From Alphaproteobacteria bacterium (GTDB taxonomy: Bacteria; Pseudomonadota; Alphaproteobacteria; UBA828), in contig CBDCCI010000001.1 in NCBI GenBank assembly GCA_965214705.1, positions 1-64,000 on the forward strand: a DNA stretch of 64,000 nucleotides. The letters run 5' to 3'. Positions 1 to 64,000 of the stretch are shown piece after piece. The notes beneath the pieces were generated by a model. That model was not told where the DNA came from. It saw nothing but the letters and a program-made list of their open reading frames with translations, and searched no databases. Position numbers and translations under genes: made by a program. Each line of letters opens with the position of its first letter. Within the stretch, counting starts at the first letter, position 1.

Positions 1-621
1 CTGTTCGGAGGCGCGCGCGTTGGATCGCCGGGCGCAGCTGGGACAACGCGCAGTGCCAGCGACAGGAATCGAGCAGTCCACGCACGCCCTCTGTGCCCTG
101 CGTCTGGCGTAGCGCTTCCTGGCGGCCGTCTTCCTGCGTTCGGGCGACGTGCGGTCGGCTTCGAGCACGGCGCACCGGCCGCAGCGGGATGAGCCGCCAA
201 ATGTTGGTTGCCCGCACCGCACGCATCGTCCGGCAGCACGGCGGTCGGCGTATCGCTCGCGCTCGATCGCGCGCTGCTCCCCGCGGCACGGCTCGCAGAT
301 GGAACGGCCATCGGCGGGCCGGCAGCGGCCGCAGGACGTACAGAGGCCTGCGTCCTGCCTTTCCCTTCGCCGCCGCTTGTCGGCGGCGCGGGCGGCGCGC
401 CGCGTCGCTTGCGGATTGCGGCCGGCGTAGATCCTGCCCTCCGCCCTGGCCCTGGCGCGGCGGGCCTTCTCGGCGGCACGCCTTTTCTCGCCGCAGCGCC
501 GGCACAGCTTGAGGCCGGGCTCGGGCGGATACTTGCCACAGCGCGAGCACGTGCCCCGCGCAATTCGTTTGGCATGGCGCCGGCGCTGACGCTGGCACAC
601 ACGTGCGTCGCTGCTGGACAT
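1..621 (-). CDS. Cys/Arg-rich multi-Zn-ribbon protein (runs off the window start); paralog of 28558-29409
   Basis: Manual translation from ATG at 621 gives MSSSDARVCQRQRRRHAKRIARGTCSRCGKYPPEPGLKLCRRC..., with repeated CxxC pairs, collinear with 28558-29409. Confidence 0.7.
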   Translation of the reverse strand, partial: MSSSDARVCQRQRRRHAKRIARGTCSRCGKYPPEPGLKLCRRCGEKRRAAEKARRARARAEGRIYAGRNPQATRRAARAADKRRRRERQDAGLCTSCGRCRPADGRSICEPCRGEQRAIERERYADRRAAGRCVRCGQPTFGGSSRCGRCAVLEADRTSPERRKTAARKRYARRRAQRACVDCSIPVAGTARCPSCARRSNARASEQ

Positions 622-690
622 GACAACCTCAATGACGTGGGTGTAGCCGAAGGTCGGGAGCCGGGGTGGCGCCTCCGGCCGGGCCGCCGG

Positions 691-1011
691 TCAGCAGCGC
701 CACTTGCCGCGCAGCGCTATCCCGGCGGCGGAGTCTCCGAAGAGCTGCATGCCCGCGTCGCGATCGACACTGGTGGCGACGATGATTTCATTGGGCACCG
801 GTCGCAAACGCCGGACGGCCCTGCCCGAAAGAGTCGTGCGCCGTTCGCGCCGCCCCGCGCCCTCCTTGCCGGCACCGAGCGGGCGGATCTCGCCCGAGGC
901 CGCAGTCTCGTATCGCTCGACCACATAGCGGCCCTCCTCCTGGAGGCCGCCACCGAAGAAGTGCACCAGGTAGGTGTTGGCAGCGCGCTCGATCGATCTC
1001 GCCGTACTCAT
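691..1011 (-). CDS. Hypothetical 106-aa protein; paralog of 29485-29805
   Basis: Second copy is the same length and most differences are synonymous in this frame (GAA/GAG, AAT/AAC, TAT/TAC, GAT/GAC, CGA/AGA). Confidence 0.75.
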   Translation of the reverse strand: MSTARSIERAANTYLVHFFGGGLQEEGRYVVERYETAASGEIRPLGAGKEGAGRRERRTTLSGRAVRRLRPVPNEIIVATSVDRDAGMQLFGDSAAGIALRGKWRC

Positions 1012-1269
1012 CGTCGGCCCTCCGCGGTTCGCAGTCGCGAGCGGCAGGCAGCACTATCTCCGCCAGGCCGCCCGCCCCGCCGCCCCGGTTCCGGCCGGCC
1101 TCTCCCACTTGCCGGCGCGGAACTGCGCTGGCGGCGCAGAACGCCGGCCGGCGGCGCCGGTTCGGACGGGGAGCGGGACCTGCCGCTCGGAGAAAGTCGG
1201 GTTGGCGATGGACGGGCACAGAGTGTCGCGCGACCGGCCTGGCGCCCTCAGGCGGCGGACGAAAGTGCG

Positions 1270-1779
1270 TCAGTGGCGGCGCTCGATGAGAGGTTCCTCC
1301 GGCAGGACACGACACGGGACGGGCGGACCTACGCAGTCTTCTTGCGACGAGCGGAAAGTGCCCCAGCCCGGCAGCGCCCCTATGGATACAACCCCTACAA
1401 ACACCCCCTCGCCATGAAGATGTCCGTGACCGCCGCGGGGCGGCGCGCCGCTTCCCGTCGGTCTCGTGGTCGCCGTCGAGGCATCGACAGCATGGATCTG
1501 GCTGACCTGTAGACGCTGGCGGCTCTGCTCGACCTCGCAGGTCACGGTTGCGCCCTCGGGCAGGGTGTCGTAGCCTGCCCATGACAGCACGGACACATGG
1601 TAGAAGACTTCGCGCGAGCCGTCGACGGGCGTCAGGAAGCCGAACCCCATCGCCGGGTTGAACCACTTCGCTTTGGCAACGACAGTGGCGCCGATCCTGA
1701 AAAGCCCTCCCGCATTCTGAACGACCTGCCTTCGTGAGATGCCCGTGCGCACCCGCCGCAGGGCGGCCATCATCCCCAC
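1270..1779 (-). CDS. Cold-shock domain protein, probably a degenerate two-domain Csp (start uncertain)
   Basis: KWFNPAMGFGFLTP...VFYHVSVL...GYDTLPEGATVTCEV matches the RNP1/RNP2 cold-shock motifs. Confidence 0.7.
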   Translation of the reverse strand: MGMMAALRRVRTGISRRQVVQNAGGLFRIGATVVAKAKWFNPAMGFGFLTPVDGSREVFYHVSVLSWAGYDTLPEGATVTCEVEQSRQRLQVSQIHAVDASTATTRPTGSGAPPRGGHGHLHGEGVFVGVVSIGALPGWGTFRSSQEDCVGPPVPCRVLPEEPLIERRH

Positions 1780-1888
1780 GGCCGGGCTAGAGCGACAGAG
1801 CGGCGCATGCCTTGCCCAAGCTTCCAGCTGCCGGGCAAGTTGAGCTCATCCTGTTCGATAATCATCAGACTCACCGGGACAACCGATT

Positions 1889-2851
1889 CTATTTGTGAAT
1901 CAAGGCTGTCACACAGTCCTCCAATGCTGCATGTGCAGTGCAAAGTGCTGCGGCCTGACGCGCGGCGTCGAGTAGTTCGGCGCAGGCCTCTATGGCTGGC
2001 TCCATATTTTCATCTTGGCCATCCATTAACTCGAAGCGGACTTGTTGCAGAACTTCTTTCGCTTGCGACGCGGCGTGTGCCAATCTCTCGTAAGCTGTGC
2101 CGGTAGTCATGTGTTCGTGGCCCAAAATTACCAAGCCGACAGATCGTTGAAGAATATCGTTGGTAAGCACCGGCCGGTCGGCCATATTCAAATGCTCCGC
2201 AGATTCGATCGGATCATCCAGCGTCGCAACCGACGAGACAATGATGTCGGCGGCATCTTTCGCAAACTCGCGGCACCAACTTTGAGCGCTGGCTCCCCCC
2301 ATTGTCTCAAGCAGAACGCGCTCCCCATTGTCGACCTCGTGACCTCGTTCTATCGCACTGATCGTCCTTTCTCTGCGTAATGCCACATCCTTGCTTTCGT
2401 CGGCATCGTCCTCAACATTTGAGATAATCCACTCTAGAAACTCGTTGGCTTTGTCTGCATCTTCGAGTTGGCCTGCAGCTCTTGCAATCTCATCGCCAAG
2501 GATACCACTTGCTGCCACATATCCCATACCTTCAACATTGCGAAGAATGCAGTGCAATGCCTCCACAGAGCGTCGAGCTGCTGAGCCGACAATAGTGGCT
2601 AGATTGAATCTATCCTGATCGTCGTTTGGAAGGTTGAGCTGATCAGGGTGATTCTGAAGGATTTGGTTCAAACGCTTTAGGGATTGGCTTTCTGACTCAA
2701 GATGTGCAAAGGTATCAGCTGCGGTCGCGCTATCGCACAACAGCCACCAATTCATTTCTAAATCCGGACCCGGCGCCCAGTGAGGCATCTCCGTTTCTAT
2801 GGTGGTTGCGGCAGCATTTAATTCGTCGATCAGGGGCATGGCGGAATTCAT
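1889..2851 (-). CDS. Hypothetical acidic, helical protein in a lower-GC patch
   Basis: Long ORF with natural-looking composition in AT-richer DNA; no motif recognised. Confidence 0.6.
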   Translation of the reverse strand: MNSAMPLIDELNAAATTIETEMPHWAPGPDLEMNWWLLCDSATAADTFAHLESESQSLKRLNQILQNHPDQLNLPNDDQDRFNLATIVGSAARRSVEALHCILRNVEGMGYVAASGILGDEIARAAGQLEDADKANEFLEWIISNVEDDADESKDVALRRERTISAIERGHEVDNGERVLLETMGGASAQSWCREFAKDAADIIVSSVATLDDPIESAEHLNMADRPVLTNDILQRSVGLVILGHEHMTTGTAYERLAHAASQAKEVLQQVRFELMDGQDENMEPAIEACAELLDAARQAAALCTAHAALEDCVTALIHK

Positions 2852-3019
2852 CCCTAACTGAGCGAGTTTCAAAGAAGCTATTCTGACCACCGGAAATTCG
2901 CTCTGGTTGTCGTCACCGGCTGGGCGCGGCACGCATTTGCGGTGGCCTAGATGCAAGGGCTGAGGATCGCTGTTCGGTCGCTCCGATTTTGCGAGCCCTC
3001 GCCATCGCTCACTTAGCGC

Positions 3020-3568
3020 CTAGCGGCTCGGATAAGCGTCCAAGACTGCTTCGATCCGCTCGCGCCCGTAACGCTCGCACAGCACGAATAGGTAGGCGTG
3101 GGGAACCACGTGCTCAGGCTCCTCGATGAGGTGTTCGGCCTCGATGATCTCGGCGCTTGCGATCTTCTTCGTTTCTCCACGAAGGTGCTCGATTTCTAGA
3201 TCTCGCTGCGCCTCTTCCGCAAGCTCGTCTTCTGTACGGAGCCGAGGCAGCGCACGGACAGTCCCCACATGCGTATTACCCGGTATGCGGTCGCCCTGTG
3301 AGCTCACCAAATAGATCTTCAAACGACGAGCGTTGATGTCAGTCGACAACAAGTCGGTTGCCGTTTGGAGCAAACTGTGCACGGTCTCGGTCTCGGCGGC
3401 TCTTGGCACTGAACCGACCTTCCTCCGCTTGACTTGCCAGTCCGAGCGCTTCTTTCTCCCATTCGCATCATACAGGTGCAACTCGGTACCTAGAGGAAGT
3501 CCCTGCCGCTTCACAAATTTTCGGGAATATCCATCCCAGGTCGAGTGGATCAGCCCTTGCCTTTTCAT
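3020..3568 (-). CDS. Hypothetical protein with possible tandem ubiquitin-like (beta-grasp) repeats
   Basis: GGAGGA RBS before ATG 3568; similar segments GLPLGTELHLYDANGRKKRSDWQV and RLKIYLVSSQGDRIPGNTHVGTVR. Confidence 0.55.
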   Translation of the reverse strand: MKRQGLIHSTWDGYSRKFVKRQGLPLGTELHLYDANGRKKRSDWQVKRRKVGSVPRAAETETVHSLLQTATDLLSTDINARRLKIYLVSSQGDRIPGNTHVGTVRALPRLRTEDELAEEAQRDLEIEHLRGETKKIASAEIIEAEHLIEEPEHVVPHAYLFVLCERYGRERIEAVLDAYPSR

Positions 3569-3648
3569 GTCGTCAGTCCTCCATGAACACGCTCCAAGCA
3601 TTGTTAGCACATATGGGGGGTAGTGTAAATAGACTGGGGTGGGTCTAA

Positions 3649-4840
3649 CCCAACTTGAACAGTGGTTTCAGAATGTATTCGTGATTACAGGTGCTTATGA
3701 GCGCGCCTGCGGTTCTTAGCACCACAGGGCGGGAGCAGCGCCTTGTGGCGATATCAGCGCGAGGGGGTTTCGGCGATGTTGGGCGGCAGGGCGACGCCTG
3801 CGGCGCGGAAGGCGGGGCCGACGTCGCCGCTCACCGGCGTGCGGACCGTGATGCGCTTGTTGTCCTTCTCGATGACGCCGCTCTGGAGGCGGTCGAGGTC
3901 GCGCACGAGCCTCTCCCATTCGGGCCGGAAGCCGGCCCTGGCGCAGCGCTCCTGGAGCTCCTTGGCAAGGATGAGCGCGAGGAACGAGCAGAAGACGTGG
4001 CCGCGGATCGCGCCGTCGCAGGAGTGGAAGATCGGGCGGGTGTCGAAGGTGGTCTTCGCCGCCCGGAACAGGGCCTCCACCATGAGCAGCTCCCTGTACC
4101 GGAGCAAGGCGTTGAGCGGGGTGATGCGGGCGTTGGTCCTGAGCACGAAGACGCCGTCGTAGCGGGCCTCCTCGGCGGGCTTGCCGGCATCGGCCTCGAA
4201 GGCCGCGCCCTTGCCTGAGCGGCGCAGATAGCGCCGGTAGCCTGTGTTGGCGATCAGCGCCTTCTCGCCCTGCTTCAGCCGGCGCTGAAGGCCGTCGACG
4301 ATGGCCAGCCGGTCCGCGCGGTCCTTCTCGGCCTCCGCCTCGTTGCGGCAGACGATGTAGCGCACACCGCCTGCGCTGACCTCCTTCACGAACAGTTGGG
4401 TCTCGCCGCGGGCGCGCTCAATCCGAAGCGGCACGAACGGCGTCTCGTTCTCGAGCACGATCCGGCGCACGCGCACGTCGCCGCGCTCACGGGTGCCGAG
4501 GACGTACTCCAGACCCCGCTCCTCGAGCGCCGCAATCGTCGCCGTCGAGATCATGCCCCGGTCCGCCACAACGCAGACGCGCCCGATCGCGAAGCGGCTG
4601 CGCAGACGGTCCACAATAGGCAGCAGCACCGTGCTGTCGGAGGTGTTCCCCGCCAGCATCTCCGTGCACACCGGCCGACCCTCGCCGTCGATGACCACGG
4701 CCAGAACCATCTGCTTCAGGTCCGGCCGGTAATCCTTCGAGTAGCCATGGGCTCCCAGCGTCTCGCCGCCAGCGCCTTCGAAGCTCAGCGAGGTCGTGTC
4801 CACGAACACGAGGCCGAGCTCGCTGAACAGATCCCGCCTA
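3649..4840 (-). mobile_element. IS1634-family element, 5'-truncated (transposase C-terminal part 3754-4840)
   Basis: FVDTTS...GYSKDYRPDLKQ, VADRGM, VEALFR...RPIFH motifs; terminus CCCAACTTG at 3649 resembles the other IS1634 ends in the window. Confidence 0.85.
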
Positions 4841-4890
4841 ATGGTAACGGGGCGTCATAGACAGCCTGGGTCGACAATCCGCTTGTCGGC

Positions 4891-4995
4891 GCCCATGTCT
4901 GCGACCGCGACCTGCAGGCCGCCGCCGAGCGCATTGGTAAAGCCATCGAGGCCGCAATGGAGACCGGCGGGGCGCCAGCAGCAGCATCGACCTGA
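4891..4995 (+). pseudogene. C-terminal remnant of a tyrosine integrase
   Basis: AHVCDRDLQAAAERIGKAIEAAM resembles the tails after the catalytic Tyr of the integrases at 32945-35392. Confidence 0.55.
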
Positions 4996-5023
4996 ATGCA
5001 CGCTGCACGGGCCAGGTTTTCGA

Positions 5024-5115
5024 TGTTGATCGGCACCCAATGTTGACCCTATGGGGTCGAGCTATATCAACGAGGTAACCCGCTGATCGGCGTCCAATTT
5101 ACGTGCCGGTCAACA
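5024..5115. repeat. 92-bp MITE-like/IS21-type end pair
   Basis: TGTTGATCGGCAC...GTGCCGGTCAACA terminal inverted repeats (TG...CA); no target duplication seen. Confidence 0.5.
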
Positions 5116-7994
5116 AATGTCGGTCGTTGACGTAGTCGAGCGCTGAGTGTTGGTCAGCACCGAATTGAAGGGCCAGATCATTAATTCGGCGGGGATAGAT
5201 CGATGGTAAGTTGCTGGAGTTGATCGACGGAGAAATCGGCCCGTTCAAGGAGGGCGATCAGTTCTTCCTGCCGCGGCTGACCGAAGACGACGCGGTAGGC
5301 TGCGAGCTGCCGCTTCAAGCGCCGATAGGCTTCGACTTCCCTCGTATATTGCAGCAGGGGGACGTACCGCTCGACCCGGCAATTTCCCGAGGCGATCCAG
5401 TGGGGCACGAGGTCGGAGTCGCGAGCCTCCCGCGCTGATTGATCGGCGTGATCGAAAATCAGAGTCCAGAGATCGTCGCCCGGCTGCCATGATTCGAGCG
5501 CGGCCTCACCCTGGGCAGCCGCCACGTTGCGCCGGACGGCATGGCCTTTGTAGCGGTGAACGCGGCCCTCGCGCTGTTCGAGGTCGACCGGATTGCCCGG
5601 CAGGTTCCAGTGGACCAGCCGATGGCACCAGGTGTGAAAGTCCAGCCCCTCCTGTCCGATCGAGGTGCTGGTAAGCACCAAGGGCCGGAACGGGCTGTTG
5701 AACGCGGCGCGAACCATGTCCTCGCTGACGTTCTCGTCGTTCTCCGCGGGCGAACGGCCAAAGCGAAGAGCGAACACCGTTCGGATTCGGATTTCCTTCG
5801 GATCGAGGCCATCAGAGGCCCGGGCCTCACGAAAGCGGCCGTGAACGCGTGATCTGACGGGATGCACCGCGTTGACGAGCGTCTTGACGCATTCGCATGC
5901 GAGCGCCGTGGCGTCTGCGGTGTCCGACCAGGCGTTTTGCTCCCACAGCAGGTGCCATTGTTCGTCGAGCACGGCCTGGAGATTGCCTTGGCAGCAATAC
6001 TCCAGGACAAGCCGCCAATAGTACGTGTCGCTGCGCGAAGCCTTCTTTCCGGCGGAGAGCTGGCGCATCAGCGAAATAACCGCGGGCTGATTGAACAAGC
6101 TCCAGAAGGCATGGGCGACGGTTACGGCGAGCCTGCGGCGAGTATCGGATGCCAGGCCGGGAACGGCATCGAGGCTGCGCAGGGCCAGGATCGCGGGCGC
6201 GCCAAGGGCGACCTCGGTCAGCAGATCGGCGAGGTCGGGCGGACGGCGGCCCAGCTGCTCCGGTGGCAGGTCGAGGAGGTCGTCGACGTAGGCGCCGAAC
6301 AGTTCGGGATTCGGTCTCGGCAGGGACTTGTCGTCGTCGACCGCCGGAACGTCTTCATCCCGCCATGCTTTCAGGAAGGCTCGCAATTCGGGGTCGAGAA
6401 ACAGCGGCGCTGCCCATTCCCAGCGATCGTCGACGGGACAGTCGTGCGGGTCCGGGATGTCCGGGGCTGACAGCAGGTTCTCCACGGCGTGACGGACCCA
6501 CTTGCGACGGTCGTGCCCTGGAGGGGCGTTCAGCGGATGCGCCCGGTCGGCAAGCGGCAGACATGGCAAGAGAAGAAGCAGAAGACGATGGCGAGACCTG
6601 ACTCTCGCAGCGGACTGGGTGAGACGCAGCAAGGGAACCTGCTGCCTTGCCGGATTCTCGTAGTTGCGGATCCGACCTCCCGTCATGCGTCTCTCGGCCT
6701 CGTAGCTGAGGACTGCGCTGACAACGTCCGGGACGACATTCCACGCCGAAAACAACAGTGACTTGGTGACGCCTGCCTTGTCGTGGAAAGGGCCTTCGAG
6801 CGGCCAATAGGGCAGAGTCGGCGGTACCCAAAGGAGACGCCAGACCCCCGAGTCGAGTTGATCGTTCACCATCTCGCGCATCTTCGGATGCGCGGGATCG
6901 AGTTCGGACCACCGGTGCAAGTCCTCGGCAGACAGAAAGGACCGGCTGTGGGATCGCAGCACCGCGGCAACCGTGGAAGGATACTGTTCGCGCGCCTCCT
7001 CGAGCCGGTCGTTGAACTTGTAGCCGCGCATGAAATGAACGAGGTAAGGGGCCGATTTCCAGTACGGCATCGGATCCCGGTCGCCGACGGCCTTGAACAG
7101 GGCGTCGGATGCGAGGTACTGGCGCACGTCCACCGGCTTGAGCGAGATTGCGGCTCCGGGTTCGCTCAACATGGAGTCCCGTTCGTCGCTGGCGGCGACC
7201 CTCTCGGTTCTGGCCATAACGGCGCGAAGCGCGTTCTCGACGTCCGTCTTTGTATCGGCGGCGGCCTGGAGCGAATTCCTGTCTTCCGGTGTTGCCCGCT
7301 TCAAGGCATTGGCAAACCGGGCGAGATCCCGGGCCAGGCTTTCGACATTGGATGTCTGGCCGCCGAAAAGGAACCGTGTGGTGGCCAGGAAGTCCTCGTA
7401 GTGATCCTCCTGCTCGATCTCGGCGTCGGTCGTGTAGAGCTTGTAGGGCGTTGCCGAGAGTAGCAGGGTCGGGACGGGTCGGCCGTCGTGCGCCTTGGTC
7501 TTGAACAAGGATTGCGCAAGCTCGGCAGCCGGGCTGAGATGGTCTTCCCGCGTGTCGATTAGTGGCTTGAACCGCTGGAACTCGTCGAGGATGACCAGGT
7601 CCGGCTCGAGGGCCTGGATGCAAACGGCGGCGAGGACCCGCCGCAACTCGCCGATCAGTTCGTTGCGTCCCCTTCGGGCTTCGTCCGGCCAAGTTTTCCG
7701 GTAGCGTTGGAACCAGGTATCGAGGAGATCGCGCAGCTTGCGCCGCAGGTCGTCCCGCTGCTCGAGTTCCTCGTCGAAGTCCTGCCGAATCCGGGGCTCG
7801 ATCGGCTGCTCCGTGCCGAGCCCCCAACGCCAGCTGTCCTTCCTGGTCACCCGGCCCTGCAGGAGGTTCATCAAGGGCGTTCGCTGCCCGACGTGCGGGG
7901 CCAGGAGATGAAACGTAAGCGGTACGCAGACCCCATACCGGAATCTGGCTTGACTACGACGGGGATTTCTTGAGGAGCGCCGTGAGCGCGCGAG

Positions 7995-9710
7995 TCATTT
8001 TGCCTCGGGCTGGAAGTTCCACGGCAGAAGCTCCTGGATGCCCGACTGCGGGTGGCCCTTGGCGATCTTCTCGAGCGTGCTCCGCATCCAGGCGTAGGGC
8101 TCGACGCCGTTCATCTTGCAGGTCTCGATCAGCGAGGCGATGCGGGCCCAGGCTTGCGCACCCTCGTCGTTGCCGGCGAAGAGCGCGTTCTTGGCGGTGA
8201 GCTTCAGCGGCCGGATTCGGTTTTCCACCAGGTTCGAGTCGATCTCGACACGACCGTCGTGCAGGAACTCCAGCAGCCCGTCCCACTGGTTGGCGATATA
8301 GGTCAGCTTCTCGCCGAGACGCGAGCGCGGTGAGACGCGCGAGCGCTGCTCGTCGAGCCAGACACCGAAGGTGTTCACGATCGGCGCCGACTCCTCCCAA
8401 CGGATCGCGCGGCGCTCCGCCGGCGGCTTGCCCCGGATCTTCTTCTCGATCGCATAGAGCTTCGCGATCCGATTCAGACCGGCCAGCGCGATCGGCGATG
8501 CGCTCGAGTCGTATACCTCTTTCAGCTTCCGTCTTACATGCGCCCAACAGAGGGCCCGCGTCACAGGGCCTTCCGCCCGGTCCGGCCGCGCCAGGATGTT
8601 GTGGCCCGAGTAGCCGTCGAGCTGCACCGTCCCCGAAAAGCCCTCCATAAGCTCGGCGCCATACTTGCCGCCGCGGCCGGGCGCATAGCGATAGACGACG
8701 CCCGGCGGGTCCGTGCCGCTCCAGTGGCGCTCGTCACGCACAAGGGTCCACATGTAGCCCGTCTTCGTCTTGCCCCGGCCCGGGTCGAGAACGCGGATCG
8801 TGGTCTCGTCCAGACCCAGGTGATCCGACTTCTTCAGCTCATCCTCCAGGCAAGCGACCACGGGGCGCAGGTGAAACGACGCCTGGCCCACCCACGTCGC
8901 CAGCGTCGCACGGTGAACCTCGATCCCCGAGCGCTCGTAGATCTGCGACTGGCGATAGAGCGGGCAATGATCGCCGTACTTCGCGATCAGCACCTGCGCC
9001 AGAAGAGCCTCGGTGGGAAGGCCGCCCTCGACCAGAGCGGCCGGCGCCGGCGACTGCACCACCCCGCCCCCCTTGCACTTGTTGCAGGCGTAGCGGGGGC
9101 GCACGGTCTCGATGACGGTGAACTTCGCCGGCTCATAGTCCAGCCGCTCGCTGCGGTCCTCGCCGATCTTCGTCATCTCGCCGCAGCCGCAGGGGCACAT
9201 GATCGTGTCCGGCTCGATCACCTCCTCGCGCCGGTCGACCTGGGGCCCGAAGCGCACCCCGCTGCGCGACCCCCGGGAAGAGCGCCGCCGGCGCTTGCCG
9301 CCAGCCCCCTCGTCCTGCTCCTGGTCATCTGCCTCGGGCCGACCGCCGGCTTCAGCGATCGCCGCCCAAAACTCCTCGAACGTAAGCTGGCGCTCGTCCT
9401 CGCCGAGCTTCTCGGAGCGCGGACCGAACAGCGCCTTCCTGAGCTCCTTGTTGAGATGCTCAAGCCGGCTGATCTGCTCCGCGCTCTGCGCGTTCTCGGC
9501 CTCCAGCCGTGCCGCCCGCGCTTCCGCCGTCTGCCTCGCCGCCTCCGCCGCGCCGCGTGCCTGCTCCGCTTCGCATAGGGCTGCTTCCGTCGCCCGGCGC
9601 GCCGCGCGCTCGTCGTCAAGCTCCGCATGCAGGGCCGCCAGCGCCGCCGAAACCACCGCAGGCGACGGCGAACCGGCGCTGCTGAGGGGTGAGGGCGTGA
9701 CCTTCGGCAT
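7995..9710 (-). CDS. tnpC: IS66 transposase TnpC
   Basis: FGPRSEK, CPCGC Zn finger, LDETT, CWAHVRRK, IDSNLVENRIRP. Confidence 0.93.
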   Translation of the reverse strand: MPKVTPSPLSSAGSPSPAVVSAALAALHAELDDERAARRATEAALCEAEQARGAAEAARQTAEARAARLEAENAQSAEQISRLEHLNKELRKALFGPRSEKLGEDERQLTFEEFWAAIAEAGGRPEADDQEQDEGAGGKRRRRSSRGSRSGVRFGPQVDRREEVIEPDTIMCPCGCGEMTKIGEDRSERLDYEPAKFTVIETVRPRYACNKCKGGGVVQSPAPAALVEGGLPTEALLAQVLIAKYGDHCPLYRQSQIYERSGIEVHRATLATWVGQASFHLRPVVACLEDELKKSDHLGLDETTIRVLDPGRGKTKTGYMWTLVRDERHWSGTDPPGVVYRYAPGRGGKYGAELMEGFSGTVQLDGYSGHNILARPDRAEGPVTRALCWAHVRRKLKEVYDSSASPIALAGLNRIAKLYAIEKKIRGKPPAERRAIRWEESAPIVNTFGVWLDEQRSRVSPRSRLGEKLTYIANQWDGLLEFLHDGRVEIDSNLVENRIRPLKLTAKNALFAGNDEGAQAWARIASLIETCKMNGVEPYAWMRSTLEKIAKGHPQSGIQELLPWNFQPEAK

Positions 9711-9803
9711 GGGCCACCCCTTAATCCGATTCGCCAATGCATGACCAGGGAAAAGTGCAGGCGGGACCGCGACCGAAATCTGCGGCCCCGCCTGCGTGCC
9801 GCC

Positions 9804-10154
9804 TCACTCCGCCGCCAGCGGGCGGCGAACCGGGCGGGCCTTCACCCGGCGCCAGTCCAGACCCTCGAAGAGGGCCTCGAACTGGCCCTTCGTAAGGCGC
9901 ATCACACCATCCTCGATCCGAGGCCAGGCGAAGCGGCCCTGCTCCAGACGCTTGTAGGTCATCACCAGACCGCTGCCGTCCCACGCAAGGAGCTTGAGCC
10001 TGTCGCCGCGGCGCGAGCGGAAGATCACGATCACCCCGGAATAGATATCGAGGTCCAGCTCCCCCGCCGCCGTCGCCGCAAGCGCGTCGTGGCCGCGACG
10101 AAAATCAACCGGCCGCGTCGCCAACACGATGCGAAGCGAGGGGGCCGCGATCAT
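9804..10154 (-). CDS. tnpB: IS66 accessory protein TnpB
   Basis: PVDFRRGHDAL...FRSRRGDRLKLLAWDGSG...KRLEQGRFAWP. Confidence 0.93.
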   Translation of the reverse strand: MIAAPSLRIVLATRPVDFRRGHDALAATAAGELDLDIYSGVIVIFRSRRGDRLKLLAWDGSGLVMTYKRLEQGRFAWPRIEDGVMRLTKGQFEALFEGLDWRRVKARPVRRPLAAE

Positions 10155-10576
10155 GACGACGCCCGGCCCAGGCCCGAGGCCACCGCAACAATCCGATCGA
10201 CCGCGCTCTCCACCGGAAGGCGAACGACCACGCCTAGCGCCTCGATCGCCACCGTCCGCTCGGACGTCACGCTATCAACCACCACGGGAACAAATGGCGG
10301 TGCAGAGCCACCAATCCGAGCGCCCGGAAGAGTTCCCTCCCGCGCGCGCCGCCGCCACTTGGTCAGGGTCGTATCGCTGACGCCATGGCGGCGCGCGACC
10401 GCCGCAACCGAAGAGCCCGGCTCAAAGCTCTCCGAGACAATCCGCGCCTTCTCATCGTCCGGCCAGCGTCGCATGGGGGCCGGCTCAGACGGAGCCGGGG
10501 CGGCTCCCTCAGAAGCTGGGATCTCAACCGAAGCAACAGCGACACCGTCGCCAGATGCCAAAATCGAATCTGTCAT
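10151..10576 (-). CDS. tnpA: IS66 accessory HTH protein TnpA
   Basis: RRWPDDEKARIVSESFEPGSSVAAVARRHGV. Confidence 0.9.
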   Translation of the reverse strand: MTDSILASGDGVAVASVEIPASEGAAPAPSEPAPMRRWPDDEKARIVSESFEPGSSVAAVARRHGVSDTTLTKWRRRAREGTLPGARIGGSAPPFVPVVVDSVTSERTVAIEALGVVVRLPVESAVDRIVAVASGLGRASS

Positions 10577-11125
10577 CGCGATCTCTCCTGTGTGGCTCGT
10601 GGTCAAGGCGGAGAGTCAGCCCCGAAATCAGATCCGCTGGAAGTATGGGGGCCCGATACCGCTTACGATGAAACAGAAGCTCCCGTTCCCGGCGCTGACC
10701 GTCGGAATGCCCCATCGCGAACGACGTGCGCGGCGTGAAGCTCACGAAGTTCAGCTTGTTGTCCATGAAGCTTGGTTCGCCGTCGCGGGGCGCGAGCTCG
10801 GCGGCCAGCATGGTGAGACGGGTCGCCAGCGCGAAGGAGCGTTCGCTGGCGCCTCCAATCTGGAGTTTCGGAAGGTTGGCGCGGGCGATGCTGGCGTTGC
10901 TGCAAATGTAGACGATATCGATGCGATCCACGTCGTCCCAGAGATGGTCGATCGCCCTGGCGATGATGCCGCGCGCGATCAGCGTCTTCCCCAGACCGAC
11001 CTCGTCGGCGACGAGGAAGCGCGACGTGCTGTCTGTGTCCAGGAACAGCCGCCGGAAGGCATGGTCGACGGTGCGGCGCTGGAACGGCTTCAGCGGTTGC
11101 AGGATCTCCTCGATACGGGGCCGGA

Positions 11126-12937
11126 TCATGCGCGGCCGTCCTCGCACAACGCCTCTTCCACGGCGCTCCAGAGGTCGAGGAAAGCGTCTGGCACAATGCG
11201 GCGGCCTTCCTCGGTGCTGCGGAAGTCCTCGATTAGGCGGCGCACGGGTTCCAGCCGCTCGGGATCGCGTGAGGCGGTGCGAACGAGGCTCTCAAGAAGG
11301 GTCTCGTCACCCGGCACGTCGGACCAAGGTGCTCCATCGCCGTTCGCATTCCGGCCGTGCGCCCAGTCGATCATTCCGTCGAGGCCGCCCAGCAGCGCGC
11401 GGAGAAAGGCCATGAAGCGCTCTGCATCGCCGATCAGGCTTCTGAGGACATGGTGCAGGCGGTCTTCAGGCATGCCCTCGACGGGGAGGCTGAGCGTGAG
11501 GGCGATGTCGTCGATCCCCGGCACGGAAACATGCAGACGGAAGGCAACGAGCCGAGTAAGACGCTCAATCGGCAGGGTCCAGACCAAGGGGAGTTCGAGC
11601 GGGAGCGCCTGTTCCTCGGCCAACGAGATCGGCCACGCCTTGACATCCACATCGGGCGTCGGGTCGGGGAGCGAACCTTCGAGGCTCCAATTCCAGTTAG
11701 GGTCCGACGGTGAGCAGACAACTGTGAGATCGGCGTCGAGAAGCGCATCCCGCGTGGCCTCAATGCGCTCCAGCGCCTCCGCCATCTCGGCCGACTCGGT
11801 CTCGGGCTCGCCGCGCCGGTATGGCTCGCAGAGTGCCTCGAAGCCGGACTCGAGGAAGCGCCCAATTCCGTATCCGCTGTTGCCGTTGCGGCGACCCTTG
11901 CGGGCGCTCAGGGCGGCCATGACCTCGACGTTCCTGCCGGAGAGCGCGGCAGAGGTCAGGTTCGCGGACCCTACCAGCCATGTGACGTCCCAGCCGTGCT
12001 CTACCGCAATGAACTTGGCATGCAGCCCGGAAGGTCTGCTGGCGTTCTCGTCCTCCATCTCGTCGAGAGCGACATCCGAGATCACGCAGACGCGATTCCA
12101 GCCTGCCAGCACGCTGTCGGGCAGCTTGTCCAGCTCTTCCCGGGAGCTGACCAGCATGCGCTGGCCCTCGCCCATCCCGGCGACCGAATTCAGCGCCGTA
12201 CTTCCGACGAAGGGAGCAACAGCGATCATGTCGTATCCGTCGGAAATGGGCTGCCACAACCGACCGATTGCCTCTCGCCCGCCGATGCCAAGGACATGGA
12301 ACTCGATGGGGTCGTCGAAGAACCCGTCGGGCGCCGCGAAACCGGTTCGCGCGACCTCCTCGGCCAGGACCTGGACCTTGTCGACGACGGAAGGGGACGG
12401 CGATTCCTCGCACAGGGCGGGGAGGTGCCTGATCAGCTCGGCAAGTGGGCGGCTTCCTGGAGTCTGCCGCCTGGGCTTGGGTGACCCTTCGCTCGCCAGT
12501 GCGATGTCCCAGGAACGGTCGAATGTGAGGTTCCGCGACAGGACGGCGACACGTATCAGAGGCGCTCCGTCTTCAGACATGAAGCGCAGCACCCAGACCT
12601 TGGGGTGGAACGCCCCGCGGCCTGGCGCGTGCACGGGATGCACGCTCGGTTCCAGCATCGCATAGAGCTCACGCCTCTGGCGGGGAATGGCGATACCGGC
12701 CCGATCCACGAAGACGTGGATTCGTTCGCCCGCCCGGCGCAACGCCTCGAGAAGGAGAAGGGGATCTGCGAGCAGTTCCTCCAGCCTGTTGTCCGCCCGC
12801 GCGACAAGACCCAAAGGCAACGCGAGCAACGCCTCCAGATCGAGGGTGTAGGTCGTCAGTAAGGCGAAATCGAGGTCGTAGCCGGCCGGCGGGCGAAGCA
12901 GATCGAAGGCGACGGTTCTGGAGTCGGGTGAGAGCAT
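11126..12937 (-). CDS. Phospholipase-D-family nuclease (two HxK motifs) of the Azaca-like operon
   Basis: FHPKVWVL and LHAKF...GSANLT; start/stop overlaps with both neighbours. Confidence 0.85.
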   Translation of the reverse strand: MLSPDSRTVAFDLLRPPAGYDLDFALLTTYTLDLEALLALPLGLVARADNRLEELLADPLLLLEALRRAGERIHVFVDRAGIAIPRQRRELYAMLEPSVHPVHAPGRGAFHPKVWVLRFMSEDGAPLIRVAVLSRNLTFDRSWDIALASEGSPKPRRQTPGSRPLAELIRHLPALCEESPSPSVVDKVQVLAEEVARTGFAAPDGFFDDPIEFHVLGIGGREAIGRLWQPISDGYDMIAVAPFVGSTALNSVAGMGEGQRMLVSSREELDKLPDSVLAGWNRVCVISDVALDEMEDENASRPSGLHAKFIAVEHGWDVTWLVGSANLTSAALSGRNVEVMAALSARKGRRNGNSGYGIGRFLESGFEALCEPYRRGEPETESAEMAEALERIEATRDALLDADLTVVCSPSDPNWNWSLEGSLPDPTPDVDVKAWPISLAEEQALPLELPLVWTLPIERLTRLVAFRLHVSVPGIDDIALTLSLPVEGMPEDRLHHVLRSLIGDAERFMAFLRALLGGLDGMIDWAHGRNANGDGAPWSDVPGDETLLESLVRTASRDPERLEPVRRLIEDFRSTEEGRRIVPDAFLDLWSAVEEALCEDGRA

Positions 12938-14005
12938 CAGGCCGCAAGCCCTCCGTGTAGGTCGAGCAGCATCCGGCTGACACGATGCCAGCGGAAGTTC
13001 ATCCGCCCGACTCCGACCCGTCCGCTCCAATCGAGGAGACGAGCGGGGTTGTGAAGCCTCGCCCGCGACCCCTTGAGCTGTTGTTCCCGATTCTCGATCA
13101 AATCACGCAGTGTGGGATCGTCTGCGATCGCAGTCGGCCCGACTTCGGGAAGGCGCGTCGACCAGGCCTCGACGAATGGGCGCTGCAAACGGGGAACATG
13201 GACGTGGCGGGATCGGGCGAAGGTCCAAAGTCTGGCCGGATCGAATGACTCCTCATCGGCTTCCTGAGCCGCCCATTCGTCGATTTCCTGCCTGTACCGT
13301 TCGACCGCTTCGTCGTCGCCGCCATGTTCGGAAAGGAATCGCTCGGCCAGTAACAGATTGTAGAGCAGCGGCATGCCCTCAACGTGGAGAGAGAAACGGC
13401 GGGCGAGTTCTATCGTGACCGTGAAATCAGCATGGGCGTGCGTCGCGGCGCTGTCATCCCAGAAGCAGCCGTCCGACCTCGCATCCGATCCCTCTCGAGC
13501 CATCCATGCGAGCAGCGAGCCTGCACAGCGCTCCTCCAGCCGTCCCTGAAGAAAGGCCGCCTCCTCTCGAGTCAGGTCGAAGGAAGCCTCATGGGGAAAC
13601 TCCGGCGGGGGAGCGGGCAACCGGGGATGCCAGTTCGGCTGGCGGGTCTGGACAATGCCCGGGTCGTCCGCGGTTTCCTGCGCGCCGCCGCTGCGCAGGA
13701 GGCCCGTAAAGTGGGTGTGGTACCAGCCTTGGGGCCGCTCATGCAGAAACAGGCCCCAGCGGACGAGCGCGGTCCAGTAGACCGAGCTGGGCTGCCGGGC
13801 CAGCGATCCGCGCGCGCGTTCGCCGATCACACCCTGGGATTTGCCGTTCTTGAGGAGCGGCCCAATAAGGTCGAGTTCGGCCTTCCGCAGCTGCGTTGAA
13901 ACGTCGGAGGCGGTGGTTCTCCAAGCTTCAAGCTGACGGTATATCCACGGAACGAACAGCACGTAACGCAATCGCGTCTGGATCGTAGAGGTTCCGGGAA
14001 AGGTT

Positions 14006-14047
14006 AAGGGTTGGGCAGGCTCTCTCTCGAGAGCCTGCCCAACCCTT
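14006..14047. repeat. Perfect 19-bp stem, 4-nt loop hairpin at the element end
   Basis: AAGGGTTGGGCAGGCTCTC-TCTC-GAGAGCCTGCCCAACCCTT; also at 60054-60095. Confidence 0.95.
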
Positions 14048-14309
14048 TTGAACGAAGCCGCGGGCCACGAGAGGCGAAGTTGAGCTATGTGGAAAGTGCG
14101 CTGATGTCAGCGTCAGGCGGCATCCACCGGCAGCAGAGTTGCGCATAAAATCGACGCTCGCGCCGGTCTTTCGGCAGGCATGCGGGCGCACGCTGCGAGG
14201 ACTGAGCGGGGTGTGAGCCGAGGGCTGTCAGCCCGGCTCAAGCGGAGACAGGTTCGGTCGTGCGTCGGCGCTTTGGCGCCGTTGCGCGGGGCCGAAGCGA
14301 GCGGCCGTC

Positions 14310-15548
14310 TCACGGTTTCCCCCTGTGGGTCGGCGGCAGCGCCGGCGGGCCGCGCGTCGAGCGGGGCTCATGGCGGCGGCGGATTTCGCGGACGAGGCGC
14401 ATGACGCCGCCGCAGTGGGGGCAGGCCACGGGCGCGGTGCCGATCTCGGGCTCTTCGTCGGGCTCGGCCTGAGCGCCGTCCACGCTTCCCTCGGGGGCGG
14501 CGCAGCCGAGGGCGCCGAGAGCCTGGCGTGCTCTCTCCAGCGTGCTGGCGCGGCAGCCGTTGGCGAGGATGCCGAAGTAGCGAATGCGGTGCATGCCGTC
14601 CGGCAGGACGTGCCTCAGGAAGCGGCGGATGAACTCGTCGGCGCTCACGGTGGCGATGCCGTAGCGCGGCTTTCTCTGCCCCGGCGCCTTGGGCTTTCGG
14701 TGGCGGAAGGAGACCGTCTCGCCGTCGAAGGAGACGATGCGGCTGTCGGAGATGGCGATCCTGTGCGTGTAGTGCGAGAGGTACCGGAAGACCTGCTCAG
14801 GCCCGCGGAAGGGCCGCTTGGCGTAGACCACCCAGTCCCTGGCCCGGGCGGCGGCAAGCGTGGCGTGGAACTCGCCGGGATTGGCGAGGTGGGCGAGGGT
14901 GCCGTGGAACTCCAGGTCCCCCCGGCCGTGGGCGCGGGCGAGCTCCTTGAGGAAGAGGCGGCGGAACAGGCTGCCGAGGACCTTGACGGGGGCGAGGAAG
15001 GTGGTGCTCCCCGTCTTCCACTCGCCACTGTCTACGTCGAAGCCCGCGTTGGGCACGACCACGTGCAGGTGCGGGTGGAAGCGGAGCTTCTGATCCCAGG
15101 TATGGAGGACCGCGGTGCCGCCGATGCGCATGCCGCCGTGGCGGGGATCGGCGGCGATGGTGCGCAGGGTCTCGGCGACGGCCCGGAAGAGGATGTCGAA
15201 CACCACCCTGCGGTTGCAGAAGGCAATGGCGGCAACCTCCTTGGGCAGGGTGAAGACCACATGGAAGTAGGGCACCGGCAGGATGTCCCCGGCGCGCTCC
15301 TCGCTCCAGAGGTTGGCGGCGAGACCCTGGCAGGTGGGGCAGTGGCGGTTGCGGCAGGAGAAGAGCGGATGCTCGCGCCCGCAGCCCTCGCAGGCGTACA
15401 TGTGGCCGCCGAGCACGGCGGTGCGGCACGCCTCGATGGCGCCCATGACCTTGAGCCGGGCGGCGTCGATGCGCCCTTTGTGGCGCTCACGGAAAGCGGC
15501 GCCGGCGCGGCGGAAGATCTCCGCCACGCCCGCGCGTTCGGCCTCCAC
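14310..15548 (-). CDS. IS91-like rolling-circle transposase (Zn-binding + Y2_Tnp)
   Basis: CRT...CEGC...SCRNRHCPTC, HVVFTLP, LHTW...HPHLH (HUH), YLSHY (YxxxY). Confidence 0.92.
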   Translation of the reverse strand: MEAERAGVAEIFRRAGAAFRERHKGRIDAARLKVMGAIEACRTAVLGGHMYACEGCGREHPLFSCRNRHCPTCQGLAANLWSEERAGDILPVPYFHVVFTLPKEVAAIAFCNRRVVFDILFRAVAETLRTIAADPRHGGMRIGGTAVLHTWDQKLRFHPHLHVVVPNAGFDVDSGEWKTGSTTFLAPVKVLGSLFRRLFLKELARAHGRGDLEFHGTLAHLANPGEFHATLAAARARDWVVYAKRPFRGPEQVFRYLSHYTHRIAISDSRIVSFDGETVSFRHRKPKAPGQRKPRYGIATVSADEFIRRFLRHVLPDGMHRIRYFGILANGCRASTLERARQALGALGCAAPEGSVDGAQAEPDEEPEIGTAPVACPHCGGVMRLVREIRRRHEPRSTRGPPALPPTHRGKP

Positions 15549-15554
15549 GCGCCG

Positions 15555-16433
15555 TCAGTTGCGCAACGCTGCGAAGCCTGAGATCGGGTGGTCGAGGCCC
15601 TCGAACATCTTGCCGGTGACGCGGGCGTAGTGACGGGTCGTGTTCGCGCTTCGATGGCCGAGCATGTCCCGGATCACCTCGATATCGCCGCCGCGCTCGA
15701 GGAGATGGGTCGCCGCCGAATGGCGCAGGCAATGGAAGGTGTAGCTGCGGTCGAGCTCGGCAATGTCGCGCGCCCTCCTGAAGGCGGCCTGCAAGGTCTC
15801 CGTTGCGATGGGCCTGTCGAGCGAGACGCCGTAGAAGAGCCAGCTCGTCGGACGCGGCCAGATGTTCCTGTAGTAGACGCGCAAGTAGTGGATGACGATG
15901 TCCGGCAACGGTGCCATTCTCTCGGTGCCGCCTTTGCCGGAGGGGATGTGCAGCAGCTTCTTCTCCGACAGGATGTCGCCGACCTTGATGGCCAAGGTCT
16001 CGGAGATGCGGAGCCCGCCGCCATAGCCGGTGACAATGGCAGCACGGTGGCGGAGGTCGGGTGTCGCAAGGATGAGGTGCTCGACCTCCTGCTCCGACAT
16101 GTAGCGCGGCAGCTTGCCGGGCTTCTTGCGGGAGCGCAGGCCGGCGACATGGTCAGGCCAGCCGAGTGTGTCGATGTAGAGGAAGTTCAGCGCGGCGAAG
16201 GAGACGTTGGTCGTGCCCGGACTGAGCCCCTTGTCGATCCGCCCCAGGTACCACTGGCGCACCTGCTCGGCGTCGAGCTCGTCCGGCGAGGCGTCGTAGT
16301 ACCTGGCCAGGTTCTTGATCTCGCAGATGTAGGCCTTGGACGTGCTCGCGGCCAGATTGGCGATGCGGAGCTGCTCCTCCATGCGCTGGCGAAGAGGGGT
16401 GACGGTGTTCGTGTCGCACGCGGTCCCGGTCAT
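15555..16433 (-). CDS. Tyrosine recombinase (XerD/IntI-like)
   Basis: GLRISE, GKGG, HCLRHSAATHLLE, LGH, TTRHY: full catalytic set. Confidence 0.92.
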   Translation of the reverse strand: MTGTACDTNTVTPLRQRMEEQLRIANLAASTSKAYICEIKNLARYYDASPDELDAEQVRQWYLGRIDKGLSPGTTNVSFAALNFLYIDTLGWPDHVAGLRSRKKPGKLPRYMSEQEVEHLILATPDLRHRAAIVTGYGGGLRISETLAIKVGDILSEKKLLHIPSGKGGTERMAPLPDIVIHYLRVYYRNIWPRPTSWLFYGVSLDRPIATETLQAAFRRARDIAELDRSYTFHCLRHSAATHLLERGGDIEVIRDMLGHRSANTTRHYARVTGKMFEGLDHPISGFAALRN

Positions 16434-16931
16434 TATCGATCTCCCTGGATCGCGACGGCGCGCCGCCGGACCGATCCGGCGACGGTCCGTCGCAGGGGTC
16501 GATGCTAACCACTGGTGATCGGGAGGCTGCTGGGGATCCGCCACCCGACGGGCGGAGCGCCACTGACGCAACCGGGAAGCGAACGCACAGAACAAACGGC
16601 ACCCGCGACGCCTCGGAAATGAATGAACTCTACGCCGCTAACTCCGCGTAGCGGCTTCGTTCAAGAGAGCTTCGGAGAGCGCGTCGCGCAGACTGCCGAG
16701 GCCCATCTCGTCGACGGTTCCCTGTTCATTGAAGAGATCCAAGACCTGCCGCATCCTGTCCCGGTCGCTCGCCGTCAAGTCGAGCCAAGTCAGTGTTGCG
16801 CCCATGCCCCTCTATCCGCCAAAGTGAAGGTGAGATGTGGTTCGTTGATGAAGTGATCGAAGTGTAGCTGTCACATATTGAGCATGCGCGCTTCCGGGGG
16901 CAATGTTTCACGCCCGATTACACCTACACCT

Positions 16932-19900
16932 CTAGCCTCTGCGCGCAACCGAATAGACGGTGCCTGAGGTCACAGCGACGACCATGCCGCGTTCTGCGCC
17001 GGTCATGTCGAGGTAGGCGCGCACCTGGGCGCGGTAGTGCTCGAGGGTCTCGGGCGTGGGGTCCACGTCGCTCTTCCAGTCGATCACCACCTGCGGCGCA
17101 CCGTCTGCATCGAAGGCGATGGCGTCGACGATTCCTGCCGCCGCTTCCTCGTGGCTGTCGGTCTCGGTGGAGGCGTAGACCGGGAGTTCCGGCACGAGCC
17201 CCGGCCGGAGGGCAGCGACCTCGGGTAGCGCGAGGGCCCGGAGGACACAGCCGGCAAGCTCGGCCGGGGCCAGACCCTGCGCAGGGTCATCCTCCACGGG
17301 TAGGCCCAAGGCGCGGATAAGAATTTCGGCGCGAGCGGCGAGGTCCGTCTCCTCCTCAACCGTCTCGCCGGTGAGGACCTCCTCGATCAGCTTGTGCAGG
17401 ATGGTTCCGCGCTCGCGCCCGCCCTGGATCCCGGCGGTGGCGGCGCCATCCGCTGGCGCGCCGTCGCCGTCGGTCGCGAGGATCGTTGGCGCTTCCTCCC
17501 GCAACACCGGCTGGGCGCTGTCCTCGTCCCGGCTGGGTGCACGCCAGACGATGCGGAGCGTGCGCTCGGCAATCGCGGCGGCCTCGGCGGCGAAGGACTC
17601 GCGCGTCTGCGCATTCTCCGCCGAAGGCTCGCCCGTATCCATCTCGGGCGGAAGCTGCTCCAGGGCGAGAGCGGGCAGCGCGTCCAATCCCAGATCGACG
17701 ACCGAGAGCCAGGCCGCGCCGGCGGCGGCGACATCGAGCCTGGATAGGACGAGAAGCTCGCGGGCCCGCGTGGCGGCGACGTACCAGAGGCGCACCCGCT
17801 CGCGGTCGAGTTCTTCCCCTTCGTCGCGACGGGCCGCTTCGTGGCCCGTCGGCGCCACGCCGAACACGGGGCAGTAGAAGCGCCCGCTGGCGCGGTCGGT
17901 GACGGCGCTCCCCGCCGACCTCACCCGTGTCATGGTGTTGGTGGGCACGACGATGGGCCATTCGAGCCCCTTGGCGGCGTGCATGGTGTAGAGCGCAACC
18001 GCGTCCTCCTGGGCGTCGGGCCTGCCTTCCACGGCGCGGGCCTCGTCGCTCCAGGCGGCCGTCATCGCCTCGGCGAAGGCGCGCAGGCCCCGCACCGCGT
18101 AGGCGCGGCTGAAGCTGAGGTAGAGGTCGACGTTGGCAAGGGCTCGCTCCGCCTGGCCGCGATGACGTCTGAGCAGAATCGGCCGGACCCGCAGCACGTC
18201 GACGGCCTGGGAGAGCAACGCGTGGGGCGTGGTCGCGTTTACCTGGCGGCACAGCGCTTGAAGCTTCTCGACTATGTCCCTGGCGTGCGCGTGTGCGATC
18301 GCCTCCGGCGCCACGCTGAGATCGAGCCGGGGCAGCCTGTCGGGATCGTCGTCAGTGCGCGGCAACGCCCAGACGATGTCGAGCAGCTCCTCCTCGCTCA
18401 GTCCCACCAGCGGCCCGCGCAGCAGCGCGCCGAGGGCGAGCGTGTCGCGCCGGTCGGCGAGCACGCGGGTCACGGCGATGAGGTCCTGGATCTCCTGACG
18501 CCGGTAGAGGCCCTTGCCGGCCTGCGTGGCGACGGGGATGCCGCGCTGCTCCAGCGCCTCCTCGTAGCGCCAGAGCTCGCTCCCGGTCGGCGGCGCCAGC
18601 AGGGCGATGTCGCCGGCCCTGCACGGGCGCTCTCCGCCGTTCTCGTGGTCACGAATTTGCTCGCTGCCGATCATGCGAGCGCACATGTCGGCGACTGCCT
18701 CGGCCTCACCATCCCGTTGTTGCGCAGCGGATGCCTTGCCGTTCTCGTCGGCCACTTCAATGTCCAGGGCGGCGACAGACGGTCCCTCGGCCCGCGCAGG
18801 CTGGAATGGATCGAGGGCCTGGAAGCCGGGCTGCCCCTTTTCCTCCGAGAGCGGCGCCTCGAAGCGTGCGTTCACGTAATCCATGATCGGCGCGCAGGAG
18901 CGGAAGTTGGTGGCGATGGAGAGCACGCCCTCCGCCGCTTGCGCGCGGAATGCCTCCCGTGCGGTGACGTAGGCTGCGATGTCGGCGCCGCGGAAGCGGT
19001 AGATCGCCTGCTTGGGATCGCCCACGAGGAAGAGCGCGCCCGGCCGAAGCACGAATGCTGTCCAATCGCCATCGTCTCCGTCTGTCGGCGGCTCGCCGCA
19101 GAGGCGCCAGAAGATTTCGGTCTGGAGCGGGTCGGTGTCCTGGAACTCGTCGACGAGGACGTGGCGGTAGCGTACGGCCAGCGCGCGGCGAACATCGTCG
19201 TGATCGCGCAGGAGATCGCGCGCCGAGAATATCAGGTCGTCGAAGTCGAGCAGCGCCGCCGCGCGCTTATGTTCCCGGAAGCGCGCCATGACCGGCTCGA
19301 CCAGGGGAACGAGATCGGCAAGAACATGAGTGGCGACAGCCCCGTGAAACGCCGTCCACGTCGCGCAGCAAAGAGCGTAGAGAGCGCTGGCCGCATCGTT
19401 CAGGCGATCCGCATCGGCTTTGGCCAGACCCGTACGTTTTGCAGCAGCGCCCCACTTTCCCTTCTTACGATACGAACGAAAGGAGCCTGATCCAGTGAAG
19501 AGGTCGTCGTGGGGCGCCGTGACCAGCAGCCGGACGAGTCGGTCAGGCGTCTCGGCCGGAAGCGCCTCTTCGATCTCTTCGGCCAACTCGTGGAAGCGGC
19601 CGGCGATGGCGGCGGTCTCGGGCTCCTCGGCGTCTTCACTGGCCAGGAATTCGTCGAAGGCTTCCACCGCTTCTCTAAACGCGGTCGCCAATTGAGCTAT
19701 GTCTTTCCGCTCATAGGGGGCGAAGGCCCGGTGACGGCGGAGATGATCGAGGACGGTGCGAATCAGCGTCACCGTCTGGTCGGGATCGTGGAGGACCAGC
19801 TCGGCCAGCAGGCCACCGGCCTCGCCGGCCAGCTCCTCCCGCAGCCAGGTGTCGATAAGCTCGTGGAAGACGAGATCCGCCTGGTCTCGGTCCATCACGC

Positions 19901-20324
19901 CGGCACCCGGGTCGATGTCGGCTTCCACCGGATAGGGCGTGATGAGGCGCTGGCAGAAGCCGTGGATGGTCGAGCAGGTCATCTCGTCGAGCGCCGCGTC
20001 CGCCGCCGCGAGTTTGCGCCGCTGCTCGTCCGAGAGCCCCCCCGGCAAGGCGACGCGAAGCTCGATCGGGATGTCGCCGGCTATGAGCGCGCCCACAAAG
20101 GCCCGCACCCGGATCAGCAGCTCGCTCGCCGCGAACTCGGTGAAGGTCACGGCGGCGATGGACTTGGGCGTCGCACCGCCTGCCAGCAACATGGCGATAC
20201 GGCCGGCCATGACAGCGGTCTTGCCCGAGCCCGCCCCAGCCTCGACGAGGAAGGAGCGGTCGTGGACCGCGATGGCGTCCCGCCGGGCGGCATCGTCGGA
20301 GAGGGTGCGTCGCCGGGCCACCAT
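16932..20324 (-). CDS. UvrD/AddA-like helicase with C-terminal PD-(D/E)xK nuclease
   Basis: EAGAGSGKT, LVDEFQDTD, VGDPKQAIYRFRGAD, TMHAAKGLEW, YVAATRAR, GIVD...VIDWKSD. Confidence 0.9.
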   Translation of the reverse strand: MVARRRTLSDDAARRDAIAVHDRSFLVEAGAGSGKTAVMAGRIAMLLAGGATPKSIAAVTFTEFAASELLIRVRAFVGALIAGDIPIELRVALPGGLSDEQRRKLAAADAALDEMTCSTIHGFCQRLITPYPVEADIDPGAGVMDRDQADLVFHELIDTWLREELAGEAGGLLAELVLHDPDQTVTLIRTVLDHLRRHRAFAPYERKDIAQLATAFREAVEAFDEFLASEDAEEPETAAIAGRFHELAEEIEEALPAETPDRLVRLLVTAPHDDLFTGSGSFRSYRKKGKWGAAAKRTGLAKADADRLNDAASALYALCCATWTAFHGAVATHVLADLVPLVEPVMARFREHKRAAALLDFDDLIFSARDLLRDHDDVRRALAVRYRHVLVDEFQDTDPLQTEIFWRLCGEPPTDGDDGDWTAFVLRPGALFLVGDPKQAIYRFRGADIAAYVTAREAFRAQAAEGVLSIATNFRSCAPIMDYVNARFEAPLSEEKGQPGFQALDPFQPARAEGPSVAALDIEVADENGKASAAQQRDGEAEAVADMCARMIGSEQIRDHENGGERPCRAGDIALLAPPTGSELWRYEEALEQRGIPVATQAGKGLYRRQEIQDLIAVTRVLADRRDTLALGALLRGPLVGLSEEELLDIVWALPRTDDDPDRLPRLDLSVAPEAIAHAHARDIVEKLQALCRQVNATTPHALLSQAVDVLRVRPILLRRHRGQAERALANVDLYLSFSRAYAVRGLRAFAEAMTAAWSDEARAVEGRPDAQEDAVALYTMHAAKGLEWPIVVPTNTMTRVRSAGSAVTDRASGRFYCPVFGVAPTGHEAARRDEGEELDRERVRLWYVAATRARELLVLSRLDVAAAGAAWLSVVDLGLDALPALALEQLPPEMDTGEPSAENAQTRESFAAEAAAIAERTLRIVWRAPSRDEDSAQPVLREEAPTILATDGDGAPADGAATAGIQGGRERGTILHKLIEEVLTGETVEEETDLAARAEILIRALGLPVEDDPAQGLAPAELAGCVLRALALPEVAALRPGLVPELPVYASTETDSHEEAAAGIVDAIAFDADGAPQVVIDWKSDVDPTPETLEHYRAQVRAYLDMTGAERGMVVAVTSGTVYSVARRG

Positions 20325-20657
20325 CACGCGGCGTCCCAGATCTGCGCGGCATCCCCCAGCAGCGCGGTGGCGGCGGCCTCCTTGCGCGGGCGGTAGATGG
20401 CACCGGCGTTGGCCGGGAGTGCGAAGGCGAGTTCGTCGTAGCCCCCGCCGGTGTCCGCGCCCATCACCGCGCCGCCGGAAACGAGATTGGCGCGCGCCGC
20501 CTGCAGGTGGCCGGTGAGCGTGCTGAGCACGGCATCGGGGTCGTCGAGCCGCAGGTCCAGCTCGTCGCGCGGATAGAGGAGCGATGCCGCGATGGCCACC
20601 TTCTTGCCCAGCAACGCCTTGACGGCGAAAGCGTAGAGGCAGCGCTGAAGCTCCCGG
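20324..20657 (-). pseudogene. C-terminal remnant of an AddB-like PD-(D/E)xK protein, truncated by IS21
   Basis: ELQRCLYAFAVKALLG...; stop overlaps the helicase start; cut at the IS21 end. Confidence 0.6.
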
Positions 20658-20759
20658 TGTAGGTGGCTGCGGAGAAGTGCGCTTATTTGGTGAATTCGTC
20701 ACCAGGGTAGGGTGACGCTGTAGCAGCCAGGTTGGCGGTTGGATGCGTGCCTCGGCGGA

Positions 20760-20829
20760 GCTGTGGGTAAATCGGCTTGCCGCAGCGACCGCCCTCGAGT
20801 CTGGCAAGGCAAGCCGATTTATCCACAGC
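20760..20829. promoter_or_regulatory. 22-bp inverted repeat with DnaA-box-like arms
   Basis: GCTGTGGGTAAATCGGCTTGCC / GGCAAGCCGATTTATCCACAGC; perfect TTATCCACA at 20819-20827. Confidence 0.7.
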
Positions 20830-21061
20830 GGGCAGCGGTCTCGATTCTGATTTCGGCGGCCTCGCCGGCGGCAGTTCTGCAGGCCTGACAGCAAGATCGG
20901 CGGGGGTAGACTCGGGCCGCTGAGAACGATGCGGCGCCGGCCACGTCTGCTTGCTGGCAAGAGCCGACGCCGCACCCCCGGAGCCGTGCCGGGCACGGCC
21001 CGCATGCACAGTATCGTGCGGGATTTTGCGGGGGTCGAGCCCGTTCTCATCGACCGCCGCG

Positions 21062-21508
21062 ATGAAGAACTTCGGCCGCCTGTTCAATTGCGCGCACTGC
21101 GGGCAACAGGTTGTTCTTTGCCCGCGCTGCGACCACGGCAACCTCTACTGCTCACCGGGCTGTAGCGAGACGGCGCGCAGGCGCTCGGTTCGCCGTGCCG
21201 GGCGGCTCTATCAGGACAGCCACCGGGGGCGCCTCAAGCACGCGCGGCGCCAGCAGCGCTATCGAGAACGCCGTCTCGGCCAGGCCCCGGAACATGAGGG
21301 CTGCGGGCAGAAAGTGACGCATCACCCTTCGACGCGCGCGCACCGCCGTGTTGTCGTGACCCAGACGCCGAGGAGGCGTCGCGGAGCACGGCCCTTGGGG
21401 CACGAGCGGCCCGCCGGGGCCTTCCGCTGCGATCGCTGCGGCCGGTTTTGCGCCCGGTTCGTCTATCCGGGCCTGCGCCCGGTCCGGCATCCGGCGCGAG
21501 AGGGGTAG
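21062..21508 (+). CDS. IS21-associated Zn-finger protein
   Basis: CAHC...CPRC...YCSPGC and C-terminal CDRC; directly upstream of istA. Confidence 0.7.
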
Positions 21509-21510
21509 GG

Positions 21511-22209
21511 ATGGCTATCGACAAGAAGACCCGCGCGGAGATCCTGCGCCTCTATCACGTCGAGAAGTGGAAGATCGGCACGATCGCGCGGCAGCTCGGC
21601 GTGCATCGCTACACCGTCGAGCGGGCGCTCACCGACGCGGGCGAGCCTGGGCGCGCGATCTCGCCGAGGCCGTCGATGATCGATCCCTACGTGCCGTTCA
21701 TCGTCCAGACGCTGACGTCCTGGCCGACGCTGCCGGCCAGCCGTCTCTACCAGATGGTGCGCGAACGCGGCTATCCGGGCGGTTCCGACCACTTCCGTCA
21801 TCTGGTCGCTCCGTTCAGGCCCAAGCCTGTGGCCGAGGCCTATCTGCGCCTGAAGACGCTTCCCGGCGAGCAGGCCCAGGTCGATTGGGGACACTTCGGC
21901 AAGGTGAAGATAGGCCGCGCCGAGCGTCCGCTGATGGGCTTCGTGATGGTTCTCAGCTTCTCGCGGCGCATCTTCCTGCGCTTCTACCTCAACGCTGCGA
22001 TGAGCAACTTCCTGCGCGGCCATATCGACGCCTTCGAGGCGTGGCAGGGGGTGCCTCGCGAGCTCTGGTACGACAATCTGAAGAGCGTCGTGCTGGAGCG
22101 CCGCGGCGACGCGATCCGCTTCAATCCGCAGTTCCTCGACTTCGCCGCCCACTACCGTTTCCTGCCGCAGCCCGTCGCGATCGCGCGCGGCAACGAAAAG
22201 GGCTACGCT
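21511..22209 (+). pseudogene. istA: IS21 transposase IstA, truncated just before the third catalytic residue
   Basis: [16 protein letters not shown], and GNEKG followed by foreign sequence. Confidence 0.88.
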
Positions 22210-22260
22210 TCATATTGCACCTCATTAGTCGGTTGGCACACGATGTTGGGGTTGAGCGCT

Positions 22261-24282
22261 CTATACGCGCTTTCGGCCTTGTTGCTTGGTCGGCGGGTTG
22301 TCGGGCATTTCATAGAGATAGCTGCCCTTGTCGTTGTAGACGTGTCCGCTCAGCAGCCCGATCTCGCGCCACTTCTTGATCGTCGTGGTCGAGACCGCGA
22401 GCCTGGTGGCCATTTCGTCGACGGTCAACAAGCCGCGGGCGCGCAGTCGGTCGTAGCGTGATTTAAGCTTGTAGTCGCCGCGGATTGCCTGCACGCGCAG
22501 CGCTCGAAAGGGGGCGCCATAGCCAGTCCGGCATCCCCGTTCATTGAGGATCGTTGCGATCTCGGCGTCGGTGTGATCGTCGAGTAGCTCGTCGATCTGG
22601 GCAATGACCTCGGGCGGGGTCTTGTAACGCTGCCACGCCGGCGCCTCGGGCTCGATGACGAGCTGGCGGGTGGCTCCGCCTCGAAGGCGCACTCCCAGGC
22701 GGAGATCCTTGCCCTTGACCAGGGTCACGTCCTCGATCAGCAATCGCGCGATCCGCTTGCGCTCGCGGTACGGCGTTGCAGGGTCGTTCCACAAGCGCGG
22801 AAAGTCCGTCGCCAGCGCGAGGACTCGTTGGCGTTGCTGCTCCCCGAGCTCGTGGCTCTGCTCGGCGCGGCGATGATCGAGATCGCGCTGTGCCTCGTCC
22901 AGAGCACGAAGCTTGGCGTTCCATTCCGCCTCCAGCACGTCGGCCACCATGCGGTTCTCGGGATGGGTTTGCATGAAGCGCTGGCGCGCCAGATCAGCCT
23001 CTTCGCGGGCGCGCTGCACCTGCTGGGCACGCCAGGCGTCGACCTCTTCAGCACGCGCGGAAAGTTCGGCGTGTACCTCCAATGCCACTTGCAGCGCGAC
23101 CGGCGTCATCAACTCGACCAGCAGTTCGCCGATTGCCCGGTCGATACCGGCACCGGCGATTTGCTGGCATATCCGGCTCGCCGTATCGATGCCTTCCCGC
23201 TGGCACATGTAGTCCGGCACCTGCCGCCCCCGGCGGGTGTGGTAGCGCACGGTCATGCGGTCGCCGCAAACCCCGCAGAGGGCCAGGCCCTGGAGCAGCG
23301 CCGGCCCTTCGCGTGGAGCGCTGCGCCGGGGCACGCCATAGGCCTGAGCGTTGTCCCGGAGCTGGCGCTGATTGGCCTCGAAGCGCTCCCAGGAGATATA
23401 GCCCGGGTGCGCGTCGGGGAGCAGCACGGTCCATTCCTCGCGCGCGAGCCGCTTCACTTCAACACCGCCACCGGGACGCCGACGGTGGCAGTGGCGCCCG
23501 AACGCGAAGGCGCCGGCGTATCGTGGGTTGTGCAGCACCTCCAGCACCCGATAGAGCTTGAGCGGCTGCCAATGCAGCTCACCCTTGTGCGGTCCGCTGC
23601 GCGGCCGGCGGGGAAAGAGCAGTCCTTCGTCACGGAAGTGCTTCACCGTGGCGCAGGCCGTGCCGGTGCGGGTGAAGGTGTCGAAGAGCAGCCTGAGGCT
23701 GTGTTGAACCTGCGCATCGGGATCGAGAACCACACGATCGAGCGGGTCGTACACCAGCCCCAGTGGCAGCGGCATCTTCAACTCGCCGCGTTTGGCTCGA
23801 TTGAGGATTCCGCCGCGCAGCCGGGCGCGCAGCAAATGGAGCTCCGCCTCCGACATCGTCCCTTTCAGCCCGAGCAGGAGCCTATCGTTGAAGTCGCCGG
23901 GATCGTAGACGCCGTCTTCATCGAGGATCAGCGTCTCGCTCAGGGCGCAGATCTCGACCAGCCGGCACCACTCGGTGGAGTTGCGCGCGAGCCTGGACAC
24001 CTCGAGGCCGAGCACGATCCCGGCCCGACCCATGCCGACCTCGGCAACCAGATGCTTGAAGCCCTCACGGTCTCTGTCGGCGCCGGATAGCCCCTGATCG
24101 CTATCGATCACGACGATGCTCTCGGTCGGCCAGCCCAGAGCGACGGCCCGTTCGCGCAGGGCGTACTGGCGGAGCGTGCTCTCGCCATTCTCGTACACCT
24201 GGCGCGGGGTGGACTGACGCACGTACAGATAGGCATGGCGGCTCAGGTGGCTCGTGCTCACCTTCTGATGGGCAGTACTCAT
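22261..24282 (-). CDS. Large serine recombinase (resolvase + recombinase + Zn ribbon + HTH)
   Basis: [34 protein letters not shown]; the usual EVQYEA tail lies in another frame (probable late frameshift). Confidence 0.92.
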
Positions 24283-24572
24283 GCCAACTCCCCTTCCATG
24301 TGGACTTTGACCATCGCGAGAAGAATGTCGATCACCGGCCTCTCGACCCTGGCGGGCAGTGCCTTGGGCGACGCGCCCGCGCACACGCCGGCAGGCGCGG
24401 CGGGCAGCTCGGCGGACACGAACAGCCAGGCGGCGATGCCGCGCCGTACCATCACGGCGAGCCCCTGTCGGTCGAGCGGCGTGCCGGGCTCGAGCGCGTG
24501 GCGGCGCATCTGCTCGTAGCCCTGCGCATACGCCGAATGCGTCAACGGAAGCGCCAGCGGTGTCGGCGTCAT
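24279..24572 (-). CDS. Small hypothetical protein of the recombinase element
   Basis: ATGA overlaps on both sides; YEQMRRHAL...GLAVMVRRGIAAW. Confidence 0.7.
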   Translation of the reverse strand: MTPTPLALPLTHSAYAQGYEQMRRHALEPGTPLDRQGLAVMVRRGIAAWLFVSAELPAAPAGVCAGASPKALPARVERPVIDILLAMVKVHMEGELA

Positions 24573-25030
24573 GCGCGTTTTTTTCCCCGCGCGAGCGCGC
24601 GTTCGATGCTGCGGCGATGGACCCGCAGGCCGAAGCGCTCGCGCACGAGGTCGACCAGCTCGCGGGTGCTGAGTTCCGGCTGTTCGCTCTTTGCCGCGCG
24701 CAACGCCTCGACCACTTCGTCGCTGAGCTTGTGGGCTCGCCGGGGGCCGCGCCGGTGCGGCAACAGCGCCGGCAGGCCGCCTGCCTCGAAGGCGAGCTGT
24801 GCCTGGTACCAGGTGGGCCGCGAGACGCCGAAGCTCGCAGCGGCACGGCTGATGGGCACGCCGTCTTCGCGCACACGGCGCAGCATCTCGTACTTGACCT
24901 GGAGCAGGTCGCGCGGATCGAAGAATGCGTTGGACAGGAACAGCTCGTCGCGAACCGCGTCGGGACGCGGGTTCAGACAGCCATGCTGCTTGAGGGCATC
25001 GGTCTTTGCATCGGCTGAACGTCTGGCCAT
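24569..25030 (-). CDS. HTH protein of the recombinase element
   Basis: FFDPRDLLQVKYEMLR...AAASFGVSRPTWY...GLPALLPHRRGP. Confidence 0.8.
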   Translation of the reverse strand: MARRSADAKTDALKQHGCLNPRPDAVRDELFLSNAFFDPRDLLQVKYEMLRRVREDGVPISRAAASFGVSRPTWYQAQLAFEAGGLPALLPHRRGPRRAHKLSDEVVEALRAAKSEQPELSTRELVDLVRERFGLRVHRRSIERALARGKKRA

Positions 25031-25211
25031 GGGGTGGCCTCCATCTGCAACGAATGTAAGGAATATTATGCCGCAATCATATGCGGTGTCAAGCTGGTCC
25101 TGCCTCAGTTCTTCTCGTGATCTGAAGAATCTGTATGAACAACGCCCGATATAGACAAGACAGTTTGCCGGAAAGGGGAAGGGCGCTCCAACGCATTGGG
25201 CAAAATATATC

Positions 25212-25565
25212 TTACACATGCGGCGTAATACTCTTTACAGTGCCGCTGCCACCGCCAGCGCTACTCCCAAACAAACCATCCTCGTGCAGGCCATCCAACA
25301 GTGCAGCCAGAGCCAGCAGATCCGGAAGCCGAAAGGCCGAGCGACCAGACGCGACGATGACGAAGGGATCCTTGGCCCCAGCACTGGTCCACGCCGCTGT
25401 GAGGGAACGCACCACCCCGTCCCCGTCGACGTAATCCACCCGTTCTATCCCCCGGCACACCCGGCTCTGAAGAAGCTCGAACTCCCGTCCGTGGAGGGGA
25501 TGAAACGGGTGCGTCACCCGAAAGGTTCGACCCTCATGCTGTGGATCGAGTGCAGTTGAATGCTT
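25212..25565 (-). CDS. DUF5372 (Y4bD/Y4pK-like) protein with no ATG start inside the integrated element
   Basis: VTHPFHPLHGREF...WT...DPFV...GRSAFRLPDLLAL. Confidence 0.7.
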   Translation of the reverse strand, partial: KHSTALDPQHEGRTFRVTHPFHPLHGREFELLQSRVCRGIERVDYVDGDGVVRSLTAAWTSAGAKDPFVIVASGRSAFRLPDLLALAALLDGLHEDGLFGSSAGGGSGTVKSITPHV

Positions 25566-26839
25566 GGTCCAAGGAGAACCCCAACCAGCGATTCCATGCG
25601 CTAATCGACAAGGTGTGGAGGGCGGATTTCTTGATGGAAGCCTGGGCACAAGTGCGCCGTAATGGCGGCTCTGCCGGGGTAGACGGAGAGACCGTCAAGA
25701 GCGTCGAGTCGTATGGCGTAGACCGCTGGCTCGGGGAACTGGCGAGGGATCTGCAGGACGGGACCTACAAGCCAAGTGCGGTGAGACAGGTTCTAATCCC
25801 GAAGAAACAGCCTGGTAAGTTCCGGCCGTTGGGCATCCCTTGTATCAGGGACCGGGTGGCCCAGACGTCAGCCATGCTTGTGCTGACGCCAATCTTTGAG
25901 GCCGATCTACAACCCGAGCAGTACGCCTACAGACCGGAACGGAGCGCACATGACGCAGTAAGAAGTGTGCATCGCCTCCTGAATAGGGGACACAACGAAG
26001 TTGTGGATTGCGATTTGTCCAACTACTTCGGCGAGATTCCCCATGCCGAGCTAATGAAGAGCCTTGCCCGGCGCATCAGCGACGGGCGGATGTTAGCGCT
26101 CATCAAGGCGTGGTTGGAAATGCCTGTCGAAGAGGACGACGGTAAGGGCGGAAAACGCCGCACGAATCGGGCACGGAAGGAGCGGAAAGGGACCCCTCAG
26201 GGCTCTCCGATCTCGCCCCTGTTGAGTAACGTTTACATGCGGCGCTTCGTACTGGGCTGGAAAACGCTGGGCCACGCCCAGCGCTTCTGCGCGGAAATCG
26301 TGGTCTATGCGGACGACCTATGTGTGCTCGGCAAGGCACCGGCGGCGGAAATGCTGACGGTGACCGAACAGCTCATGGACGGTCTGAAGCTGACGGTCAA
26401 CACGCAGAAAACCCGATGCTTGCGGTGCCCGGAGGAGTCGTTCGAGTTTCTGGGCTACCGCATCGGACGCAGCTATCGACCCCACGGAAAGGGGGCTTAC
26501 ATCGGCACCCGGCCCAGCAAGGCGAGCGTCCAAAGCATATGCCGCAAGATCAGCGAGATGACAGCGCGACGGCATGGCGGGAAGTCGATGGAAGAAATGG
26601 TGGAGGGCCTGAACCGCACCTTGAGCGGGTGGGCCAACTACTTCAGCCTCGGCCAAGTCAGCCCGGCCTACGACGCGGTCAATCGCCACACGGGAAAGCG
26701 GCTACGCCAGTGGCTCGGTCGAAAGCACCAGACGCGGGTAGGGAGATACGTGCGATACTCCGAGGAAAGGCTGAGCGTTGACTACGGCCTCCTGCGCCTC
26801 ACGCGACAAACCGTGCCCATTCCGAGCGCGAAGGCATGA
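25562..26839 (+). CDS. ltrA: Group II intron reverse transcriptase/maturase without endonuclease domain; extreme N-terminus lost
   Basis: RPLGIPCIRDRVAQ, GTPQGSPISPLLSN, YADD, FLGY, GWANYF. Confidence 0.9.
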   Translation, partial: AWSKENPNQRFHALIDKVWRADFLMEAWAQVRRNGGSAGVDGETVKSVESYGVDRWLGELARDLQDGTYKPSAVRQVLIPKKQPGKFRPLGIPCIRDRVAQTSAMLVLTPIFEADLQPEQYAYRPERSAHDAVRSVHRLLNRGHNEVVDCDLSNYFGEIPHAELMKSLARRISDGRMLALIKAWLEMPVEEDDGKGGKRRTNRARKERKGTPQGSPISPLLSNVYMRRFVLGWKTLGHAQRFCAEIVVYADDLCVLGKAPAAEMLTVTEQLMDGLKLTVNTQKTRCLRCPEESFEFLGYRIGRSYRPHGKGAYIGTRPSKASVQSICRKISEMTARRHGGKSMEEMVEGLNRTLSGWANYFSLGQVSPAYDAVNRHTGKRLRQWLGRKHQTRVGRYVRYSEERLSVDYGLLRLTRQTVPIPSAKA

Positions 26840-26846
26840 TCTCGTC

Positions 26847-26993
26847 CGAAAGCCGGATGCGGGAAAACCGCACGTCCGGTTTGATGAGCGGGGACTGGAA
26901 ACGCGGCCATGGGAGCCGGACTGAGGCCCGGAGCGAAAGCGACGGATATCGCCACCGGACCCTACACGCTGGCGCGCCAGTCCTCGACTCTAC
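26847..26993 (+). ncRNA. Group II intron domains V-VI and 3' end (class E-like)
   Basis: GAAAGCCGGATGCGGGAAAACCGCACGTCCGGTTTGATGAGCGG...CTCGACTCTAC. Confidence 0.85.
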
Positions 26994-27096
26994 CGATGCT
27001 CAAGTTGGCGACGCGGCCGCCGGAGGCGAGGCTGTTGATGGTGACGTCCGCACCCAGGCGGCCAATGACTTCTGCGCGGTTCAGTCCGAAACTCAT
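26994..27096 (-). pseudogene. ssb: N-terminus of ssb interrupted by the antisense intron
   Basis: AAGGAG RBS, then MSFGLNRAEVIGRLGADVTINSLASGGRVANLSI ending at the intron 3' boundary. Confidence 0.8.
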
Positions 27097-27422
27097 CTTC
27101 GTGCTCCTTCACGTGCGAGTTCTGACGATGGGTGTCGAACGGATCGATCACTCTCTTGACCTCCTCCGTTCACCCTCCTCCAGGTCCCTCTCCAACTCCC
27201 GGCCGCGGCCTGCCCCGACGCCTGCCGGGTTCTCGAGGACATCGCAGCCCTCACTTCCTGCCACCCCGATGGTGGCGCTACGCACGGCGCCAGGAGGATC
27301 GGGAGAGCGGGATGCGGCCCTGCTTGAGGGGTGCGGCGGCTCGGTGCCGCGTCGGCGGGAGCGCCAGGGGCGGGACGACCTGCAGGGTCGGGAGGCGTAA
27401 AGCTCGGGTTAGCCGGCGGACC

Positions 27423-27500
27423 TCACAGATCGAACATCGTCGCCATCGCCGAGGGGCCGTCGGGCGCAAACGGGTTGAGGAACTTCACCACGGCCGGACG
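27423..27500 (-). pseudogene. Possible C-terminal remnant of a PIN toxin
   Basis: VVKFLNPFAPDG resembles the VapC C-terminal V.NPF motif. Confidence 0.4.
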
Positions 27501-27557
27501 GCACCCGATGCCGAGCAATGCCGGCTGCGACCGGCGGCAGTCGAAAGTGAGGCCGGC

Positions 27558-27884
27558 TCAACCGGGAACGCGATAGATGCGTCTCTGTAGGCCTCCCGAC
27601 AGTACGTTTACCACCGCCGGAACCAGGGGCTGCAATTCCGCAAGACGATTCCGCGCGGCCAGCACGATGACGACGGGGATCGGGAGCGCTTCGAGGTTCT
27701 GCTGATGCTCGATGCCGCGATCGACGGTGATCATCGCATCGAAGCGCTCGCGCGCGGCCAATGACAGCAACACGCCGTTTCCGGTGCCGGACCAGCCCAT
27801 CTCCTGGACCGTGCGCAGCGTGAATGATGCGGGGAAGGACGCGGCGAGCCGCTTCGGCACCGATTCGTCAAGCAGCAGCTTCAT
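27558..27884 (-). CDS. DUF5615/PIN-like toxin
   Basis: MKLLLDESVP...TVQEMGWSG...ITVDRG...QQNL. Confidence 0.85.
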   Translation of the reverse strand: MKLLLDESVPKRLAASFPASFTLRTVQEMGWSGTGNGVLLSLAARERFDAMITVDRGIEHQQNLEALPIPVVIVLAARNRLAELQPLVPAVVNVLSGGLQRRIYRVPG

Positions 27885-28092
27885 CGCCGCCCGTCACCAG
27901 CATCGTCGTCGCGCGATCGAGCAGCGCGACGGCCTGGCGCCGCGACACCGTCGGGTAGTCCGCCAGGAAATCATCCAGCCGGTCGCCGGCTTCGAGGTGT
28001 TCCATCAGGATGCGTACGGGAACCCTGGTGCCCGCGAACACGGGTGTCCCGCCGAGGATATCGGGGTTCCGGTCGATCAGCTTGTCGGTCAT
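27868..28092 (-). CDS. DUF433 antitoxin
   Basis: PDILGGTPVFAGTRVPV...FLADYPTV. Confidence 0.9.
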   Translation of the reverse strand: MTDKLIDRNPDILGGTPVFAGTRVPVRILMEHLEAGDRLDDFLADYPTVSRRQAVALLDRATTMLVTGGDEAAA

Positions 28093-28104
28093 CCTGTCCT
28101 CCCG

Positions 28105-28182
28105 TGTCGTTGGCTTCGCTTCACCGCCATCCCGGCCGACCGCATGGATCGGAATGTCGGTGTCGAGGGAGAAGCCGATCTA
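28105..28182 (-). pseudogene. Degenerate PIN (VapC) N-terminus
   Basis: FSLDTDIPIHAVGRDGG matches the LDTNILVYA-type pattern, right after the Phd gene. Confidence 0.5.
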
Positions 28183-28425
28183 TCGGTCATGGAGCGCGAC
28201 GCGCTCGACCCCGAGACCGCCCAGGGACGCTCCCTGCTTCAGCCGCGCCATCATGCGCCGGTGGGCCGCCTCCCACCTGGGGTCGTCGGCCTTGTCGGCG
28301 CCGTGGGGAACGAGCCTGGCCACGGGCCGGCCGTGGCGGGTGATCAGGAAGCTCTGGCCGCGCTCGACCTCGCGGACGAGCTTCGAGAAGTCCGCGTTGA
28401 CGGCCATCAGGGAGACGGTGCGCAT
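28180..28425 (-). CDS. Phd/YefM-family antitoxin
   Basis: FSKLVREVERGQSFLITRHGRPVARLVP. Confidence 0.85.
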   Translation of the reverse strand: MRTVSLMAVNADFSKLVREVERGQSFLITRHGRPVARLVPHGADKADDPRWEAAHRRMMARLKQGASLGGLGVERVALHDR

Positions 28426-28557
28426 GGGTCTGACCCTCAGGATCGCATGCAGCAAGTATATCGCCGAATTGCCCGGCCCGGCGTCAAGGCCGTTGGCCGG
28501 CATGAATTCTTCCTCGGTCGGGATGCCCTCGGCACCTTCGGTGCGGGGAAGGCTGGT

Positions 28558-29409
28558 TCAGGTTGTCCCGATCCGGCGCTCCCACCCGCAATTCCTTGCG
28601 GGGAGCCGCGGGCACTCCGCGCCGATCGCCATCAGCGGGACATTGGCGCGTATCTCCACCTGGTCGGGGCGGAGCTTGGCGAAGACGAGGCAGGCGGCGA
28701 CCTCGGCTTCGGTCTCGACGCTCTCGATGACGTCGCCGGTGTCGAGCCTGATCACGGTGTACTCCGGGAACGGCACGGGCAGATGGTGAGAGTCGAGTGC
28801 GCGCGAGTTGGATCTCCGGGCGCAGTCCGGGCAACGCGCAGGGCCGGAAACGGGGATCGAGCAATCCACACAGATCCCCTGCACCTTGCGTCTGGCGTAG
28901 CGTTTCCTGCTGGCCGCTTTCCTGCGTTCGGGCGACGTGCGCCCCGCCTCGAGCACGGTGCACCGGCCGCAGCGGGACGGGCCGTTGAACGCCGCTCGCC
29001 CGCATCGCACGCATCGCCCGGCAGCACGGCGGGAGGCGTATCGTTCGCGCTCGATCGCGCGCTGCTCCTCGCGGCACGGCTCGCAGATGGAGCGGCCGTC
29101 GGCGGGCCGGCGGCTTCCGCAGACCGTGCAGAGGCCCGCGTCCCGCCGCGCCCTCCGCCGCTGCTTGTCCGCAGCGCGGGCGGCGCGTCGGCAGCGTTCC
29201 GGATCCCGGCCAGCGTAGATCAAGCCCTTCGCCCGGGCCCTGGCGCGGCGGGCCTTCTCGGCGGCGCGCCGCTTCTCGCCGCAGCGCCGGCACAGCTTGA
29301 GGCCGGGCTCCGGCGGGAACGTTCCGCACCGGGTGCAGATGCCGCGGGCGACCCGGTCGGCATGGCGCCGACGCTGGCGCTCTTGTGCGGACTCGTCGCG
29401 GCTGGGCAT
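28558..29409 (-). CDS. Cys/Arg-rich multi-Zn-ribbon protein
   Basis: Eight CxxC pairs separated by Arg-rich segments; paralog at 1-621. Confidence 0.75.
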   Translation of the reverse strand: MPSRDESAQERQRRRHADRVARGICTRCGTFPPEPGLKLCRRCGEKRRAAEKARRARARAKGLIYAGRDPERCRRAARAADKQRRRARRDAGLCTVCGSRRPADGRSICEPCREEQRAIERERYASRRAAGRCVRCGRAAFNGPSRCGRCTVLEAGRTSPERRKAASRKRYARRKVQGICVDCSIPVSGPARCPDCARRSNSRALDSHHLPVPFPEYTVIRLDTGDVIESVETEAEVAACLVFAKLRPDQVEIRANVPLMAIGAECPRLPARNCGWERRIGTT

Positions 29410-29484
29410 GGCATCCTCGAAGACGTGGGTGTAGACGAAGGCCGGGTGAGCGGCCGGCGGCGCCGCCCCCGGCCGGGTCGCCGG

Positions 29485-29805
29485 TCAGCAGCGCCACTTG
29501 CCGCGCAGCGCGATGCCGGCGGCGGAGTCTCCGAAGAGCTGCATTCCCGCGTCGCGGTCGACACTGGTGGCGACGATGATCTCGTTGGGCACCGGTCGCA
29601 AACGCCGGACGGCCCTGCCCGAAAGAGTCGTGCGCCGTTCGCGCCGCCCCGCGCCCTCCTTGCCGGCACCGAGCGGGCGGATCTCGCCCGAGGCCGCCGT
29701 CTCGTATCTCTCGACCACGTAGCGGCCCTGCTCCTGGAGGCCACCGCCGAAGAAGTGCACCAAGTAGGTGCTGGCAGCGCGTTGGATCGTTCTCGCCGTG
29801 CTCAT
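29485..29805 (-). CDS. Hypothetical 106-aa protein; paralog of 691-1011
   Basis: GGAGA RBS; mostly synonymous divergence from the first copy. Confidence 0.75.
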   Translation of the reverse strand: MSTARTIQRAASTYLVHFFGGGLQEQGRYVVERYETAASGEIRPLGAGKEGAGRRERRTTLSGRAVRRLRPVPNEIIVATSVDRDAGMQLFGDSAAGIALRGKWRC

Positions 29806-30007
29806 CGTTTTCTCTCCCCGGTTCCTGGTCGCGAGCGGTAGGCGCATCCTCGCGCCAGGCCGCCCGGCCCGCCGCCCCCGGTCACGGCCGGGCTCTCCCT
29901 CCAGGCGGCGTGCGGACCCCATGGCGGCGAAAGGCGCGGGGCTCAACGTAAGAACGCCGCCTCTCTTGAGGCGGCGTTCTCGGCAAAGATCGGAAATGCG
30001 CGACGCG

Positions 30008-30232
30008 TCAGCAGGCACAAGGGTTGCAGGGATCGGCGCAACACGGATTGCACGCAGCACACGGGTTGCAGGGATCCGCTGCACACGGGTTGCATGCCGC
30101 GCACGGGTTGCACGGATCATGCGAGTCCGCGACGACGATCCGCCCGTCATCGGCAGATACGGCCGACGGCGCAAGAGCGGCACCGGCCGCCATGGTGACG
30201 ATACTCACGGCGACCACAGTTTCCTTGATCAT
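30008..30232 (-). CDS. Secreted Cys-rich CNPC-repeat peptide (74 aa)
   Basis: GAGGAGG upstream; signal-like N-terminus; five CNPC motifs, 12 Cys. Confidence 0.65.
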   Translation of the reverse strand: MIKETVVAVSIVTMAAGAALAPSAVSADDGRIVVADSHDPCNPCAACNPCAADPCNPCAACNPCCADPCNPCAC

Positions 30233-30459
30233 CTTCGGTACGTCCTCCTCGCAGGCGCGTTGCCGGTTTCCTGGGATCGTGGCCTCGCGCCACCTCTTCT
30301 GGCAGCCGCGCCGCGCGAAACCCATGTCATTGTGGCTGAACGTCGGCGGTGCGCGAAAGCGGTTTCGCCCCCTTGACGGTATTGTGAACGCGCGGGACGG
30401 CGGATGACCGGCACGGGCAGCGGAGAGAGACGGCTGGAGCGCCGGTAGAGGGGCTGCTC

Positions 30460-30633
30460 GGCGTGGTCAAGTTCCACGACGCCGGCAAGGGCTTCGGCTT
30501 CGTCGTCCCCGACGATGGCGGCCAAGACGTGTACCTGCGCGTGAGTGTGCTGAACCGCGCGGGACCGGCTGCGGACCCGGGGTCCGTCGAGGGGTCGGCG
30601 GGGAGGAGAGGAGCAGAGCCGGATCGGGCATGA
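30460..30633 (+). pseudogene. Cold-shock domain fragment
   Basis: GVVKFHDAGKGFGFVVPDDGGQDVYLRVSVLNRAG, after which similarity is lost. Confidence 0.7.
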
Positions 30634-30699
30634 CGTGCGGGCTTGCAGTGCGGCCGCCGTTCTGACCTATTGTGCGCTATCCCGCCGCGGACGATTTTC

Positions 30700-31158
30700 A
30701 TGACCGACCCGATCTCGCTGACGCGCGTGCGTTACCCGCCGCGGCCGTTCGACGGTCGGCACCGGATGAAGGGCGGACAGGGCGGGCAACGCTTGGCAGG
30801 TGCGGCGCTGGGCCTGGTCTGGCTGCCGGCCGGCTGTTGCCTCGCGTTCCTCGCTGCCGGCGGGCAGTCCGAGCAGCTGGGTCTGGTCATATCGCCGGAC
30901 TTGGTCCTGCTGGCGCCGGCGGGCCTGCTGCTGGCTTTGGCCGTCGGCGCACTGAGGCGCAGGGGCCGCGCAAGAACGGCCTGGTGGCTGGCGGCGGTCC
31001 TGGCCCCGCTGACTGTCGCCGGGTGCGCGCAGGCCGCCATGCTCGGACCGTTCGCGGTGGTAATTTGTGCGGCGACTGTAAGTCTGCCGGCGTGGACGGC
31101 CGTCGTCTTCCTGCACCGCCGCGCGGGGCGAGGCAACCGCATCCGCTCCATGCGCTGA
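30700..31158 (+). CDS. Small membrane protein (about 4 TM segments)
   Basis: Several hydrophobic stretches; start uncertain (30700 or 30766). Confidence 0.55.
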   Translation: MTDPISLTRVRYPPRPFDGRHRMKGGQGGQRLAGAALGLVWLPAGCCLAFLAAGGQSEQLGLVISPDLVLLAPAGLLLALAVGALRRRGRARTAWWLAAVLAPLTVAGCAQAAMLGPFAVVICAATVSLPAWTAVVFLHRRAGRGNRIRSMR

Positions 31159-31209
31159 CGGCAACGCCGGGCAGTCGGAGCCGGGACGCCTATCCGACCA
31201 TCCGCTTGC

Positions 31210-31647
31210 CTAACCCGGCCCCCGCCGCTGATTGATGGCGCTGTCGTCGCCGTCCGAGCCCATGGCGCGGGTAATCAGGTGGTCGGTGACGCCCTCGAAA
31301 TAATCCTCCAATTCCGTGTGAAGCCGGGTGAACTCCTCCCACACCACGCGGTCGAACTCCCGCTTGCGGACGCGCACCATGACCGTCGTCCGCCGCTGCC
31401 TGGCATAGCGGTAGGGGTGCACCCCGTGCTTGCGGCAGATCGCGATGAACAGCCTCACCGACCAAGTATCCGGCAGCGAGTACTGATACTCCTCCTTCGG
31501 GTCGGGGGTCCTGTCCCGGCTGCCCAGACGGTCATGCAGCCGGTCCATCGCGGCACCCGCCGCCGCCTTCTCCCCTGGACTGGCGGCCCGGCGGAACAGA
31601 GCCTCCACCTTGGCGAGCTTCTCTCTCAGTGCCTCGTCATCCATCAT
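31210..31647 (-). CDS. Conserved hypothetical protein of mobile elements
   Basis: LAKVEALF...PGEKAAA and W...LF.AICRKHGV.PYRY.RQRRTTVMVR. Confidence 0.75.
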   Translation of the reverse strand: MMDDEALREKLAKVEALFRRAASPGEKAAAGAAMDRLHDRLGSRDRTPDPKEEYQYSLPDTWSVRLFIAICRKHGVHPYRYARQRRTTVMVRVRKREFDRVVWEEFTRLHTELEDYFEGVTDHLITRAMGSDGDDSAINQRRGPG

Positions 31648-31720
31648 CGCTATCAAATCCGCACCCGATGTCCGACAGGATCATCGAAGCCTCTCCGCCT
31701 GTGCCAGGATCGCCGCATGC

Positions 31721-32671
31721 TCACGGCTCGTCCCAGCCGCCCGCCCGCTGCTTCGACGCCACGGCGACGAACGCTATGCACGCCCGGACCGGCGGCTGAT
31801 CGCGTCCCTTCGCCGTCAGCACGGCATGGAGGCACCTGCCGGTCGCCACGAACGCGCCGCCCTGCATGACCAGGGTCCCGGCCTCCACATGACGCCCAAT
31901 CAGATGGCGCCAGCCGAGGACAAGGCCGCGGCCGGCAACGGCCTCTTCCAGCGCATGGGCGTGGCTGGCGGCAACTGCGTACCGGGGGGCGGCGGCCGGG
32001 CGGCCGGCGGCCTCGAACCACCGCTCCCAGGACGGTCCACCCTTCTCGCAATCCGGGAGAGCAAGAAAGGTCAGGCCGCCCCAGTCCGCGACGGGTCCGT
32101 TCAGGATATCGGCATGAGCCGCAGCATAGCCGGGAGAGCAAAAGACGCCGATGGCCTCCGTGGCAACGACGACGCGGTGCCTTGGCGCGCCGCCCTGCGC
32201 CTCCCAGGTCAGGATCATGTCGGCGGAGGGGCCGGACGGCGGTGGAGCGAGGGCATCGGCGCCGGGCAGAATGCGAACCCGGACATCCTCGCCGAGCGCC
32301 GCCCGAAGCGCATCGAAGCGCTGCATCATGAACAGCTGCGATGCCTCATCCGGGCAGGCAACCGTCACCTCCGGCGGGCCGGTCCCCGAGAGGGCCGCAA
32401 CTTCCGCCGCCCCGTCACGGAGCGCCCCGAGCCCGATCAGGACGGCCTCGTGATAGCGCTGCCCCGCATCCGTCAGGCTCACTCCAATGCGGGAGCGGTC
32501 GAACAGCCGTTCGGACAGATGCTTCTCGAGACTCGCGATGTAGCGGCTGATCGCGGACTGCGAAGTGTGCAACTCCCGCGCCGCCTGCGAGAAGTTGCCA
32601 TGCCGCGCGGCACTCTCGAAGGCGGTCAGGACGCTGGTAGGCGGAACCCGGTAGGGGCCGTGATCGATCAT
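31721..32671 (-). CDS. LysR-family regulator (GcvA-like)
   Basis: FESAARHGNFSQAARELHTSQSAISRYIASLE. Confidence 0.9.
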   Translation of the reverse strand: MIDHGPYRVPPTSVLTAFESAARHGNFSQAARELHTSQSAISRYIASLEKHLSERLFDRSRIGVSLTDAGQRYHEAVLIGLGALRDGAAEVAALSGTGPPEVTVACPDEASQLFMMQRFDALRAALGEDVRVRILPGADALAPPPSGPSADMILTWEAQGGAPRHRVVVATEAIGVFCSPGYAAAHADILNGPVADWGGLTFLALPDCEKGGPSWERWFEAAGRPAAAPRYAVAASHAHALEEAVAGRGLVLGWRHLIGRHVEAGTLVMQGGAFVATGRCLHAVLTAKGRDQPPVRACIAFVAVASKQRAGGWDEP

Positions 32672-32944
32672 GGTCCCGGCGGCGCGGTTACGTCCCATGA
32701 GCTCTTCCGGGCGCCGTCTCGGACGGCGCCGCTCTGCGGCTGCGGCAGGCTCGGTTCCGCTCGAACGGAAGTGTAGCAGCCCGCGTACCCGTGTCCCTGC
32801 GGGCTGAGGGTGGATTTGAAGGCCGCGACGGGCGCAACGGGGCTCGCCGGGCCTGCCTCCCGGTTGCGCGCTTCATCGGCGTCAGCACGTCGCATCCGTT
32901 CTCCCGGCTGCGGTCGCGGCGCAGGCCGTGTCGATGCTCACCGC

Positions 32945-34162
32945 TCAGGGCCCCGCCCGATGCCGGGCAGCCTCAACCGCCTCGCGGCATCTGTAAAGAT
33001 CCTCCCCGATGCTGGCCGCGACCTTGGCCGCCGACCCCTTGACGGAATCCCGTGCCAGGTGCGCATACCGCGCGGTGGTCTCGACCTGCGTGTGGCCAAG
33101 CAGCCTGCCGATCATCGGCAGGCTCTCGCCCAGCGCGAGCGCCCTGCTGGCCCAGGAATGACGCAGGTCATGAAGCCGCACGTCCTCCAGCCCAGCGCGG
33201 CGGCGGATGACATCCCAGGACTGGTTGAGGTTGCGCAGGTGCGTGCGGCGCTTCTTGCCCACGATCACCCAGGGATTGTCCGCAACGCGCGGCAGATCGG
33301 ACAGAAGCCTTGCCGCAGCCGGCGACAGCGGCACCGCCCGCGGACCCGTCTTCGAGTCGGCGAGGTGCAAGACCTTCGCCTCAAGGTCCACATCGCTCCA
33401 GCGCAGACCCAGTATCTCGCTGCGCCGGCACCCCGTCAGCATCAGCAGGCGCAGCGCGGCCACCGCGTACTTCGACGCGCCCCCCTCGTCGGCTGCGTCT
33501 GCGAGCACGCGGCCAAGGCGCCGGAACTCCTCCTCGGTCAGAAACCGCTCGTGCTTGCGGGTCCTGTACTTCGGAAACGAGCGGCACGGATTGGTCCCCT
33601 CCGGCACCAGCTCCCACGCCTCCGCACGATTGAACATGCGGGAGAGAACCGCAACCACGTGGTTCGCCGTGGCCGGTCGGTCGCGCAGCCGGAAGTGAAG
33701 ATCGGCCACCTGCTTGCGCTCGACGGCCTCTATGGGAACGTCGCCCAGCGCGGGAAGGATGTGGTTCTTCAGCATCAGGCGGCACAGCTCCACAGTCCTC
33801 GGCTTGCACCGGACAGCCACGTGCTCCGTCAGGTAGCGCTCCGCCAGCGCTGCAACCGTCGGACCCTCCGGCCTGGGCGCTTCGGGATTCCTGGGGCTCA
33901 CCTCCTCTCCCGCCTTGATGCGCGTGATCATCTGCGCCGCCCGCTGGCGTGCCTGCTCGGCCGTCAGCACCCCGTGCCGGCCCACCGTGACCCGCCTCGA
34001 CTTCCCCTTCGCGCGGGCCTGAACGATGTACACCTTCTTGCCCGACGCATAGGCCCGCACCCCGAAGCCCGAAAGCTCCCGGTCCCAGAAGATCGTGTCC
34101 TTATCGACCTCCAGTCCCTCCACCATGCGCTTCGAGATCGATCTGTGGTGCAGCTTAGCCAT
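32945..34162 (-). CDS. Tyrosine integrase with arm-binding (DUF4102-like) domain
   Basis: FWDRELSGFGVR, TGCRRSEI, LHDLRHS, LGH...TTARY. Confidence 0.92.
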   Translation of the reverse strand: MAKLHHRSISKRMVEGLEVDKDTIFWDRELSGFGVRAYASGKKVYIVQARAKGKSRRVTVGRHGVLTAEQARQRAAQMITRIKAGEEVSPRNPEAPRPEGPTVAALAERYLTEHVAVRCKPRTVELCRLMLKNHILPALGDVPIEAVERKQVADLHFRLRDRPATANHVVAVLSRMFNRAEAWELVPEGTNPCRSFPKYRTRKHERFLTEEEFRRLGRVLADAADEGGASKYAVAALRLLMLTGCRRSEILGLRWSDVDLEAKVLHLADSKTGPRAVPLSPAAARLLSDLPRVADNPWVIVGKKRRTHLRNLNQSWDVIRRRAGLEDVRLHDLRHSWASRALALGESLPMIGRLLGHTQVETTARYAHLARDSVKGSAAKVAASIGEDLYRCREAVEAARHRAGP

Positions 34163-34201
34163 GACGCGCGATCTCCTCGGTTGTACCCGGTCCTCCGCGC
34201 A

Positions 34202-35392
34202 TCATGCCGCCTCCGCGTCCGGAACCATGATGTCGGCCTCGATGCTGTCCGCCACCCTGGCCGCAGACACCTTCTCCGTGTCCTGCGCGAGATGAGCGTA
34301 GCGCGCCGTCGTCTGCACCTGCGTGTGGCCGAGCTGCCTGCCGATCATCGGCAGGCTCTCGCCCAGCGCCAGCGCCCTGCTGGCCCAGCTATGTCGAAGG
34401 TCGTGGAGGCGCACGTCCTTCAGGTCGGCCCGTACCCGCAGCCGATACCAGAGCTCGTTGACGTTCCTCAGGTGATTCCCCGACCTTTTCCCCGCGATCA
34501 CCCACGGACTGCCGGGCATCCGCGGGATCGCGTCCAGCACCGCCGCCGCCGTGGGCGTCAGCGGCACCATCCGCCCTCCCGTTTTCGCGTCCCTGAGGCG
34601 CAACTCGCCGGCGGTCCGGTCGACGTCGTCCCATCGTAGCGACAGGATCTCGTTGCGCCGGCAGCCGGTCAGGATCAACAAGCGGATCGCGGCAATGGCG
34701 GGGGGCCAGGCCGTGCCCTCTGCCTCCATCTCGTCCAGGACCCGGCCCAGGCGCTGGTACTCCTCGGCGCTCAGGAACCGCTGCGGCTTGCGCTCCTTGT
34801 ACTTGCGCACAGACCGGCACGGGTTCCGCCCCTGCGGGTGAAGGCCCCACACCTCGGCCAGGGAATACATCTTCTTCAGAATGTCGACCGACCTGTTCGC
34901 CGAGCTCGGCCGGTCACGCAGCGCGTAGTGCAGGTTCGCCACGTGCGTGCGCTCGACCGAGCCGATCGGCATGGAGCCCAGGACGGGCAGGATGCAGTTC
35001 CTGAGAAGCCCGTCATAGCGCACCGCCGTCGCAGGCTTGCAGTTCACCGCCACATGCGCGCGCATGAAGCGGTCGGCAAGGTCGGCTACGGTCGGCCCCT
35101 TCTCCTTCTCGGGCTCAGCCGGCAGCGGCTCCTGCCCGGTCTTGATCCTGTCGATGATCCCGGCGGCGCGCTTGCGCGCCTGCTCTGCGGTGATCTTCCC
35201 GTGCCGGCCCAGCGTGACCCGCCTGGAGCCTCCCGGCCCCCGGCTCTGCACCACGTAGACCTTGCGGCCGGAGGGGTAGACGCGCACCCCGAAGCCGGAC
35301 AGGTCGCGGTCCCAGAAGATGGCGTCCCGATCCTCGACGAAAAGGGCATCGACGGTCCGTTTGGAGATTGTGCGCTCCCGACACTGTGACAT
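34202..35392 (-). CDS. Tyrosine integrase, tandem paralog
   Basis: Same motifs: FWDRDLSGFGVR, TGCRRNEI, LHDLRHS, TTARY. Confidence 0.92.
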   Translation of the reverse strand: MSQCRERTISKRTVDALFVEDRDAIFWDRDLSGFGVRVYPSGRKVYVVQSRGPGGSRRVTLGRHGKITAEQARKRAAGIIDRIKTGQEPLPAEPEKEKGPTVADLADRFMRAHVAVNCKPATAVRYDGLLRNCILPVLGSMPIGSVERTHVANLHYALRDRPSSANRSVDILKKMYSLAEVWGLHPQGRNPCRSVRKYKERKPQRFLSAEEYQRLGRVLDEMEAEGTAWPPAIAAIRLLILTGCRRNEILSLRWDDVDRTAGELRLRDAKTGGRMVPLTPTAAAVLDAIPRMPGSPWVIAGKRSGNHLRNVNELWYRLRVRADLKDVRLHDLRHSWASRALALGESLPMIGRQLGHTQVQTTARYAHLAQDTEKVSAARVADSIEADIMVPDAEAA

Positions 35393-36248
35393 AAAATCCC
35401 CACCCCGTTGACCACCGCGAGAGGGCGTTCGATCATGAAATGGCGATGGTCAGGCAGGCTGTGGCGCCCCATATGAGCTGTGCCGCTCGGGCCTGCGCCC
35501 GGGACCTCGATCCCGCCATCGCCGCGTGGCCGAACGCCTCGATCACGCCTGGAGAGGGTACACGATCCCGTAAGCGCCACGCAAGCAAGCGATGTCAAAC
35601 TCCCGCGTAGGCCTGCGTACAATAGTCGCAAAATCGATACGGAAGCTACGGGGAGGGGCGGACGATCAGTGTATAGAATCAGCTATTTGTCGTAGCCAAG
35701 CGTAGGAATGTCGCATGAACGAAGCGCTTCCCCATGCGGCGCGCTTCCTTTCATGCTTCTATCCTCCTCCTCGCGAGATTGTTCTGTCCCATGCATGGTC
35801 CGCGGCGGTGCGCCTCTCACCGAACGCAACCTGCCGCAAGCTGGATGGTACACGATGCGCGCTCCCACGCGACTGGAATCATGACAGAAATCTGTCAAAC
35901 GATCGTTTTTCCCTCACCCCGTGGCAAAAATATCACATCGAGTCGCTCCCGCAGCCCGTCTATCGGCTGATTCACCCCGGCTACCCGACTAAAGCCTTGA
36001 CCGCTTGCCACGAGTTGCCCCTCGCGCCGTGAGATGCACCCAGCAGGCCGTACTCACGCCTTCGGATGGTGCAAGTCGGATCGTGGCGGGTAGGCAATCG
36101 CCAATCCTGTACGCTCATACGCGCTCCGATTTGACTCCAATTGCTTTCTTAGTGCTTACGGAAATTCTTATTCAGCTTCAAGAGGGAAATAATTATCAAA
36201 TATTATCAGTTACTTAACGAAGAATCTTTCAGATAACAATTCCGAAGC

Positions 36249-37270
36249 ATGAGAAGGTATTGTTAGGAACTACGGCACTCGCGGCTGTTGGCCTGCTGGC
36301 CAGCAATGTCGCGTCTGCCGATGAGATGATGGCCGAGCCGATCAGCGTCGGCGTGGGCGGCTATTACACCATTGCCGCCATCGCCTATGACGAAGACGAT
36401 GCCATGAATGATCGCGGTCATGGCATCAACCAGAACATGGAGATGCAGATCGCCGGCTCGTCCACCCTTGACAACGGCATCACTGTCGGCGTCAGGGTCC
36501 GCTTCTCCGCCAACGACTACGAGCACAGCGACGAGCAGGAAGTCACCTTTAGCGGCGGCTTCGGCTCCCTGCACGTCGGCGCAATCGAGGGCGCCGCGCA
36601 GCAGACGGTCATCTGGGCGCCAGGCAACAGCGTGCCGATCGGCGGCATCAAGTCGCCCTGGTTCGGCGGGATCGGCGGCATGTGGAATACGGGCGCAGGT
36701 CCACTTGGCCTCATGGACGAGGATGCGCTCAAGGTCGTCTACTTCTCGCCGAGCTTCAACGGCATCTCTTTTGCCGCGAGCTACGCGCCTGAGGATAACA
36801 CTAATTCTTACGGAACTGATTTTGACGGTGGACGGAGTACTGACGACGACGCGAATGAGGAGCAGGTAGCGGTTGCCCTCAGCTACACGGTCGACGTCAT
36901 GGGCGGCAGCTTCAGCGCCAACGTCGGTTACGAGTCCTATACTAGTAACTTGGGCGCCACCGATCCCGAGGGCTTGCGCTACGGAGCCTTGATCAGTATC
37001 GACCAGATCGCACTCGGCGGCGCCGTGTACGATAAAGATGTAGGCGGCGTCACGACTTCGTATTCCGATATCGGCGTGTCCTGGACCGACGGTCCCATGA
37101 TGCTGGGTGTTCAGTACGGCGACAACGAGTCCAACAACAGCAACATCGTGGCCTTCAATGCCAACTACAATCTCGGACCGGGAATCGATCTCGGGCTGCA
37201 GATCGGCGCGGGCGAGAGTGGCGCGAACGACTTCACTCAGCTCCTTCTGGGGACGATGCTCAACTTCTAA
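36249..37270 (+). CDS. Alphaproteobacterial porin (probable 1-nt indel after the ATG)
   Basis: LLGTTAL signal, TLDNGITVG, YFSPSFNG, terminal Phe; ATG 36249 is one base out of frame with (K)VLLGTT. Confidence 0.85.
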
Positions 37271-37296
37271 TCTCGAGCATTGTCGTCAAGAGTGTG

Positions 37297-37327
37297 GGGA
37301 GCGGCTTCGGCCGCTCCCTTTTCTTTG
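37297..37327 (+). terminator. Rho-independent terminator
   Basis: GGGAGCGGC-TTCG-GCCGCTCCC followed by a T-tract. Confidence 0.9.
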
Positions 37328-37481
37328 GGCGGATTCCAGCCGACCGCACGCGCGGCTGAGGCGATAGGACGGGAAAGCGGAGACGACTTGGATGCGTTCA
37401 ATTCACACTGTATCTGTGCCGCTCCGGTCGCCTAGTAGGGCCTTGCCGGCGTAATAGGCGTCGGTCACCCTGCGCTGACCC

Positions 37482-38348
37482 ATGAGCGGTATCCTGTGGC
37501 TGGCCTCCTACCCCAAGTCGGGCAATACTTGGCTGCGTGCCTTCTTGCACAACCTGCTGCGGAATTCGCGCACGTCCTTCGACATCAACCGAATGTCCGA
37601 GTTGACGGCGGGCGACAGCCAAGCCCACTGGTACGGGCGTCTCGATCCCCGACCGCCGGCGGCGCTGGATGCGGAGGACCTCGCACGCCTCAGGCCCAGG
37701 GTGCACTCACTCATCGCGGAGAGAGCGCGCGATACCGTCATGGTCAAGACCCACAACGCCCTCGTCGAGGCCGATGGCGTGCCCATGATTACCCAGTCGC
37801 TCACGGCAGGGGCGATCTACGTCGTACGCAACCCGCTCGACGTGGTCGTCTCCTACGCCCACCACCTGGGCCAGCCGACGGACGACGTCATCACGCTCAT
37901 GGAGACAAGGGGATTCCATTCTCCCGCGACCGCGGACCAAGTGCCTGAGCACCACAGCGACTGGTCCACCCATGTCGAGAGTTGGACCGCCAGCTCGCAT
38001 CCGCAGCTCCACGTCGTGCGCTACGAAGACATGAGCCGCCGGCCCGGCCCGACTTTTCGCGCCATTTCGGCCTTCCTCGGCCTCAAGCCGCCGCGCGAGC
38101 GCCTGGAGCGGGCGATGCGGCACTCGTCCTTCCGCTCACTGCGCGCGCAGGAAGACCGCACCGGCTTTATCGAGCGCACCCCGTCGCAGGACCGCTTCTT
38201 CCGGACCGGCAAGATGGGCGGCTGGCGGGAGGTGCTGGACGACGCGCAGGTCCGCCGCGTGGTAGAGCGTCACCGCACCCAAATGGAACGCTTCGGCTAC
38301 TTGCCCTCCGGCTACGAGGGTACGCGCGAGCGCGATGCCGGCGGATGA
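37482..38348 (+). CDS. Sulfotransferase
   Basis: WLASYPKSGNTW (PAPS loop), VRNPLDV, RYED, FFRTG. Confidence 0.92.
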   Translation: MSGILWLASYPKSGNTWLRAFLHNLLRNSRTSFDINRMSELTAGDSQAHWYGRLDPRPPAALDAEDLARLRPRVHSLIAERARDTVMVKTHNALVEADGVPMITQSLTAGAIYVVRNPLDVVVSYAHHLGQPTDDVITLMETRGFHSPATADQVPEHHSDWSTHVESWTASSHPQLHVVRYEDMSRRPGPTFRAISAFLGLKPPRERLERAMRHSSFRSLRAQEDRTGFIERTPSQDRFFRTGKMGGWREVLDDAQVRRVVERHRTQMERFGYLPSGYEGTRERDAGG

Positions 38349-38506
38349 GAAAAGAGGCGGGCTGAGCGCCGCTCACGGTAGACGCGCATCTCGACGCGTT
38401 CAAAACGCGCGGGTGTCGAGGCTGCCGCAGACGTTTGCGCCACGTTTCGTCTCGCAATAGCCTAGGCTAGACGGGCGAATGAGGCGTCGTCAGGGAGAAC
38501 CAGAAA

Positions 38507-39352
38507 ATGACGGGAAACAGCTTCGGATCGCGCTGGATTGTTGGAGCAGTAACGGCCGCGGGCCTCGCACTCGGCGGGGCGTCAGTTGCGAAGGCGCAGG
38601 AAGGGGAGTGGTATGTCGGGGCGAACATGCCCCTCATGTTCATCGACGACACGGATTCGGTCTCCACCGGTTCCTTCCAGCAGACGCAGATGGGGCCGCA
38701 GGGCCTGGTTCAGCACGAAGTCAGCTACAGCGCGACGGTCAGGACGGAGCATGACACGGGGTTCAAGCTCGGCGCCGTCCTCGGCCATCACCTGGATTCC
38801 AATCTCCGCGTCGAGGGCGAGATCTTCTTCGCCAGAGCCAAGGTCAGCAAGCTGACCCACAGCAGTATTACCGTGCCGGCACGCTCCTTCACCCTGCAGG
38901 ACGAACTGGCTATCCCCGTGTCGGGCTCTGCCGACCAGTTCGGTGCGCTAGTGAACGTCTGGTACGACTTCGACACCGGGGACAACTGGACCCCTTACGT
39001 CGGCGGCGGGCTCGGCTTGATTCGGGTCGACCGGGGCGGTCTGAGCTACGAAACCGGCGCGGTGGCGCAGGCAGTTGCGACCGCGCTGGCCCAGCAGGCA
39101 GGAGCACCACCGGGATTTGAACCACCCATCCCCGAAGTGCCCGAACTCTCTGGCAGCGATACCGCGTTCGCGTATCAGATCGGAGCGGGAGTGGGCTACG
39201 CGCTATCGGATACGGCCACGCTCCAGATCGGCTATCGGCTGCAAATGGTTGACGGCTTGTCGTTCAGCGGCGCAAACGACGTGGCGACGGTGGGCTCCGA
39301 CACCAACCTCCGTATTCACTTCCTCGAGATCGGCATCCGGCAACTGTTCTAG
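38507..39352 (+). CDS. Outer-membrane beta-barrel protein (OmpA-like/Opa family)
   Basis: Signal peptide, WTPYVGGGLG, FAYQIGAGVGY, terminal Phe. Confidence 0.85.
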   Translation: MTGNSFGSRWIVGAVTAAGLALGGASVAKAQEGEWYVGANMPLMFIDDTDSVSTGSFQQTQMGPQGLVQHEVSYSATVRTEHDTGFKLGAVLGHHLDSNLRVEGEIFFARAKVSKLTHSSITVPARSFTLQDELAIPVSGSADQFGALVNVWYDFDTGDNWTPYVGGGLGLIRVDRGGLSYETGAVAQAVATALAQQAGAPPGFEPPIPEVPELSGSDTAFAYQIGAGVGYALSDTATLQIGYRLQMVDGLSFSGANDVATVGSDTNLRIHFLEIGIRQLF

Positions 39353-39382
39353 GGGAACGTAAACGCGCCGCTGAGGGCGCAT

Positions 39383-40312
39383 TCAGGCGCTGGCGGAGCG
39401 GCGAAGGCCCGTCTCAGCGATAACCGCGGCAATCGCCTGCTCGCCGCGCGGCGCCATCAGGTGCGCGCCGGCGACGCCCTTAATTCCCCGCAACTCCTCG
39501 ATCAACTCGACACAGATGCGCATGCCCTCGGCCTGTGAGTCCTTGGCGCCGTCGAGCCGGGCGATGACCGCATCCGGGATGTGCACGCCGAACAGATTCT
39601 CGTTCATCCAGCGGGCCGAACGCGCCGACCGTATGGGCCCGATGCCGACGATGATGGACGTGCGCTCCGGGATTCCGAAATCCCCGAGCCAGGCGAGGTA
39701 GCGCCTTAGCATCGCCATGTCGAAGCAGAACTGGGTCTGGAAGAAGTCCGCTCCCGCGTCGATCTTGGCCTGAAGGCTGGTGGGCGTATCGCCCGCCTTG
39801 GGCTCGCGGGGCGCATCGGCGCCGCCGATCAGCAACCGAGGCACGGAGGCGAGGCTACGCCCGCCCGGCAGCACGGCCTCGTCCCGCATGGTGCGGACCA
39901 GCGCCATGAACTCGTTGGACTTGAGGTCGAAGACCGGCTTCGTCTCGGGCTGATCGCCGGCGTCAACCGAATCGCCGGTGAGGCAGAGCAGGCTGTGCAC
40001 GCCGAGCGCGGCCGCCCCCAGCACGTCGGCCTGCAGCGCGAGGCGATTGCGGTCCCGCATGGTGAACTGGAGCACCGGCTCGATGCCTTCGCGGACCAGA
40101 ATCGCAGCGGTCGCGAGCGGCGAGAGATGCGCGCGTGCGCCAGCTCCGTCGAGCACGTTGACGGCATCGGCGAGCCCCTTGAGGCAGCCGGCGTGGGCCA
40201 GAACGTCGGCCGAATCCACCGAGTCGGGCGGGCCCATCTCAGCCGTGATGGCGAACTCGCCCGCGCGCAACACCTGTTCCAGCCGGCCCGCGCTCTTCGC
40301 CTCGTCTGCCAT
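39383..40312 (-). CDS. metF: Methylenetetrahydrofolate reductase
   Basis: RDRNRLALQ, CLTGD, KIDAGADFFQTQF. Confidence 0.88.
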   Translation of the reverse strand: MADEAKSAGRLEQVLRAGEFAITAEMGPPDSVDSADVLAHAGCLKGLADAVNVLDGAGARAHLSPLATAAILVREGIEPVLQFTMRDRNRLALQADVLGAAALGVHSLLCLTGDSVDAGDQPETKPVFDLKSNEFMALVRTMRDEAVLPGGRSLASVPRLLIGGADAPREPKAGDTPTSLQAKIDAGADFFQTQFCFDMAMLRRYLAWLGDFGIPERTSIIVGIGPIRSARSARWMNENLFGVHIPDAVIARLDGAKDSQAEGMRICVELIEELRGIKGVAGAHLMAPRGEQAIAAVIAETGLRRSASA

Positions 40313-40408
40313 GGCCCTCTCCACCGCTCTCGTCGGCCGTCTGGCTGACGGCCGGGGCGCGACCATAGAAGGCGCGGGCCGGACAATCCAGCGCGTATTC
40401 GCGCCGAT

Positions 40409-41005
40409 TCAGAGCAGGCGCTGGCGTGCCTTGAGCGCGGTGCCGAGGGTGCCGTCGTCGAGATAGTCGAGCTCGCCACCCACCGGCAGGCCGTGGGCGA
40501 GGCGGGAGATCGCGACGCCGCTCTCGGCGAGCCGATCGGTCAGATAGTGAGCCGTGGTCTGCCCATCCACCGTGGCGCTGGTGGCGAGGATGATCTCGCT
40601 GACCTCGGGCGCGTCGGCCCGGGCGACGAGGCCGGCGATGGCGAGATCTTCCGGCCCGATGCCGTCGAGGGCCGACAAGAGCCCGCCCAAAACGTGATAG
40701 CGGCCGCGGAACATCAGCGTGCGCTCCAGCGCCCACAGGTCCGCAACCTGCTCGACGACGCAGATGGCTGTGCGATCACGCTCCGGATCGGCGCAGATGG
40801 CGCACGGGTCCCGCGCATCGAGATTGCCACAGGTGGCGCAGGGGCGGACGCTCTCCGCCGCCGTGCGCAGCGCGGCGAGCAGCGGCTCCAGGTGGGATTC
40901 GCGCCGCTCCAGCAAATGCAGCGCAGCGCGGCGAGCCGAGCGCGGCCCGAGACCGGGGAGCTTGCCGAGATGCCCGACCAGCCGCTCGATCGCAGGGCTC
41001 GTCAT
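40409..41005 (-). CDS. recR: Recombination protein RecR
   Basis: [12 protein letters not shown]4 Zn finger, [12 protein letters not shown]. Confidence 0.97.
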
Positions 41006-41042
41006 CGCCCGTCGCCCGCGAGGGAAGGGCTGCGGCGCGCCC

Positions 41043-41366
41043 TCACATGCCGAGATCGAGGCCTGGCGGCAGCTTGAGCCCGCCGGTGACCTCGGCCATG
41101 CGTTCCTGAACGAGCTGCTCGACCTTGGCCTTGCCGTCGTTGAAGGCGGCGACGATCAGGTCTTCCAGAACCTCCACCTCGTCGCCGTTCACCAGTGCCG
41201 GGTCGATGGAGAGGCGGCGCATTTCGCCCTTGCCGGTGAGCGTCACCCGCACCAGGCCGCCGCCCGCCGTACCCTCGACCTCCAGCGCGCCAAGGCTTTC
41301 CTGCAGCTCGGCCATCCTGGTCTGCATTTCCTGCGCCTGCTTCAGCATCTTGCCGATATTCTTCAT
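41043..41366 (-). CDS. ybaB: YbaB/EbfC nucleoid protein
   Basis: MLKQAQEMQ...GGGLV...[11 protein letters not shown]. Confidence 0.95.
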
Positions 41367-43093
41367 GGGGAGGCATCTCCGTCGTTTCCGCTGTCCGGCG
41401 CCGGCCGGTGCACCTTGCGCACGCGCGCGCCGGGGAAGGCATCGAGGACCTGCCGCACCAAGGGGTGGTCGATTGCCGCCTGGTCGGCCGCTTCCTGCTT
41501 GGCCCGATCCTGCTCGTCGAGGGTGGGCTCGCCGCCCTTTTCGCTCAGCGCGATCATCCAGCGCTCGCCGGTCCATTCCTCGAGCCGCTCCTGAAGCAGG
41601 GCGAGCATCTTGCCGTCAGGCGAACGCCCGCAGTTGATCTCGACCGCGCCTGCCGCGACCCGGATGGGCCGCACCTCGGTCCGGAGCCACGCGCTCAGGA
41701 TCGGCTCCCGCCGCTCCTCTGCGAGCGCAGCGATCTCACGCCAGGATGTCGGCTGCACATGCGGCGCGGATGCGGCTACCGGCGCTGGCTGGGGCGCCGG
41801 CTCAGGCGTCGATTCAGGCACCAACGCAGGCTCGGCTGCCCCGGTGCTTGCCGTACCGCTTGGCGAAGGTGCCGGAGCAGAGGCGGGCGACGCTGCAGGC
41901 GCCTCTTTCAGCTGCGCGCCGGCGCCGGCGCCGCCGGTGCCGATGGCGCGGAGCGCATCGGCCGGGCTCGGCAGGTCCGCGGCATAGGCGATCCGCACCA
42001 GGGTCATCTCGGCCGCAAGCGCGGGCCGCGCCGCCCGGTTTGCCTCCTCCAGTCCCTTCAGCAGCATCTGCCAGGTCTGGGTGAGCGACGGCACCGCCAG
42101 TGCCTCCGCCATGGCGCGCCCGCGCGTGCGCTCGGCCTCTGGCACCGCGAGGTCCTCCGCCGCGGCGGGAACGTGCTTCAGACGCGTGAGCCAATGGCAG
42201 AGCTCCAGCAGGTCCTGCAACAGGGTCTGCGGCTCCGCGCCGGCGTCGTGAAGCTCGGAGAAGCAATCCAGCGCGTCCTTAATCGCGCCCTTCATCAGCA
42301 TGTCGAACAAATCGAAGAGCCGGGTGCGGTCGGCGAGGCCCAGCATGGCGCGCACCGCCTCTTCGGTGATGCGCGTGCCCTCGTGAGCCATCGCCTGGTC
42401 GAGCACCGATAGGCCGTCGCGCACCGAGCCATCGGCGGCCCGGGCGATAAGCGCGAGTGCCGCCGGCTCCACCTCCGCGCCCTCTTTGGCGGCGATGCCC
42501 GAGAAGTGCTCGACCAGCAGCTCCATATCGACCCGGCGCAGGTCGAAGCGCTGGCAGCGCGAGAGCACGGTCACCGGCAGGCGCCGCACCTCGGTCGTCG
42601 CGAACACGAATTTGACGTGGGGCGGCGGCTCCTCGAGCGTCTTAAGTAGGGCGTTGAAGGCCTGCTTCGAGAGCATGTGGACTTCGTCGATGATGTAGAC
42701 CTTGTAGCGCGCCGAGACCGGGCGGTAGCGCACGCTCTCGATCAGCTCGCGCACGTCGTCGATGCCGGTGCGCGAGGCGGCGTCCATCTCGATCACGTCG
42801 ACATGGCGATCCTCGGCTATGGAGATGCAGAGATCGCACTTGCCGCACGGCTCAGGCGTCGGGCCGTCGGTCCCGTCCTCGCCGATGCAGTTGAGGGCGC
42901 GCGCGATGATCCTCGCGGTCGAGGTCTTGCCCACCCCGCGCACGCCCGTCAGCAGGTAGGCGTGGGCCAGGCGGTCCATCGCGATCGCGTTGCTGAGCGT
43001 GCGCACCAAGGCGTCCTGGCCGATCAGCCCGGCGAAGCTCGCCGGCCTGTACTTGCGCGCGAGCACGCGATAGGCGGCGGCGTCCTCGCTCAT
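41363..43093 (-). CDS. dnaX: DNA polymerase III gamma/tau
   Basis: LARKYRP, GVRGVGKT, IDEVHML, SRCQRF. Confidence 0.97.
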   Translation of the reverse strand: MSEDAAAYRVLARKYRPASFAGLIGQDALVRTLSNAIAMDRLAHAYLLTGVRGVGKTSTARIIARALNCIGEDGTDGPTPEPCGKCDLCISIAEDRHVDVIEMDAASRTGIDDVRELIESVRYRPVSARYKVYIIDEVHMLSKQAFNALLKTLEEPPPHVKFVFATTEVRRLPVTVLSRCQRFDLRRVDMELLVEHFSGIAAKEGAEVEPAALALIARAADGSVRDGLSVLDQAMAHEGTRITEEAVRAMLGLADRTRLFDLFDMLMKGAIKDALDCFSELHDAGAEPQTLLQDLLELCHWLTRLKHVPAAAEDLAVPEAERTRGRAMAEALAVPSLTQTWQMLLKGLEEANRAARPALAAEMTLVRIAYAADLPSPADALRAIGTGGAGAGAQLKEAPAASPASAPAPSPSGTASTGAAEPALVPESTPEPAPQPAPVAASAPHVQPTSWREIAALAEERREPILSAWLRTEVRPIRVAAGAVEINCGRSPDGKMLALLQERLEEWTGERWMIALSEKGGEPTLDEQDRAKQEAADQAAIDHPLVRQVLDAFPGARVRKVHRPAPDSGNDGDASP

Positions 43094-43150
43094 CGGTGCA
43101 TGGCGTCCTTCGATCCGCGTTTCGCGGGGGCGGCGCGTGAAGTTGGCGGC

Positions 43151-43246
43151 AGGAGACCGGCAGACGACCCGGCTTGAAGCTCGTTACGGCTGCTTCCTTC
43201 CGGACCTGACCGGGTTGGCGAGTTAGCCGTCCGCCGCCGATCTCCC
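43151..43246 (-). ncRNA. ffs: SRP RNA (4.5S)
   Basis: GTCAGGTCCGGAAGGAAGCAGC core on the minus strand; upstream of dnaX; TATAGT -10 just upstream. Confidence 0.93.
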
Positions 43247-43278
43247 GCCCGCACTATAGCAGGTGCCACCGGCGACCT

Positions 43279-43983
43279 TTAAGCCGCGCGCTGGGCCTGC
43301 TCGGCGAAATAGTCCAGCACGGCCTCGGTGTCGGTCACGTCGGCCGAGCAGCGGTTCATGTCGAACAGGTTGATCGCGTGGCTGATCGGCAGGCGGTCGA
43401 AGACCGCGTCCGACGGTACGATGGTGCGGTAATTGTAAGAAAACGCGTCGAAGACCGTGGCCCGGACGCAGTTGCAGGTGGCGCCGCCGGTGACGATCAG
43501 CGTATCGATGGCGCGGTCGATCAGATAGGGCAGGAGGGGTGTGCCGTGGAAGGAGCTCGGCTTCTTCTTGGTGAAGACCAAGTCGCCGGGCTCGGGCGCC
43601 ACCGCGTCCACAATCACGCTGCCATGAGTGCCTTCGAAGTAGACGTTCTCGCCCGCCTCCGCGCCGATTTTGGCGTCGAAGAGCCCGGCATCGCCAACGG
43701 TGCGGTCGATGGCGAAGCGGGTGTAGATCACCGGGGCGCCGGCGGCGCGGGCCGCGCCGACGATGCGCTTGGTTTGCCAAACCGCGGCCCAGCCGGTGGC
43801 GCAGCTATAGGGATAGGCCGCGAGATCGTGGTTGCCCTCCTCTCCCACCATGTAGTTCTGCACGTCGATGAGGATGACGGCCGGGCGTGCGCCGAAGCCG
43901 ACGCGCTTGGCCCAGCGGCCGCGCTCGATGGTCTCCCTGTCATCCGCGCTCAGGAAGCGTTGCCAATCCGGCATCTCAGGCAT
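43279..43983 (-). CDS. Isochorismatase-family cysteine hydrolase
   Basis: LIDVQN, KKKPSSFHGT, TCNCVRAT. Confidence 0.9.
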   Translation of the reverse strand: MPEMPDWQRFLSADDRETIERGRWAKRVGFGARPAVILIDVQNYMVGEEGNHDLAAYPYSCATGWAAVWQTKRIVGAARAAGAPVIYTRFAIDRTVGDAGLFDAKIGAEAGENVYFEGTHGSVIVDAVAPEPGDLVFTKKKPSSFHGTPLLPYLIDRAIDTLIVTGGATCNCVRATVFDAFSYNYRTIVPSDAVFDRLPISHAINLFDMNRCSADVTDTEAVLDYFAEQAQRAA

Positions 43984-44051
43984 CGCGGGCCTCCAACCGT
44001 GCGTTGCGGGGACCCCATCTTAGCCGGAATCCGCCCGCGCCGGGGACGGCC

Positions 44052-44957
44052 GTGAGCGGAAATCGCCCCGAGGCCCAGGGCTGGCGGCTCCAGGTGACGC
44101 TCAGTCGGGCTGATTTCGTGGCCTTGGAGGCGGCGCTCGAAGAGAATGCGGATGCCGTGGTGGCCGAGACGATCAAGGCAACACACCCGATAGAGGAAGC
44201 CCCGGCGGACCTTCTCCGCATGACCCTGTTTGGCACTGCCTCGGCAGCGGACGACCCAAGACCAAATCGGTTGCGCGCGTTGCTGAGCGTGGCGGGCGGC
44301 GAGCCCGCCACGACGGCGGTCGAGCCGGTGGGCCTCACCGATTGGAAAGCGCAGTCCCTCGCCTCCTTTCCGCCTGTCTCGGTCGGGCGTTTGACGATCG
44401 TGGGCGCGCGCCAGGCCCCGTCCCGCCGACGCTTCGTCATCTGCGTCGATGCCGGCCCCGCCTTCGGCTCCGGCCGCCACGAATCGACCCAGGGCTGCCT
44501 GCTCGCGCTCGACTGGCTGGCCAGACGCCGACACGTGACCCGAGCGTTCGATATCGGCACGGGCTCCGGCATCCTCGCGGTGGCGGCGGCGCGCCTCTGG
44601 CCGGCGCGGGTGCTCGCTCTCGATAGCGACCCTGTGGCGGTGGTCACGGCGCGGGAAACGGTGCGGCAAAACGGGCTCTCTCGCCGGGTGACGGTGCTGC
44701 GGGGAGAGGGCTTCCGCTCGGACCCCGTGTGCCGGCTTGGCCGGGCGGGTCTCATCGTCGCCAACATCAGGGCAAGGCCCATCGCCGCGATGGCGCCGGC
44801 CTTCGCCCGGCACCTGCGGCCGGACGGCATTGTGGTGCTCTCCGGCCTTCTCGCCGCCGAGGAGCGACTGGTGCTCGCGGCCTTCCATGCGGCGCGGTTC
44901 CGGCTCCGGCGGCGTATCCGGCTCGGCGCCTGGGTCACGCTGATATTGACGCGGTGA
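44052..44957 (+). CDS. prmA: Ribosomal protein L11 methyltransferase-like
   Basis: AFGSGRHEST, DIGTGSGILA, IVANI, LSGLL. Confidence 0.85.
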   Translation: MSGNRPEAQGWRLQVTLSRADFVALEAALEENADAVVAETIKATHPIEEAPADLLRMTLFGTASAADDPRPNRLRALLSVAGGEPATTAVEPVGLTDWKAQSLASFPPVSVGRLTIVGARQAPSRRRFVICVDAGPAFGSGRHESTQGCLLALDWLARRRHVTRAFDIGTGSGILAVAAARLWPARVLALDSDPVAVVTARETVRQNGLSRRVTVLRGEGFRSDPVCRLGRAGLIVANIRARPIAAMAPAFARHLRPDGIVVLSGLLAAEERLVLAAFHAARFRLRRRIRLGAWVTLILTR

Positions 44958-44981
44958 GCAGCGCACTGGCAGAAACGCTCC

Positions 44982-47012
44982 ATGCCAAAAGACAACGCGA
45001 CAACCGACCGGCGAAGCGCGCTGGCGCAGGCGCTCGCCGAGGCCGGTATCGACACGCCAATCCACGGGGTCGAAGCGCTGGTGCGGGGTGTCGCCGCGGC
45101 GGCGGTGCACAACCGAGACTGGCTCCGTCTGATCCACCCCGCTGCCGAGGCAGACGCTGCGCTGGCCGAACGGCTCGACGCGCTGCGGCGCTTCTGCGCC
45201 GAGGCGCCGGACGGGATCGACACGCCGCAGCAAGAGGCCCGGCTTGCGGCGCTCAGGGCCGAGCTTGCCAAGCGCGGCCTTGACGGCTTCGTGGTGCCAC
45301 TCAGCGACGAGCACCAGGGCGAATACATCGCGCGGCGCTCGCAGCGGCTGGCATGGCTCACCGGCTTCACGGGCTCTGCCGGCATGGCGATCGTGCTGGC
45401 CGAGCGCGCCGCGCTCTTCGTCGACGGACGCTATACCCTGCAGGCGGCGGCGCAGGTGGACGGCAGCCTCTACGAGCACCGGCACGTCACCGAGGAGCCG
45501 CCTGACGAATGGCTCAAAGAGCATCTCGTGGAAGGCGCCACGCTCGGCTATGACCCCCGGCTTCACGGCGCAGGCCAGAGAGACCGGTTTGCTGCGCCCT
45601 GCCGCGCCGTCGGTGCCCGCCTGGTCCCGTGCGAGGACAATCCCATCGACGCGCTGTGGGCGGACCAGCCGCCGGCCCCACTCGGCCCCATCGCCCCCCA
45701 TCCGGCGCGCTTCGCGGGCGCCGAGGCGGGCGAGAAGCGGGAGATCGTTGCCGCCCGGCTTGCGGAGAAGGGCGCGGCCGCCGCGGTCCTGAGCGCACCG
45801 GATTCCATCGCCTGGCTGCTCAACGTACGCGGCGCCGACGTCGCCAACAGCCCCCTCCCGCACTCCTTCGCAGTCGTTCACCGGGACGCCGAAGTGGACT
45901 GGTTCGTGGACAGCCGCAAGCTCCTCCCCGAGGTTCCGGCACATCTCGGCAATGCTGTGCACGTGCAGGCGCCGGAGACCATGGCGAACGTGCTCGACGC
46001 GCTCGCCGGCGCGGGCAAGGCGGTGCTGATCGACGAGGCGGCAACGCCGGTCTGGATAGTCGATCGGCTGACGGAGGGCGGTGCCGAGGTGATTCGCGGC
46101 GCCGATCCCTGTGCGCTGCCCAAGGCCTGCAAGAACGCCGTGGAGCTTGACGGCATCCGCGCGGCCCACCGCCGGGATGGCGCGGCGCTGACCCGCTTCC
46201 TGGCCTGGCTCGCCGCCGTCGCTCCCGGCTCGATCACCGAGCTCGACGCGGTCGACCGCTTGGCGGCGATGCGAGCCGGCGGCGAGCACTACCGGGGGCC
46301 GAGCTTCGACACGATCTCGGGCGCGGGCCCCAACGGCGCCATCGTCCACTACCGGGTGACGGCGGAGAGCAACCGCACGCTGGAGCCGGGCACCCTCTAC
46401 CTCGTGGATTCGGGCGGGCAGTACCTGGACGGCACCACGGACGTGACCCGCACGGTCGCGATCGGCCGGCCGGAGCCCGAGCACCGGGACCGCTTCACCC
46501 GCGTGCTGCGCGGCCACATCGCGCTGGCGACAGCACGCTTCCCGCGCGGCACCACTGGCGCCCAGCTCGATACGCTCGCCCGCCAGTTCCTGTGGCAGGC
46601 GGGCCTCGACTACGACCACGGCACCGGGCACGGCGTGGGCCACTACCTCAACGTGCACGAGGGCCCGCAGCGCATCTCCCGCATGGGCTCGGGCGCGGCG
46701 CTCGCACCCGGCATGGTGGTCTCCAACGAGCCCGGCTACTACAAGTCCGGCGCCTTTGGCATCCGCATCGAGAACCTGGTGACGGTGACGGAGGCCGACG
46801 CGGCCGACGGGGGTTTCCTCGGCTTCGAGACGCTGACGCTCGCGCCCATCGACCGCGCCCTCATCGACCCCGCCATGCTGACGGCGGATGAGCGCGCCTG
46901 GCTCGATGCCTACCACGCGCGCGTCGTGGAGAGCCTCGCGCCACTACTGGCGGACGACGCGGCTGCTCTCGACTGGCTCCACGCCGCGACGGCACCCTTG
47001 ACCGCCACCTAA
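44982..47012 (+). CDS. pepP: Xaa-Pro aminopeptidase with N-terminal extension
   Basis: DSGGQYLDGTTDVTRT, HGTGHGVG...VHEGP, SNEPGYY, GIRIEN. Confidence 0.92.
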   Translation: MPKDNATTDRRSALAQALAEAGIDTPIHGVEALVRGVAAAAVHNRDWLRLIHPAAEADAALAERLDALRRFCAEAPDGIDTPQQEARLAALRAELAKRGLDGFVVPLSDEHQGEYIARRSQRLAWLTGFTGSAGMAIVLAERAALFVDGRYTLQAAAQVDGSLYEHRHVTEEPPDEWLKEHLVEGATLGYDPRLHGAGQRDRFAAPCRAVGARLVPCEDNPIDALWADQPPAPLGPIAPHPARFAGAEAGEKREIVAARLAEKGAAAAVLSAPDSIAWLLNVRGADVANSPLPHSFAVVHRDAEVDWFVDSRKLLPEVPAHLGNAVHVQAPETMANVLDALAGAGKAVLIDEAATPVWIVDRLTEGGAEVIRGADPCALPKACKNAVELDGIRAAHRRDGAALTRFLAWLAAVAPGSITELDAVDRLAAMRAGGEHYRGPSFDTISGAGPNGAIVHYRVTAESNRTLEPGTLYLVDSGGQYLDGTTDVTRTVAIGRPEPEHRDRFTRVLRGHIALATARFPRGTTGAQLDTLARQFLWQAGLDYDHGTGHGVGHYLNVHEGPQRISRMGSGAALAPGMVVSNEPGYYKSGAFGIRIENLVTVTEADAADGGFLGFETLTLAPIDRALIDPAMLTADERAWLDAYHARVVESLAPLLADDAAALDWLHAATAPLTAT

Positions 47013-47482
47013 GCCTGCCTCCACCGCCCGCACCCTTGCGACGATCCAGGTGGCGGCGCCCTATCTATGATCGTCGAGCGGCACCAAGACTCAAGACCCG
47101 TGTCAGCCCCACCGGCGTCGCCGTTCCGTCGTTTGTGCGCCATTCCTCGCGCCTTAACCCGCATTTCTCACCACGGTCGCGACCCCGGCACGGCCTCCCA
47201 GGTTTGGCTCGCCGTGAGCCCCCAGAAGCTCTCTCTGACGCCGGGCGCCTGCGACAACGGAGGACAACACCGTGAAGGGTGAGGTCGTCGACATTTGATA
47301 CAGCGGCTACTATCTGAGCATCCGTCTCCGGGTTCCGGAGGCCGACGCGTTGCTCCTGGCGAAGGTGGATACGGTCGATCCCAACGTCGCGGGAGTCGAG
47401 CGCGGGCAAGCCCTGTGGTGTTGCTGGCCCCCGTCATCGTCGCGCATCCTGCCGCGCGAGTTACAGTCCGAGGTGTCAAAGA

Positions 47483-48772
47483 ATGAGTGAACCCAAGACC
47501 ATCGTCTTCTTTCCCGAGGCCGCCTTCGGGCCTGCGCTCAACTCGGTGGCGATCGCCCAGGCCTGCCGTGCCCGCGGTCACCGGACGGTCTTCGTCTGCG
47601 ATCCCGGCTTCACGGAGGTGTTCGAGAATTACGGGTTCGAGGCGGTGCCGGTGCCCATGTCGGAGCCGATGCCGCCGGAGCAGATGGCCAAGTACTGGTC
47701 CGACTTCATCAACGGCCATATCCCCAACTTCCGCAAGAGCCCCTACGACCAGATCGACAACTACGTGAAGGACTGCTGGGACGCGATCGTGGAGACGGCA
47801 GTATGGGCCGAAAAGACCTTGCCCGGCATCCTCAGGGAAATCGGGCCTGACCTCATCTGCATCGACAACGTGATCCTGTTCCCCGCCACCAAGCAGCATG
47901 GCGTGCCCTGGGTACGGATCATTTCCTGCAGCGAGAACGAGATCCCCGACCCGGACATACCGCCCCACCTCTCCGGGTGCGGGGAGAACGACCGGGCGTG
48001 TTTCACGGCCTTCGAGAGCCGCTTCAACGAGGTGATCGGACCGATCCACGGGCGCTTCAACGAATTCCTGACACGCTGCGGCGAAGACCCCTATCCGCTC
48101 GGTCAGTTCTTCGAGCCCTCGCCCCACCTCAACCTACTGCTCTATCCCAAAGCAGTCCGGTACGCCCGGTGCCAGCCCCTAGATCCGGCGCGTTTCCGGT
48201 ATCTCGAAGGCTGCGTCCGCCAGGAGGAGCCCTACACCGTGCCGCGCTTCGCCGCGCACGACGACGCACCCCTGGTCTACGTCAGCTTCGGCAGCCTCGG
48301 CGCCGGCGATACCGAGCTCCTGAAGCGCATCGTCGCCGCGTTCGCTGGCAAGCCCTATCGGGTGCTGGTCAATGTTGGCGACTACCTCGACTCATACGAC
48401 GCGCCGCCCGACAACGTGCATCTCGCCGGCTGGTATCCGCAACCCTCGGTGATCCCGCAAGTCGACGCAGTCATTCACCATGGCGGGAACAACAGCTTCA
48501 CGGAGTGCCTCTATTTCGGAAAGCCGGCGCTGATCATGCCCTACGTCTGGGACGGCCACGACAACGCCACACGCGTCGCCGAAACAGGGCACGGCTTCGC
48601 GCTGCCTCGCTACGACTGGACTGACGAAGATTTGCTTCGTGCCGTCGACAGCCTGATCGGCGATCCCGCGATGCGCGACCGCCTCGCCCGGACCAGCCGG
48701 CAGATGCAGGAGGCCGACGGTCCATCGTTTGCGGCACAACTCCTCGAAGGGGTGCTTCAGCAGTCGAGCTGA
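47483..48772 (+). CDS. GT1 (MGT-like) UDP-glycosyltransferase
   Basis: YVSFGSLG, WYPQ...IHHGGNNSFTE. Confidence 0.88.
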   Translation: MSEPKTIVFFPEAAFGPALNSVAIAQACRARGHRTVFVCDPGFTEVFENYGFEAVPVPMSEPMPPEQMAKYWSDFINGHIPNFRKSPYDQIDNYVKDCWDAIVETAVWAEKTLPGILREIGPDLICIDNVILFPATKQHGVPWVRIISCSENEIPDPDIPPHLSGCGENDRACFTAFESRFNEVIGPIHGRFNEFLTRCGEDPYPLGQFFEPSPHLNLLLYPKAVRYARCQPLDPARFRYLEGCVRQEEPYTVPRFAAHDDAPLVYVSFGSLGAGDTELLKRIVAAFAGKPYRVLVNVGDYLDSYDAPPDNVHLAGWYPQPSVIPQVDAVIHHGGNNSFTECLYFGKPALIMPYVWDGHDNATRVAETGHGFALPRYDWTDEDLLRAVDSLIGDPAMRDRLARTSRQMQEADGPSFAAQLLEGVLQQSS

Positions 48773-50163
48773 CCGGCGGGTCCAGCCCGCATATCAAACG
48801 ATCGCGAGTCCGGGGCATACACAGGAGCGCTCCAGAACCCTGGGAGAAGATAATCGTTGATTTTCAGGACGTCTCGGAACGCTTGGGAATACCTGGAAGA
48901 AGGGAGTGGTGGAGGCGAGGTCCACCAGTAACCCGAACAAACCGACCCAACCCACCAAACCAGCCGCAAACGGCAGGTTCTTCAGCAGCCTGCTAGCTTG
49001 CTCGCCGACGACGCGGTATCGCAATTCCGTACTCGCGCAGCGTGCTTTCCACGCTCGGACGTTGAAGTCGGATGCGTTTGTCGCTCAGCAGGTAGGAAAA
49101 CACGTACCCGAGACCCAGGATCAGAACCCCAATCAGGAAGCAGTAGATGATGGCGCGGTCGGGGTACTGGTCCTTGAGATAGCCGATGTAGAGGGGGCCG
49201 CAGACGCCGGCCGCCGCCCAGGCCGTCAACATGACGCCATAGACCGCAGACATCTTTTTCGCGCCGAAGACGTCGAGCACGAAAGAGGGCATCGTCGCGA
49301 AGCCACCGCCAAAACAAAGCATGATGTAGCAGACGAGAGCCGAGAATATCCACGGATCGCGCTCGGTCATCAGGATGCCGAAGACGATCATCTGGCTGGC
49401 CAGCAGGATTCTGAACACGCGGATGCGACCAATGCGATCGGACAGCAATCCCCAGAAGAGCCGGCCGAATCCGTTGCAGAGCGAACTGGCAGCAATCAGC
49501 GTCGCGCCATATTCCGCGAGGGTTTCCGGCTCCACCGACGGGTCGGCAAGTCCCCACACGTCCTGAAGCAACGGTGACTGAAAGCTGATGACGGCGATGC
49601 CGGCGGCGATGTTGAAGAAGAACACGAGCCACATGACGGCGAATTCGCCCGAATACAGGCAGCGCGCGGTCGAGTCCGGCTCGTCCTGTACGCTGCTGGA
49701 AGCGGTGGCATCATCTAGACGACTCGCGAGCTCCGCGGGCGGATCCCGCAGCGCCAGACTGCACGGGATCAACACCGCGGCGAACACCACGCCGAGCCAG
49801 ATGAACAGAAGCGGAAGATCTCCTTCCGTCTCAACCACCAGCAAGGGCGCCAGTCCTTTACTGAGAACCACCGCGCCGATCCCAAAGCCCATGACGACGA
49901 TGCCCGTCGCCAGTCCCTTCTTGTCCGGGAACCACTTCGCCACCGTGGCGACGGGCGTGACGTAGCCGAGCCCGATCCCGGCGCCGCCGATCACGCCGTA
50001 ACCGAGATAGAAGAGCGCGAGACTGTCGAGCTGCAGGGCGAGGCCGGCAATCATGTACCCGCCTGAGGTAACTGCCCAGGTCTGATTCCGCCGAGCACTC
50101 ACGCGTGATGGACTGATGCCTCTGGCCTGGTGCCGCTGACGTGGAGCGGAGCGGCGGGGGATT

Positions 50164-51726
50164 TCAGAAGCGCAGTACCGGGATTAGCTGCATGGGATCG
50201 GGGTGCGCCAGGGTTTCGAGGACATTCCAGCGCTGTTTTCGAGCGGTGGCGATGACGGACCGCAGGTTGGCGAAGTCGCAGGCACCTTGCATCGAGCGGA
50301 AGCCGCCTGAGATTTTCTGACGCAGCTTGCCCATTCGCAGATCGCGCTCCGCCTCATTGTTCGAGAACGGGGTTCGCGGGTCGGTGAGGAAGCGCAGGCA
50401 CCCCTCCTTGTACTTCTGGAGCCGGAGCGCGAGGTTGTGACCGATGCGGCGCTTTTGTCGTCCGCGCTTTCCGGTCTGGAGCGGCGGCATCTCTTCGTGA
50501 GCGGCGATGGCACGTTCGAGGATGCGGTCCCAGGCTCGCGAGATGCGGGCGACCAGTGATGCGGGCACGTCGCGATCATTCTTGCGGGCGAAGCGGGCGG
50601 CTCTGTTGGCACGGGAGAGCAGCTGGTGCGTGCTCGTTGCCCAGTCTTCCTTCTCGATCTCGATCAGGGCCTGGAGCTCACGCAGGTGATGGGCGTTGCA
50701 GGCCCCGTGGCGCACGCCCTCGAGAGCGAAGTAGGTGGCATAGTCGTCATGGATGACGATGCCGTTGAGCTTCTCGTCGAAATGGCCGCGCCCGCTGGCG
50801 ACGCGCAGGATGGTCAGCAACGGGGTGCACAGCACGTGGAGCCAATGGGTCCGGGCGGCGATGCGGATGCCGGTCTCGTCGAGGTGTTTGACCGGGGCTT
50901 CGGTGCGGATGATCTCTGCGACACGATCGAGGAAGCCCTCGAAGCGCCGGGCGGTGCGCCGGCCCATGGCGGCGATGGTGGCCGTTGAGATCTTGACCGC
51001 GAAGAGATCGCTCATGACCTCGGCGACGCGCTTCTCCGGAATGAACTGAGCGTGCAGCAGGTAGGTCACCCACGCGGTGATGCGCGGCCCGTACTGGACC
51101 GGGGCGCTCACGCCGTTCGGGAAGGCGGCTGTTGTCATGGTACCGCAGGCGGCGCAGAGGCAGCGATGGCCGCGATGCTCGGTGGCCTCGAGGGGCTGCG
51201 GCTCGGGCACATCGAAGACCTGCCGGCAGACGGGGGCTCCGTGACGGTCGGCGTCCGACAGCGGCGCGCCGCAGCCCTCACAGGCGGACGGATCATGATC
51301 CACGACGTGGTCCGGGTTCTCGGTCCGCTCCAGGGTGGTTCCCTTGTGGCCCGGCTGACCGCCGCTGGGCCTGTCGGATTTGCCGCGCCGGCTCCGGGTG
51401 CGCTTCTCCTGGTCTCCGCTCTTCTTCTCCTGGTCTCCGCTCTTCTTCTTCAGGCCGTCGCTGGCCGGCGGCTTGGAGCTGGTGGTGCTGTCGAGCGCGG
51501 CGCTGCGCTCAAGTTCGGCGATCCGCTCGCGCAAGCGGGCGTTCTCCCGCTCCAGCGCGTCGTTCTCCTTGACCAGCGCCGCGCTCAGGCGAAGCAGCCC
51601 CTGGCCCCATTCCCGGATGGCTTTGACGGCGGTCATCGCGAAGGATTGTGGGGTGAAAAGGTCCTGCAGGCACGCGAAAGCCTCGTCGTGAGCGGCGAGG
51701 TCCGCGTGCCAGCGCGACACTGTCAC
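50164..51726 (-). CDS. IS66 transposase
   Basis: SSKPPASD, GGQPGHKG, LDETG, CNAHHLREL, NNEAERDLR. Confidence 0.92.
   Translation of the reverse strand: MTVSRWHADLAAHDEAFACLQDLFTPQSFAMTAVKAIREWGQGLLRLSAALVKENDALERENARLRERIAELERSAALDSTTSSKPPASDGLKKKSGDQEKKSGDQEKRTRSRRGKSDRPSGGQPGHKGTTLERTENPDHVVDHDPSACEGCGAPLSDADRHGAPVCRQVFDVPEPQPLEATEHRGHRCLCAACGTMTTAAFPNGVSAPVQYGPRITAWVTYLLHAQFIPEKRVAEVMSDLFAVKISTATIAAMGRRTARRFEGFLDRVAEIIRTEAPVKHLDETGIRIAARTHWLHVLCTPLLTILRVASGRGHFDEKLNGIVIHDDYATYFALEGVRHGACNAHHLRELQALIEIEKEDWATSTHQLLSRANRAARFARKNDRDVPASLVARISRAWDRILERAIAAHEEMPPLQTGKRGRQKRRIGHNLALRLQKYKEGCLRFLTDPRTPFSNNEAERDLRMGKLRQKISGGFRSMQGACDFANLRSVIATARKQRWNVLETLAHPDPMQLIPVLRF
51403..51444. repeat. 21-bp tandem duplication (KKSGDQE x2)
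   Basis: CTTCTCCTGGTCTCCGCTCTT twice. Confidence 0.9.
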
Positions 51727-52391
51727 AAACCCTCGTCAGCCTCGACGGCCATGATCGCGGCCAGCACCGCCAGGCGTTCGCCCGCCGGCATGGCCTCGTA
51801 GCGCCGGCCCCAGTTGGCCGCCTTGCGCTTGATGCGCTGGCGGTCGGTGAAGTTGCGGCCCGCGCAGCTCGCCCAGTGCACCCGGTCGGGCGCGAAGTTG
51901 AACCACACCACCTCGGTCCGCACCTGGGCCTGGGTCGTCACCTGCAGCGCCAGCCGGCGCCAGCCCGCCAGCAACTCGTCATAGAGCGCAGACGGGTGGC
52001 CCGAGACCATCACCTGGCAGGGCAGACCCTTGAGCAGTTCGAGGAGCGCGACGTGGTCGGCCTCCTCGTACTCGAAGCGGTAGCGCTGCGACGAACGCCG
52101 GGTCGCGTGCAGATAGGGCGGATCGCTGTAGACCAGCTCCGGGCCCAGGAACGGGAACGAGGCCAGAAAGGAGTGGGCGCAGCCGTGCACCAACTCCACC
52201 GGGTAGCCACAGTCGAAGGACTCAAGCGCCCGCTCGTCGCGGTCAATCCCGATCGAGCGCACGGCCGCAGGCTTGCGCTTCATCAGCGCCCCGCCCCCCA
52301 AGTGGCTCTCGATATAGACAGAGTGCGGGGGCATCAGCGCAATCAGCGCCTGGCTCAGACCGGTCGTCGCCTTCGATCCGAAATACCCCAC
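51723..52391 (-). CDS. DNA adenine methyltransferase (Dam/D12-like)
   Basis: YFGSK, ESHLGGG, YSDPPY; 4-nt overlap with the transposase start. Confidence 0.85.
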   Translation of the reverse strand: MGYFGSKATTGLSQALIALMPPHSVYIESHLGGGALMKRKPAAVRSIGIDRDERALESFDCGYPVELVHGCAHSFLASFPFLGPELVYSDPPYLHATRRSSQRYRFEYEEADHVALLELLKGLPCQVMVSGHPSALYDELLAGWRRLALQVTTQAQVRTEVVWFNFAPDRVHWASCAGRNFTDRQRIKRKAANWGRRYEAMPAGERLAVLAAIMAVEADEGL

Positions 52392-53526
52392 CGGCTGCTC
52401 CTCTCATGCGAGAGAGCAACCCATAGGCGAGCGCGCCTATACAGTCAAGGGGCAGATCATCGATGCGCCGACGGCCAAACGGCACCGGCGGCGACCAACA
52501 TCAGCACGCACTCAGATCTGGCGGCGGGGTACCTGGGTAGTTACCGCCTGAGAACATCACGCTGCCGGCAAGCGCCAGTCGTCGCGGCCCCACCTTGGGC
52601 AGAATCATGCCCGCGCCCGCAGCAGACATGCCGAGAGAAAAGATCGTGATACTGAACGCAAGCGCCGTGTCGGTGAACGACCAGCCGAGCTGCCTCACGA
52701 GAAGCGTTTGAAAAAAACTCCACGCATAGACGGTCCCGAAGCAAACCTGCAGGACGGTGCAATAGAGAATTGCCGCTGTACGAGAATGAGCCACCGGAAG
52801 GCTATTCCTTCCCGCCCGGCTGCGAGAGCCCGTCCGCCTTGTCTCTATCCATCACCTGCGAGAAGTAGAGGAAGAGGCGCGCAAGCTCTCCCGCCTCGTC
52901 ATTGCGCGCGAGCAGCTTCTCGTTTCCGCTGCTGTCGGCCTCCCGCGCCTGTGCGAGCTTCACCGCAAAGGCGAGAACGCCGTCGACCGGTCTGGCTGCC
53001 TGGCCGACGAGCCAGATCGCGGCGAGAATGCCGACTACGAAGATGATGGAGATGAGATAGATCTGCTGGCTGATCGCTCTTTGGACCTTCAACGCGATCA
53101 GCCCGGTGTCGCTGCCGATGTGGACCGCGCCGGCAACGCCCGCCAGGATCGGACTCGCGACCTCGACGAAATCGCCCATGCCCGGCAGGCTTCGTTCCAC
53201 CGTCACTGTGCTGGTCGGGTCACCGGTCCTGATCTCCTCCGGAATGCCTGGAACGAAGGTGTGCGCCAGAAACTCCCCTGTCTCGCTCGTGATGTAGATG
53301 TAGCTGATTCCCTGAATCTCGACGAACTGGTCGATCAGGGACTGCAGGGCCGTCAGATTCCTGTTCAACAGGATGTCGACACTGGCGTCTGCGATTGTCT
53401 TGGCGATATCCCTGCTGTTCGATTCATATTCTTCGGACAGATGCGTATCGACCGTGTAAATGCAGAGAACCGATGTCGATACGCCGATCACGCCGAACAG
53501 GAAAAATACGCCGAACAGGGTCTTTC

Positions 53527-55686
53527 CCCAAGTTGGCACTTTTTCCGGTTGCTCAATGCCGGTCTGCCCATATTTTGCGGACCGAAGTACCACATATTGG
53601 GGTAGCTCCGAGATGATGCCACTATATGTGTAATTGAGGCGCTGGAAGCGCGTTGTAGTGCCAGGAGTTGTTAGGTATTGACGATTTTCCCTTGACCCCA
53701 GACCCCAAGCCGACAAATCTTGGCCCCTCGCAACAATCTCGCGACGGGCGACATGTTCATCAGGGCAACCAAGACCCACACCACCGACGGCAAGCCCGTC
53801 CGAAGCCATCGCCTCGTGCTCTCCCAGCGCATCGGCGACAAGGTCAGGCAGCGCACGCTCCTCAACCTCGGCACCGACTATCCGGTGCCGAAGGAGAAAT
53901 GGCGCGAAGTGGCCGAACTCGCCGAGGCGCTGCTGCACGGCCGCCCGCCGCTGCTCCAAGCCGTCCCGGACGTGCAGGCCGCAGCCGAGGACATCGTCGC
54001 CAAGCTCAGGGCCAGGGGGTTCCGTGCCGAGGCGATGCAGGAAGAGGCGCGCAAGCCCGAGATCGCCACCGTCGACCTCGATACCCTGGAGCATGAGAAC
54101 CCGCGCACCGTCGGCTGCGAGCGCCTGTGCCTCAAGGCCCTCGACGACCTTGGCTTCGCCGAAATCCTCCACGGCCTCGACATCAAGGGCCGCGACGGAC
54201 GCATCGCCAGCGCGCTGATCGTCGCCAGGATGGTCCATCCCGCCAGCGAGCGTGATACCAGCCGCTGGCTCCGCCACGACAGCGCGGCCGCCGAGCTCCT
54301 GGGCCTGGAGGGCGACCGCAAGGCGCTGCGGCGCAAGACGCTCTACCGCATCGGCGACCTGCTCTGGCGCCACCGGGCCGCCATCCAGAGGGAACTGTTC
54401 AACCGTGAGCGCGCGCTGCTCGACCTGCCCGAGACGATCGCCTTCTACGATCTCACCAACGTCCACTACCACGGCCACACCGACGGCGAGCTTCCCAGGT
54501 TCGGGCGCTCCAAGCAGAAGCGCGACGACTGTCCCCTCATCACGCTGGCGCTGGCGCTCGACGGTGCGGGCTTCCCGCGCAGTTGCGAGATCCTGCCCGG
54601 CAACGTGAGCGAGCCGGGCACGCTGCACGAGGCGCTGGCCCGGCTCGAGGCGGTATGCGGCGGCACGGCGGCGAAGCCCACGGTGGTCATGGACGCGGGC
54701 ATCGCCACCGAGGAGAACATCGTCTGGCTGGGCGAGCAGGGCTACGACTGGATCGCGGTCAGCCGCGGTGCCAGGCCTGCGCCGCCCGAGGGCGGACCCG
54801 AGGCCCTGCTGATCACCAGCGCGCGCCACGAGGTGCGGGCCTGGCGGCTTGCCAGCGAGGACGGCGAGGCGCGGCTCTACGTCGTCAGCGAGGGCAAGAA
54901 GAAGGCCGAGAACGCGATCATCGGCCTGAGGCGGAACCGCTTCGAGGCGGCGCTGCAAAGGCTCCACGGCGGCCTTGCGGTCAAGGGCCGCCTCAAGCGC
55001 TACGACAAGGTGCTGGAGAGCATAGGCCGCCTCAAGCAGCGCTTCTCCGCCGTCGCCAGGCACTACGAGATCACGGTCGAGAAGGCGGACACCGGCCCCA
55101 ATGCCACCGCCGTGCGCTTCAAGCGCAGGCCGCGATACGACGAGGCCGATGAGGGCGCGGGCGCCTATGTGCTGCGCACCAGCCACGTCGACTGGGATAT
55201 CGAGACGGTCCTGCGGACGTACTGGCGGATCACGGATATCGAGGCGACATTCCGAAGCCTGAAATCCGAACTCGGCCTTCGCCCGATCTGGCACCAGCTC
55301 GACCGGCGCATCGCGGCCCACCTGCTGATCGCCGTGCTGGCCTACCACGCCGTGCATCTGATCCGTACCCGGCTGGCCGCGCGGGACATCCACAAGTGCT
55401 GGGCATCGATCCGCGAGAGCATGCGGACCTGGGTGCGGATCACCACGCGCCTGCGCCAGACCGACGGCACCTTGATCGTCAATCGACAGGACACGCGCCC
55501 GGCCGCTGAGGTTGCCGCAATCTCCTCGGCGGCGGGCGTGGACCCCGCCATCCACCGCACGAGGACCCGCCTGCCGAACTGACAGAATCCAACAAAATGT
55601 AGTGCCATGTTGGAACCGGCCGAGAGAAATATCGCGTTACATCAACACGATAAAGGACATGGGTAGGACAAAAGTGCCAACTTGGG
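53527..55686 (+). mobile_element. IS1634-family element
   Basis: IRs CCCAAGTTGGCACTTTT / AAAAGTGCCAACTTGGG; TTTC duplicated. Confidence 0.92.
53753..55582 (+). CDS. IS1634 transposase
   Basis: YDLTN, FGRSKQKR, MDAGI, IEATFRSLKSELGLRPIWH. Confidence 0.92.
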   Translation: MFIRATKTHTTDGKPVRSHRLVLSQRIGDKVRQRTLLNLGTDYPVPKEKWREVAELAEALLHGRPPLLQAVPDVQAAAEDIVAKLRARGFRAEAMQEEARKPEIATVDLDTLEHENPRTVGCERLCLKALDDLGFAEILHGLDIKGRDGRIASALIVARMVHPASERDTSRWLRHDSAAAELLGLEGDRKALRRKTLYRIGDLLWRHRAAIQRELFNRERALLDLPETIAFYDLTNVHYHGHTDGELPRFGRSKQKRDDCPLITLALALDGAGFPRSCEILPGNVSEPGTLHEALARLEAVCGGTAAKPTVVMDAGIATEENIVWLGEQGYDWIAVSRGARPAPPEGGPEALLITSARHEVRAWRLASEDGEARLYVVSEGKKKAENAIIGLRRNRFEAALQRLHGGLAVKGRLKRYDKVLESIGRLKQRFSAVARHYEITVEKADTGPNATAVRFKRRPRYDEADEGAGAYVLRTSHVDWDIETVLRTYWRITDIEATFRSLKSELGLRPIWHQLDRRIAAHLLIAVLAYHAVHLIRTRLAARDIHKCWASIRESMRTWVRITTRLRQTDGTLIVNRQDTRPAAEVAAISSAAGVDPAIHRTRTRLPN

Positions 55687-56014
55687 TTTCGGAAGAGTTT
55701 CTGGATTTTCATGTCAGCCAAACCTGTTTTCCCAACTGTCCAGGGGAACGAAGCGGCCCTCGTCCACAACGGTGTAATAGACCTTGAACGAAGCCGCTAC
55801 GCGGAGTTAGCGGCGTAGAGTTCATTCATTTCCGAGGCGTCGCGGGTGCCGTTTGTTCTGTGCGTTCGCTTCCCGGTTGCGTCAGTGGCGCTCCGCCCGT
55901 CGGGTGGCGGATCCCCAGCAGCCTCCCGATCACCAGTGGTTAGCATCGACCCCTGCGACGGACCGTCGCCGGATCGGTCCGGCGGCGCGCCGTCGCGATC
56001 CAGGGAGATCGATA

Positions 56015-56893
56015 ATGACCGGGACCGCGTGCGACACGAACACCGTCACCCCTCTTCGCCAGCGCATGGAGGAGCAGCTCCGCATCGCCAATCTGGCCGC
56101 GAGCACGTCCAAGGCCTACATCTGCGAGATCAAGAACCTGGCCAGGTACTACGACGCCTCGCCGGACGAGCTCGACGCCGAGCAGGTGCGCCAGTGGTAC
56201 CTGGGGCGGATCGACAAGGGGCTCAGTCCGGGCACGACCAACGTCTCCTTCGCCGCGCTGAACTTCCTCTACATCGACACACTCGGCTGGCCTGACCATG
56301 TCGCCGGCCTGCGCTCCCGCAAGAAGCCCGGCAAGCTGCCGCGCTACATGTCGGAGCAGGAGGTCGAGCACCTCATCCTTGCGACACCCGACCTCCGCCA
56401 CCGTGCTGCCATTGTCACCGGCTATGGCGGCGGGCTCCGCATCTCCGAGACCTTGGCCATCAAGGTCGGCGACATCCTGTCGGAGAAGAAGCTGCTGCAC
56501 ATCCCCTCCGGCAAAGGCGGCACCGAGAGAATGGCACCGTTGCCGGACATCGTCATCCACTACTTGCGCGTCTACTACAGGAACATCTGGCCGCGTCCGA
56601 CGAGCTGGCTCTTCTACGGCGTCTCGCTCGACAGGCCCATCGCAACGGAGACCTTGCAGGCCGCCTTCAGGAGGGCGCGCGACATTGCCGAGCTCGACCG
56701 CAGCTACACCTTCCATTGCCTGCGCCATTCGGCGGCGACCCATCTCCTCGAGCGCGGCGGCGATATCGAGGTGATCCGGGACATGCTCGGCCATCGAAGC
56801 GCGAACACGACCCGTCACTACGCCCGCGTCACCGGCAAGATGTTCGAGGGCCTCGACCACCCGATCTCAGGCTTCGCAGCGTTGCGCAACTGA
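56015..56893 (+). CDS. Tyrosine recombinase (copy 2)
   Basis: Same translation as 15555-16433. Confidence 0.92.
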   Translation: MTGTACDTNTVTPLRQRMEEQLRIANLAASTSKAYICEIKNLARYYDASPDELDAEQVRQWYLGRIDKGLSPGTTNVSFAALNFLYIDTLGWPDHVAGLRSRKKPGKLPRYMSEQEVEHLILATPDLRHRAAIVTGYGGGLRISETLAIKVGDILSEKKLLHIPSGKGGTERMAPLPDIVIHYLRVYYRNIWPRPTSWLFYGVSLDRPIATETLQAAFRRARDIAELDRSYTFHCLRHSAATHLLERGGDIEVIRDMLGHRSANTTRHYARVTGKMFEGLDHPISGFAALRN

Positions 56894-57196
56894 CGGCGCG
56901 TGGAGGCCGAACGCGCGGGCGTGGCGGAGATCTTCCGCCGCGCCGGCGCCGCTTTCCGTGAGCGCCACAAAGGGCGCATCGACGCCGCCCGGCTCAAGGT
57001 CATGGGCGCCATCGAGGCGTGCCGCACCGCCGTGCTCGGCGGCCACATGTACGCCTGCGAGGGCTGCGGGCGGGAGCATCCGCTCTTCAGATACCATGAG
57101 CACGGTGGCACCGAATCGATTCTGGCGGTTAGACAAGCTCGGAGAGAAGGCCAGCACCTTCTCTCCGAGCGGAATCGTCAACAACGGAGTGGACGG

Positions 57197-58393
57197 ATGT
57201 CGGATGGTCCAGACACGACCGCGCTGACAGGCGCAAGTAGTAGCACGATTTATGTCGCGGTGGAGATCAGCCTCAAATCGTGGATCGTTGGCGTGCATTG
57301 CCCGGATGCCTCGGGTGGCAGCATCAGCATCCACACACTGGCTGCTGCCGACACGGCGGGACTGTTGGATCTCGTCGGGTCGGTGCGGGAACGGGTGGCG
57401 AGGGAGCTCGGCGCCCGTCCTCGGGTGATGCTGACCTACGAGGCGGGCTACGAGGGGTTCTGGCTTGCCCGCGATATCGAGCGCCGTGACGCGGAGATCG
57501 ATATCTTCATGAACGATCCGGCGAGCCTGCGGGTGAACCGGCGCGCCAAGAAGAAAAAGACCGACCGTATCGACGCGAGGAGGATGGTTCGGGCTCTGAA
57601 GGCATGGGACCAAGGCGATTCGGAGGCCATGTCCTGGGTGCGCGTGCCCGATGTGGACCAGGAGGATGCCAAGCGCCTGCTGCGCGAGAGGGACACGCTG
57701 ATCAGCGAGCGTACCCGCGTCAACAACCGGATCAAAGGGCTCTTGCAGTTGCACGGCATCTTCGATCTGGCGCCGCGCAAGCCGGACTTCCTCGAACGCC
57801 TCGCGACCGCGCGGACGGGCTATGGGGCGCCGTTGCCGCCGCGTGCGCGGGCAGAGATTGAGAGGGCGGTGGGGATGCTTCGCCTGGTTGAGGAGCATAT
57901 CGAGATGATCGAGGCCGAGAAGAGGGCCCTGCTGAAGGCTGGCCGGAAAGCCCAGGACGCGACCAATCGTGACGGGACGGCGATGATCGCGGCGCTTACG
58001 CGCATCCATGGCATCGGCCTCAATGACGCCACACTGCTGGCTGGCGAGGTGTTCTATCGGGACTTCCGCAATCGCCGGGAGTTGGGCAGCTGGGCCGGGT
58101 TGACGTCGGTGCCGTGGGCGAGCGGAGATGTCGACCACGATCTTGGCATCAGCAAGGCCGGCCCCTCGCATGTCAGGAAGCACATGATCCAGATGGCTTG
58201 GCGCTGGCTGAAGCTGCAACCGGAAAGCGCGATCACGAAGTGGTTCCACGCCTACGTCGCCAGGGATGCCGGTGGCGGGAGGGACCGGCGAGCGAGGAAG
58301 CGGGCGATCGTGGGGGTCGCGCGCAAGCTGCTGATCGCGCTGTGGCGCTATGCCACCCAAGGACTGGTGCCTGAGGGCGCCATCGTCTCCTGA
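57197..58393 (+). CDS. IS110 recombinase (RuvC-like + Tnp20 domain)
   Basis: VAVEIS, YEAG, KTDRIDA, PWASG, GISKAG, VARKLL. Confidence 0.92.
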   Translation: MSDGPDTTALTGASSSTIYVAVEISLKSWIVGVHCPDASGGSISIHTLAAADTAGLLDLVGSVRERVARELGARPRVMLTYEAGYEGFWLARDIERRDAEIDIFMNDPASLRVNRRAKKKKTDRIDARRMVRALKAWDQGDSEAMSWVRVPDVDQEDAKRLLRERDTLISERTRVNNRIKGLLQLHGIFDLAPRKPDFLERLATARTGYGAPLPPRARAEIERAVGMLRLVEEHIEMIEAEKRALLKAGRKAQDATNRDGTAMIAALTRIHGIGLNDATLLAGEVFYRDFRNRRELGSWAGLTSVPWASGDVDHDLGISKAGPSHVRKHMIQMAWRWLKLQPESAITKWFHAYVARDAGGGRDRRARKRAIVGVARKLLIALWRYATQGLVPEGAIVS

Positions 58394-58738
58394 GGGCACC
58401 GGCCGAACGAACGGGAAAATACAGGAGGTTCCGACGTGGTCGGACGCGGCCGCGGAGGATGCCGGGCAAGGCGTGTGACCGGGCAAGAGTTGGGTCGCCG
58501 CTTGGCACCGTTCTACAGATGGGTCCCGCCTCCCGGAACGTCACCACCGCTTGGATGCGGTATTGGGGTCACGGAGCCGGCAAGCGCCGGAGTTCCGAAC
58601 CGGATAAGAGCTGAGCAGCGTGGCGGATCGCTGCGTGGAAACGACGTTCTGCCTGGACATCGGCCGCGGATTCGAGTGGAGAGATTGCGAATGCCATTGA
58701 CGTAGATGAAGCCGGGCCTTGCGGAGAGAGCTCATAAG
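58394..58738 (+). ncRNA. Putative bridge/seekRNA region
   Basis: 345-nt non-coding 3' end with short matches to the target and donor junctions. Confidence 0.6.
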
Positions 58739-60098
58739 AACTCCTGCCGCAACCGCCACTGCCCCACCTGCCAGGGTCTCGCCGCCAACCTCTGGAGCGA
58801 GGAGCGCGCCGGGGACATCCTGCCGGTGCCCTACTTCCATGTGGTCTTCACCCTGCCCAAGGAGGTTGCCGCCATTGCCTTCTGCAACCGCAGGGTGGTG
58901 TTCGACATCCTCTTCCGGGCCGTCGCCGAGACCCTGCGCACCATCGCCGCCGATCCCCGCCACGGCGGCATGCGCATCGGCGGCACCGCGGTCCTCCATA
59001 CCTGGGATCAGAAGCTCCGCTTCCACCCGCACCTGCACGTGGTCGTGCCCAACGCGGGCTTCGACGTAGACAGTGGCGAGTGGAAGACGGGGAGCACCAC
59101 CTTCCTCGCCCCCGTCAAGGTCCTCGGCAGCCTGTTCCGCCGCCTCTTCCTCGAGGAGCTCGCCCGCGCCCACGGCCGGGGGGACCTGGAGTTCCACGGC
59201 ACCGTCGCCCACCTCGCCAATCCCGGCGAGTTCCACGCCACGCTTGCCGCCGCCCGGGCCAGGGACTGGGTGGTCTACGCCAAGCGGCCCTTCCGCGGGC
59301 CTGAGCAGGTCTTCCGGTACCTCTCGCACTACACGCACAGGATCGCCATCTCCGACAGCCGCATCGTCTCCTTCGACGGCGAGACGGTCTCCTTCCGCCA
59401 CCGAAAGCCCAAGGCGCCGGGGCAGAGAAAGCCGCGCTACGGCATCGCCACCGTGAGCGCCGACGAGTTCATCCGCCGCTTCCTGAGGCACGTCCTGCCG
59501 GACGGCATGCACCGCATTCGCTACTTCGGCATCCTCGCCAACGGCTGCCGCGCCAGCACGCTGGAGAGAGCACGCCAGGCTCTCGGCGCCCTCGGCTGCG
59601 CCGCCCCCGAGGGAAGCGTGGACGGCGCTCGGGCCGAGCCCGACGAAGAGCCCGAGATCGGCACCGCGCCCGTGGCCTGCCCCCACTGCGGCGGCGTCAT
59701 GCGCCTCGTCCGCGAAATCCGCCGCCGCCATGAGCCCCGCTCGACGCGCGGCCCGCCGGCGCTGCCGCCGACCCACAGGGGGAAACCGTGAGACGCCCGC
59801 TCGCTTCGGCCCCGCGCAACGGCGCCAAAGCGCCGACGCACGACCGAACCTGTCTCCGCTTGAGCCGGGCTGACAGCCCTCGGCTCACACCCCGCTCAGT
59901 CCTCGCAGCGTGCGCCCGCATGCCTGCCGAAAGACCGGCGCGAGCGTCGATTTTATGCGCAACTCTGCTGCCGGTGGATGCCGCCTGACGCTGACATCAG
60001 CGCACTTTCCACATAGCTCAACTTCGCCTCTCGTGGCCCGCGGCTTCGTTCAAAAGGGTTGGGCAGGCTCTCGAGAGAGAGCCTGCCCAACCCTTAAC

Positions 60099-62190
60099 CC
60101 GAACTTCCGTTAGCATCTGATTGCCGATCTGGCCGGATTTTGCCTGTTTCCGCCCTTTCTGCGCAGTTTAGCGCCCGGTTTGGCGCGAAATTCCCGAAAT
60201 GATCGCCGAAACCGCCGCGATTCGGCGCTCCAGCGCTGGATCACGCCGTCCCGGCGCATCCACCAAAACCTGAATACTAGTCAGTAGATAGTTTTCTCGT
60301 TACGATAATTGCTCCGCATTCCCAAGCCTTTCCGATATGATTGCCGCGATTCGCTAGGCAGATCGATATGCACATCGAAACCACCCGGTCCGGAAACTCC
60401 CGCTGCCACCTCCTCAGACAGTCCTACTGGCAGGACGGAAAACCCAAGAAGCGCACCCTGTGCAACCTCTCCGCCCTCCCGGAACACGCCATCGAAGCCC
60501 TCAAACGCGCCCTCAAGCGCGGACCCGCCCTCAATCCCGACAGCGCCGACGTCGAACTGCGCGCCAGCCGGGCGCACGGCGCCGTCAGCGCCGTTCTCGG
60601 CACCCTTCGCGACATCGGCCTCGACCGCGTCATCTTCCACCGGCCCGATCGCCGCAGGGCCCTCGTCATCGCCATGATCGTCGCCCGCCTGATCCGGCCC
60701 GGCGCCAAGCTGCGCGTCGAGCGCGAACTGGGAGCGGCCGGCACAACCACCCTCGCCGCCCTGCTCGGCGTCGAAGGCGTCAGCGTCGACGAACTCTACG
60801 CCGCCATGGACTGGCTGGGCGCGCGACAGGGCGCGATCGAGCGCAAGCTCGCCCGGCGCCATCTCGGAGAGGACGATCTCGTCCTCTACGACGTGTCCTC
60901 GAGCTACATGGAGGGCAACGCCTGCCCCATGGCGAAGCGCGGCTATTCGAGGGATCGCCGGGGCGACCGCCCGCAGATCGTCTACGGCCTCCTCTGCACC
61001 CGCGATGGCTGTCCGGTCTCGATCGAGGCCTTCGCCGGCAACACCGGCGACCCGATGACTCTGGCCAGCCAGGTGCGCAAGGTCCGCGACAGCTTCGGCA
61101 TCCGGCGGGTGGTGTTGGTGGGGGACCGCGGCATGATCGCGCAGACCCGCATCGACCGCGACCTCGCGCCCAACGGCATCGACTGGATCACGGCGCTGCG
61201 CGCATCCTCGATCCGCAAGCTCGTCGACCGGGGGCATGTCACGCCCGGCCTGTTCGACACCTGGGGCCTCGCGCGGGTGACCACGCCGGACTATCCCGGC
61301 GAGAGGCTGATCGTCTGCTACAACCCGGTTCTGGCGGCCGAGCGCAAGCGCAACCGCGACGGGCTGCTCAATGCGACCGAGACGGACGCGCGCGATTTCG
61401 CCGCGCGCCACGCCGCCGGCGACATCGACCGCGACGAGTTGAACCGTCGGCTGGGAACCTTGCGCCGCCGCAAGATGGCCAAGCACTTCCGCTTCGAATT
61501 CGACGAGGGCAGCGGCACCTTCAGTTGCGAACGCGACCGGGCGTCGATCGACGCCGAGGCCGCCCTCGACGGTCTCTACGTCATACGCACCAACGTGGAC
61601 GAGGACGAGATCGAGGACGTCGAGGCGGTCCGCGTCTACAAGAGCCTGTCACGCGTCGAGCGCGCCTTCCGCTCGCTCAAGACGGTGTCGTTGCGGATCC
61701 GCCCGATCTTCCACTGGCGCGACGACCGAGTACGGGCGCATCTTCTGATCTGCATGCTGGCTTGGTATGTCGAGTGGCACATGCGCCGCAGGCTGGCGCC
61801 GCTGCTGTTCGCCGAGGAGGACGGAGCGCCGCTGTCCGCGAACCCGGTGGCGCCGCCGGAACGCTCGGAAAAGGCCCGGCGCAAGGACAAGCGCCGAAAG
61901 ACGGATGATGGACTTGCGGTGTGCGACTTCCGCGATCTCCTCGGCCATCTCGGCACGCTTGCTGCCACTGAGATCGCCACCGGAACCGACTTCGCCGTGC
62001 CCGCCCTGACCAAGCCGACCGAACTGCAGGAAAGGGCGTTCGCATTGCTCGGGCTGCGGCCCCATCCTGCGCCCGCGCTCACCGAAAAGGGGATGACCAC
62101 CGCCAAACCTGTCCAGTAATCGTCGCTTCGAAACTCGCCGAAACCCCTGCCGCACAACGGTTCTTTGACTATCCCACACTGGAAGTTCGG
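60099..62190 (+). mobile_element. IS1634-family element inserted in the terminus of the IS91-like element
   Basis: IRs CCGAACTTCC / GGAAGTTCGG; 6-bp duplication CTTAAC at 60093-60098 and 62191-62196. Confidence 0.93.
60368..62119 (+). CDS. IS1634 transposase
   Basis: YDVSSSY, RGYSRD, VGDRGM, VERAFRSLK...RPIFH. Confidence 0.92.
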   Translation: MHIETTRSGNSRCHLLRQSYWQDGKPKKRTLCNLSALPEHAIEALKRALKRGPALNPDSADVELRASRAHGAVSAVLGTLRDIGLDRVIFHRPDRRRALVIAMIVARLIRPGAKLRVERELGAAGTTTLAALLGVEGVSVDELYAAMDWLGARQGAIERKLARRHLGEDDLVLYDVSSSYMEGNACPMAKRGYSRDRRGDRPQIVYGLLCTRDGCPVSIEAFAGNTGDPMTLASQVRKVRDSFGIRRVVLVGDRGMIAQTRIDRDLAPNGIDWITALRASSIRKLVDRGHVTPGLFDTWGLARVTTPDYPGERLIVCYNPVLAAERKRNRDGLLNATETDARDFAARHAAGDIDRDELNRRLGTLRRRKMAKHFRFEFDEGSGTFSCERDRASIDAEAALDGLYVIRTNVDEDEIEDVEAVRVYKSLSRVERAFRSLKTVSLRIRPIFHWRDDRVRAHLLICMLAWYVEWHMRRRLAPLLFAEEDGAPLSANPVAPPERSEKARRKDKRRKTDDGLAVCDFRDLLGHLGTLAATEIATGTDFAVPALTKPTELQERAFALLGLRPHPAPALTEKGMTTAKPVQ

Positions 62191-63446
62191 CTTAACCTTC
62201 TGCAAGCCCTGGCGGCGCTCCGGCCCGAACGAGACCAGCTCGCCGATTCCCAAATCGAAATCCCTTATGCTGAAGACGGCCTCCTCCAGCGCACTTCTAT
62301 CCGGCTTGTCGCCAAGACGATCCAATATCTCGACCATCAGCTTGGCGTTGAGGAAGCCCTCCAGACTGACGAAGCTGTGCGAGAAGGGCGTGTAATCCTC
62401 TCTCAGCAATTCCTGCGGTGGCTGAGGATCGTATCGCGCCATCAACTCCTGGTACTGCTGGACAGCAGGAATCCCCACGTCGTGATAGCTAGGAACAACC
62501 TGCGAGTTCACCAGCAGCTCGGTGTAGCGCTCGCCATCGTCACGCCCTTGCGTGATGAGATTGAGAAGGTTCTCGCTGCCGACGAAGGACACGTTGGCGA
62601 TCGGCACGCGCAACCCGAGGTCCACCGCGTCGCGGAGAAACGCGGCGCAGGCGGCGTAGGCCCCGATGCAGATGACCGCATCGGGGCGCGATGCCTTCAG
62701 TATCTCCACCTGATCGCGCATGATGCCCGTGAATTTGGAGCCCCGCCTGTAGGTCGCCTCGCCGACGATCCGCTCGCCGAACGGTCTCAAGGCACGGCGC
62801 ACGCCCGCCCAACCACTGCGGCCGTAAGCGTCAGCCTGATAGAAGACTGCGATGCGCTTGCGGCCGATCCCGACGAAGTTCTGAACCAAGCCGGCCGTCT
62901 CTTGCCGGTAGGAGGCGCGCAAATTGAAGGCGAAGGGGCCGTATGGCGGCTCCCGCTGCGGCTGGGCGCCGGTGAACGGGAAGAAGAGATAGACCTGTCT
63001 CTCCTGAAACTTCTTGAGCATGGGAAGGACGCGCGTGACCGTCGGCGTCCCGACATAGCCGAACAGGGCGAAGACCTCGTCTTCCAGCATCAGGGTCATC
63101 GTGTTCTGAACCGACGGATCGGGCTGATAGCCGTCGTCATAGGTCCTGAGAACGATTCTTCGGCCCCTGACGCCACCGTTGCGGTTGACGTGCTCGAAAT
63201 AGGCACTGGCCCCGCGGAAGAGCTCTATGCCGAGACCGCGGGAAGGACCGGAGAACGCGGCGGACGTGCCCAGCACGATCTCGCTGTCGGTCATGCCGCC
63301 GCGCCGGATGGACGCCAACCAAGACCCAACAGGCAACCGGCAAGGCCGTACCGAAGGACGCTTCTCCTCGTCGGCGACCTCATTCGAGGTATGTCCATCC
63401 CTCCTCGCCTATGCGGCATGCCCGAAGAGTGGCTTCCGGCCTCGCT

Positions 63447-63765
63447 TCACGATGGCAAGGGCGACTCCTTGGGGTGCTCGTCCTCTAACTCCGCCTCGTC
63501 CTCGGTCGCGTCGTCCTCGGTCTGCTGAGGCGGTTGCGCGGCCAGCGTGACGATCATTTCGGTGAACACGCCGACTTCGGACTCCACCCTGATTTCGCCG
63601 CCGTGCTGGCGGACGATATCGCTTGAGAGCGCGAGGCCCAGGCCGGTGCCCTGGTCCGGCGGCTTGGTCGTGAAGAAAGGGTTGAAGATGTCGTCGATGA
63701 TTTCGGGTGGGATCCCGCTCCCGTTGTCTCTGATCCGGATTTCGACCCCTTCTTCGGATCGCCGG
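63447..63765 (-). pseudogene. Histidine kinase HATPase C-terminus, cut by foreign sequence
   Basis: IRDNGSGI...IFNPFFTTK...GTGLGL; similarity ends near 63765. Confidence 0.8.
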
Positions 63766-64000
63766 GGTGTAGGTCTGGCATGGCGATCGTAAGTCATTGA
63801 TTTAGCGCGATTGGCGGGTGGCCGTAGGCAGCCAGAATCGGGTTTTCGTGACAATCGGCCGGTGCAGGGCCGGATTTTGTCACAACGGCGGCATCCAGCA
63901 GTGGTGGGTGGGAACGCTCCGCACCGCGAGATGCGGTAGGATGCCGCGCCGACAACCCAACATCAGACCCAACATCAGGAGCGTTCCCATGCCAGTGTCG
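63766..64000 (+). mobile_element. Probable IS left end with an ORF starting at 63989
   Basis: Abrupt kinase breakpoint, TAAGTCATTGATTT motif, GGAG RBS + ATG; family not identifiable. Confidence 0.4.

Follow-up and report, generated by a model that had tools for sequence, protein, structure and literature searches.

The window analyzed here, a whole stretch of 64,000 nt from an alphaproteobacterium (GCA_965214705.1, CBDCCI010000001.1:1-64000), holds a mobile element that encodes an HUH transposase as well as a tyrosine recombinase. Which of the two enzymes cuts and joins the ends of the element, and what the other one does, is the question raised by this locus. The initial annotation had proposed that the HUH enzyme makes a single-stranded circle, which the recombinase integrates through a folded junction of the two ends. 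We favor, with a probability of about one half, IS91-type rolling-circle transposition in which pairing of the ends would define the cuts and the recombinase would be accessory.

The element is active and belongs to the branch of the IS91 family whose members carry a recombinase. Copy 1 is flanked on both sides by fragments of the DUF6361 gene, and copy 2 lies in the inverse orientation (Table 1). The two had been described as near-identical, and their arms (14002-15360/58741-60099 and 15360-16665/55783-57088) were complementary at 100%; the genome holds far more, with about 95 near-identical copies, counted at ≥95% identity as 94 5ʹ ends and 92 3ʹ ends; 66 copies are uninterrupted and full-length. 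Among about 90 copies there was one head-to-tail tandem (junction at G000:C2:646629), the rest being dispersed. An origin of this tandem (C2:643959-649295) by rolling-circle read-through was considered and rejected, as its copies are 99.4% and 99.8% identical to the window copy; they differ in identity and in the orientation of the hairpin loop, indicating that one copy was inserted at the boundary of the other. A genomic tandem copy would produce the same junction sequence as a circle; for the assembled contigs of the metagenome runs with this sequence, no link leading back from one end to the other was listed. Relatives of the two-gene module were found in Skermanella, Mesorhizobium, Aminobacter and Emticicia, and in 13 of 400 sampled Alphaproteobacteria genomes. 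The metagenome scan returned 21 loci, from which three close ones (L040-L042) were used and 18 distant recombinases were excluded; from the genome scan, L030-L039 were excluded as Xer-like genes without an IS91 gene, and the truncated loci L028 and L029 were excluded from the end analysis.

Table 1. Positions of the element, its parts and the insertions within copy 2, numbered along the window.
Feature	Position	Strand	Description	Basis
Complete element, copy 1	14002..16664	-	2663 bp, inside the DUF6361 gene	Paralogous empty sites and run X3 contig
Target right half, kept as 3ʹ flank	13994..14001	-	TTTCCCGG on the minus strand	Target logo (77 unique sites)
3ʹ tail	14002..14005	-	AACC; one-sided bulge of the joined form, presumed cut site at its outer edge	Same in 92/92 3ʹ ends
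Hairpin II, presumed origin-end hairpin	14006..14047	-	19-bp stem, 4-nt loop	
3ʹ subterminal inverted-repeat arm	14048..14061	-	GCGGCTTCGTTCAA on the minus strand	Pairs with the 14-nt 5ʹ end
IS91-family HUH Y2 transposase gene	14310..15548	-	Starts 6 nt past the recombinase stop	Pfam Y2_Tnp 3.8e-54
Tyrosine recombinase gene (Xer/integron-integrase-like)	15555..16433	-	ATG at 16433	Pfam Phage_integrase 6.7e-33
Small 5ʹ subterminal hairpin	16643..16655	-	GCCGC-TAC-GCGG; overlaps the 5ʹ repeat	Read from the sequence
5ʹ end, asymmetric terminal inverted repeat	16651..16664	-	TTGAACGAAGCCGC; presumed termination (ter) end	Complementary to 14048-14061
Copy 2, 5ʹ part	55784..57088	+	Recombinase and transposase start	100% to 15360-16664, inverse orientation
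IS110-family element (not part of the element)	57089..58740	+	1652 bp, at copy 2 position 1306	Pfam Transposase_20, DEDD_Tnp_IS110
Copy 2, 3ʹ part	58741..60099	+	Transposase remainder, 3ʹ arm, hairpin, tail	100% to 14002-15360, inverse
DDE (DDE_Tnp_1) insertion sequence (not part of the element)	about 60100..62190	+	In the last 6 bp of copy 2	

The ends of the element were fixed exactly by paralogous empty sites and a metagenome contig. For 12 of the 89 paired copies, the paralogous uninterrupted site equaled the left flank joined to the right flank (120/120 nt identical), and a contig of metagenome run X3, jumping from 13999 to 16663 (2663 nt, 3 nt ambiguous), represents the orthologous empty site of copy 1. 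The element runs from TTGAAC to TTAACC without target duplication, and (C)TT alone is common to both junctions, as had been noticed from the two copies. A 2-bp duplication of TT was rejected, considering that empty sites hold a single TT and that 11/77 sites have TT at the 5ʹ end only; a target origin for the last C of the tail was likewise rejected, since the empty sites fit solely with this C inside the element. The 14-nt 5ʹ end was the same in 90 of the 94 5ʹ ends, with the first two bases varying in the remaining 4. Tail length in other lineages is 4–10 nt.

The target logo that had been suggested as a check was built from 77 unique sites and placed TT(G) at the 3ʹ flank (T 64/77, T 74/77, G 40/77), followed by C at +6 (57/77) and G at +7 (45/77); positions +4/+5 showed no preference for A-A. 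The element sits oriented before TT(G), with TT in 62 + 11 of the 77 sites; at 11 sites, TT stood at the 5ʹ end of the element only and the 3ʹ flank was not TT. Two cases had CT at the 5ʹ end and TT in the 3ʹ flank, and one paralogous empty site has CT there. The top-strand base before TT was G in just 2/77 sites. On the transposase-sense strand, the flanks were TTG, TTT or TTC, compared with GAAC and CAAG flanking two copies of IS91 and GAAC flanking two copies of the IS1294-like element, so the flanks are indeed unlike those of canonical IS91; by this orientation check, the IS91 target (CTTG) was rejected as the target of this element. Five of the 92 3ʹ ends adjoin TTGAAC, one of these being another copy and two being copies of a related element.

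The 3ʹ end is ordered as a 14-nt arm, a hairpin with a 19-bp stem and a 4-nt tail, just as first described. When the ends were joined in silico, the predicted stem had 14 + 19 bp, interrupted by a bulge of 4 nt (ΔG about −43 kcal/mol, DNA parameters), which reproduces the 33-bp bulged stem of the initial annotation. The claim that this stem exists only in the circle did not hold: its junction is also present in the genomic tandem, and a linear displaced single strand could pair in the same way. The same end layout was found in at least 14 diverged lineages, one of them on a Bacteroidota plasmid, and the repeat is terminal at one end and subterminal at the other in every lineage. Both stems show compensatory changes across diverged lineages, the outcome sought by the proposed homolog comparison. 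Such changes affect 4 of the 14 positions of the end-to-end stem; the consensus fold of hairpin II from 10 homologs has 15 pairs, 6 of them with both sides changed, and 96.6% of cells paired, and 0/500 shuffles scored as high. The equivalent of the small 5ʹ hairpin also covaries (GCTGC/GCAGC, CCCGC/GCGGG, ACCGC/GCGGT). Among the non-Watson–Crick cells, 23 were G·T on the antisense strand and 3 on the sense strand (6 versus 0 in the end-to-end stem alone), a bias indicating folding of the transposase-antisense strand as single-stranded DNA. In 11 of 13 lineages the antisense strand gave the better fold, and in 2 the strands were equal; the consensus hairpin energies were −26.4 (antisense) and −14.7 (sense). 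We rejected the idea that the hairpin terminates the transposase gene, since the sense strand folds worse and has no T-run after the hairpin. As judged from these comparisons, the two ends share a fold that covaries across lineages, is under selection on a single strand and forms as single-stranded DNA. The strand-biased wobble pairs also lend indirect support to rolling-circle transposition, which would pass through circular single-stranded intermediates.

Pfam and NCBIfam matches bore out the presence of both enzymes in one element. The transposase matches PF04986 (Y2_Tnp) and, with its N-terminal zinc-binding domain, PF14319 (Zn_Tnp_IS91, 6e-28); by its score against NF033538 (374.6 bits, cut-off 125) it is classed as a full IS91 equivalog. 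Residues H158/H160/H162 and Y256/Y260 are invariant across the clade, IS91 and the IS1294-like element. A Pfam domain search of the 412-aa protein found no helicase domain and no IS200-type Y1 HUH domain, the matches being to IS91-type domains only. The recombinase, directly upstream on the same strand with a 6-nt gap, also matches Phage_int_SAM_4 (7e-12); its NCBIfam matches were all under the equivalog cut-offs, including TIGR02249 (129 bits, cut-off 265), which aligned in two separate stretches. Its best solved relatives are XerC-like, XerD and IntI4, and its presumed catalytic residues are invariant, so that it looks catalytically intact. An IS91 transposase follows the recombinase in 21/21 homolog loci with downstream sequence, and this order also occurs in Emticicia, a Skermanella plasmid and a Mesorhizobium plasmid. 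Identity across homologs was 53–70% for the recombinase and 65–81% for the transposase. ISfinder lists recombinase-carrying IS91 elements under names such as ISMno23 or ISAzo26. Our literature search returned nothing on the function of the recombinase, the ends or the target of such elements. In Smyshlyaev et al. (bioRxiv 10.1101/542381), IS91-element recombinases are placed in an 'integron-like' subgroup and are without the IntI-specific insertion.

The comparison with known systems places the element close to canonical IS91 elements (IS91, IS801, IS1294), with which it shares an HUH Y2 transposase with a zinc-binding N-terminus, insertion without target duplication and in a set orientation, beside a short motif next to the transposase-downstream end, subterminal palindromes at both ends and a left end that starts with a target-like motif. 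It differs in its additional tyrosine recombinase gene, in its target, TT(G) instead of GAAC/CAAG, and in the pairing of its 5ʹ end with a subterminal arm on the 3ʹ side; terminal repeats are short in IS91 and absent from the IS1294-like element. The recombinase-carrying IS91 elements of RefSeq plasmids, and of the subgroup of Smyshlyaev et al., have the same two-gene module in the same order. The parallel with eukaryotic Helitrons drawn in the initial annotation proved accurate. In Helitron2, the 5ʹ repeat, 0–2 bp from the end, forms a 5ʹ hairpin, and the 3ʹ repeat lies just upstream of the 3ʹ hairpin (PMC3627910). Helitron2/Helentron elements (Bao and Jurka 2013, PMC3627910) thus share the terminal 5ʹ repeat within a small hairpin, the subterminal 3ʹ repeat directly upstream of the 3ʹ hairpin, compensatory mutations in both, and a T-rich target without duplication. 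Helitron2 differs in being eukaryotic and in encoding a Rep-helicase fusion and no tyrosine recombinase, while the present element has no helicase domain.

The following scheme, in which cuts are assigned to enzymes, the steps are put in order and the recombinase is given a role, is inferred. The HUH Y2 transposase would most likely catalyze rolling-circle, single-strand transposition. At the hairpin end, a nick would fall on the strand antisense to the genes, immediately beyond the tail and following a flanking ...CAA, and the strand would then be peeled off starting there. The displaced far end (...GCGGCTTCGTTCAA) would base-pair with the subterminal arm beside the big hairpin, bringing the site of the termination cut, which follows GTTCAA, next to the first one and so allowing closure or transfer of the strand; this paired state of the two ends would be the 33-bp bulged hairpin. 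In a new target, the cut would again be on this strand and follow CAA (N^TTGnnCG on the top strand); the target resembles the left end of the element itself, and the pairing may be restored in shortened form at the new site. The recombinase would serve as an accessory on joined ends, e.g., in resolving head-to-tail dimers or double-stranded circles, and would not be the integrase of the single-stranded circle.

Several observations favor this rolling-circle mechanism. The left end starts with the target motif (TTG.../TTG), comparable to the IS1294-like element (GAAC.../GAAC). According to PMC13181058, tnpA alone supports transposition of IS91, and circles with juxtaposed ends are known. The authors of the Helitron2 study proposed that pairing of the repeats sets the end point of replication (PMC3627910). 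We read the 3ʹ arm as a pairing guide because in IS608 (IS200/IS605), where an HUH enzyme also acts at subterminal hairpins, internal sequences at the foot of the hairpin recognize the cleavage and target sites through base-pairing (PMC3201880 and PMC5934647); IS608 differs in its Y1 enzyme of another fold family, its 4-nt guides and its cut-and-paste mechanism. In the present element, pairing of the target with the arm is suggested by the logo. Against the mechanism, simple pairing with the arm predicts A-A at +4/+5, which the logo does not show, and the flanks of a related element, X (TTAYG), do not mirror its arm and do not readily fit a simple guide-pairing rule. The first dinucleotide is swapped or changed in 2–4 copies, which needs a 2-nt shift of the cut or mutation. 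The accessory role of the recombinase is an assumption, because the gene is strictly linked to the transposase and its catalytic residues are invariant; two canonical elements are without both recombinase and long-range stem, so that architecture and recombinase co-occur.

These last points also speak for a division of labor close to the initial proposal, in which the transposase would only make the single-stranded circle and the recombinase would recombine its folded junction with double-stranded target DNA in the way that IntI recombines attC × attI, replication resolving the intermediate. We regard it as possible but rather unlikely. Its appeal lies in the geometry of integron attC sites. 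On the antisense strand, the arm GTTCAA with its crossover corresponds to the attC bottom-strand Rʹ motif RYYYAA^C in all but the last base, with the crossover at the same position, right after AA (PMC5027507). The site is split on integration, as in cassettes, the element starting with TTGAAC (TTRRRY) and ending with the remainder of the hairpin; the bulge is one-sided and leaves an unpaired region beside the crossover, the folded bottom strand is the one selected, and the recombinase is related to IntI and Xer, recombinases of IS91 elements having been assigned to the integron-like subgroup by Smyshlyaev et al. The 11/77 sites with TT at the 5ʹ end only fit single-strand exchange at one phosphodiester, a pattern that an HUH cut predicts as well. 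However, a match to six degenerate positions may be due to chance, and the base after the crossover is an unpaired G instead of C; on the antisense strand it is a purine (top-strand G before TT in just 2/77 sites), the opposite of attC/attI. The stems on either side of the bulge do not resemble each other as R and L boxes do; the recombinase matches the integron-integrase model in two separate stretches, and the same preprint gives the IntI-specific insertion as absent from IS91 recombinases. The ends carry a full HUH transposase system, no attI platform or cassette array was found, and the copies are dispersed. Considering that the HUH histidines and both tyrosines are kept, the transposase should be able to integrate alone, as in IS91, and Helitron2 has the same ends without a recombinase. 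The initial interpretation is supported in part, namely for the presence of both enzymes, for a conserved, covarying and strand-selected fold of attC-like geometry and for the Helitron parallel; integration of the circle by the recombinase rather than the HUH enzyme stays conjectural.

A tentative and rather unlikely reading is that the HUH transposase and the integron-integrase-like recombinase share one folded single-stranded substrate, with the HUH enzyme making an antisense-strand circle whose joined ends form an attC-like bulged hairpin, and the recombinase inserting this hairpin before TT(G); only one strand would be exchanged, and replication would resolve the product. If this were true, the element would be akin to integron cassettes but free-living and self-mobilizing, and Helitron2-type ends would have a bacterial representative.

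It is quite improbable that the recombinase is the real transposase, acting on double-stranded DNA and, like the enzymes of Crypton or Tn916, excising and integrating a double-stranded circle, with the HUH enzyme only replicating the circle or being a relic. The recombinase is conserved and linked, the palindromic hairpin could be a double-stranded core site, and the two CT/TT cases resemble segregation of a heteroduplex overlap; but double-stranded binding sites would not produce the 23:3 one-strand wobble bias seen in both stems, the HUH enzyme is the more strongly conserved of the two, and a double-stranded overlap predicts about equal junction patterns, whereas 11 and 2 were observed. Least probable of all is that the ends do not pair and that repeat and hairpin are two copies of a protein-binding site plus an inward-facing transcription terminator: inverted repeats are protein-binding sites in most insertion sequences and TTTT follows the antisense-strand hairpin in the window element, but other lineages are without the T-run (L020 has GCTTG), the one-sided stem changes are all wobble-compatible on the same strand (6 versus 0), 4/14 positions changed in compensation, and the repeat is asymmetric throughout.

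The element links three systems that have been discussed separately, namely IS91 elements, Helitron2 ends and integron attC sites, and this link bears on the termination of rolling-circle transposons and on the origin of structure-specific recombination sites. The genome is a resource, with about 95 near-identical copies whose ends are known to the base, 77 target sites that are independent of one another and several sister families that have diverged, and the minimal substrate is defined as the 14-nt end, the 60-nt opposite end and the TTG flank, of which one specific strand must fold. The element is thus a good system for learning what the recombinase of the IS91 branch does, and it enables direct tests of which enzyme cuts after GTTCAA, of polarity and of whether target choice follows the subterminal arm.

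Copy 2 (55784-60099) is itself interrupted by the 1652-bp IS110-family element, and the same break point recurs in 17–18 copies genome-wide. The range first given for copy 2 reached 62199 because a DDE insertion sequence, with a 6-bp duplication of CTTAAC, sits in the last bases of this copy. The same insertion sequence adjoins 8 of the 92 3ʹ ends.

The 2663 bp IS91-type element encodes a tyrosine recombinase and an HUH Y2 transposase, and its parts are listed in the table together with the neighboring genes and insertions. The second copy proposed in the initial annotation was present, and sequence comparison found it identical to the first. It is split by an IS110-family element, and its last six bases carry a DDE insertion sequence, which is why this copy had been drawn as reaching 62199. 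Copy 1 interrupts a DUF6361 gene directly downstream of a UvrD-type helicase gene; the helicase-nuclease and DUF6361 may constitute a two-gene, defense-like operon inactivated by the insertion. Further direct repeats in the window (11–964 versus 28799–29758 and 33004–34105 versus 34237–35332, with 84%–95% and 73%–74% identity, respectively) are unrelated to the element.

Features of the IS91-type element and its surroundings in the window
Feature	Position	Strand	Remark
Copy 1	14002–16664	minus	5ʹ end TTGAACGAAGCCGC, then small hairpin
Tyrosine recombinase gene	15555–16433	minus	Phage_integrase and SAM_4 domains
IS91-family transposase gene	14310–15548	minus	Zn_Tnp_IS91 and Y2_Tnp domains; 6 nt past recombinase gene
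Arm, exact inverse of first 14 nt	14048–14061	minus	sequence
Big hairpin, 19-bp stem	14006–14047	minus	sequence
Tail AACC	14002–14005	minus	sequence
Copy 2	55784–60099	plus	interrupted
IS110-family element in copy 2	57089–58740		1652 bp; Transposase_20 and DEDD_Tnp_IS110 domains
DDE insertion sequence in copy 2	60093–62196		
DUF6361 gene	12937–14001 and 16665–16805	minus	interrupted by copy 1
UvrD-type helicase gene	16932–21050	minus	1372 aa; C-terminal PD-(D/E)XK nuclease domain

When the element was compared by BLAST with its own genome (7.9 Mb, three contigs), 123 segments of at least 95% identity were found, with 94 5ʹ ends, 92 3ʹ ends, and 66 uninterrupted full copies; in the public sequencing run X1, the word depth of the element reached about 95 times the value for the flanking sequence. 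The ends were paired into 89 copies, whose left and right flanks were joined by script and then searched in the genome. For 36 of the 89 copies, a match spanning the join existed elsewhere in the genome, 12 of them identical over 120 of 120 nt. These matches were uninterrupted paralogous sites, mostly other repeats, and they fit only an element with the ends TTGAAC...TTAACC and no target duplication. An independent check on the ends of copy 1 came from a metagenome contig of another public run, X3, which jumps from 13999 to 16663, with 2663 nt missing and three letters ambiguous, and in which the DUF6361 gene is intact.

Among 77 unique sites, the flank after the element had T at +1 (64/77) and +2 (74/77), followed by G (40/77), with further preferences for C at +6 (57/77) and G at +7 (45/77), so that the target's right half, TTGnnCG, resembles the element's own start, TTGAACG. 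The base preceding the element was C or T at 64 sites and G at only 2. TT was present at both junctions of 62 sites, while 11 sites kept the 5ʹ TT beside a flank of AT, CT, or GA, indicating that the TT belongs to the element. Two sites had CT at the 5ʹ end and TT in the flank; the empty paralog of one has CT, indicating a cut displaced by two bases, and two further copies had other changes at their ends. TTGAAC abutted 5 of the 92 3ʹ ends: one was the start of another copy (the tandem at C2:646629), and two were 5ʹ ends of element X, a second recombinase and IS91 element in this genome (34% recombinase and 40% transposase identity; for example, locus L111 at G000 C1:1593700–1597300), of which 10 5ʹ ends were found. 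On the transposase-sense strand, canonical IS91 copies had GAAC and CAAG as their flanks and IS1294-like copies had GAAC, compared to TT(G) here, which bears out the initial claim that the target is unlike that of canonical IS91. Equating C|TTG with the IS91 motif CTTG was rejected, as the IS91 motif is on the opposite strand.

The joined ends were predicted to form a bulged stem, and this held: 14 and 19 bp are separated by a 4-nt bulge, with about −43 kcal/mol when folded. Relatives of the recombinase were collected from species genomes (loci L014–L027), metagenomes (L040–L042), plasmid records, and divergent families within this genome; 400 Alphaproteobacteria genomes were also sampled, 13 of which had a recombinase match at E <= 1e-40. 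The recombinase was followed by an IS91 transposase in all 21 homolog loci having downstream sequence, and every IS91 transposase gene of this genome has a recombinase upstream. Where multiple copies exist (L015–L019, L020–L023, L089–L092, and element X), the ends were read directly. The same plan was found in all lineages examined, down to 34% recombinase and 36%–40% transposase identity, and also in Emticicia (Bacteroidota): a (TT)GAAC... 5ʹ end with a small covarying hairpin, and on the 3ʹ side a subterminal arm whose sequence complements that of the first 12–15 nt, a long hairpin, and a 4–10-nt tail. Both stems covary. In the end-to-end stem, 4 of 14 positions had changed in a compensatory way, and in 10 aligned sequences 6 of the 15 consensus pairs of the big hairpin were changed on both sides. 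For the big hairpin, 96.6% of cells were paired, compared to none of 500 shuffles reaching this value and 25%–49% when partners were slid, although these controls somewhat overstate significance because the sequences are related; truly independent contrasts among the lineages are few.

With one representative for each of 13 lineages, the non-Watson-Crick cells comprised 23 that read C·A in the gene-sense and hence G·T in the antisense orientation, 3 of the reverse kind, and 4 other mismatches; the end-to-end stem by itself had 6 antisense G·T versus 0 reverse. Of these lineages, 11 folded more stably on the antisense strand and 2 showed no difference beyond 0.5 kcal/mol, so that the antisense fold was never the weaker one; the consensus big-hairpin energy was −26.4 for the antisense versus −14.7 for the sense strand. 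Such a wobble bias is not expected of double-stranded protein-binding sites, which argues from the sequences that the stems must function in single-stranded antisense nucleic acid. The 5ʹ end of this strand lies on the hairpin side, which fits the strand that IS91-type rolling-circle transposition would displace; according to PMC13181058 and PMC5714925, the model has its origin downstream of the transposase, termination at the left end, and cleavage 3ʹ of the flanking motif on the displaced strand.

Unlike this element, canonical IS91 and the IS1294-like element, the two recombinase-free lineages compared, lack a long-range stem, and their joined ends form local hairpins only (a GC-rich left-end stem-loop). 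Helitron2 also differs in having no tyrosine recombinase, and its authors suggested that the pairing of its two asymmetric terminal inverted repeats signals where rolling-circle replication stops (PMC3627910). Our literature search found 'asymmetric terminal inverted repeats' alongside IS91 only in works on Helitrons. Read along the antisense strand, GTTCAA forms the end of the arm, with the crossover directly after it; the attC bottom strand reads RYYYAAC and recombines between A and C, the substrate being the folded bottom strand, with unpaired features setting strand choice (PMC5027507). The recombinase was Xer/IntI-like but below every curated cut-off, and a preprint places IS91-borne recombinases in an 'integron-like' subgroup without the IntI-specific insertion (bioRxiv 10.1101/542381).

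H158, H160, H162, Y256, and Y260 of the transposase were kept in 10 of 10 aligned sequences, including IS91. In the recombinase, R142, K167, H234, R237, H260, and Y269, which we take to be its catalytic residues, were conserved, and from these residues both enzymes look competent. An HUH cut (5ʹ-linked) and a recombinase cut (3ʹ-linked) after antisense ...CAA predict the observed ends and targets equally, so sequence alone cannot discriminate between them. We favor, with a probability of about one half, the HUH enzyme making all transposition cuts, because it is complete and tnpA is sufficient for IS91, because recombinase-free relatives also have a left end beginning with the target motif, and because Helitron2 shows such end architecture working without a recombinase. 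The initial annotation had instead divided the labor, the HUH enzyme making a single-stranded DNA circle and the recombinase integrating its folded junction; we consider this less likely but still give it substantial weight, in view of a conserved, strictly linked recombinase, an end architecture that co-occurs with it, and a striking attC-like geometry. The end-to-end stem requires both ends on one strand, for which a circle, a tandem junction, or a full-length displaced strand all qualify. If the HUH enzyme makes all cuts, the subterminal arm would be a docking sequence whose full pairing with the left end sets termination. It may also partly pair with the flank or target (TTG..CG), as one logo suggests and as positions +4/+5 and element X contradict; for IS608, PMC3201880 and PMC5934647 describe short internal sequences beside hairpins that pair with cleavage and target sites. 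We assumed an accessory role for the recombinase, which would act on joined ends in some other context, for example by resolving dimers or double-stranded circles.

Several other arrangements were observed among the copies. Element X adjoins a recurring palindromic motif (TTATGTTGAGCTCAACATAA-like), and at 3 of its 10 5ʹ ends the window's element is inserted immediately ahead. At G000:C2:643959–649295, two non-identical copies lie head to tail, giving a natural end-to-end junction, which looks like one copy having inserted where the other begins or ends. Inversion (flip/flop) of the big hairpin's 4-nt loop (window equivalent 14025–14028) over an unchanged stem was seen in 8 of 92 copies, including C2:646629 and C1:325847 of this genome; as these copies have similar identity (about 99.6%), the inversion was probably one event in a subfamily. 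At 8 of the 92 3ʹ ends genome-wide, an insertion sequence of the DDE_Tnp_1 type, about 2.09 kb long, was found in either orientation, where it duplicates its target, the element's last six bases CTTAAC, between hairpin and flank, and should destroy the origin end. Bridge RNA guides targeting in the IS110 family. The IS110-family element was present at an identical point (element position 1306, inside the transposase gene) in 17–18 genome copies, of which 12 carry about 1652 bp of inserted sequence, and homes to a single site within another mobile element.

Follow-up and report, generated by a model that had tools for sequence, protein, structure and literature searches.

Does the excision of a mobile element complete one of its own genes? 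This question is raised by a cluster of four genes in the window, the 64,000-nt stretch of an alphaproteobacterial contig analysed here. An earlier note had proposed that a DUF5372 gene in this cluster lacks its start in the integrated element and acquires it when a serine recombinase joins the element ends in a circle. The element ends, the geometry of the attachment site, the reading frame, the start signals and the operon order were established by sequence comparison. The earlier observation was confirmed in part: its core holds, while the element ends and the crossover core had been misplaced. The interpretation of an excision-completed gene is supported. The features of the locus are as follows.

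21448..22199, plus strand: left flank, 5' part of an istA transposase gene of the IS21 family, interrupted after ...N-E-K(G)
22198..22199, no strand: crossover dinucleotide at the recombinase end, AA (TT on the coding strand), where homology to the C3 copy ends; centre of the 44-bp site
22199..22220, minus strand: P' half of attP, 22 bp, with the arm GTGCAAT at 22214-22220
22211..22213, minus strand: ATG start of the split DUF5372 gene (CAT on the plus strand); 4 further codons precede the crossover
22220..22223, minus strand: SD-like GAGG, 6 nt ahead of the ATG
22261..24282, minus strand: large serine recombinase (LSR), 673 aa, assigned by Pfam domains and carrying an additional HTH domain at its C-terminus
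24279..24572, minus strand: 97-aa ORF of no Pfam family, overlapping its neighbour at either end by 4 nt
24569..25030, minus strand: HTH_32/HTH_29 protein, 153 aa (Pfam HTH_32, 42.9 bits), like a transposase N-terminus
25063..25092, minus strand: sigma-70-like promoter TTGACA-16-CATAAT (11/12), between the DUF5372 stop and the HTH start
25212..25571, minus strand: DUF5372 gene body, 119 codons and a stop, own start absent; residues 45-121 of the listed ORF match PF17342
25515..25517, minus strand: GTG (Val), chosen as the start by gene callers; across the family it behaves as a normal Val codon
25550..25571, minus strand: P half of attP, 22 bp, its arm reading S-T-A in the DUF5372 frame
25571..25572, no strand: crossover dinucleotide at the DUF5372 end, AA, placed by the C3 copy, the flank dinucleotides and the branch points of run contigs
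25573..26839, plus strand: right flank, group II intron reverse transcriptase/maturase gene (TIGR04416, 336 bits), 5' end absent

Ends of the element and geometry of its attachment site

Contig C3 carries an identical copy of the element between other flanks, and its comparison with the window, in which a shared AAGG marks the limit of homology, places the ends 9 bp outside GCTT on each side. The GCTT repeats previously taken for the ends are present at 22207-22210 and 25562-25565 and lie inside the element. The same right end is given by unitigs that branch exactly at 25571/25572 in the public runs X1 and X3. Because of the symmetry of the 44-bp site, the crossover is assigned to the AA at 22198-22199 and 25571-25572; the GTGCA/TGCAC arms described earlier are real, and the centre between them is this AA rather than GC. 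So delimited, the locus is an intact copy of a cargo-less LSR element of 3,373 bp, whose 44-bp attP with GTGCA-type arms is a short imperfect inverted repeat with a central 2-bp crossover and no target duplication beyond the core, as in attP sites of the LSR type.

Both flanks are genes broken by the insertion, and the missing part of each flanks the C3 copy. The istA fragment matches NCBIfam transpos_IS21 with 192 bits (cut-off 160) over profile positions 1-228 of 294. Its 3' remainder was found beside the C3 copy, and the rejoined halves align without gaps, over 300/300 columns, to four uninterrupted IS21-like copies. The N-terminal codons absent from the reverse transcriptase/maturase gene were found there as well. 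The source genome holds no exact empty istA or reverse transcriptase site; the istA site is spanned in it only by intact IS21-like copies, 88.7% identical, and the reverse transcriptase site has no spanning copy.

Of 43 distinct insertions, drawn from many phyla, 39 have flank dinucleotides that agree at a site length of 44 bp with halves of 22+22, and none of the alternative arm-to-arm lengths from 34 to 54 gives an agreement above 0.28; this agreement exceeds chance. Two of the four misses (L049 and L063) fit, by eye, once the arm is shifted in frame by 3 or 6 nt, and the other two (L037 and L039) are copies of a single element with unmatched flanks. The P' arm is kept in 52 of 57 scanned loci and, by eye, in 3 more; at one locus (L072) it is not recognisable.

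The element has spread widely. Two further copies in the same genome, 76-79% identical, have retained arms, ATG and reading frame. One element variant is present in 8 copies with distinct flanks over two MAGs, and several genomes hold the element in multiple copies. The architecture is found in Proteobacteria, Actinomycetota, Acidobacteriota, Planctomycetota, Chloroflexota and other phyla. Its preference for transposase genes as targets suggests a mobile element living on other mobile elements.

Start signals and reading frame of the split DUF5372 gene

The DUF5372 body matches PF17342 with 77.5 bits (cut-off 25) over profile positions 1-77 of 78, and a search with this profile recovers 2,502 cluster representatives at E<=0.001, of which 1,215 pass E<=1e-10. 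Because attP sits inside the 5' end of the gene, integration splits the SD-like site, the ATG and the first five codons from the 119-codon body. In the computed joint, the GAGG and the ATG stand in frame with the body, as had been claimed, and open an ORF of 124 codons in which M-K-R-S-P is followed by W-T-K-H-S-T-A. The frame claim survives the relocation of the ends because the omitted 18 bp are six codons, a multiple of three. The integrated gene indeed has no ATG of its own, as none is present in frame between the right end and the THPFHP motif in the window element.

The junction frame in homologs, which the earlier note had singled out for checking, is not random. All 43 computed joints are open, with ATG starts in 41 and GTG starts in 2, and 42 have an SD-like site; the geometry from which they were built is verified independently by the flank dinucleotides. 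Among 33 distinct attP variants, arm positions 8-10 form a start codon on the recombinase side in every one and on the mirror side in none (0/33), and an SD-like site accompanies 32 on the recombinase side vs 10 on the mirror side. In 30 of 57 scanned loci the position of the LSR stop relative to the ATG is -11, -4 or +1 nt, and the two overlap in many relatives. At the other end, the DUF5372 frame is open upstream of the Val codon in all 59 distinct right ends (no stops), vs stops in 10 and 42 of the 59 for the other two frames. An in-frame ATG within the element occurs in 3 of these right ends only, and 14 codons ahead of Val the family conserves the residues S, T/N and A/T.

We infer that full DUF5372 is translated solely from the excised circle. 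The N-termini of DUF5372 proteins in databases vary from 1 to 127 residues before THPFHP; since the gene is split by attP, these annotated N-termini are arbitrary. The circle-form N-terminus (M, 8 residues, S-T-A) is present in none of 120 relatives and 150 profile matches, and its expected length occurs in 1 of 122 motif-bearing family proteins, the sequence of which does not fit. By eye, 0 of 80 loci have an arm with ATG ahead of the DUF5372 body. Neither a circle nor a joined attP was seen among the contigs of four public runs (X1, X3, X7 and X8) or the loose ends listed; these contigs say nothing either way on circles, because assembled contigs drop rare forms.

Operon order and a predicted DUF5372-recombinase complex

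The four genes are co-oriented on the minus strand, as noted before. The LSR opens with its catalytic domain (residues 17-167), after which come DBD1, the recombinase domain, and DBD2, the zinc ribbon, with Pfam scores of 69.8 bits for Resolvase, 50.3 for Recombinase and 27.2 for Zn_ribbon_recom, all over the cut-offs, and a weak MerR_1/HTH_17 match at 618-657. In its AlphaFold model (mean pLDDT 80.4), long helices at 394-438 and 444-475 form a predicted coiled coil (394-475) within DBD2, between zinc-ribbon strands 334-376 and strands 516-543, and extra helices follow at 549-640. IS607-type elements encode a small serine recombinase with the DNA-binding domain N-terminal to the catalytic domain; membership in that family is ruled out by the N-terminal catalytic domain of this 673-aa LSR.

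The gene order is conserved. An HTH gene homolog sits between DUF5372 and the LSR in all 59 loci with a complete recombinase, and the LSR is downstream of DUF5372 in 50 of the 51 loci having at least 4.5 kb of sequence there. The 97-aa ORF has no Pfam or NCBIfam match even at E<=5, and homologs of it were recognised in 33 of 59 loci. The strong promoter-like site lies within the element, away from the joint, and is the only one found by scanning the linear sequence of the element, where shuffles give a mean of 0.3 sites. Promoter-like sites of at least 9/12 occur in 23 of 61 distinct homologous intergenic regions vs 0 of 57 control segments in the recombinase gene. Because this site is downstream of DUF5372, the order on the circle becomes HTH gene, small ORF, recombinase, DUF5372. 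RNA structure in the intergenic region is unremarkable (z-score -0.88).

Modelling of DUF5372 with the LSR gave a complex with ipSAE 0.74 in three runs, where the best of 3 controls reached 0.00; this score is the model's own confidence and not a measurement. As a rough guide only, with our own alignments used here, solved complexes attain the benchmark mark for the score in 58 of 80 cases and mismatched pairs in 2 of 110. The runs share at least 63% of contacts, with a partner pLDDT of at least 65. The predicted interface comprises LSR residues 335-340, 391-410, 479-497 and 507-538, i.e. DBD2 and the base of the coiled coil, and on the DUF5372 side the conserved family motifs HPFHP, DPF, GRSxFR and DLL. 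The junction of DBD2 and the coiled coil is also where known directionality factors (RDFs) are predicted to bind (PMC12286644). By these models, DUF5372 most likely docks on the LSR surface used by directionality factors, and a role as such a factor gains in-silico support. DUF5372 itself is modelled (pLDDT 79.2) as five strands and a long C-terminal helix; its best matches in the PDB, SH3-like barrels (eS4, NdhS, PsaE, Tudor), were too weak to assign a function (E>=0.047, TM ~0.3).

Proposed mechanism, alternatives and known systems

The best explanation of the whole, to which we give a probability of about 0.7, is a cargo-less LSR element with an attP-split DUF5372 gene whose product, made from the circle, binds the LSR and sets its preferred reaction. 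In the integrated state, the internal promoter would drive the HTH gene, the small ORF and the LSR, with the startless DUF5372 body left upstream of the promoter and the SD/ATG piece adjoining the LSR stop, 3.3 kb away at the other end. In the circle, the transcript would read through attP, so that DUF5372 would close the operon as its fourth gene. Its product would bind the LSR at the DBD2/coiled-coil junction and set the favoured reaction while the element is free. The direction of this effect is our guess: DUF5372 would tip the LSR towards attP x attB integration, for instance by filling the site that an RDF would use, and integration would then turn DUF5372 off again. A wider reading, for which we see somewhat less than even odds when taken as a whole, is that of a self-resetting toggle, in which a direction-setting LSR cofactor gene is assembled by excision and dismantled by integration and each state expresses exactly the proteins needed to exit that state. 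It also takes the element as an IS-like parasite of other mobile elements, one subfamily of which homes to the codons that end the catalytic core of DDE (rve) transposases.

In the phage paradigm, the RDF is required before excision. Our explanation has a factor for the RDF site appear only once excision has taken place; this conflicts with the paradigm and counts against the explanation.

It is unlikely, if a serious alternative, that DUF5372 has the canonical polarity of an ordinary RDF, stimulating attL x attR and inhibiting attP x attB. Once produced by the circle, such a factor would stop re-entry into the vacated site or a sister copy, and integration would have to await a fall in its level or arrival of the circle in a new cell; a first excision would need some leaky initiation at the internal GTG or at start codons of the flank. 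The predicted DUF5372 site is the one assigned to known RDFs (PMC12286644), and the GTG present in 33 of 59 right ends, that of the window included, could give a trickle of a 101-aa form. Yet the 26 elements of the 59 without a usable internal start would have no such supply, and an RDF stoichiometric with the LSR would bar the sole productive fate of a non-replicating circle. The multiple copies in several genomes, such as the 8 of one variant, imply, moreover, that reintegration must be efficient.

That DUF5372 is instead made while integrated, from the internal GTG or chance flank starts, with the far-end SD and ATG irrelevant, appears improbable. Gene callers do pick the GTG, as THPFHP is at index 1 in 67 of 120 listed proteins, and some loci have in-frame ATGs in the flank (e.g. 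L061/P0058). The window Val codon being GTG, a 101-aa product may arise from the integrated copy here, and all predicted LSR-contact residues of DUF5372 fall within this form. However, the internal GTG, use of which as the start the earlier note had named as fatal to its own proposal, fails as a start family-wide: the codon is GTC, GTA, GTT, ATA, ATC or ATT in the remaining 26 right ends, varies at the wobble position only (entropies 0.41/0/1.45), and is preceded by residues (F/V at -2, R at -1) conserved in a coding pattern. In the window, no SD stands at a usable distance before the GTG, the closest GAGG ending 14 nt upstream. Against this alternative are also the position of the body upstream of the only promoter-like site and the far-end start signals, asymmetric and in frame in all the joints.

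Hardly credible is the remaining alternative, that the split gene is a by-product of recombinase-site conservation, with arms that chance to hold an ATG and no stops and a 'coding' signal upstream of Val that reflects the DNA site: the S-T-A codons do overlie the P arm, the ATG does lie inside the P' half-site, and the 10 codons between arm and Val lack codon periodicity (so that this N-terminal stretch is probably a mere linker), but the same protein binds both halves and the start signals mark only one side so consistently, the DUF5372 frame alone is open throughout, the spacing changes in L049 and L063 are multiples of a codon, and the frequent overlap of LSR stop and ATG is that of coupled genes.

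Mobile elements are known to tie expression to their state through promoters. In Tn4451/Tn4453 of clostridia, which encode the large resolvase TnpX, the circle joint reportedly forms a promoter for tnpX. The likeness is that a large serine recombinase excises a circle whose joint alters gene expression; there, promoter halves are joined and the gene is whole, whereas here the start signals and first five codons are joined to the body of an accessory gene, in a cargo-less element whose recombinase gene is intact with its own promoter in both states. Integrases of the SSV1 type have attP inside the element's own recombinase gene. They share an attachment site within a coding sequence, so that integration splits an element gene, but it is the recombinase gene that is split or loses its tail, and here an accessory gene loses its start. 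Circle-specific integrase promoters, in which a far-end signal acts on a near-end gene only once the element is circular, are described for ICEclc (Pcirc) and ICEKp1 (P3'end) (PMC13023037); those elements use tyrosine integrases under transcriptional control with an unsplit coding sequence, in contrast to the split coding sequence here. The RDFs SPbeta SprB, Bxb1 gp47, phiC31 gp3 and that of LI are small, sequence-diverse binders, predicted or shown, of DBD2 at its junction with the coiled coil (PMC12286644). DUF5372 is modelled on the same LSR surface; known RDFs are whole genes that are on before excision, whereas the DUF5372 gene would be assembled by excision and is outside their families.

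What is new in form is an attachment site that cuts a gene off from its ribosome-binding site, start codon and first codons, and such a split start would be a simple, nearly leak-proof sensor of element state. If DUF5372 acts at the directionality surface, the family would offer hundreds of natural recombinase-cofactor pairs with 44-bp sites and built-in on/off logic, of use, if true, in integrase-based genome engineering and genetic memory circuits. The finding also gives a testable function to the uncharacterised DUF5372, with its ~2,500 cluster representatives. A literature search, supplements excluded, found no paper on DUF5372, on its split-gene architecture or on the rhizobial genes y4bA, y4bD and y4pK as part of such elements.

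A resemblance to the y4bA-y4bD genes of rhizobia, suggested earlier, holds for the gene order in pNGR234a and goes no further. On this plasmid of Sinorhizobium fredii NGR234, positions 33989-37258 encode a DUF5372 protein, an HTH protein, a small 'transposase' and a recombinase family protein in the same order, a four-gene cluster that we take to be y4bA-y4bD / y4pH-y4pK. Its DUF5372 part, the only one compared, is 47.7% identical over 54% of the query, and one plasmid match is annotated as 'Y4bD/Y4pK family protein'.

Ends of the element and its copies in the genome

The mobile unit is 3,373 bp long and carries four genes, with the following features:

22198-25572, all four genes on the minus strand: the element, flanked by istA (left) and RT/maturase (right)
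Within the element, minus strand: HTH_32 protein of 153 aa
25063-25092, minus strand: promoter-like site TTGACA-16-CATAAT, a consensus match between the DUF5372 stop and the HTH start
22211-22213, minus strand: ATG at positions 8-10 of the attachment-site arm, with GAGG 6 nt before it

The DUF5372 ORF matches PF17342 at 77.5 bits, the profile beginning at the Val of V-T-H-P-F-H-P. The large serine recombinase (LSR, 673 aa) contains Resolvase, Recombinase and Zn_ribbon_recom domains with a weak HTH at its C-terminus, and the 97-aa ORF gave no family match even at E<=5. An additional helical domain follows DBD2 at LSR residues about 549-657 (22264-22700); it has weak MerR/HTH_17/excisionase-like matches and may act as an in-built module for directionality or DNA bending. 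The same four-gene order is found in pNGR234a, and the likeness to the rhizobial y4bA-y4bD genes drawn in the earlier note is borne out as far as gene order goes.

To the left lies the 5' portion of an IS21 istA gene, and to the right a group II intron RT/maturase gene without its first codons. Several related copies of the element exist in the same genome (3 contigs, 7.9 Mb). On contig C1 the element and both flanks are present at 98-99% identity, on contig C3 (C3:595839-601882) the element is identical and its LSR gene is broken by a 2.67-kb insertion sequence, and two further copies are 76-79% identical. The insertion sequence lies at C3:597854-600523 (the matches overlap by 7 bp) and recurs at 13999-16665; roughly a hundred near-identical copies of it exist in this genome, which is extremely IS-rich overall.

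The element had been described as bounded by GCTT repeats at 22207-25565. These repeats are ruled out as ends by the C3 copy, which has different flanks: at either end, homology between the two copies stops at a common AAGG lying 9 bp beyond the GCTT repeats, which are therefore internal and coincidental. The C3 flanks are reciprocal: the left one carries the 5' codons of RT and the right one the 3' part of istA. When the left flank at 22198 is joined to the right flank of the C3 copy, the resulting istA sequence aligns without gaps over 300/300 columns (88.7%) to four uninterrupted IS21-like copies, and the insertion was thus precise. Contigs from two public sequencing runs branch at exactly 25571 and 25572, with an uninterrupted RT gene along one branch and a different IS21 variant along the other, which places the exchange at the AA dinucleotide. 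No uninterrupted copy spanning the RT site is present in the assembly; run contigs of X1 and X3 do contain one. The flanks look as if an IS21-borne copy and an intron-borne one had undergone reciprocal exchange, by homologous recombination or via the recombinase. The RT gene (25573-26839) also apparently lacks the 5' RNA domains of the intron; we attribute this loss and that of its first codons to flank exchange.

A reading frame divided by the attachment site

With the ends corrected, the computed joint (the attP that excision as a circle would form) has GTGCA arms with outer edges 44 bp apart and a central AA (TT on the coding strand), in place of the central GC proposed earlier. Among the contig ends listed for four public runs (X1, X3, X7, X8), all of them assembled data in which rare forms are lost, neither the joint nor a circle was seen. 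The frame across it reads M-K-R-S-P, the crossover, W-T-K-H-S-T-A, ten further codons and then R-V-T-H-P-F-H-P. The in-frame fusion proposed in the earlier note is therefore right as to frame, but the joint reconstructed there lacked 18 bp, so that its frame was correct by luck. The two diverged copies of the same genome have another core but keep arms, ATG, frame and codon number.

A scan of one genome per species yielded 254 stretches encoding a relative, the best 80 of which were fetched; they come from Alpha-, Gamma- and Deltaproteobacteria, Actinomycetota, Acidobacteriota, Planctomycetota, Chloroflexota, Gemmatimonadota and others. Gene content is constant across these loci: the HTH homolog sits between DUF5372 and LSR in 59/59, the small ORF has a detectable homolog in 33/59, and LSR lies downstream in 50 of the 51 loci having enough sequence. 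Most units are 3.3-3.6 kb long and thus without cargo.

Both ends were available at 47 loci, representing 43 distinct insertions, which are independent as integration events although many come from related elements (33 distinct attP variants). Exchange by a serine recombinase predicts that the dinucleotide at 22-23 from the arm of P' (the recombinase-side half of attP) equals that 23-22 before the arm end of P (the DUF5372-side half). The two dinucleotides match in 39/43 insertions, as compared with an expectation of about 1/16, and no cell for any other arm-to-arm length between 34 and 54 exceeds 0.28. Judged by eye, two of the misses (L049, L063) fit with the P arm moved by 3 or 6 nt, still in frame; the other two (L037, L039) represent a single element whose copies have unmatched flanks, resembling the flank exchange described here. 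The computed joints are open in 43/43, starting with ATG in 41 and GTG in 2, and have an SD-like site in 42; the frame across the junction is not random in homologs.

The start signals were also scanned at 57 loci with a complete recombinase end, including three copies from the same genome. An arm (at least 5/7) is followed by ATG or GTG in 52/57; in L066, L069 and L070 an ATG follows a degenerate arm (by eye), L034 has a GTG one codon later, in frame, and in L072 a P' arm could not be recognised. Across the 33 attP variants, a start codon occupies positions 8-10 on the P' side in 33 and on the P side in none, and 32 variants have an SD-like site beyond the arm on the P' side, as against 10 on the P side. 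Mirror symmetry of the binding site does not explain the start signals. In 30/57 loci the stop codon of LSR falls -11, -4 or +1 nt from the ATG, as it does in translationally coupled genes.

The internal GTG preceding T-H-P-F-H-P is unlikely to be the DUF5372 start. This codon is GTG in 33/59 distinct right ends and GTC, GTA, GTT, ATA, ATC or ATT in the remaining 26/59, its variation being limited to the wobble position (entropies 0.41, 0, 1.45), so that across the family it is an ordinary Val codon. The 18 codons upstream are free of stops in the DUF5372 frame in 59/59, as against stops in 10/59 and 42/59 in the other two frames, and an in-frame ATG occurs within the element in only 3/59. The residues directly before Val (F/V, R) show coding-type conservation; the 8 codons further upstream are variable, with no codon periodicity found. 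Family proteins in the database begin 1 to 127 residues before the motif, as expected if gene callers pick chance starts in the flanks. Two metagenomic relatives (P0056, P0067) have 26 residues ahead of THPFHP and both read R-S-Y at N-terminal positions 4-6. This could point to a common target, or to a subfamily whose joint is longer.

Transcription and predicted role of DUF5372

The site at 25063-25092 is the only strong promoter-like site within 22100-25700, and sites scoring at least 9/12 occur in 23/61 distinct homologous intergenic regions versus 0/57 control segments inside the recombinase gene. It lies downstream of the DUF5372 stop, and hence the body of the integrated gene is upstream of the promoter. 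On the circle the order would become promoter, HTH, small ORF, LSR, attP and DUF5372. In contigs of runs X3 and X7 there are 11 extra bases behind 25144, an intergenic position of the element some 50 nt upstream of the -35 box.

The attachment site of SSV1 lies inside its recombinase gene, and Tn4451 reportedly shows circle-specific expression through a joined promoter. Our literature search, supplementary files aside, found neither the names DUF5372 and y4bD/y4pK nor an LSR element with a start codon split from its gene by attP. Circle-specific expression by way of a joined or relocated promoter is an established phenomenon, with ICEclc and ICEKp1 as examples (PMC13023037).

In the DUF5372 model (pLDDT 79.2) five strands form a barrel and the C-terminus is a long helix; the PDB matches are SH3-like barrels, all weak (E>=0.047). 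The predicted complex with LSR scores 0.74 in all three runs, against 0.00 for the highest of three controls; this mark is reached by 58/80 solved complexes and 2/110 mismatched pairs (approximate counts, own alignments used). At least 63% of contacts agree between runs, and partner pLDDT is at least 65. The contacts predicted on DUF5372 fall in conserved motifs (22-27 and 69-96 in the numbering of the 120-aa query), and those on LSR (residues 335-340, 391-410, 479-497 and 507-538) map in the model to the strands of the zinc ribbon, the bases of the two coiled-coil helices and the latter half of DBD2. No confident contact involves the first 21 residues of DUF5372, to which the stretch encoded across attP belongs, so that on this model the gene split looks regulatory rather than structural.

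The suggestion that DUF5372 is an integration helper or directionality factor agrees with this predicted docking at DBD2 and the coiled-coil base, and its effect could run in either of two directions. The main rival is canonical RDF polarity; known RDFs are predicted to bind LSR at the same place (PMC12286644). A cofactor made only by a non-replicating circle, in step with LSR, would be self-defeating if it blocked integration, and the multi-copy spread of the element shows that reintegration works. We therefore prefer the reading that DUF5372 may favour integration.

Insertion targets

The loci whose flanks were compared are:

TT core, downstream flanks: L023, L027, L028, L036, L049, L052, L057, L061, L081 and positions 22190-22202
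Non-TT core, flanks viewed by eye: L011, L014, L016, L017, L019, L021 and, in the same genome, C1:~1814214-1817761 and C3:~588629-592275

TT-core elements use one fixed point in the DDE transposase genes of several IS families, in antisense orientation and immediately ahead of the codons for N/K-G-x-x-E-R. Among the 10 TT-core flanks scanned, 9 match Pfam rve (5/9 above the curated cut-off), and the matches end at profile position 101-102 of 102, 2-3 residues or less from the break. The istA site is such an rve-type target, and the RT site looks like a secondary one. The element apparently lives on other mobile elements. By eye, CG-core elements are located in paralogous Cys-rich genes with repeated CxxC, and TG-core elements, including the two diverged copies of the same genome, at the 3' end of tyrosine-recombinase-like genes.
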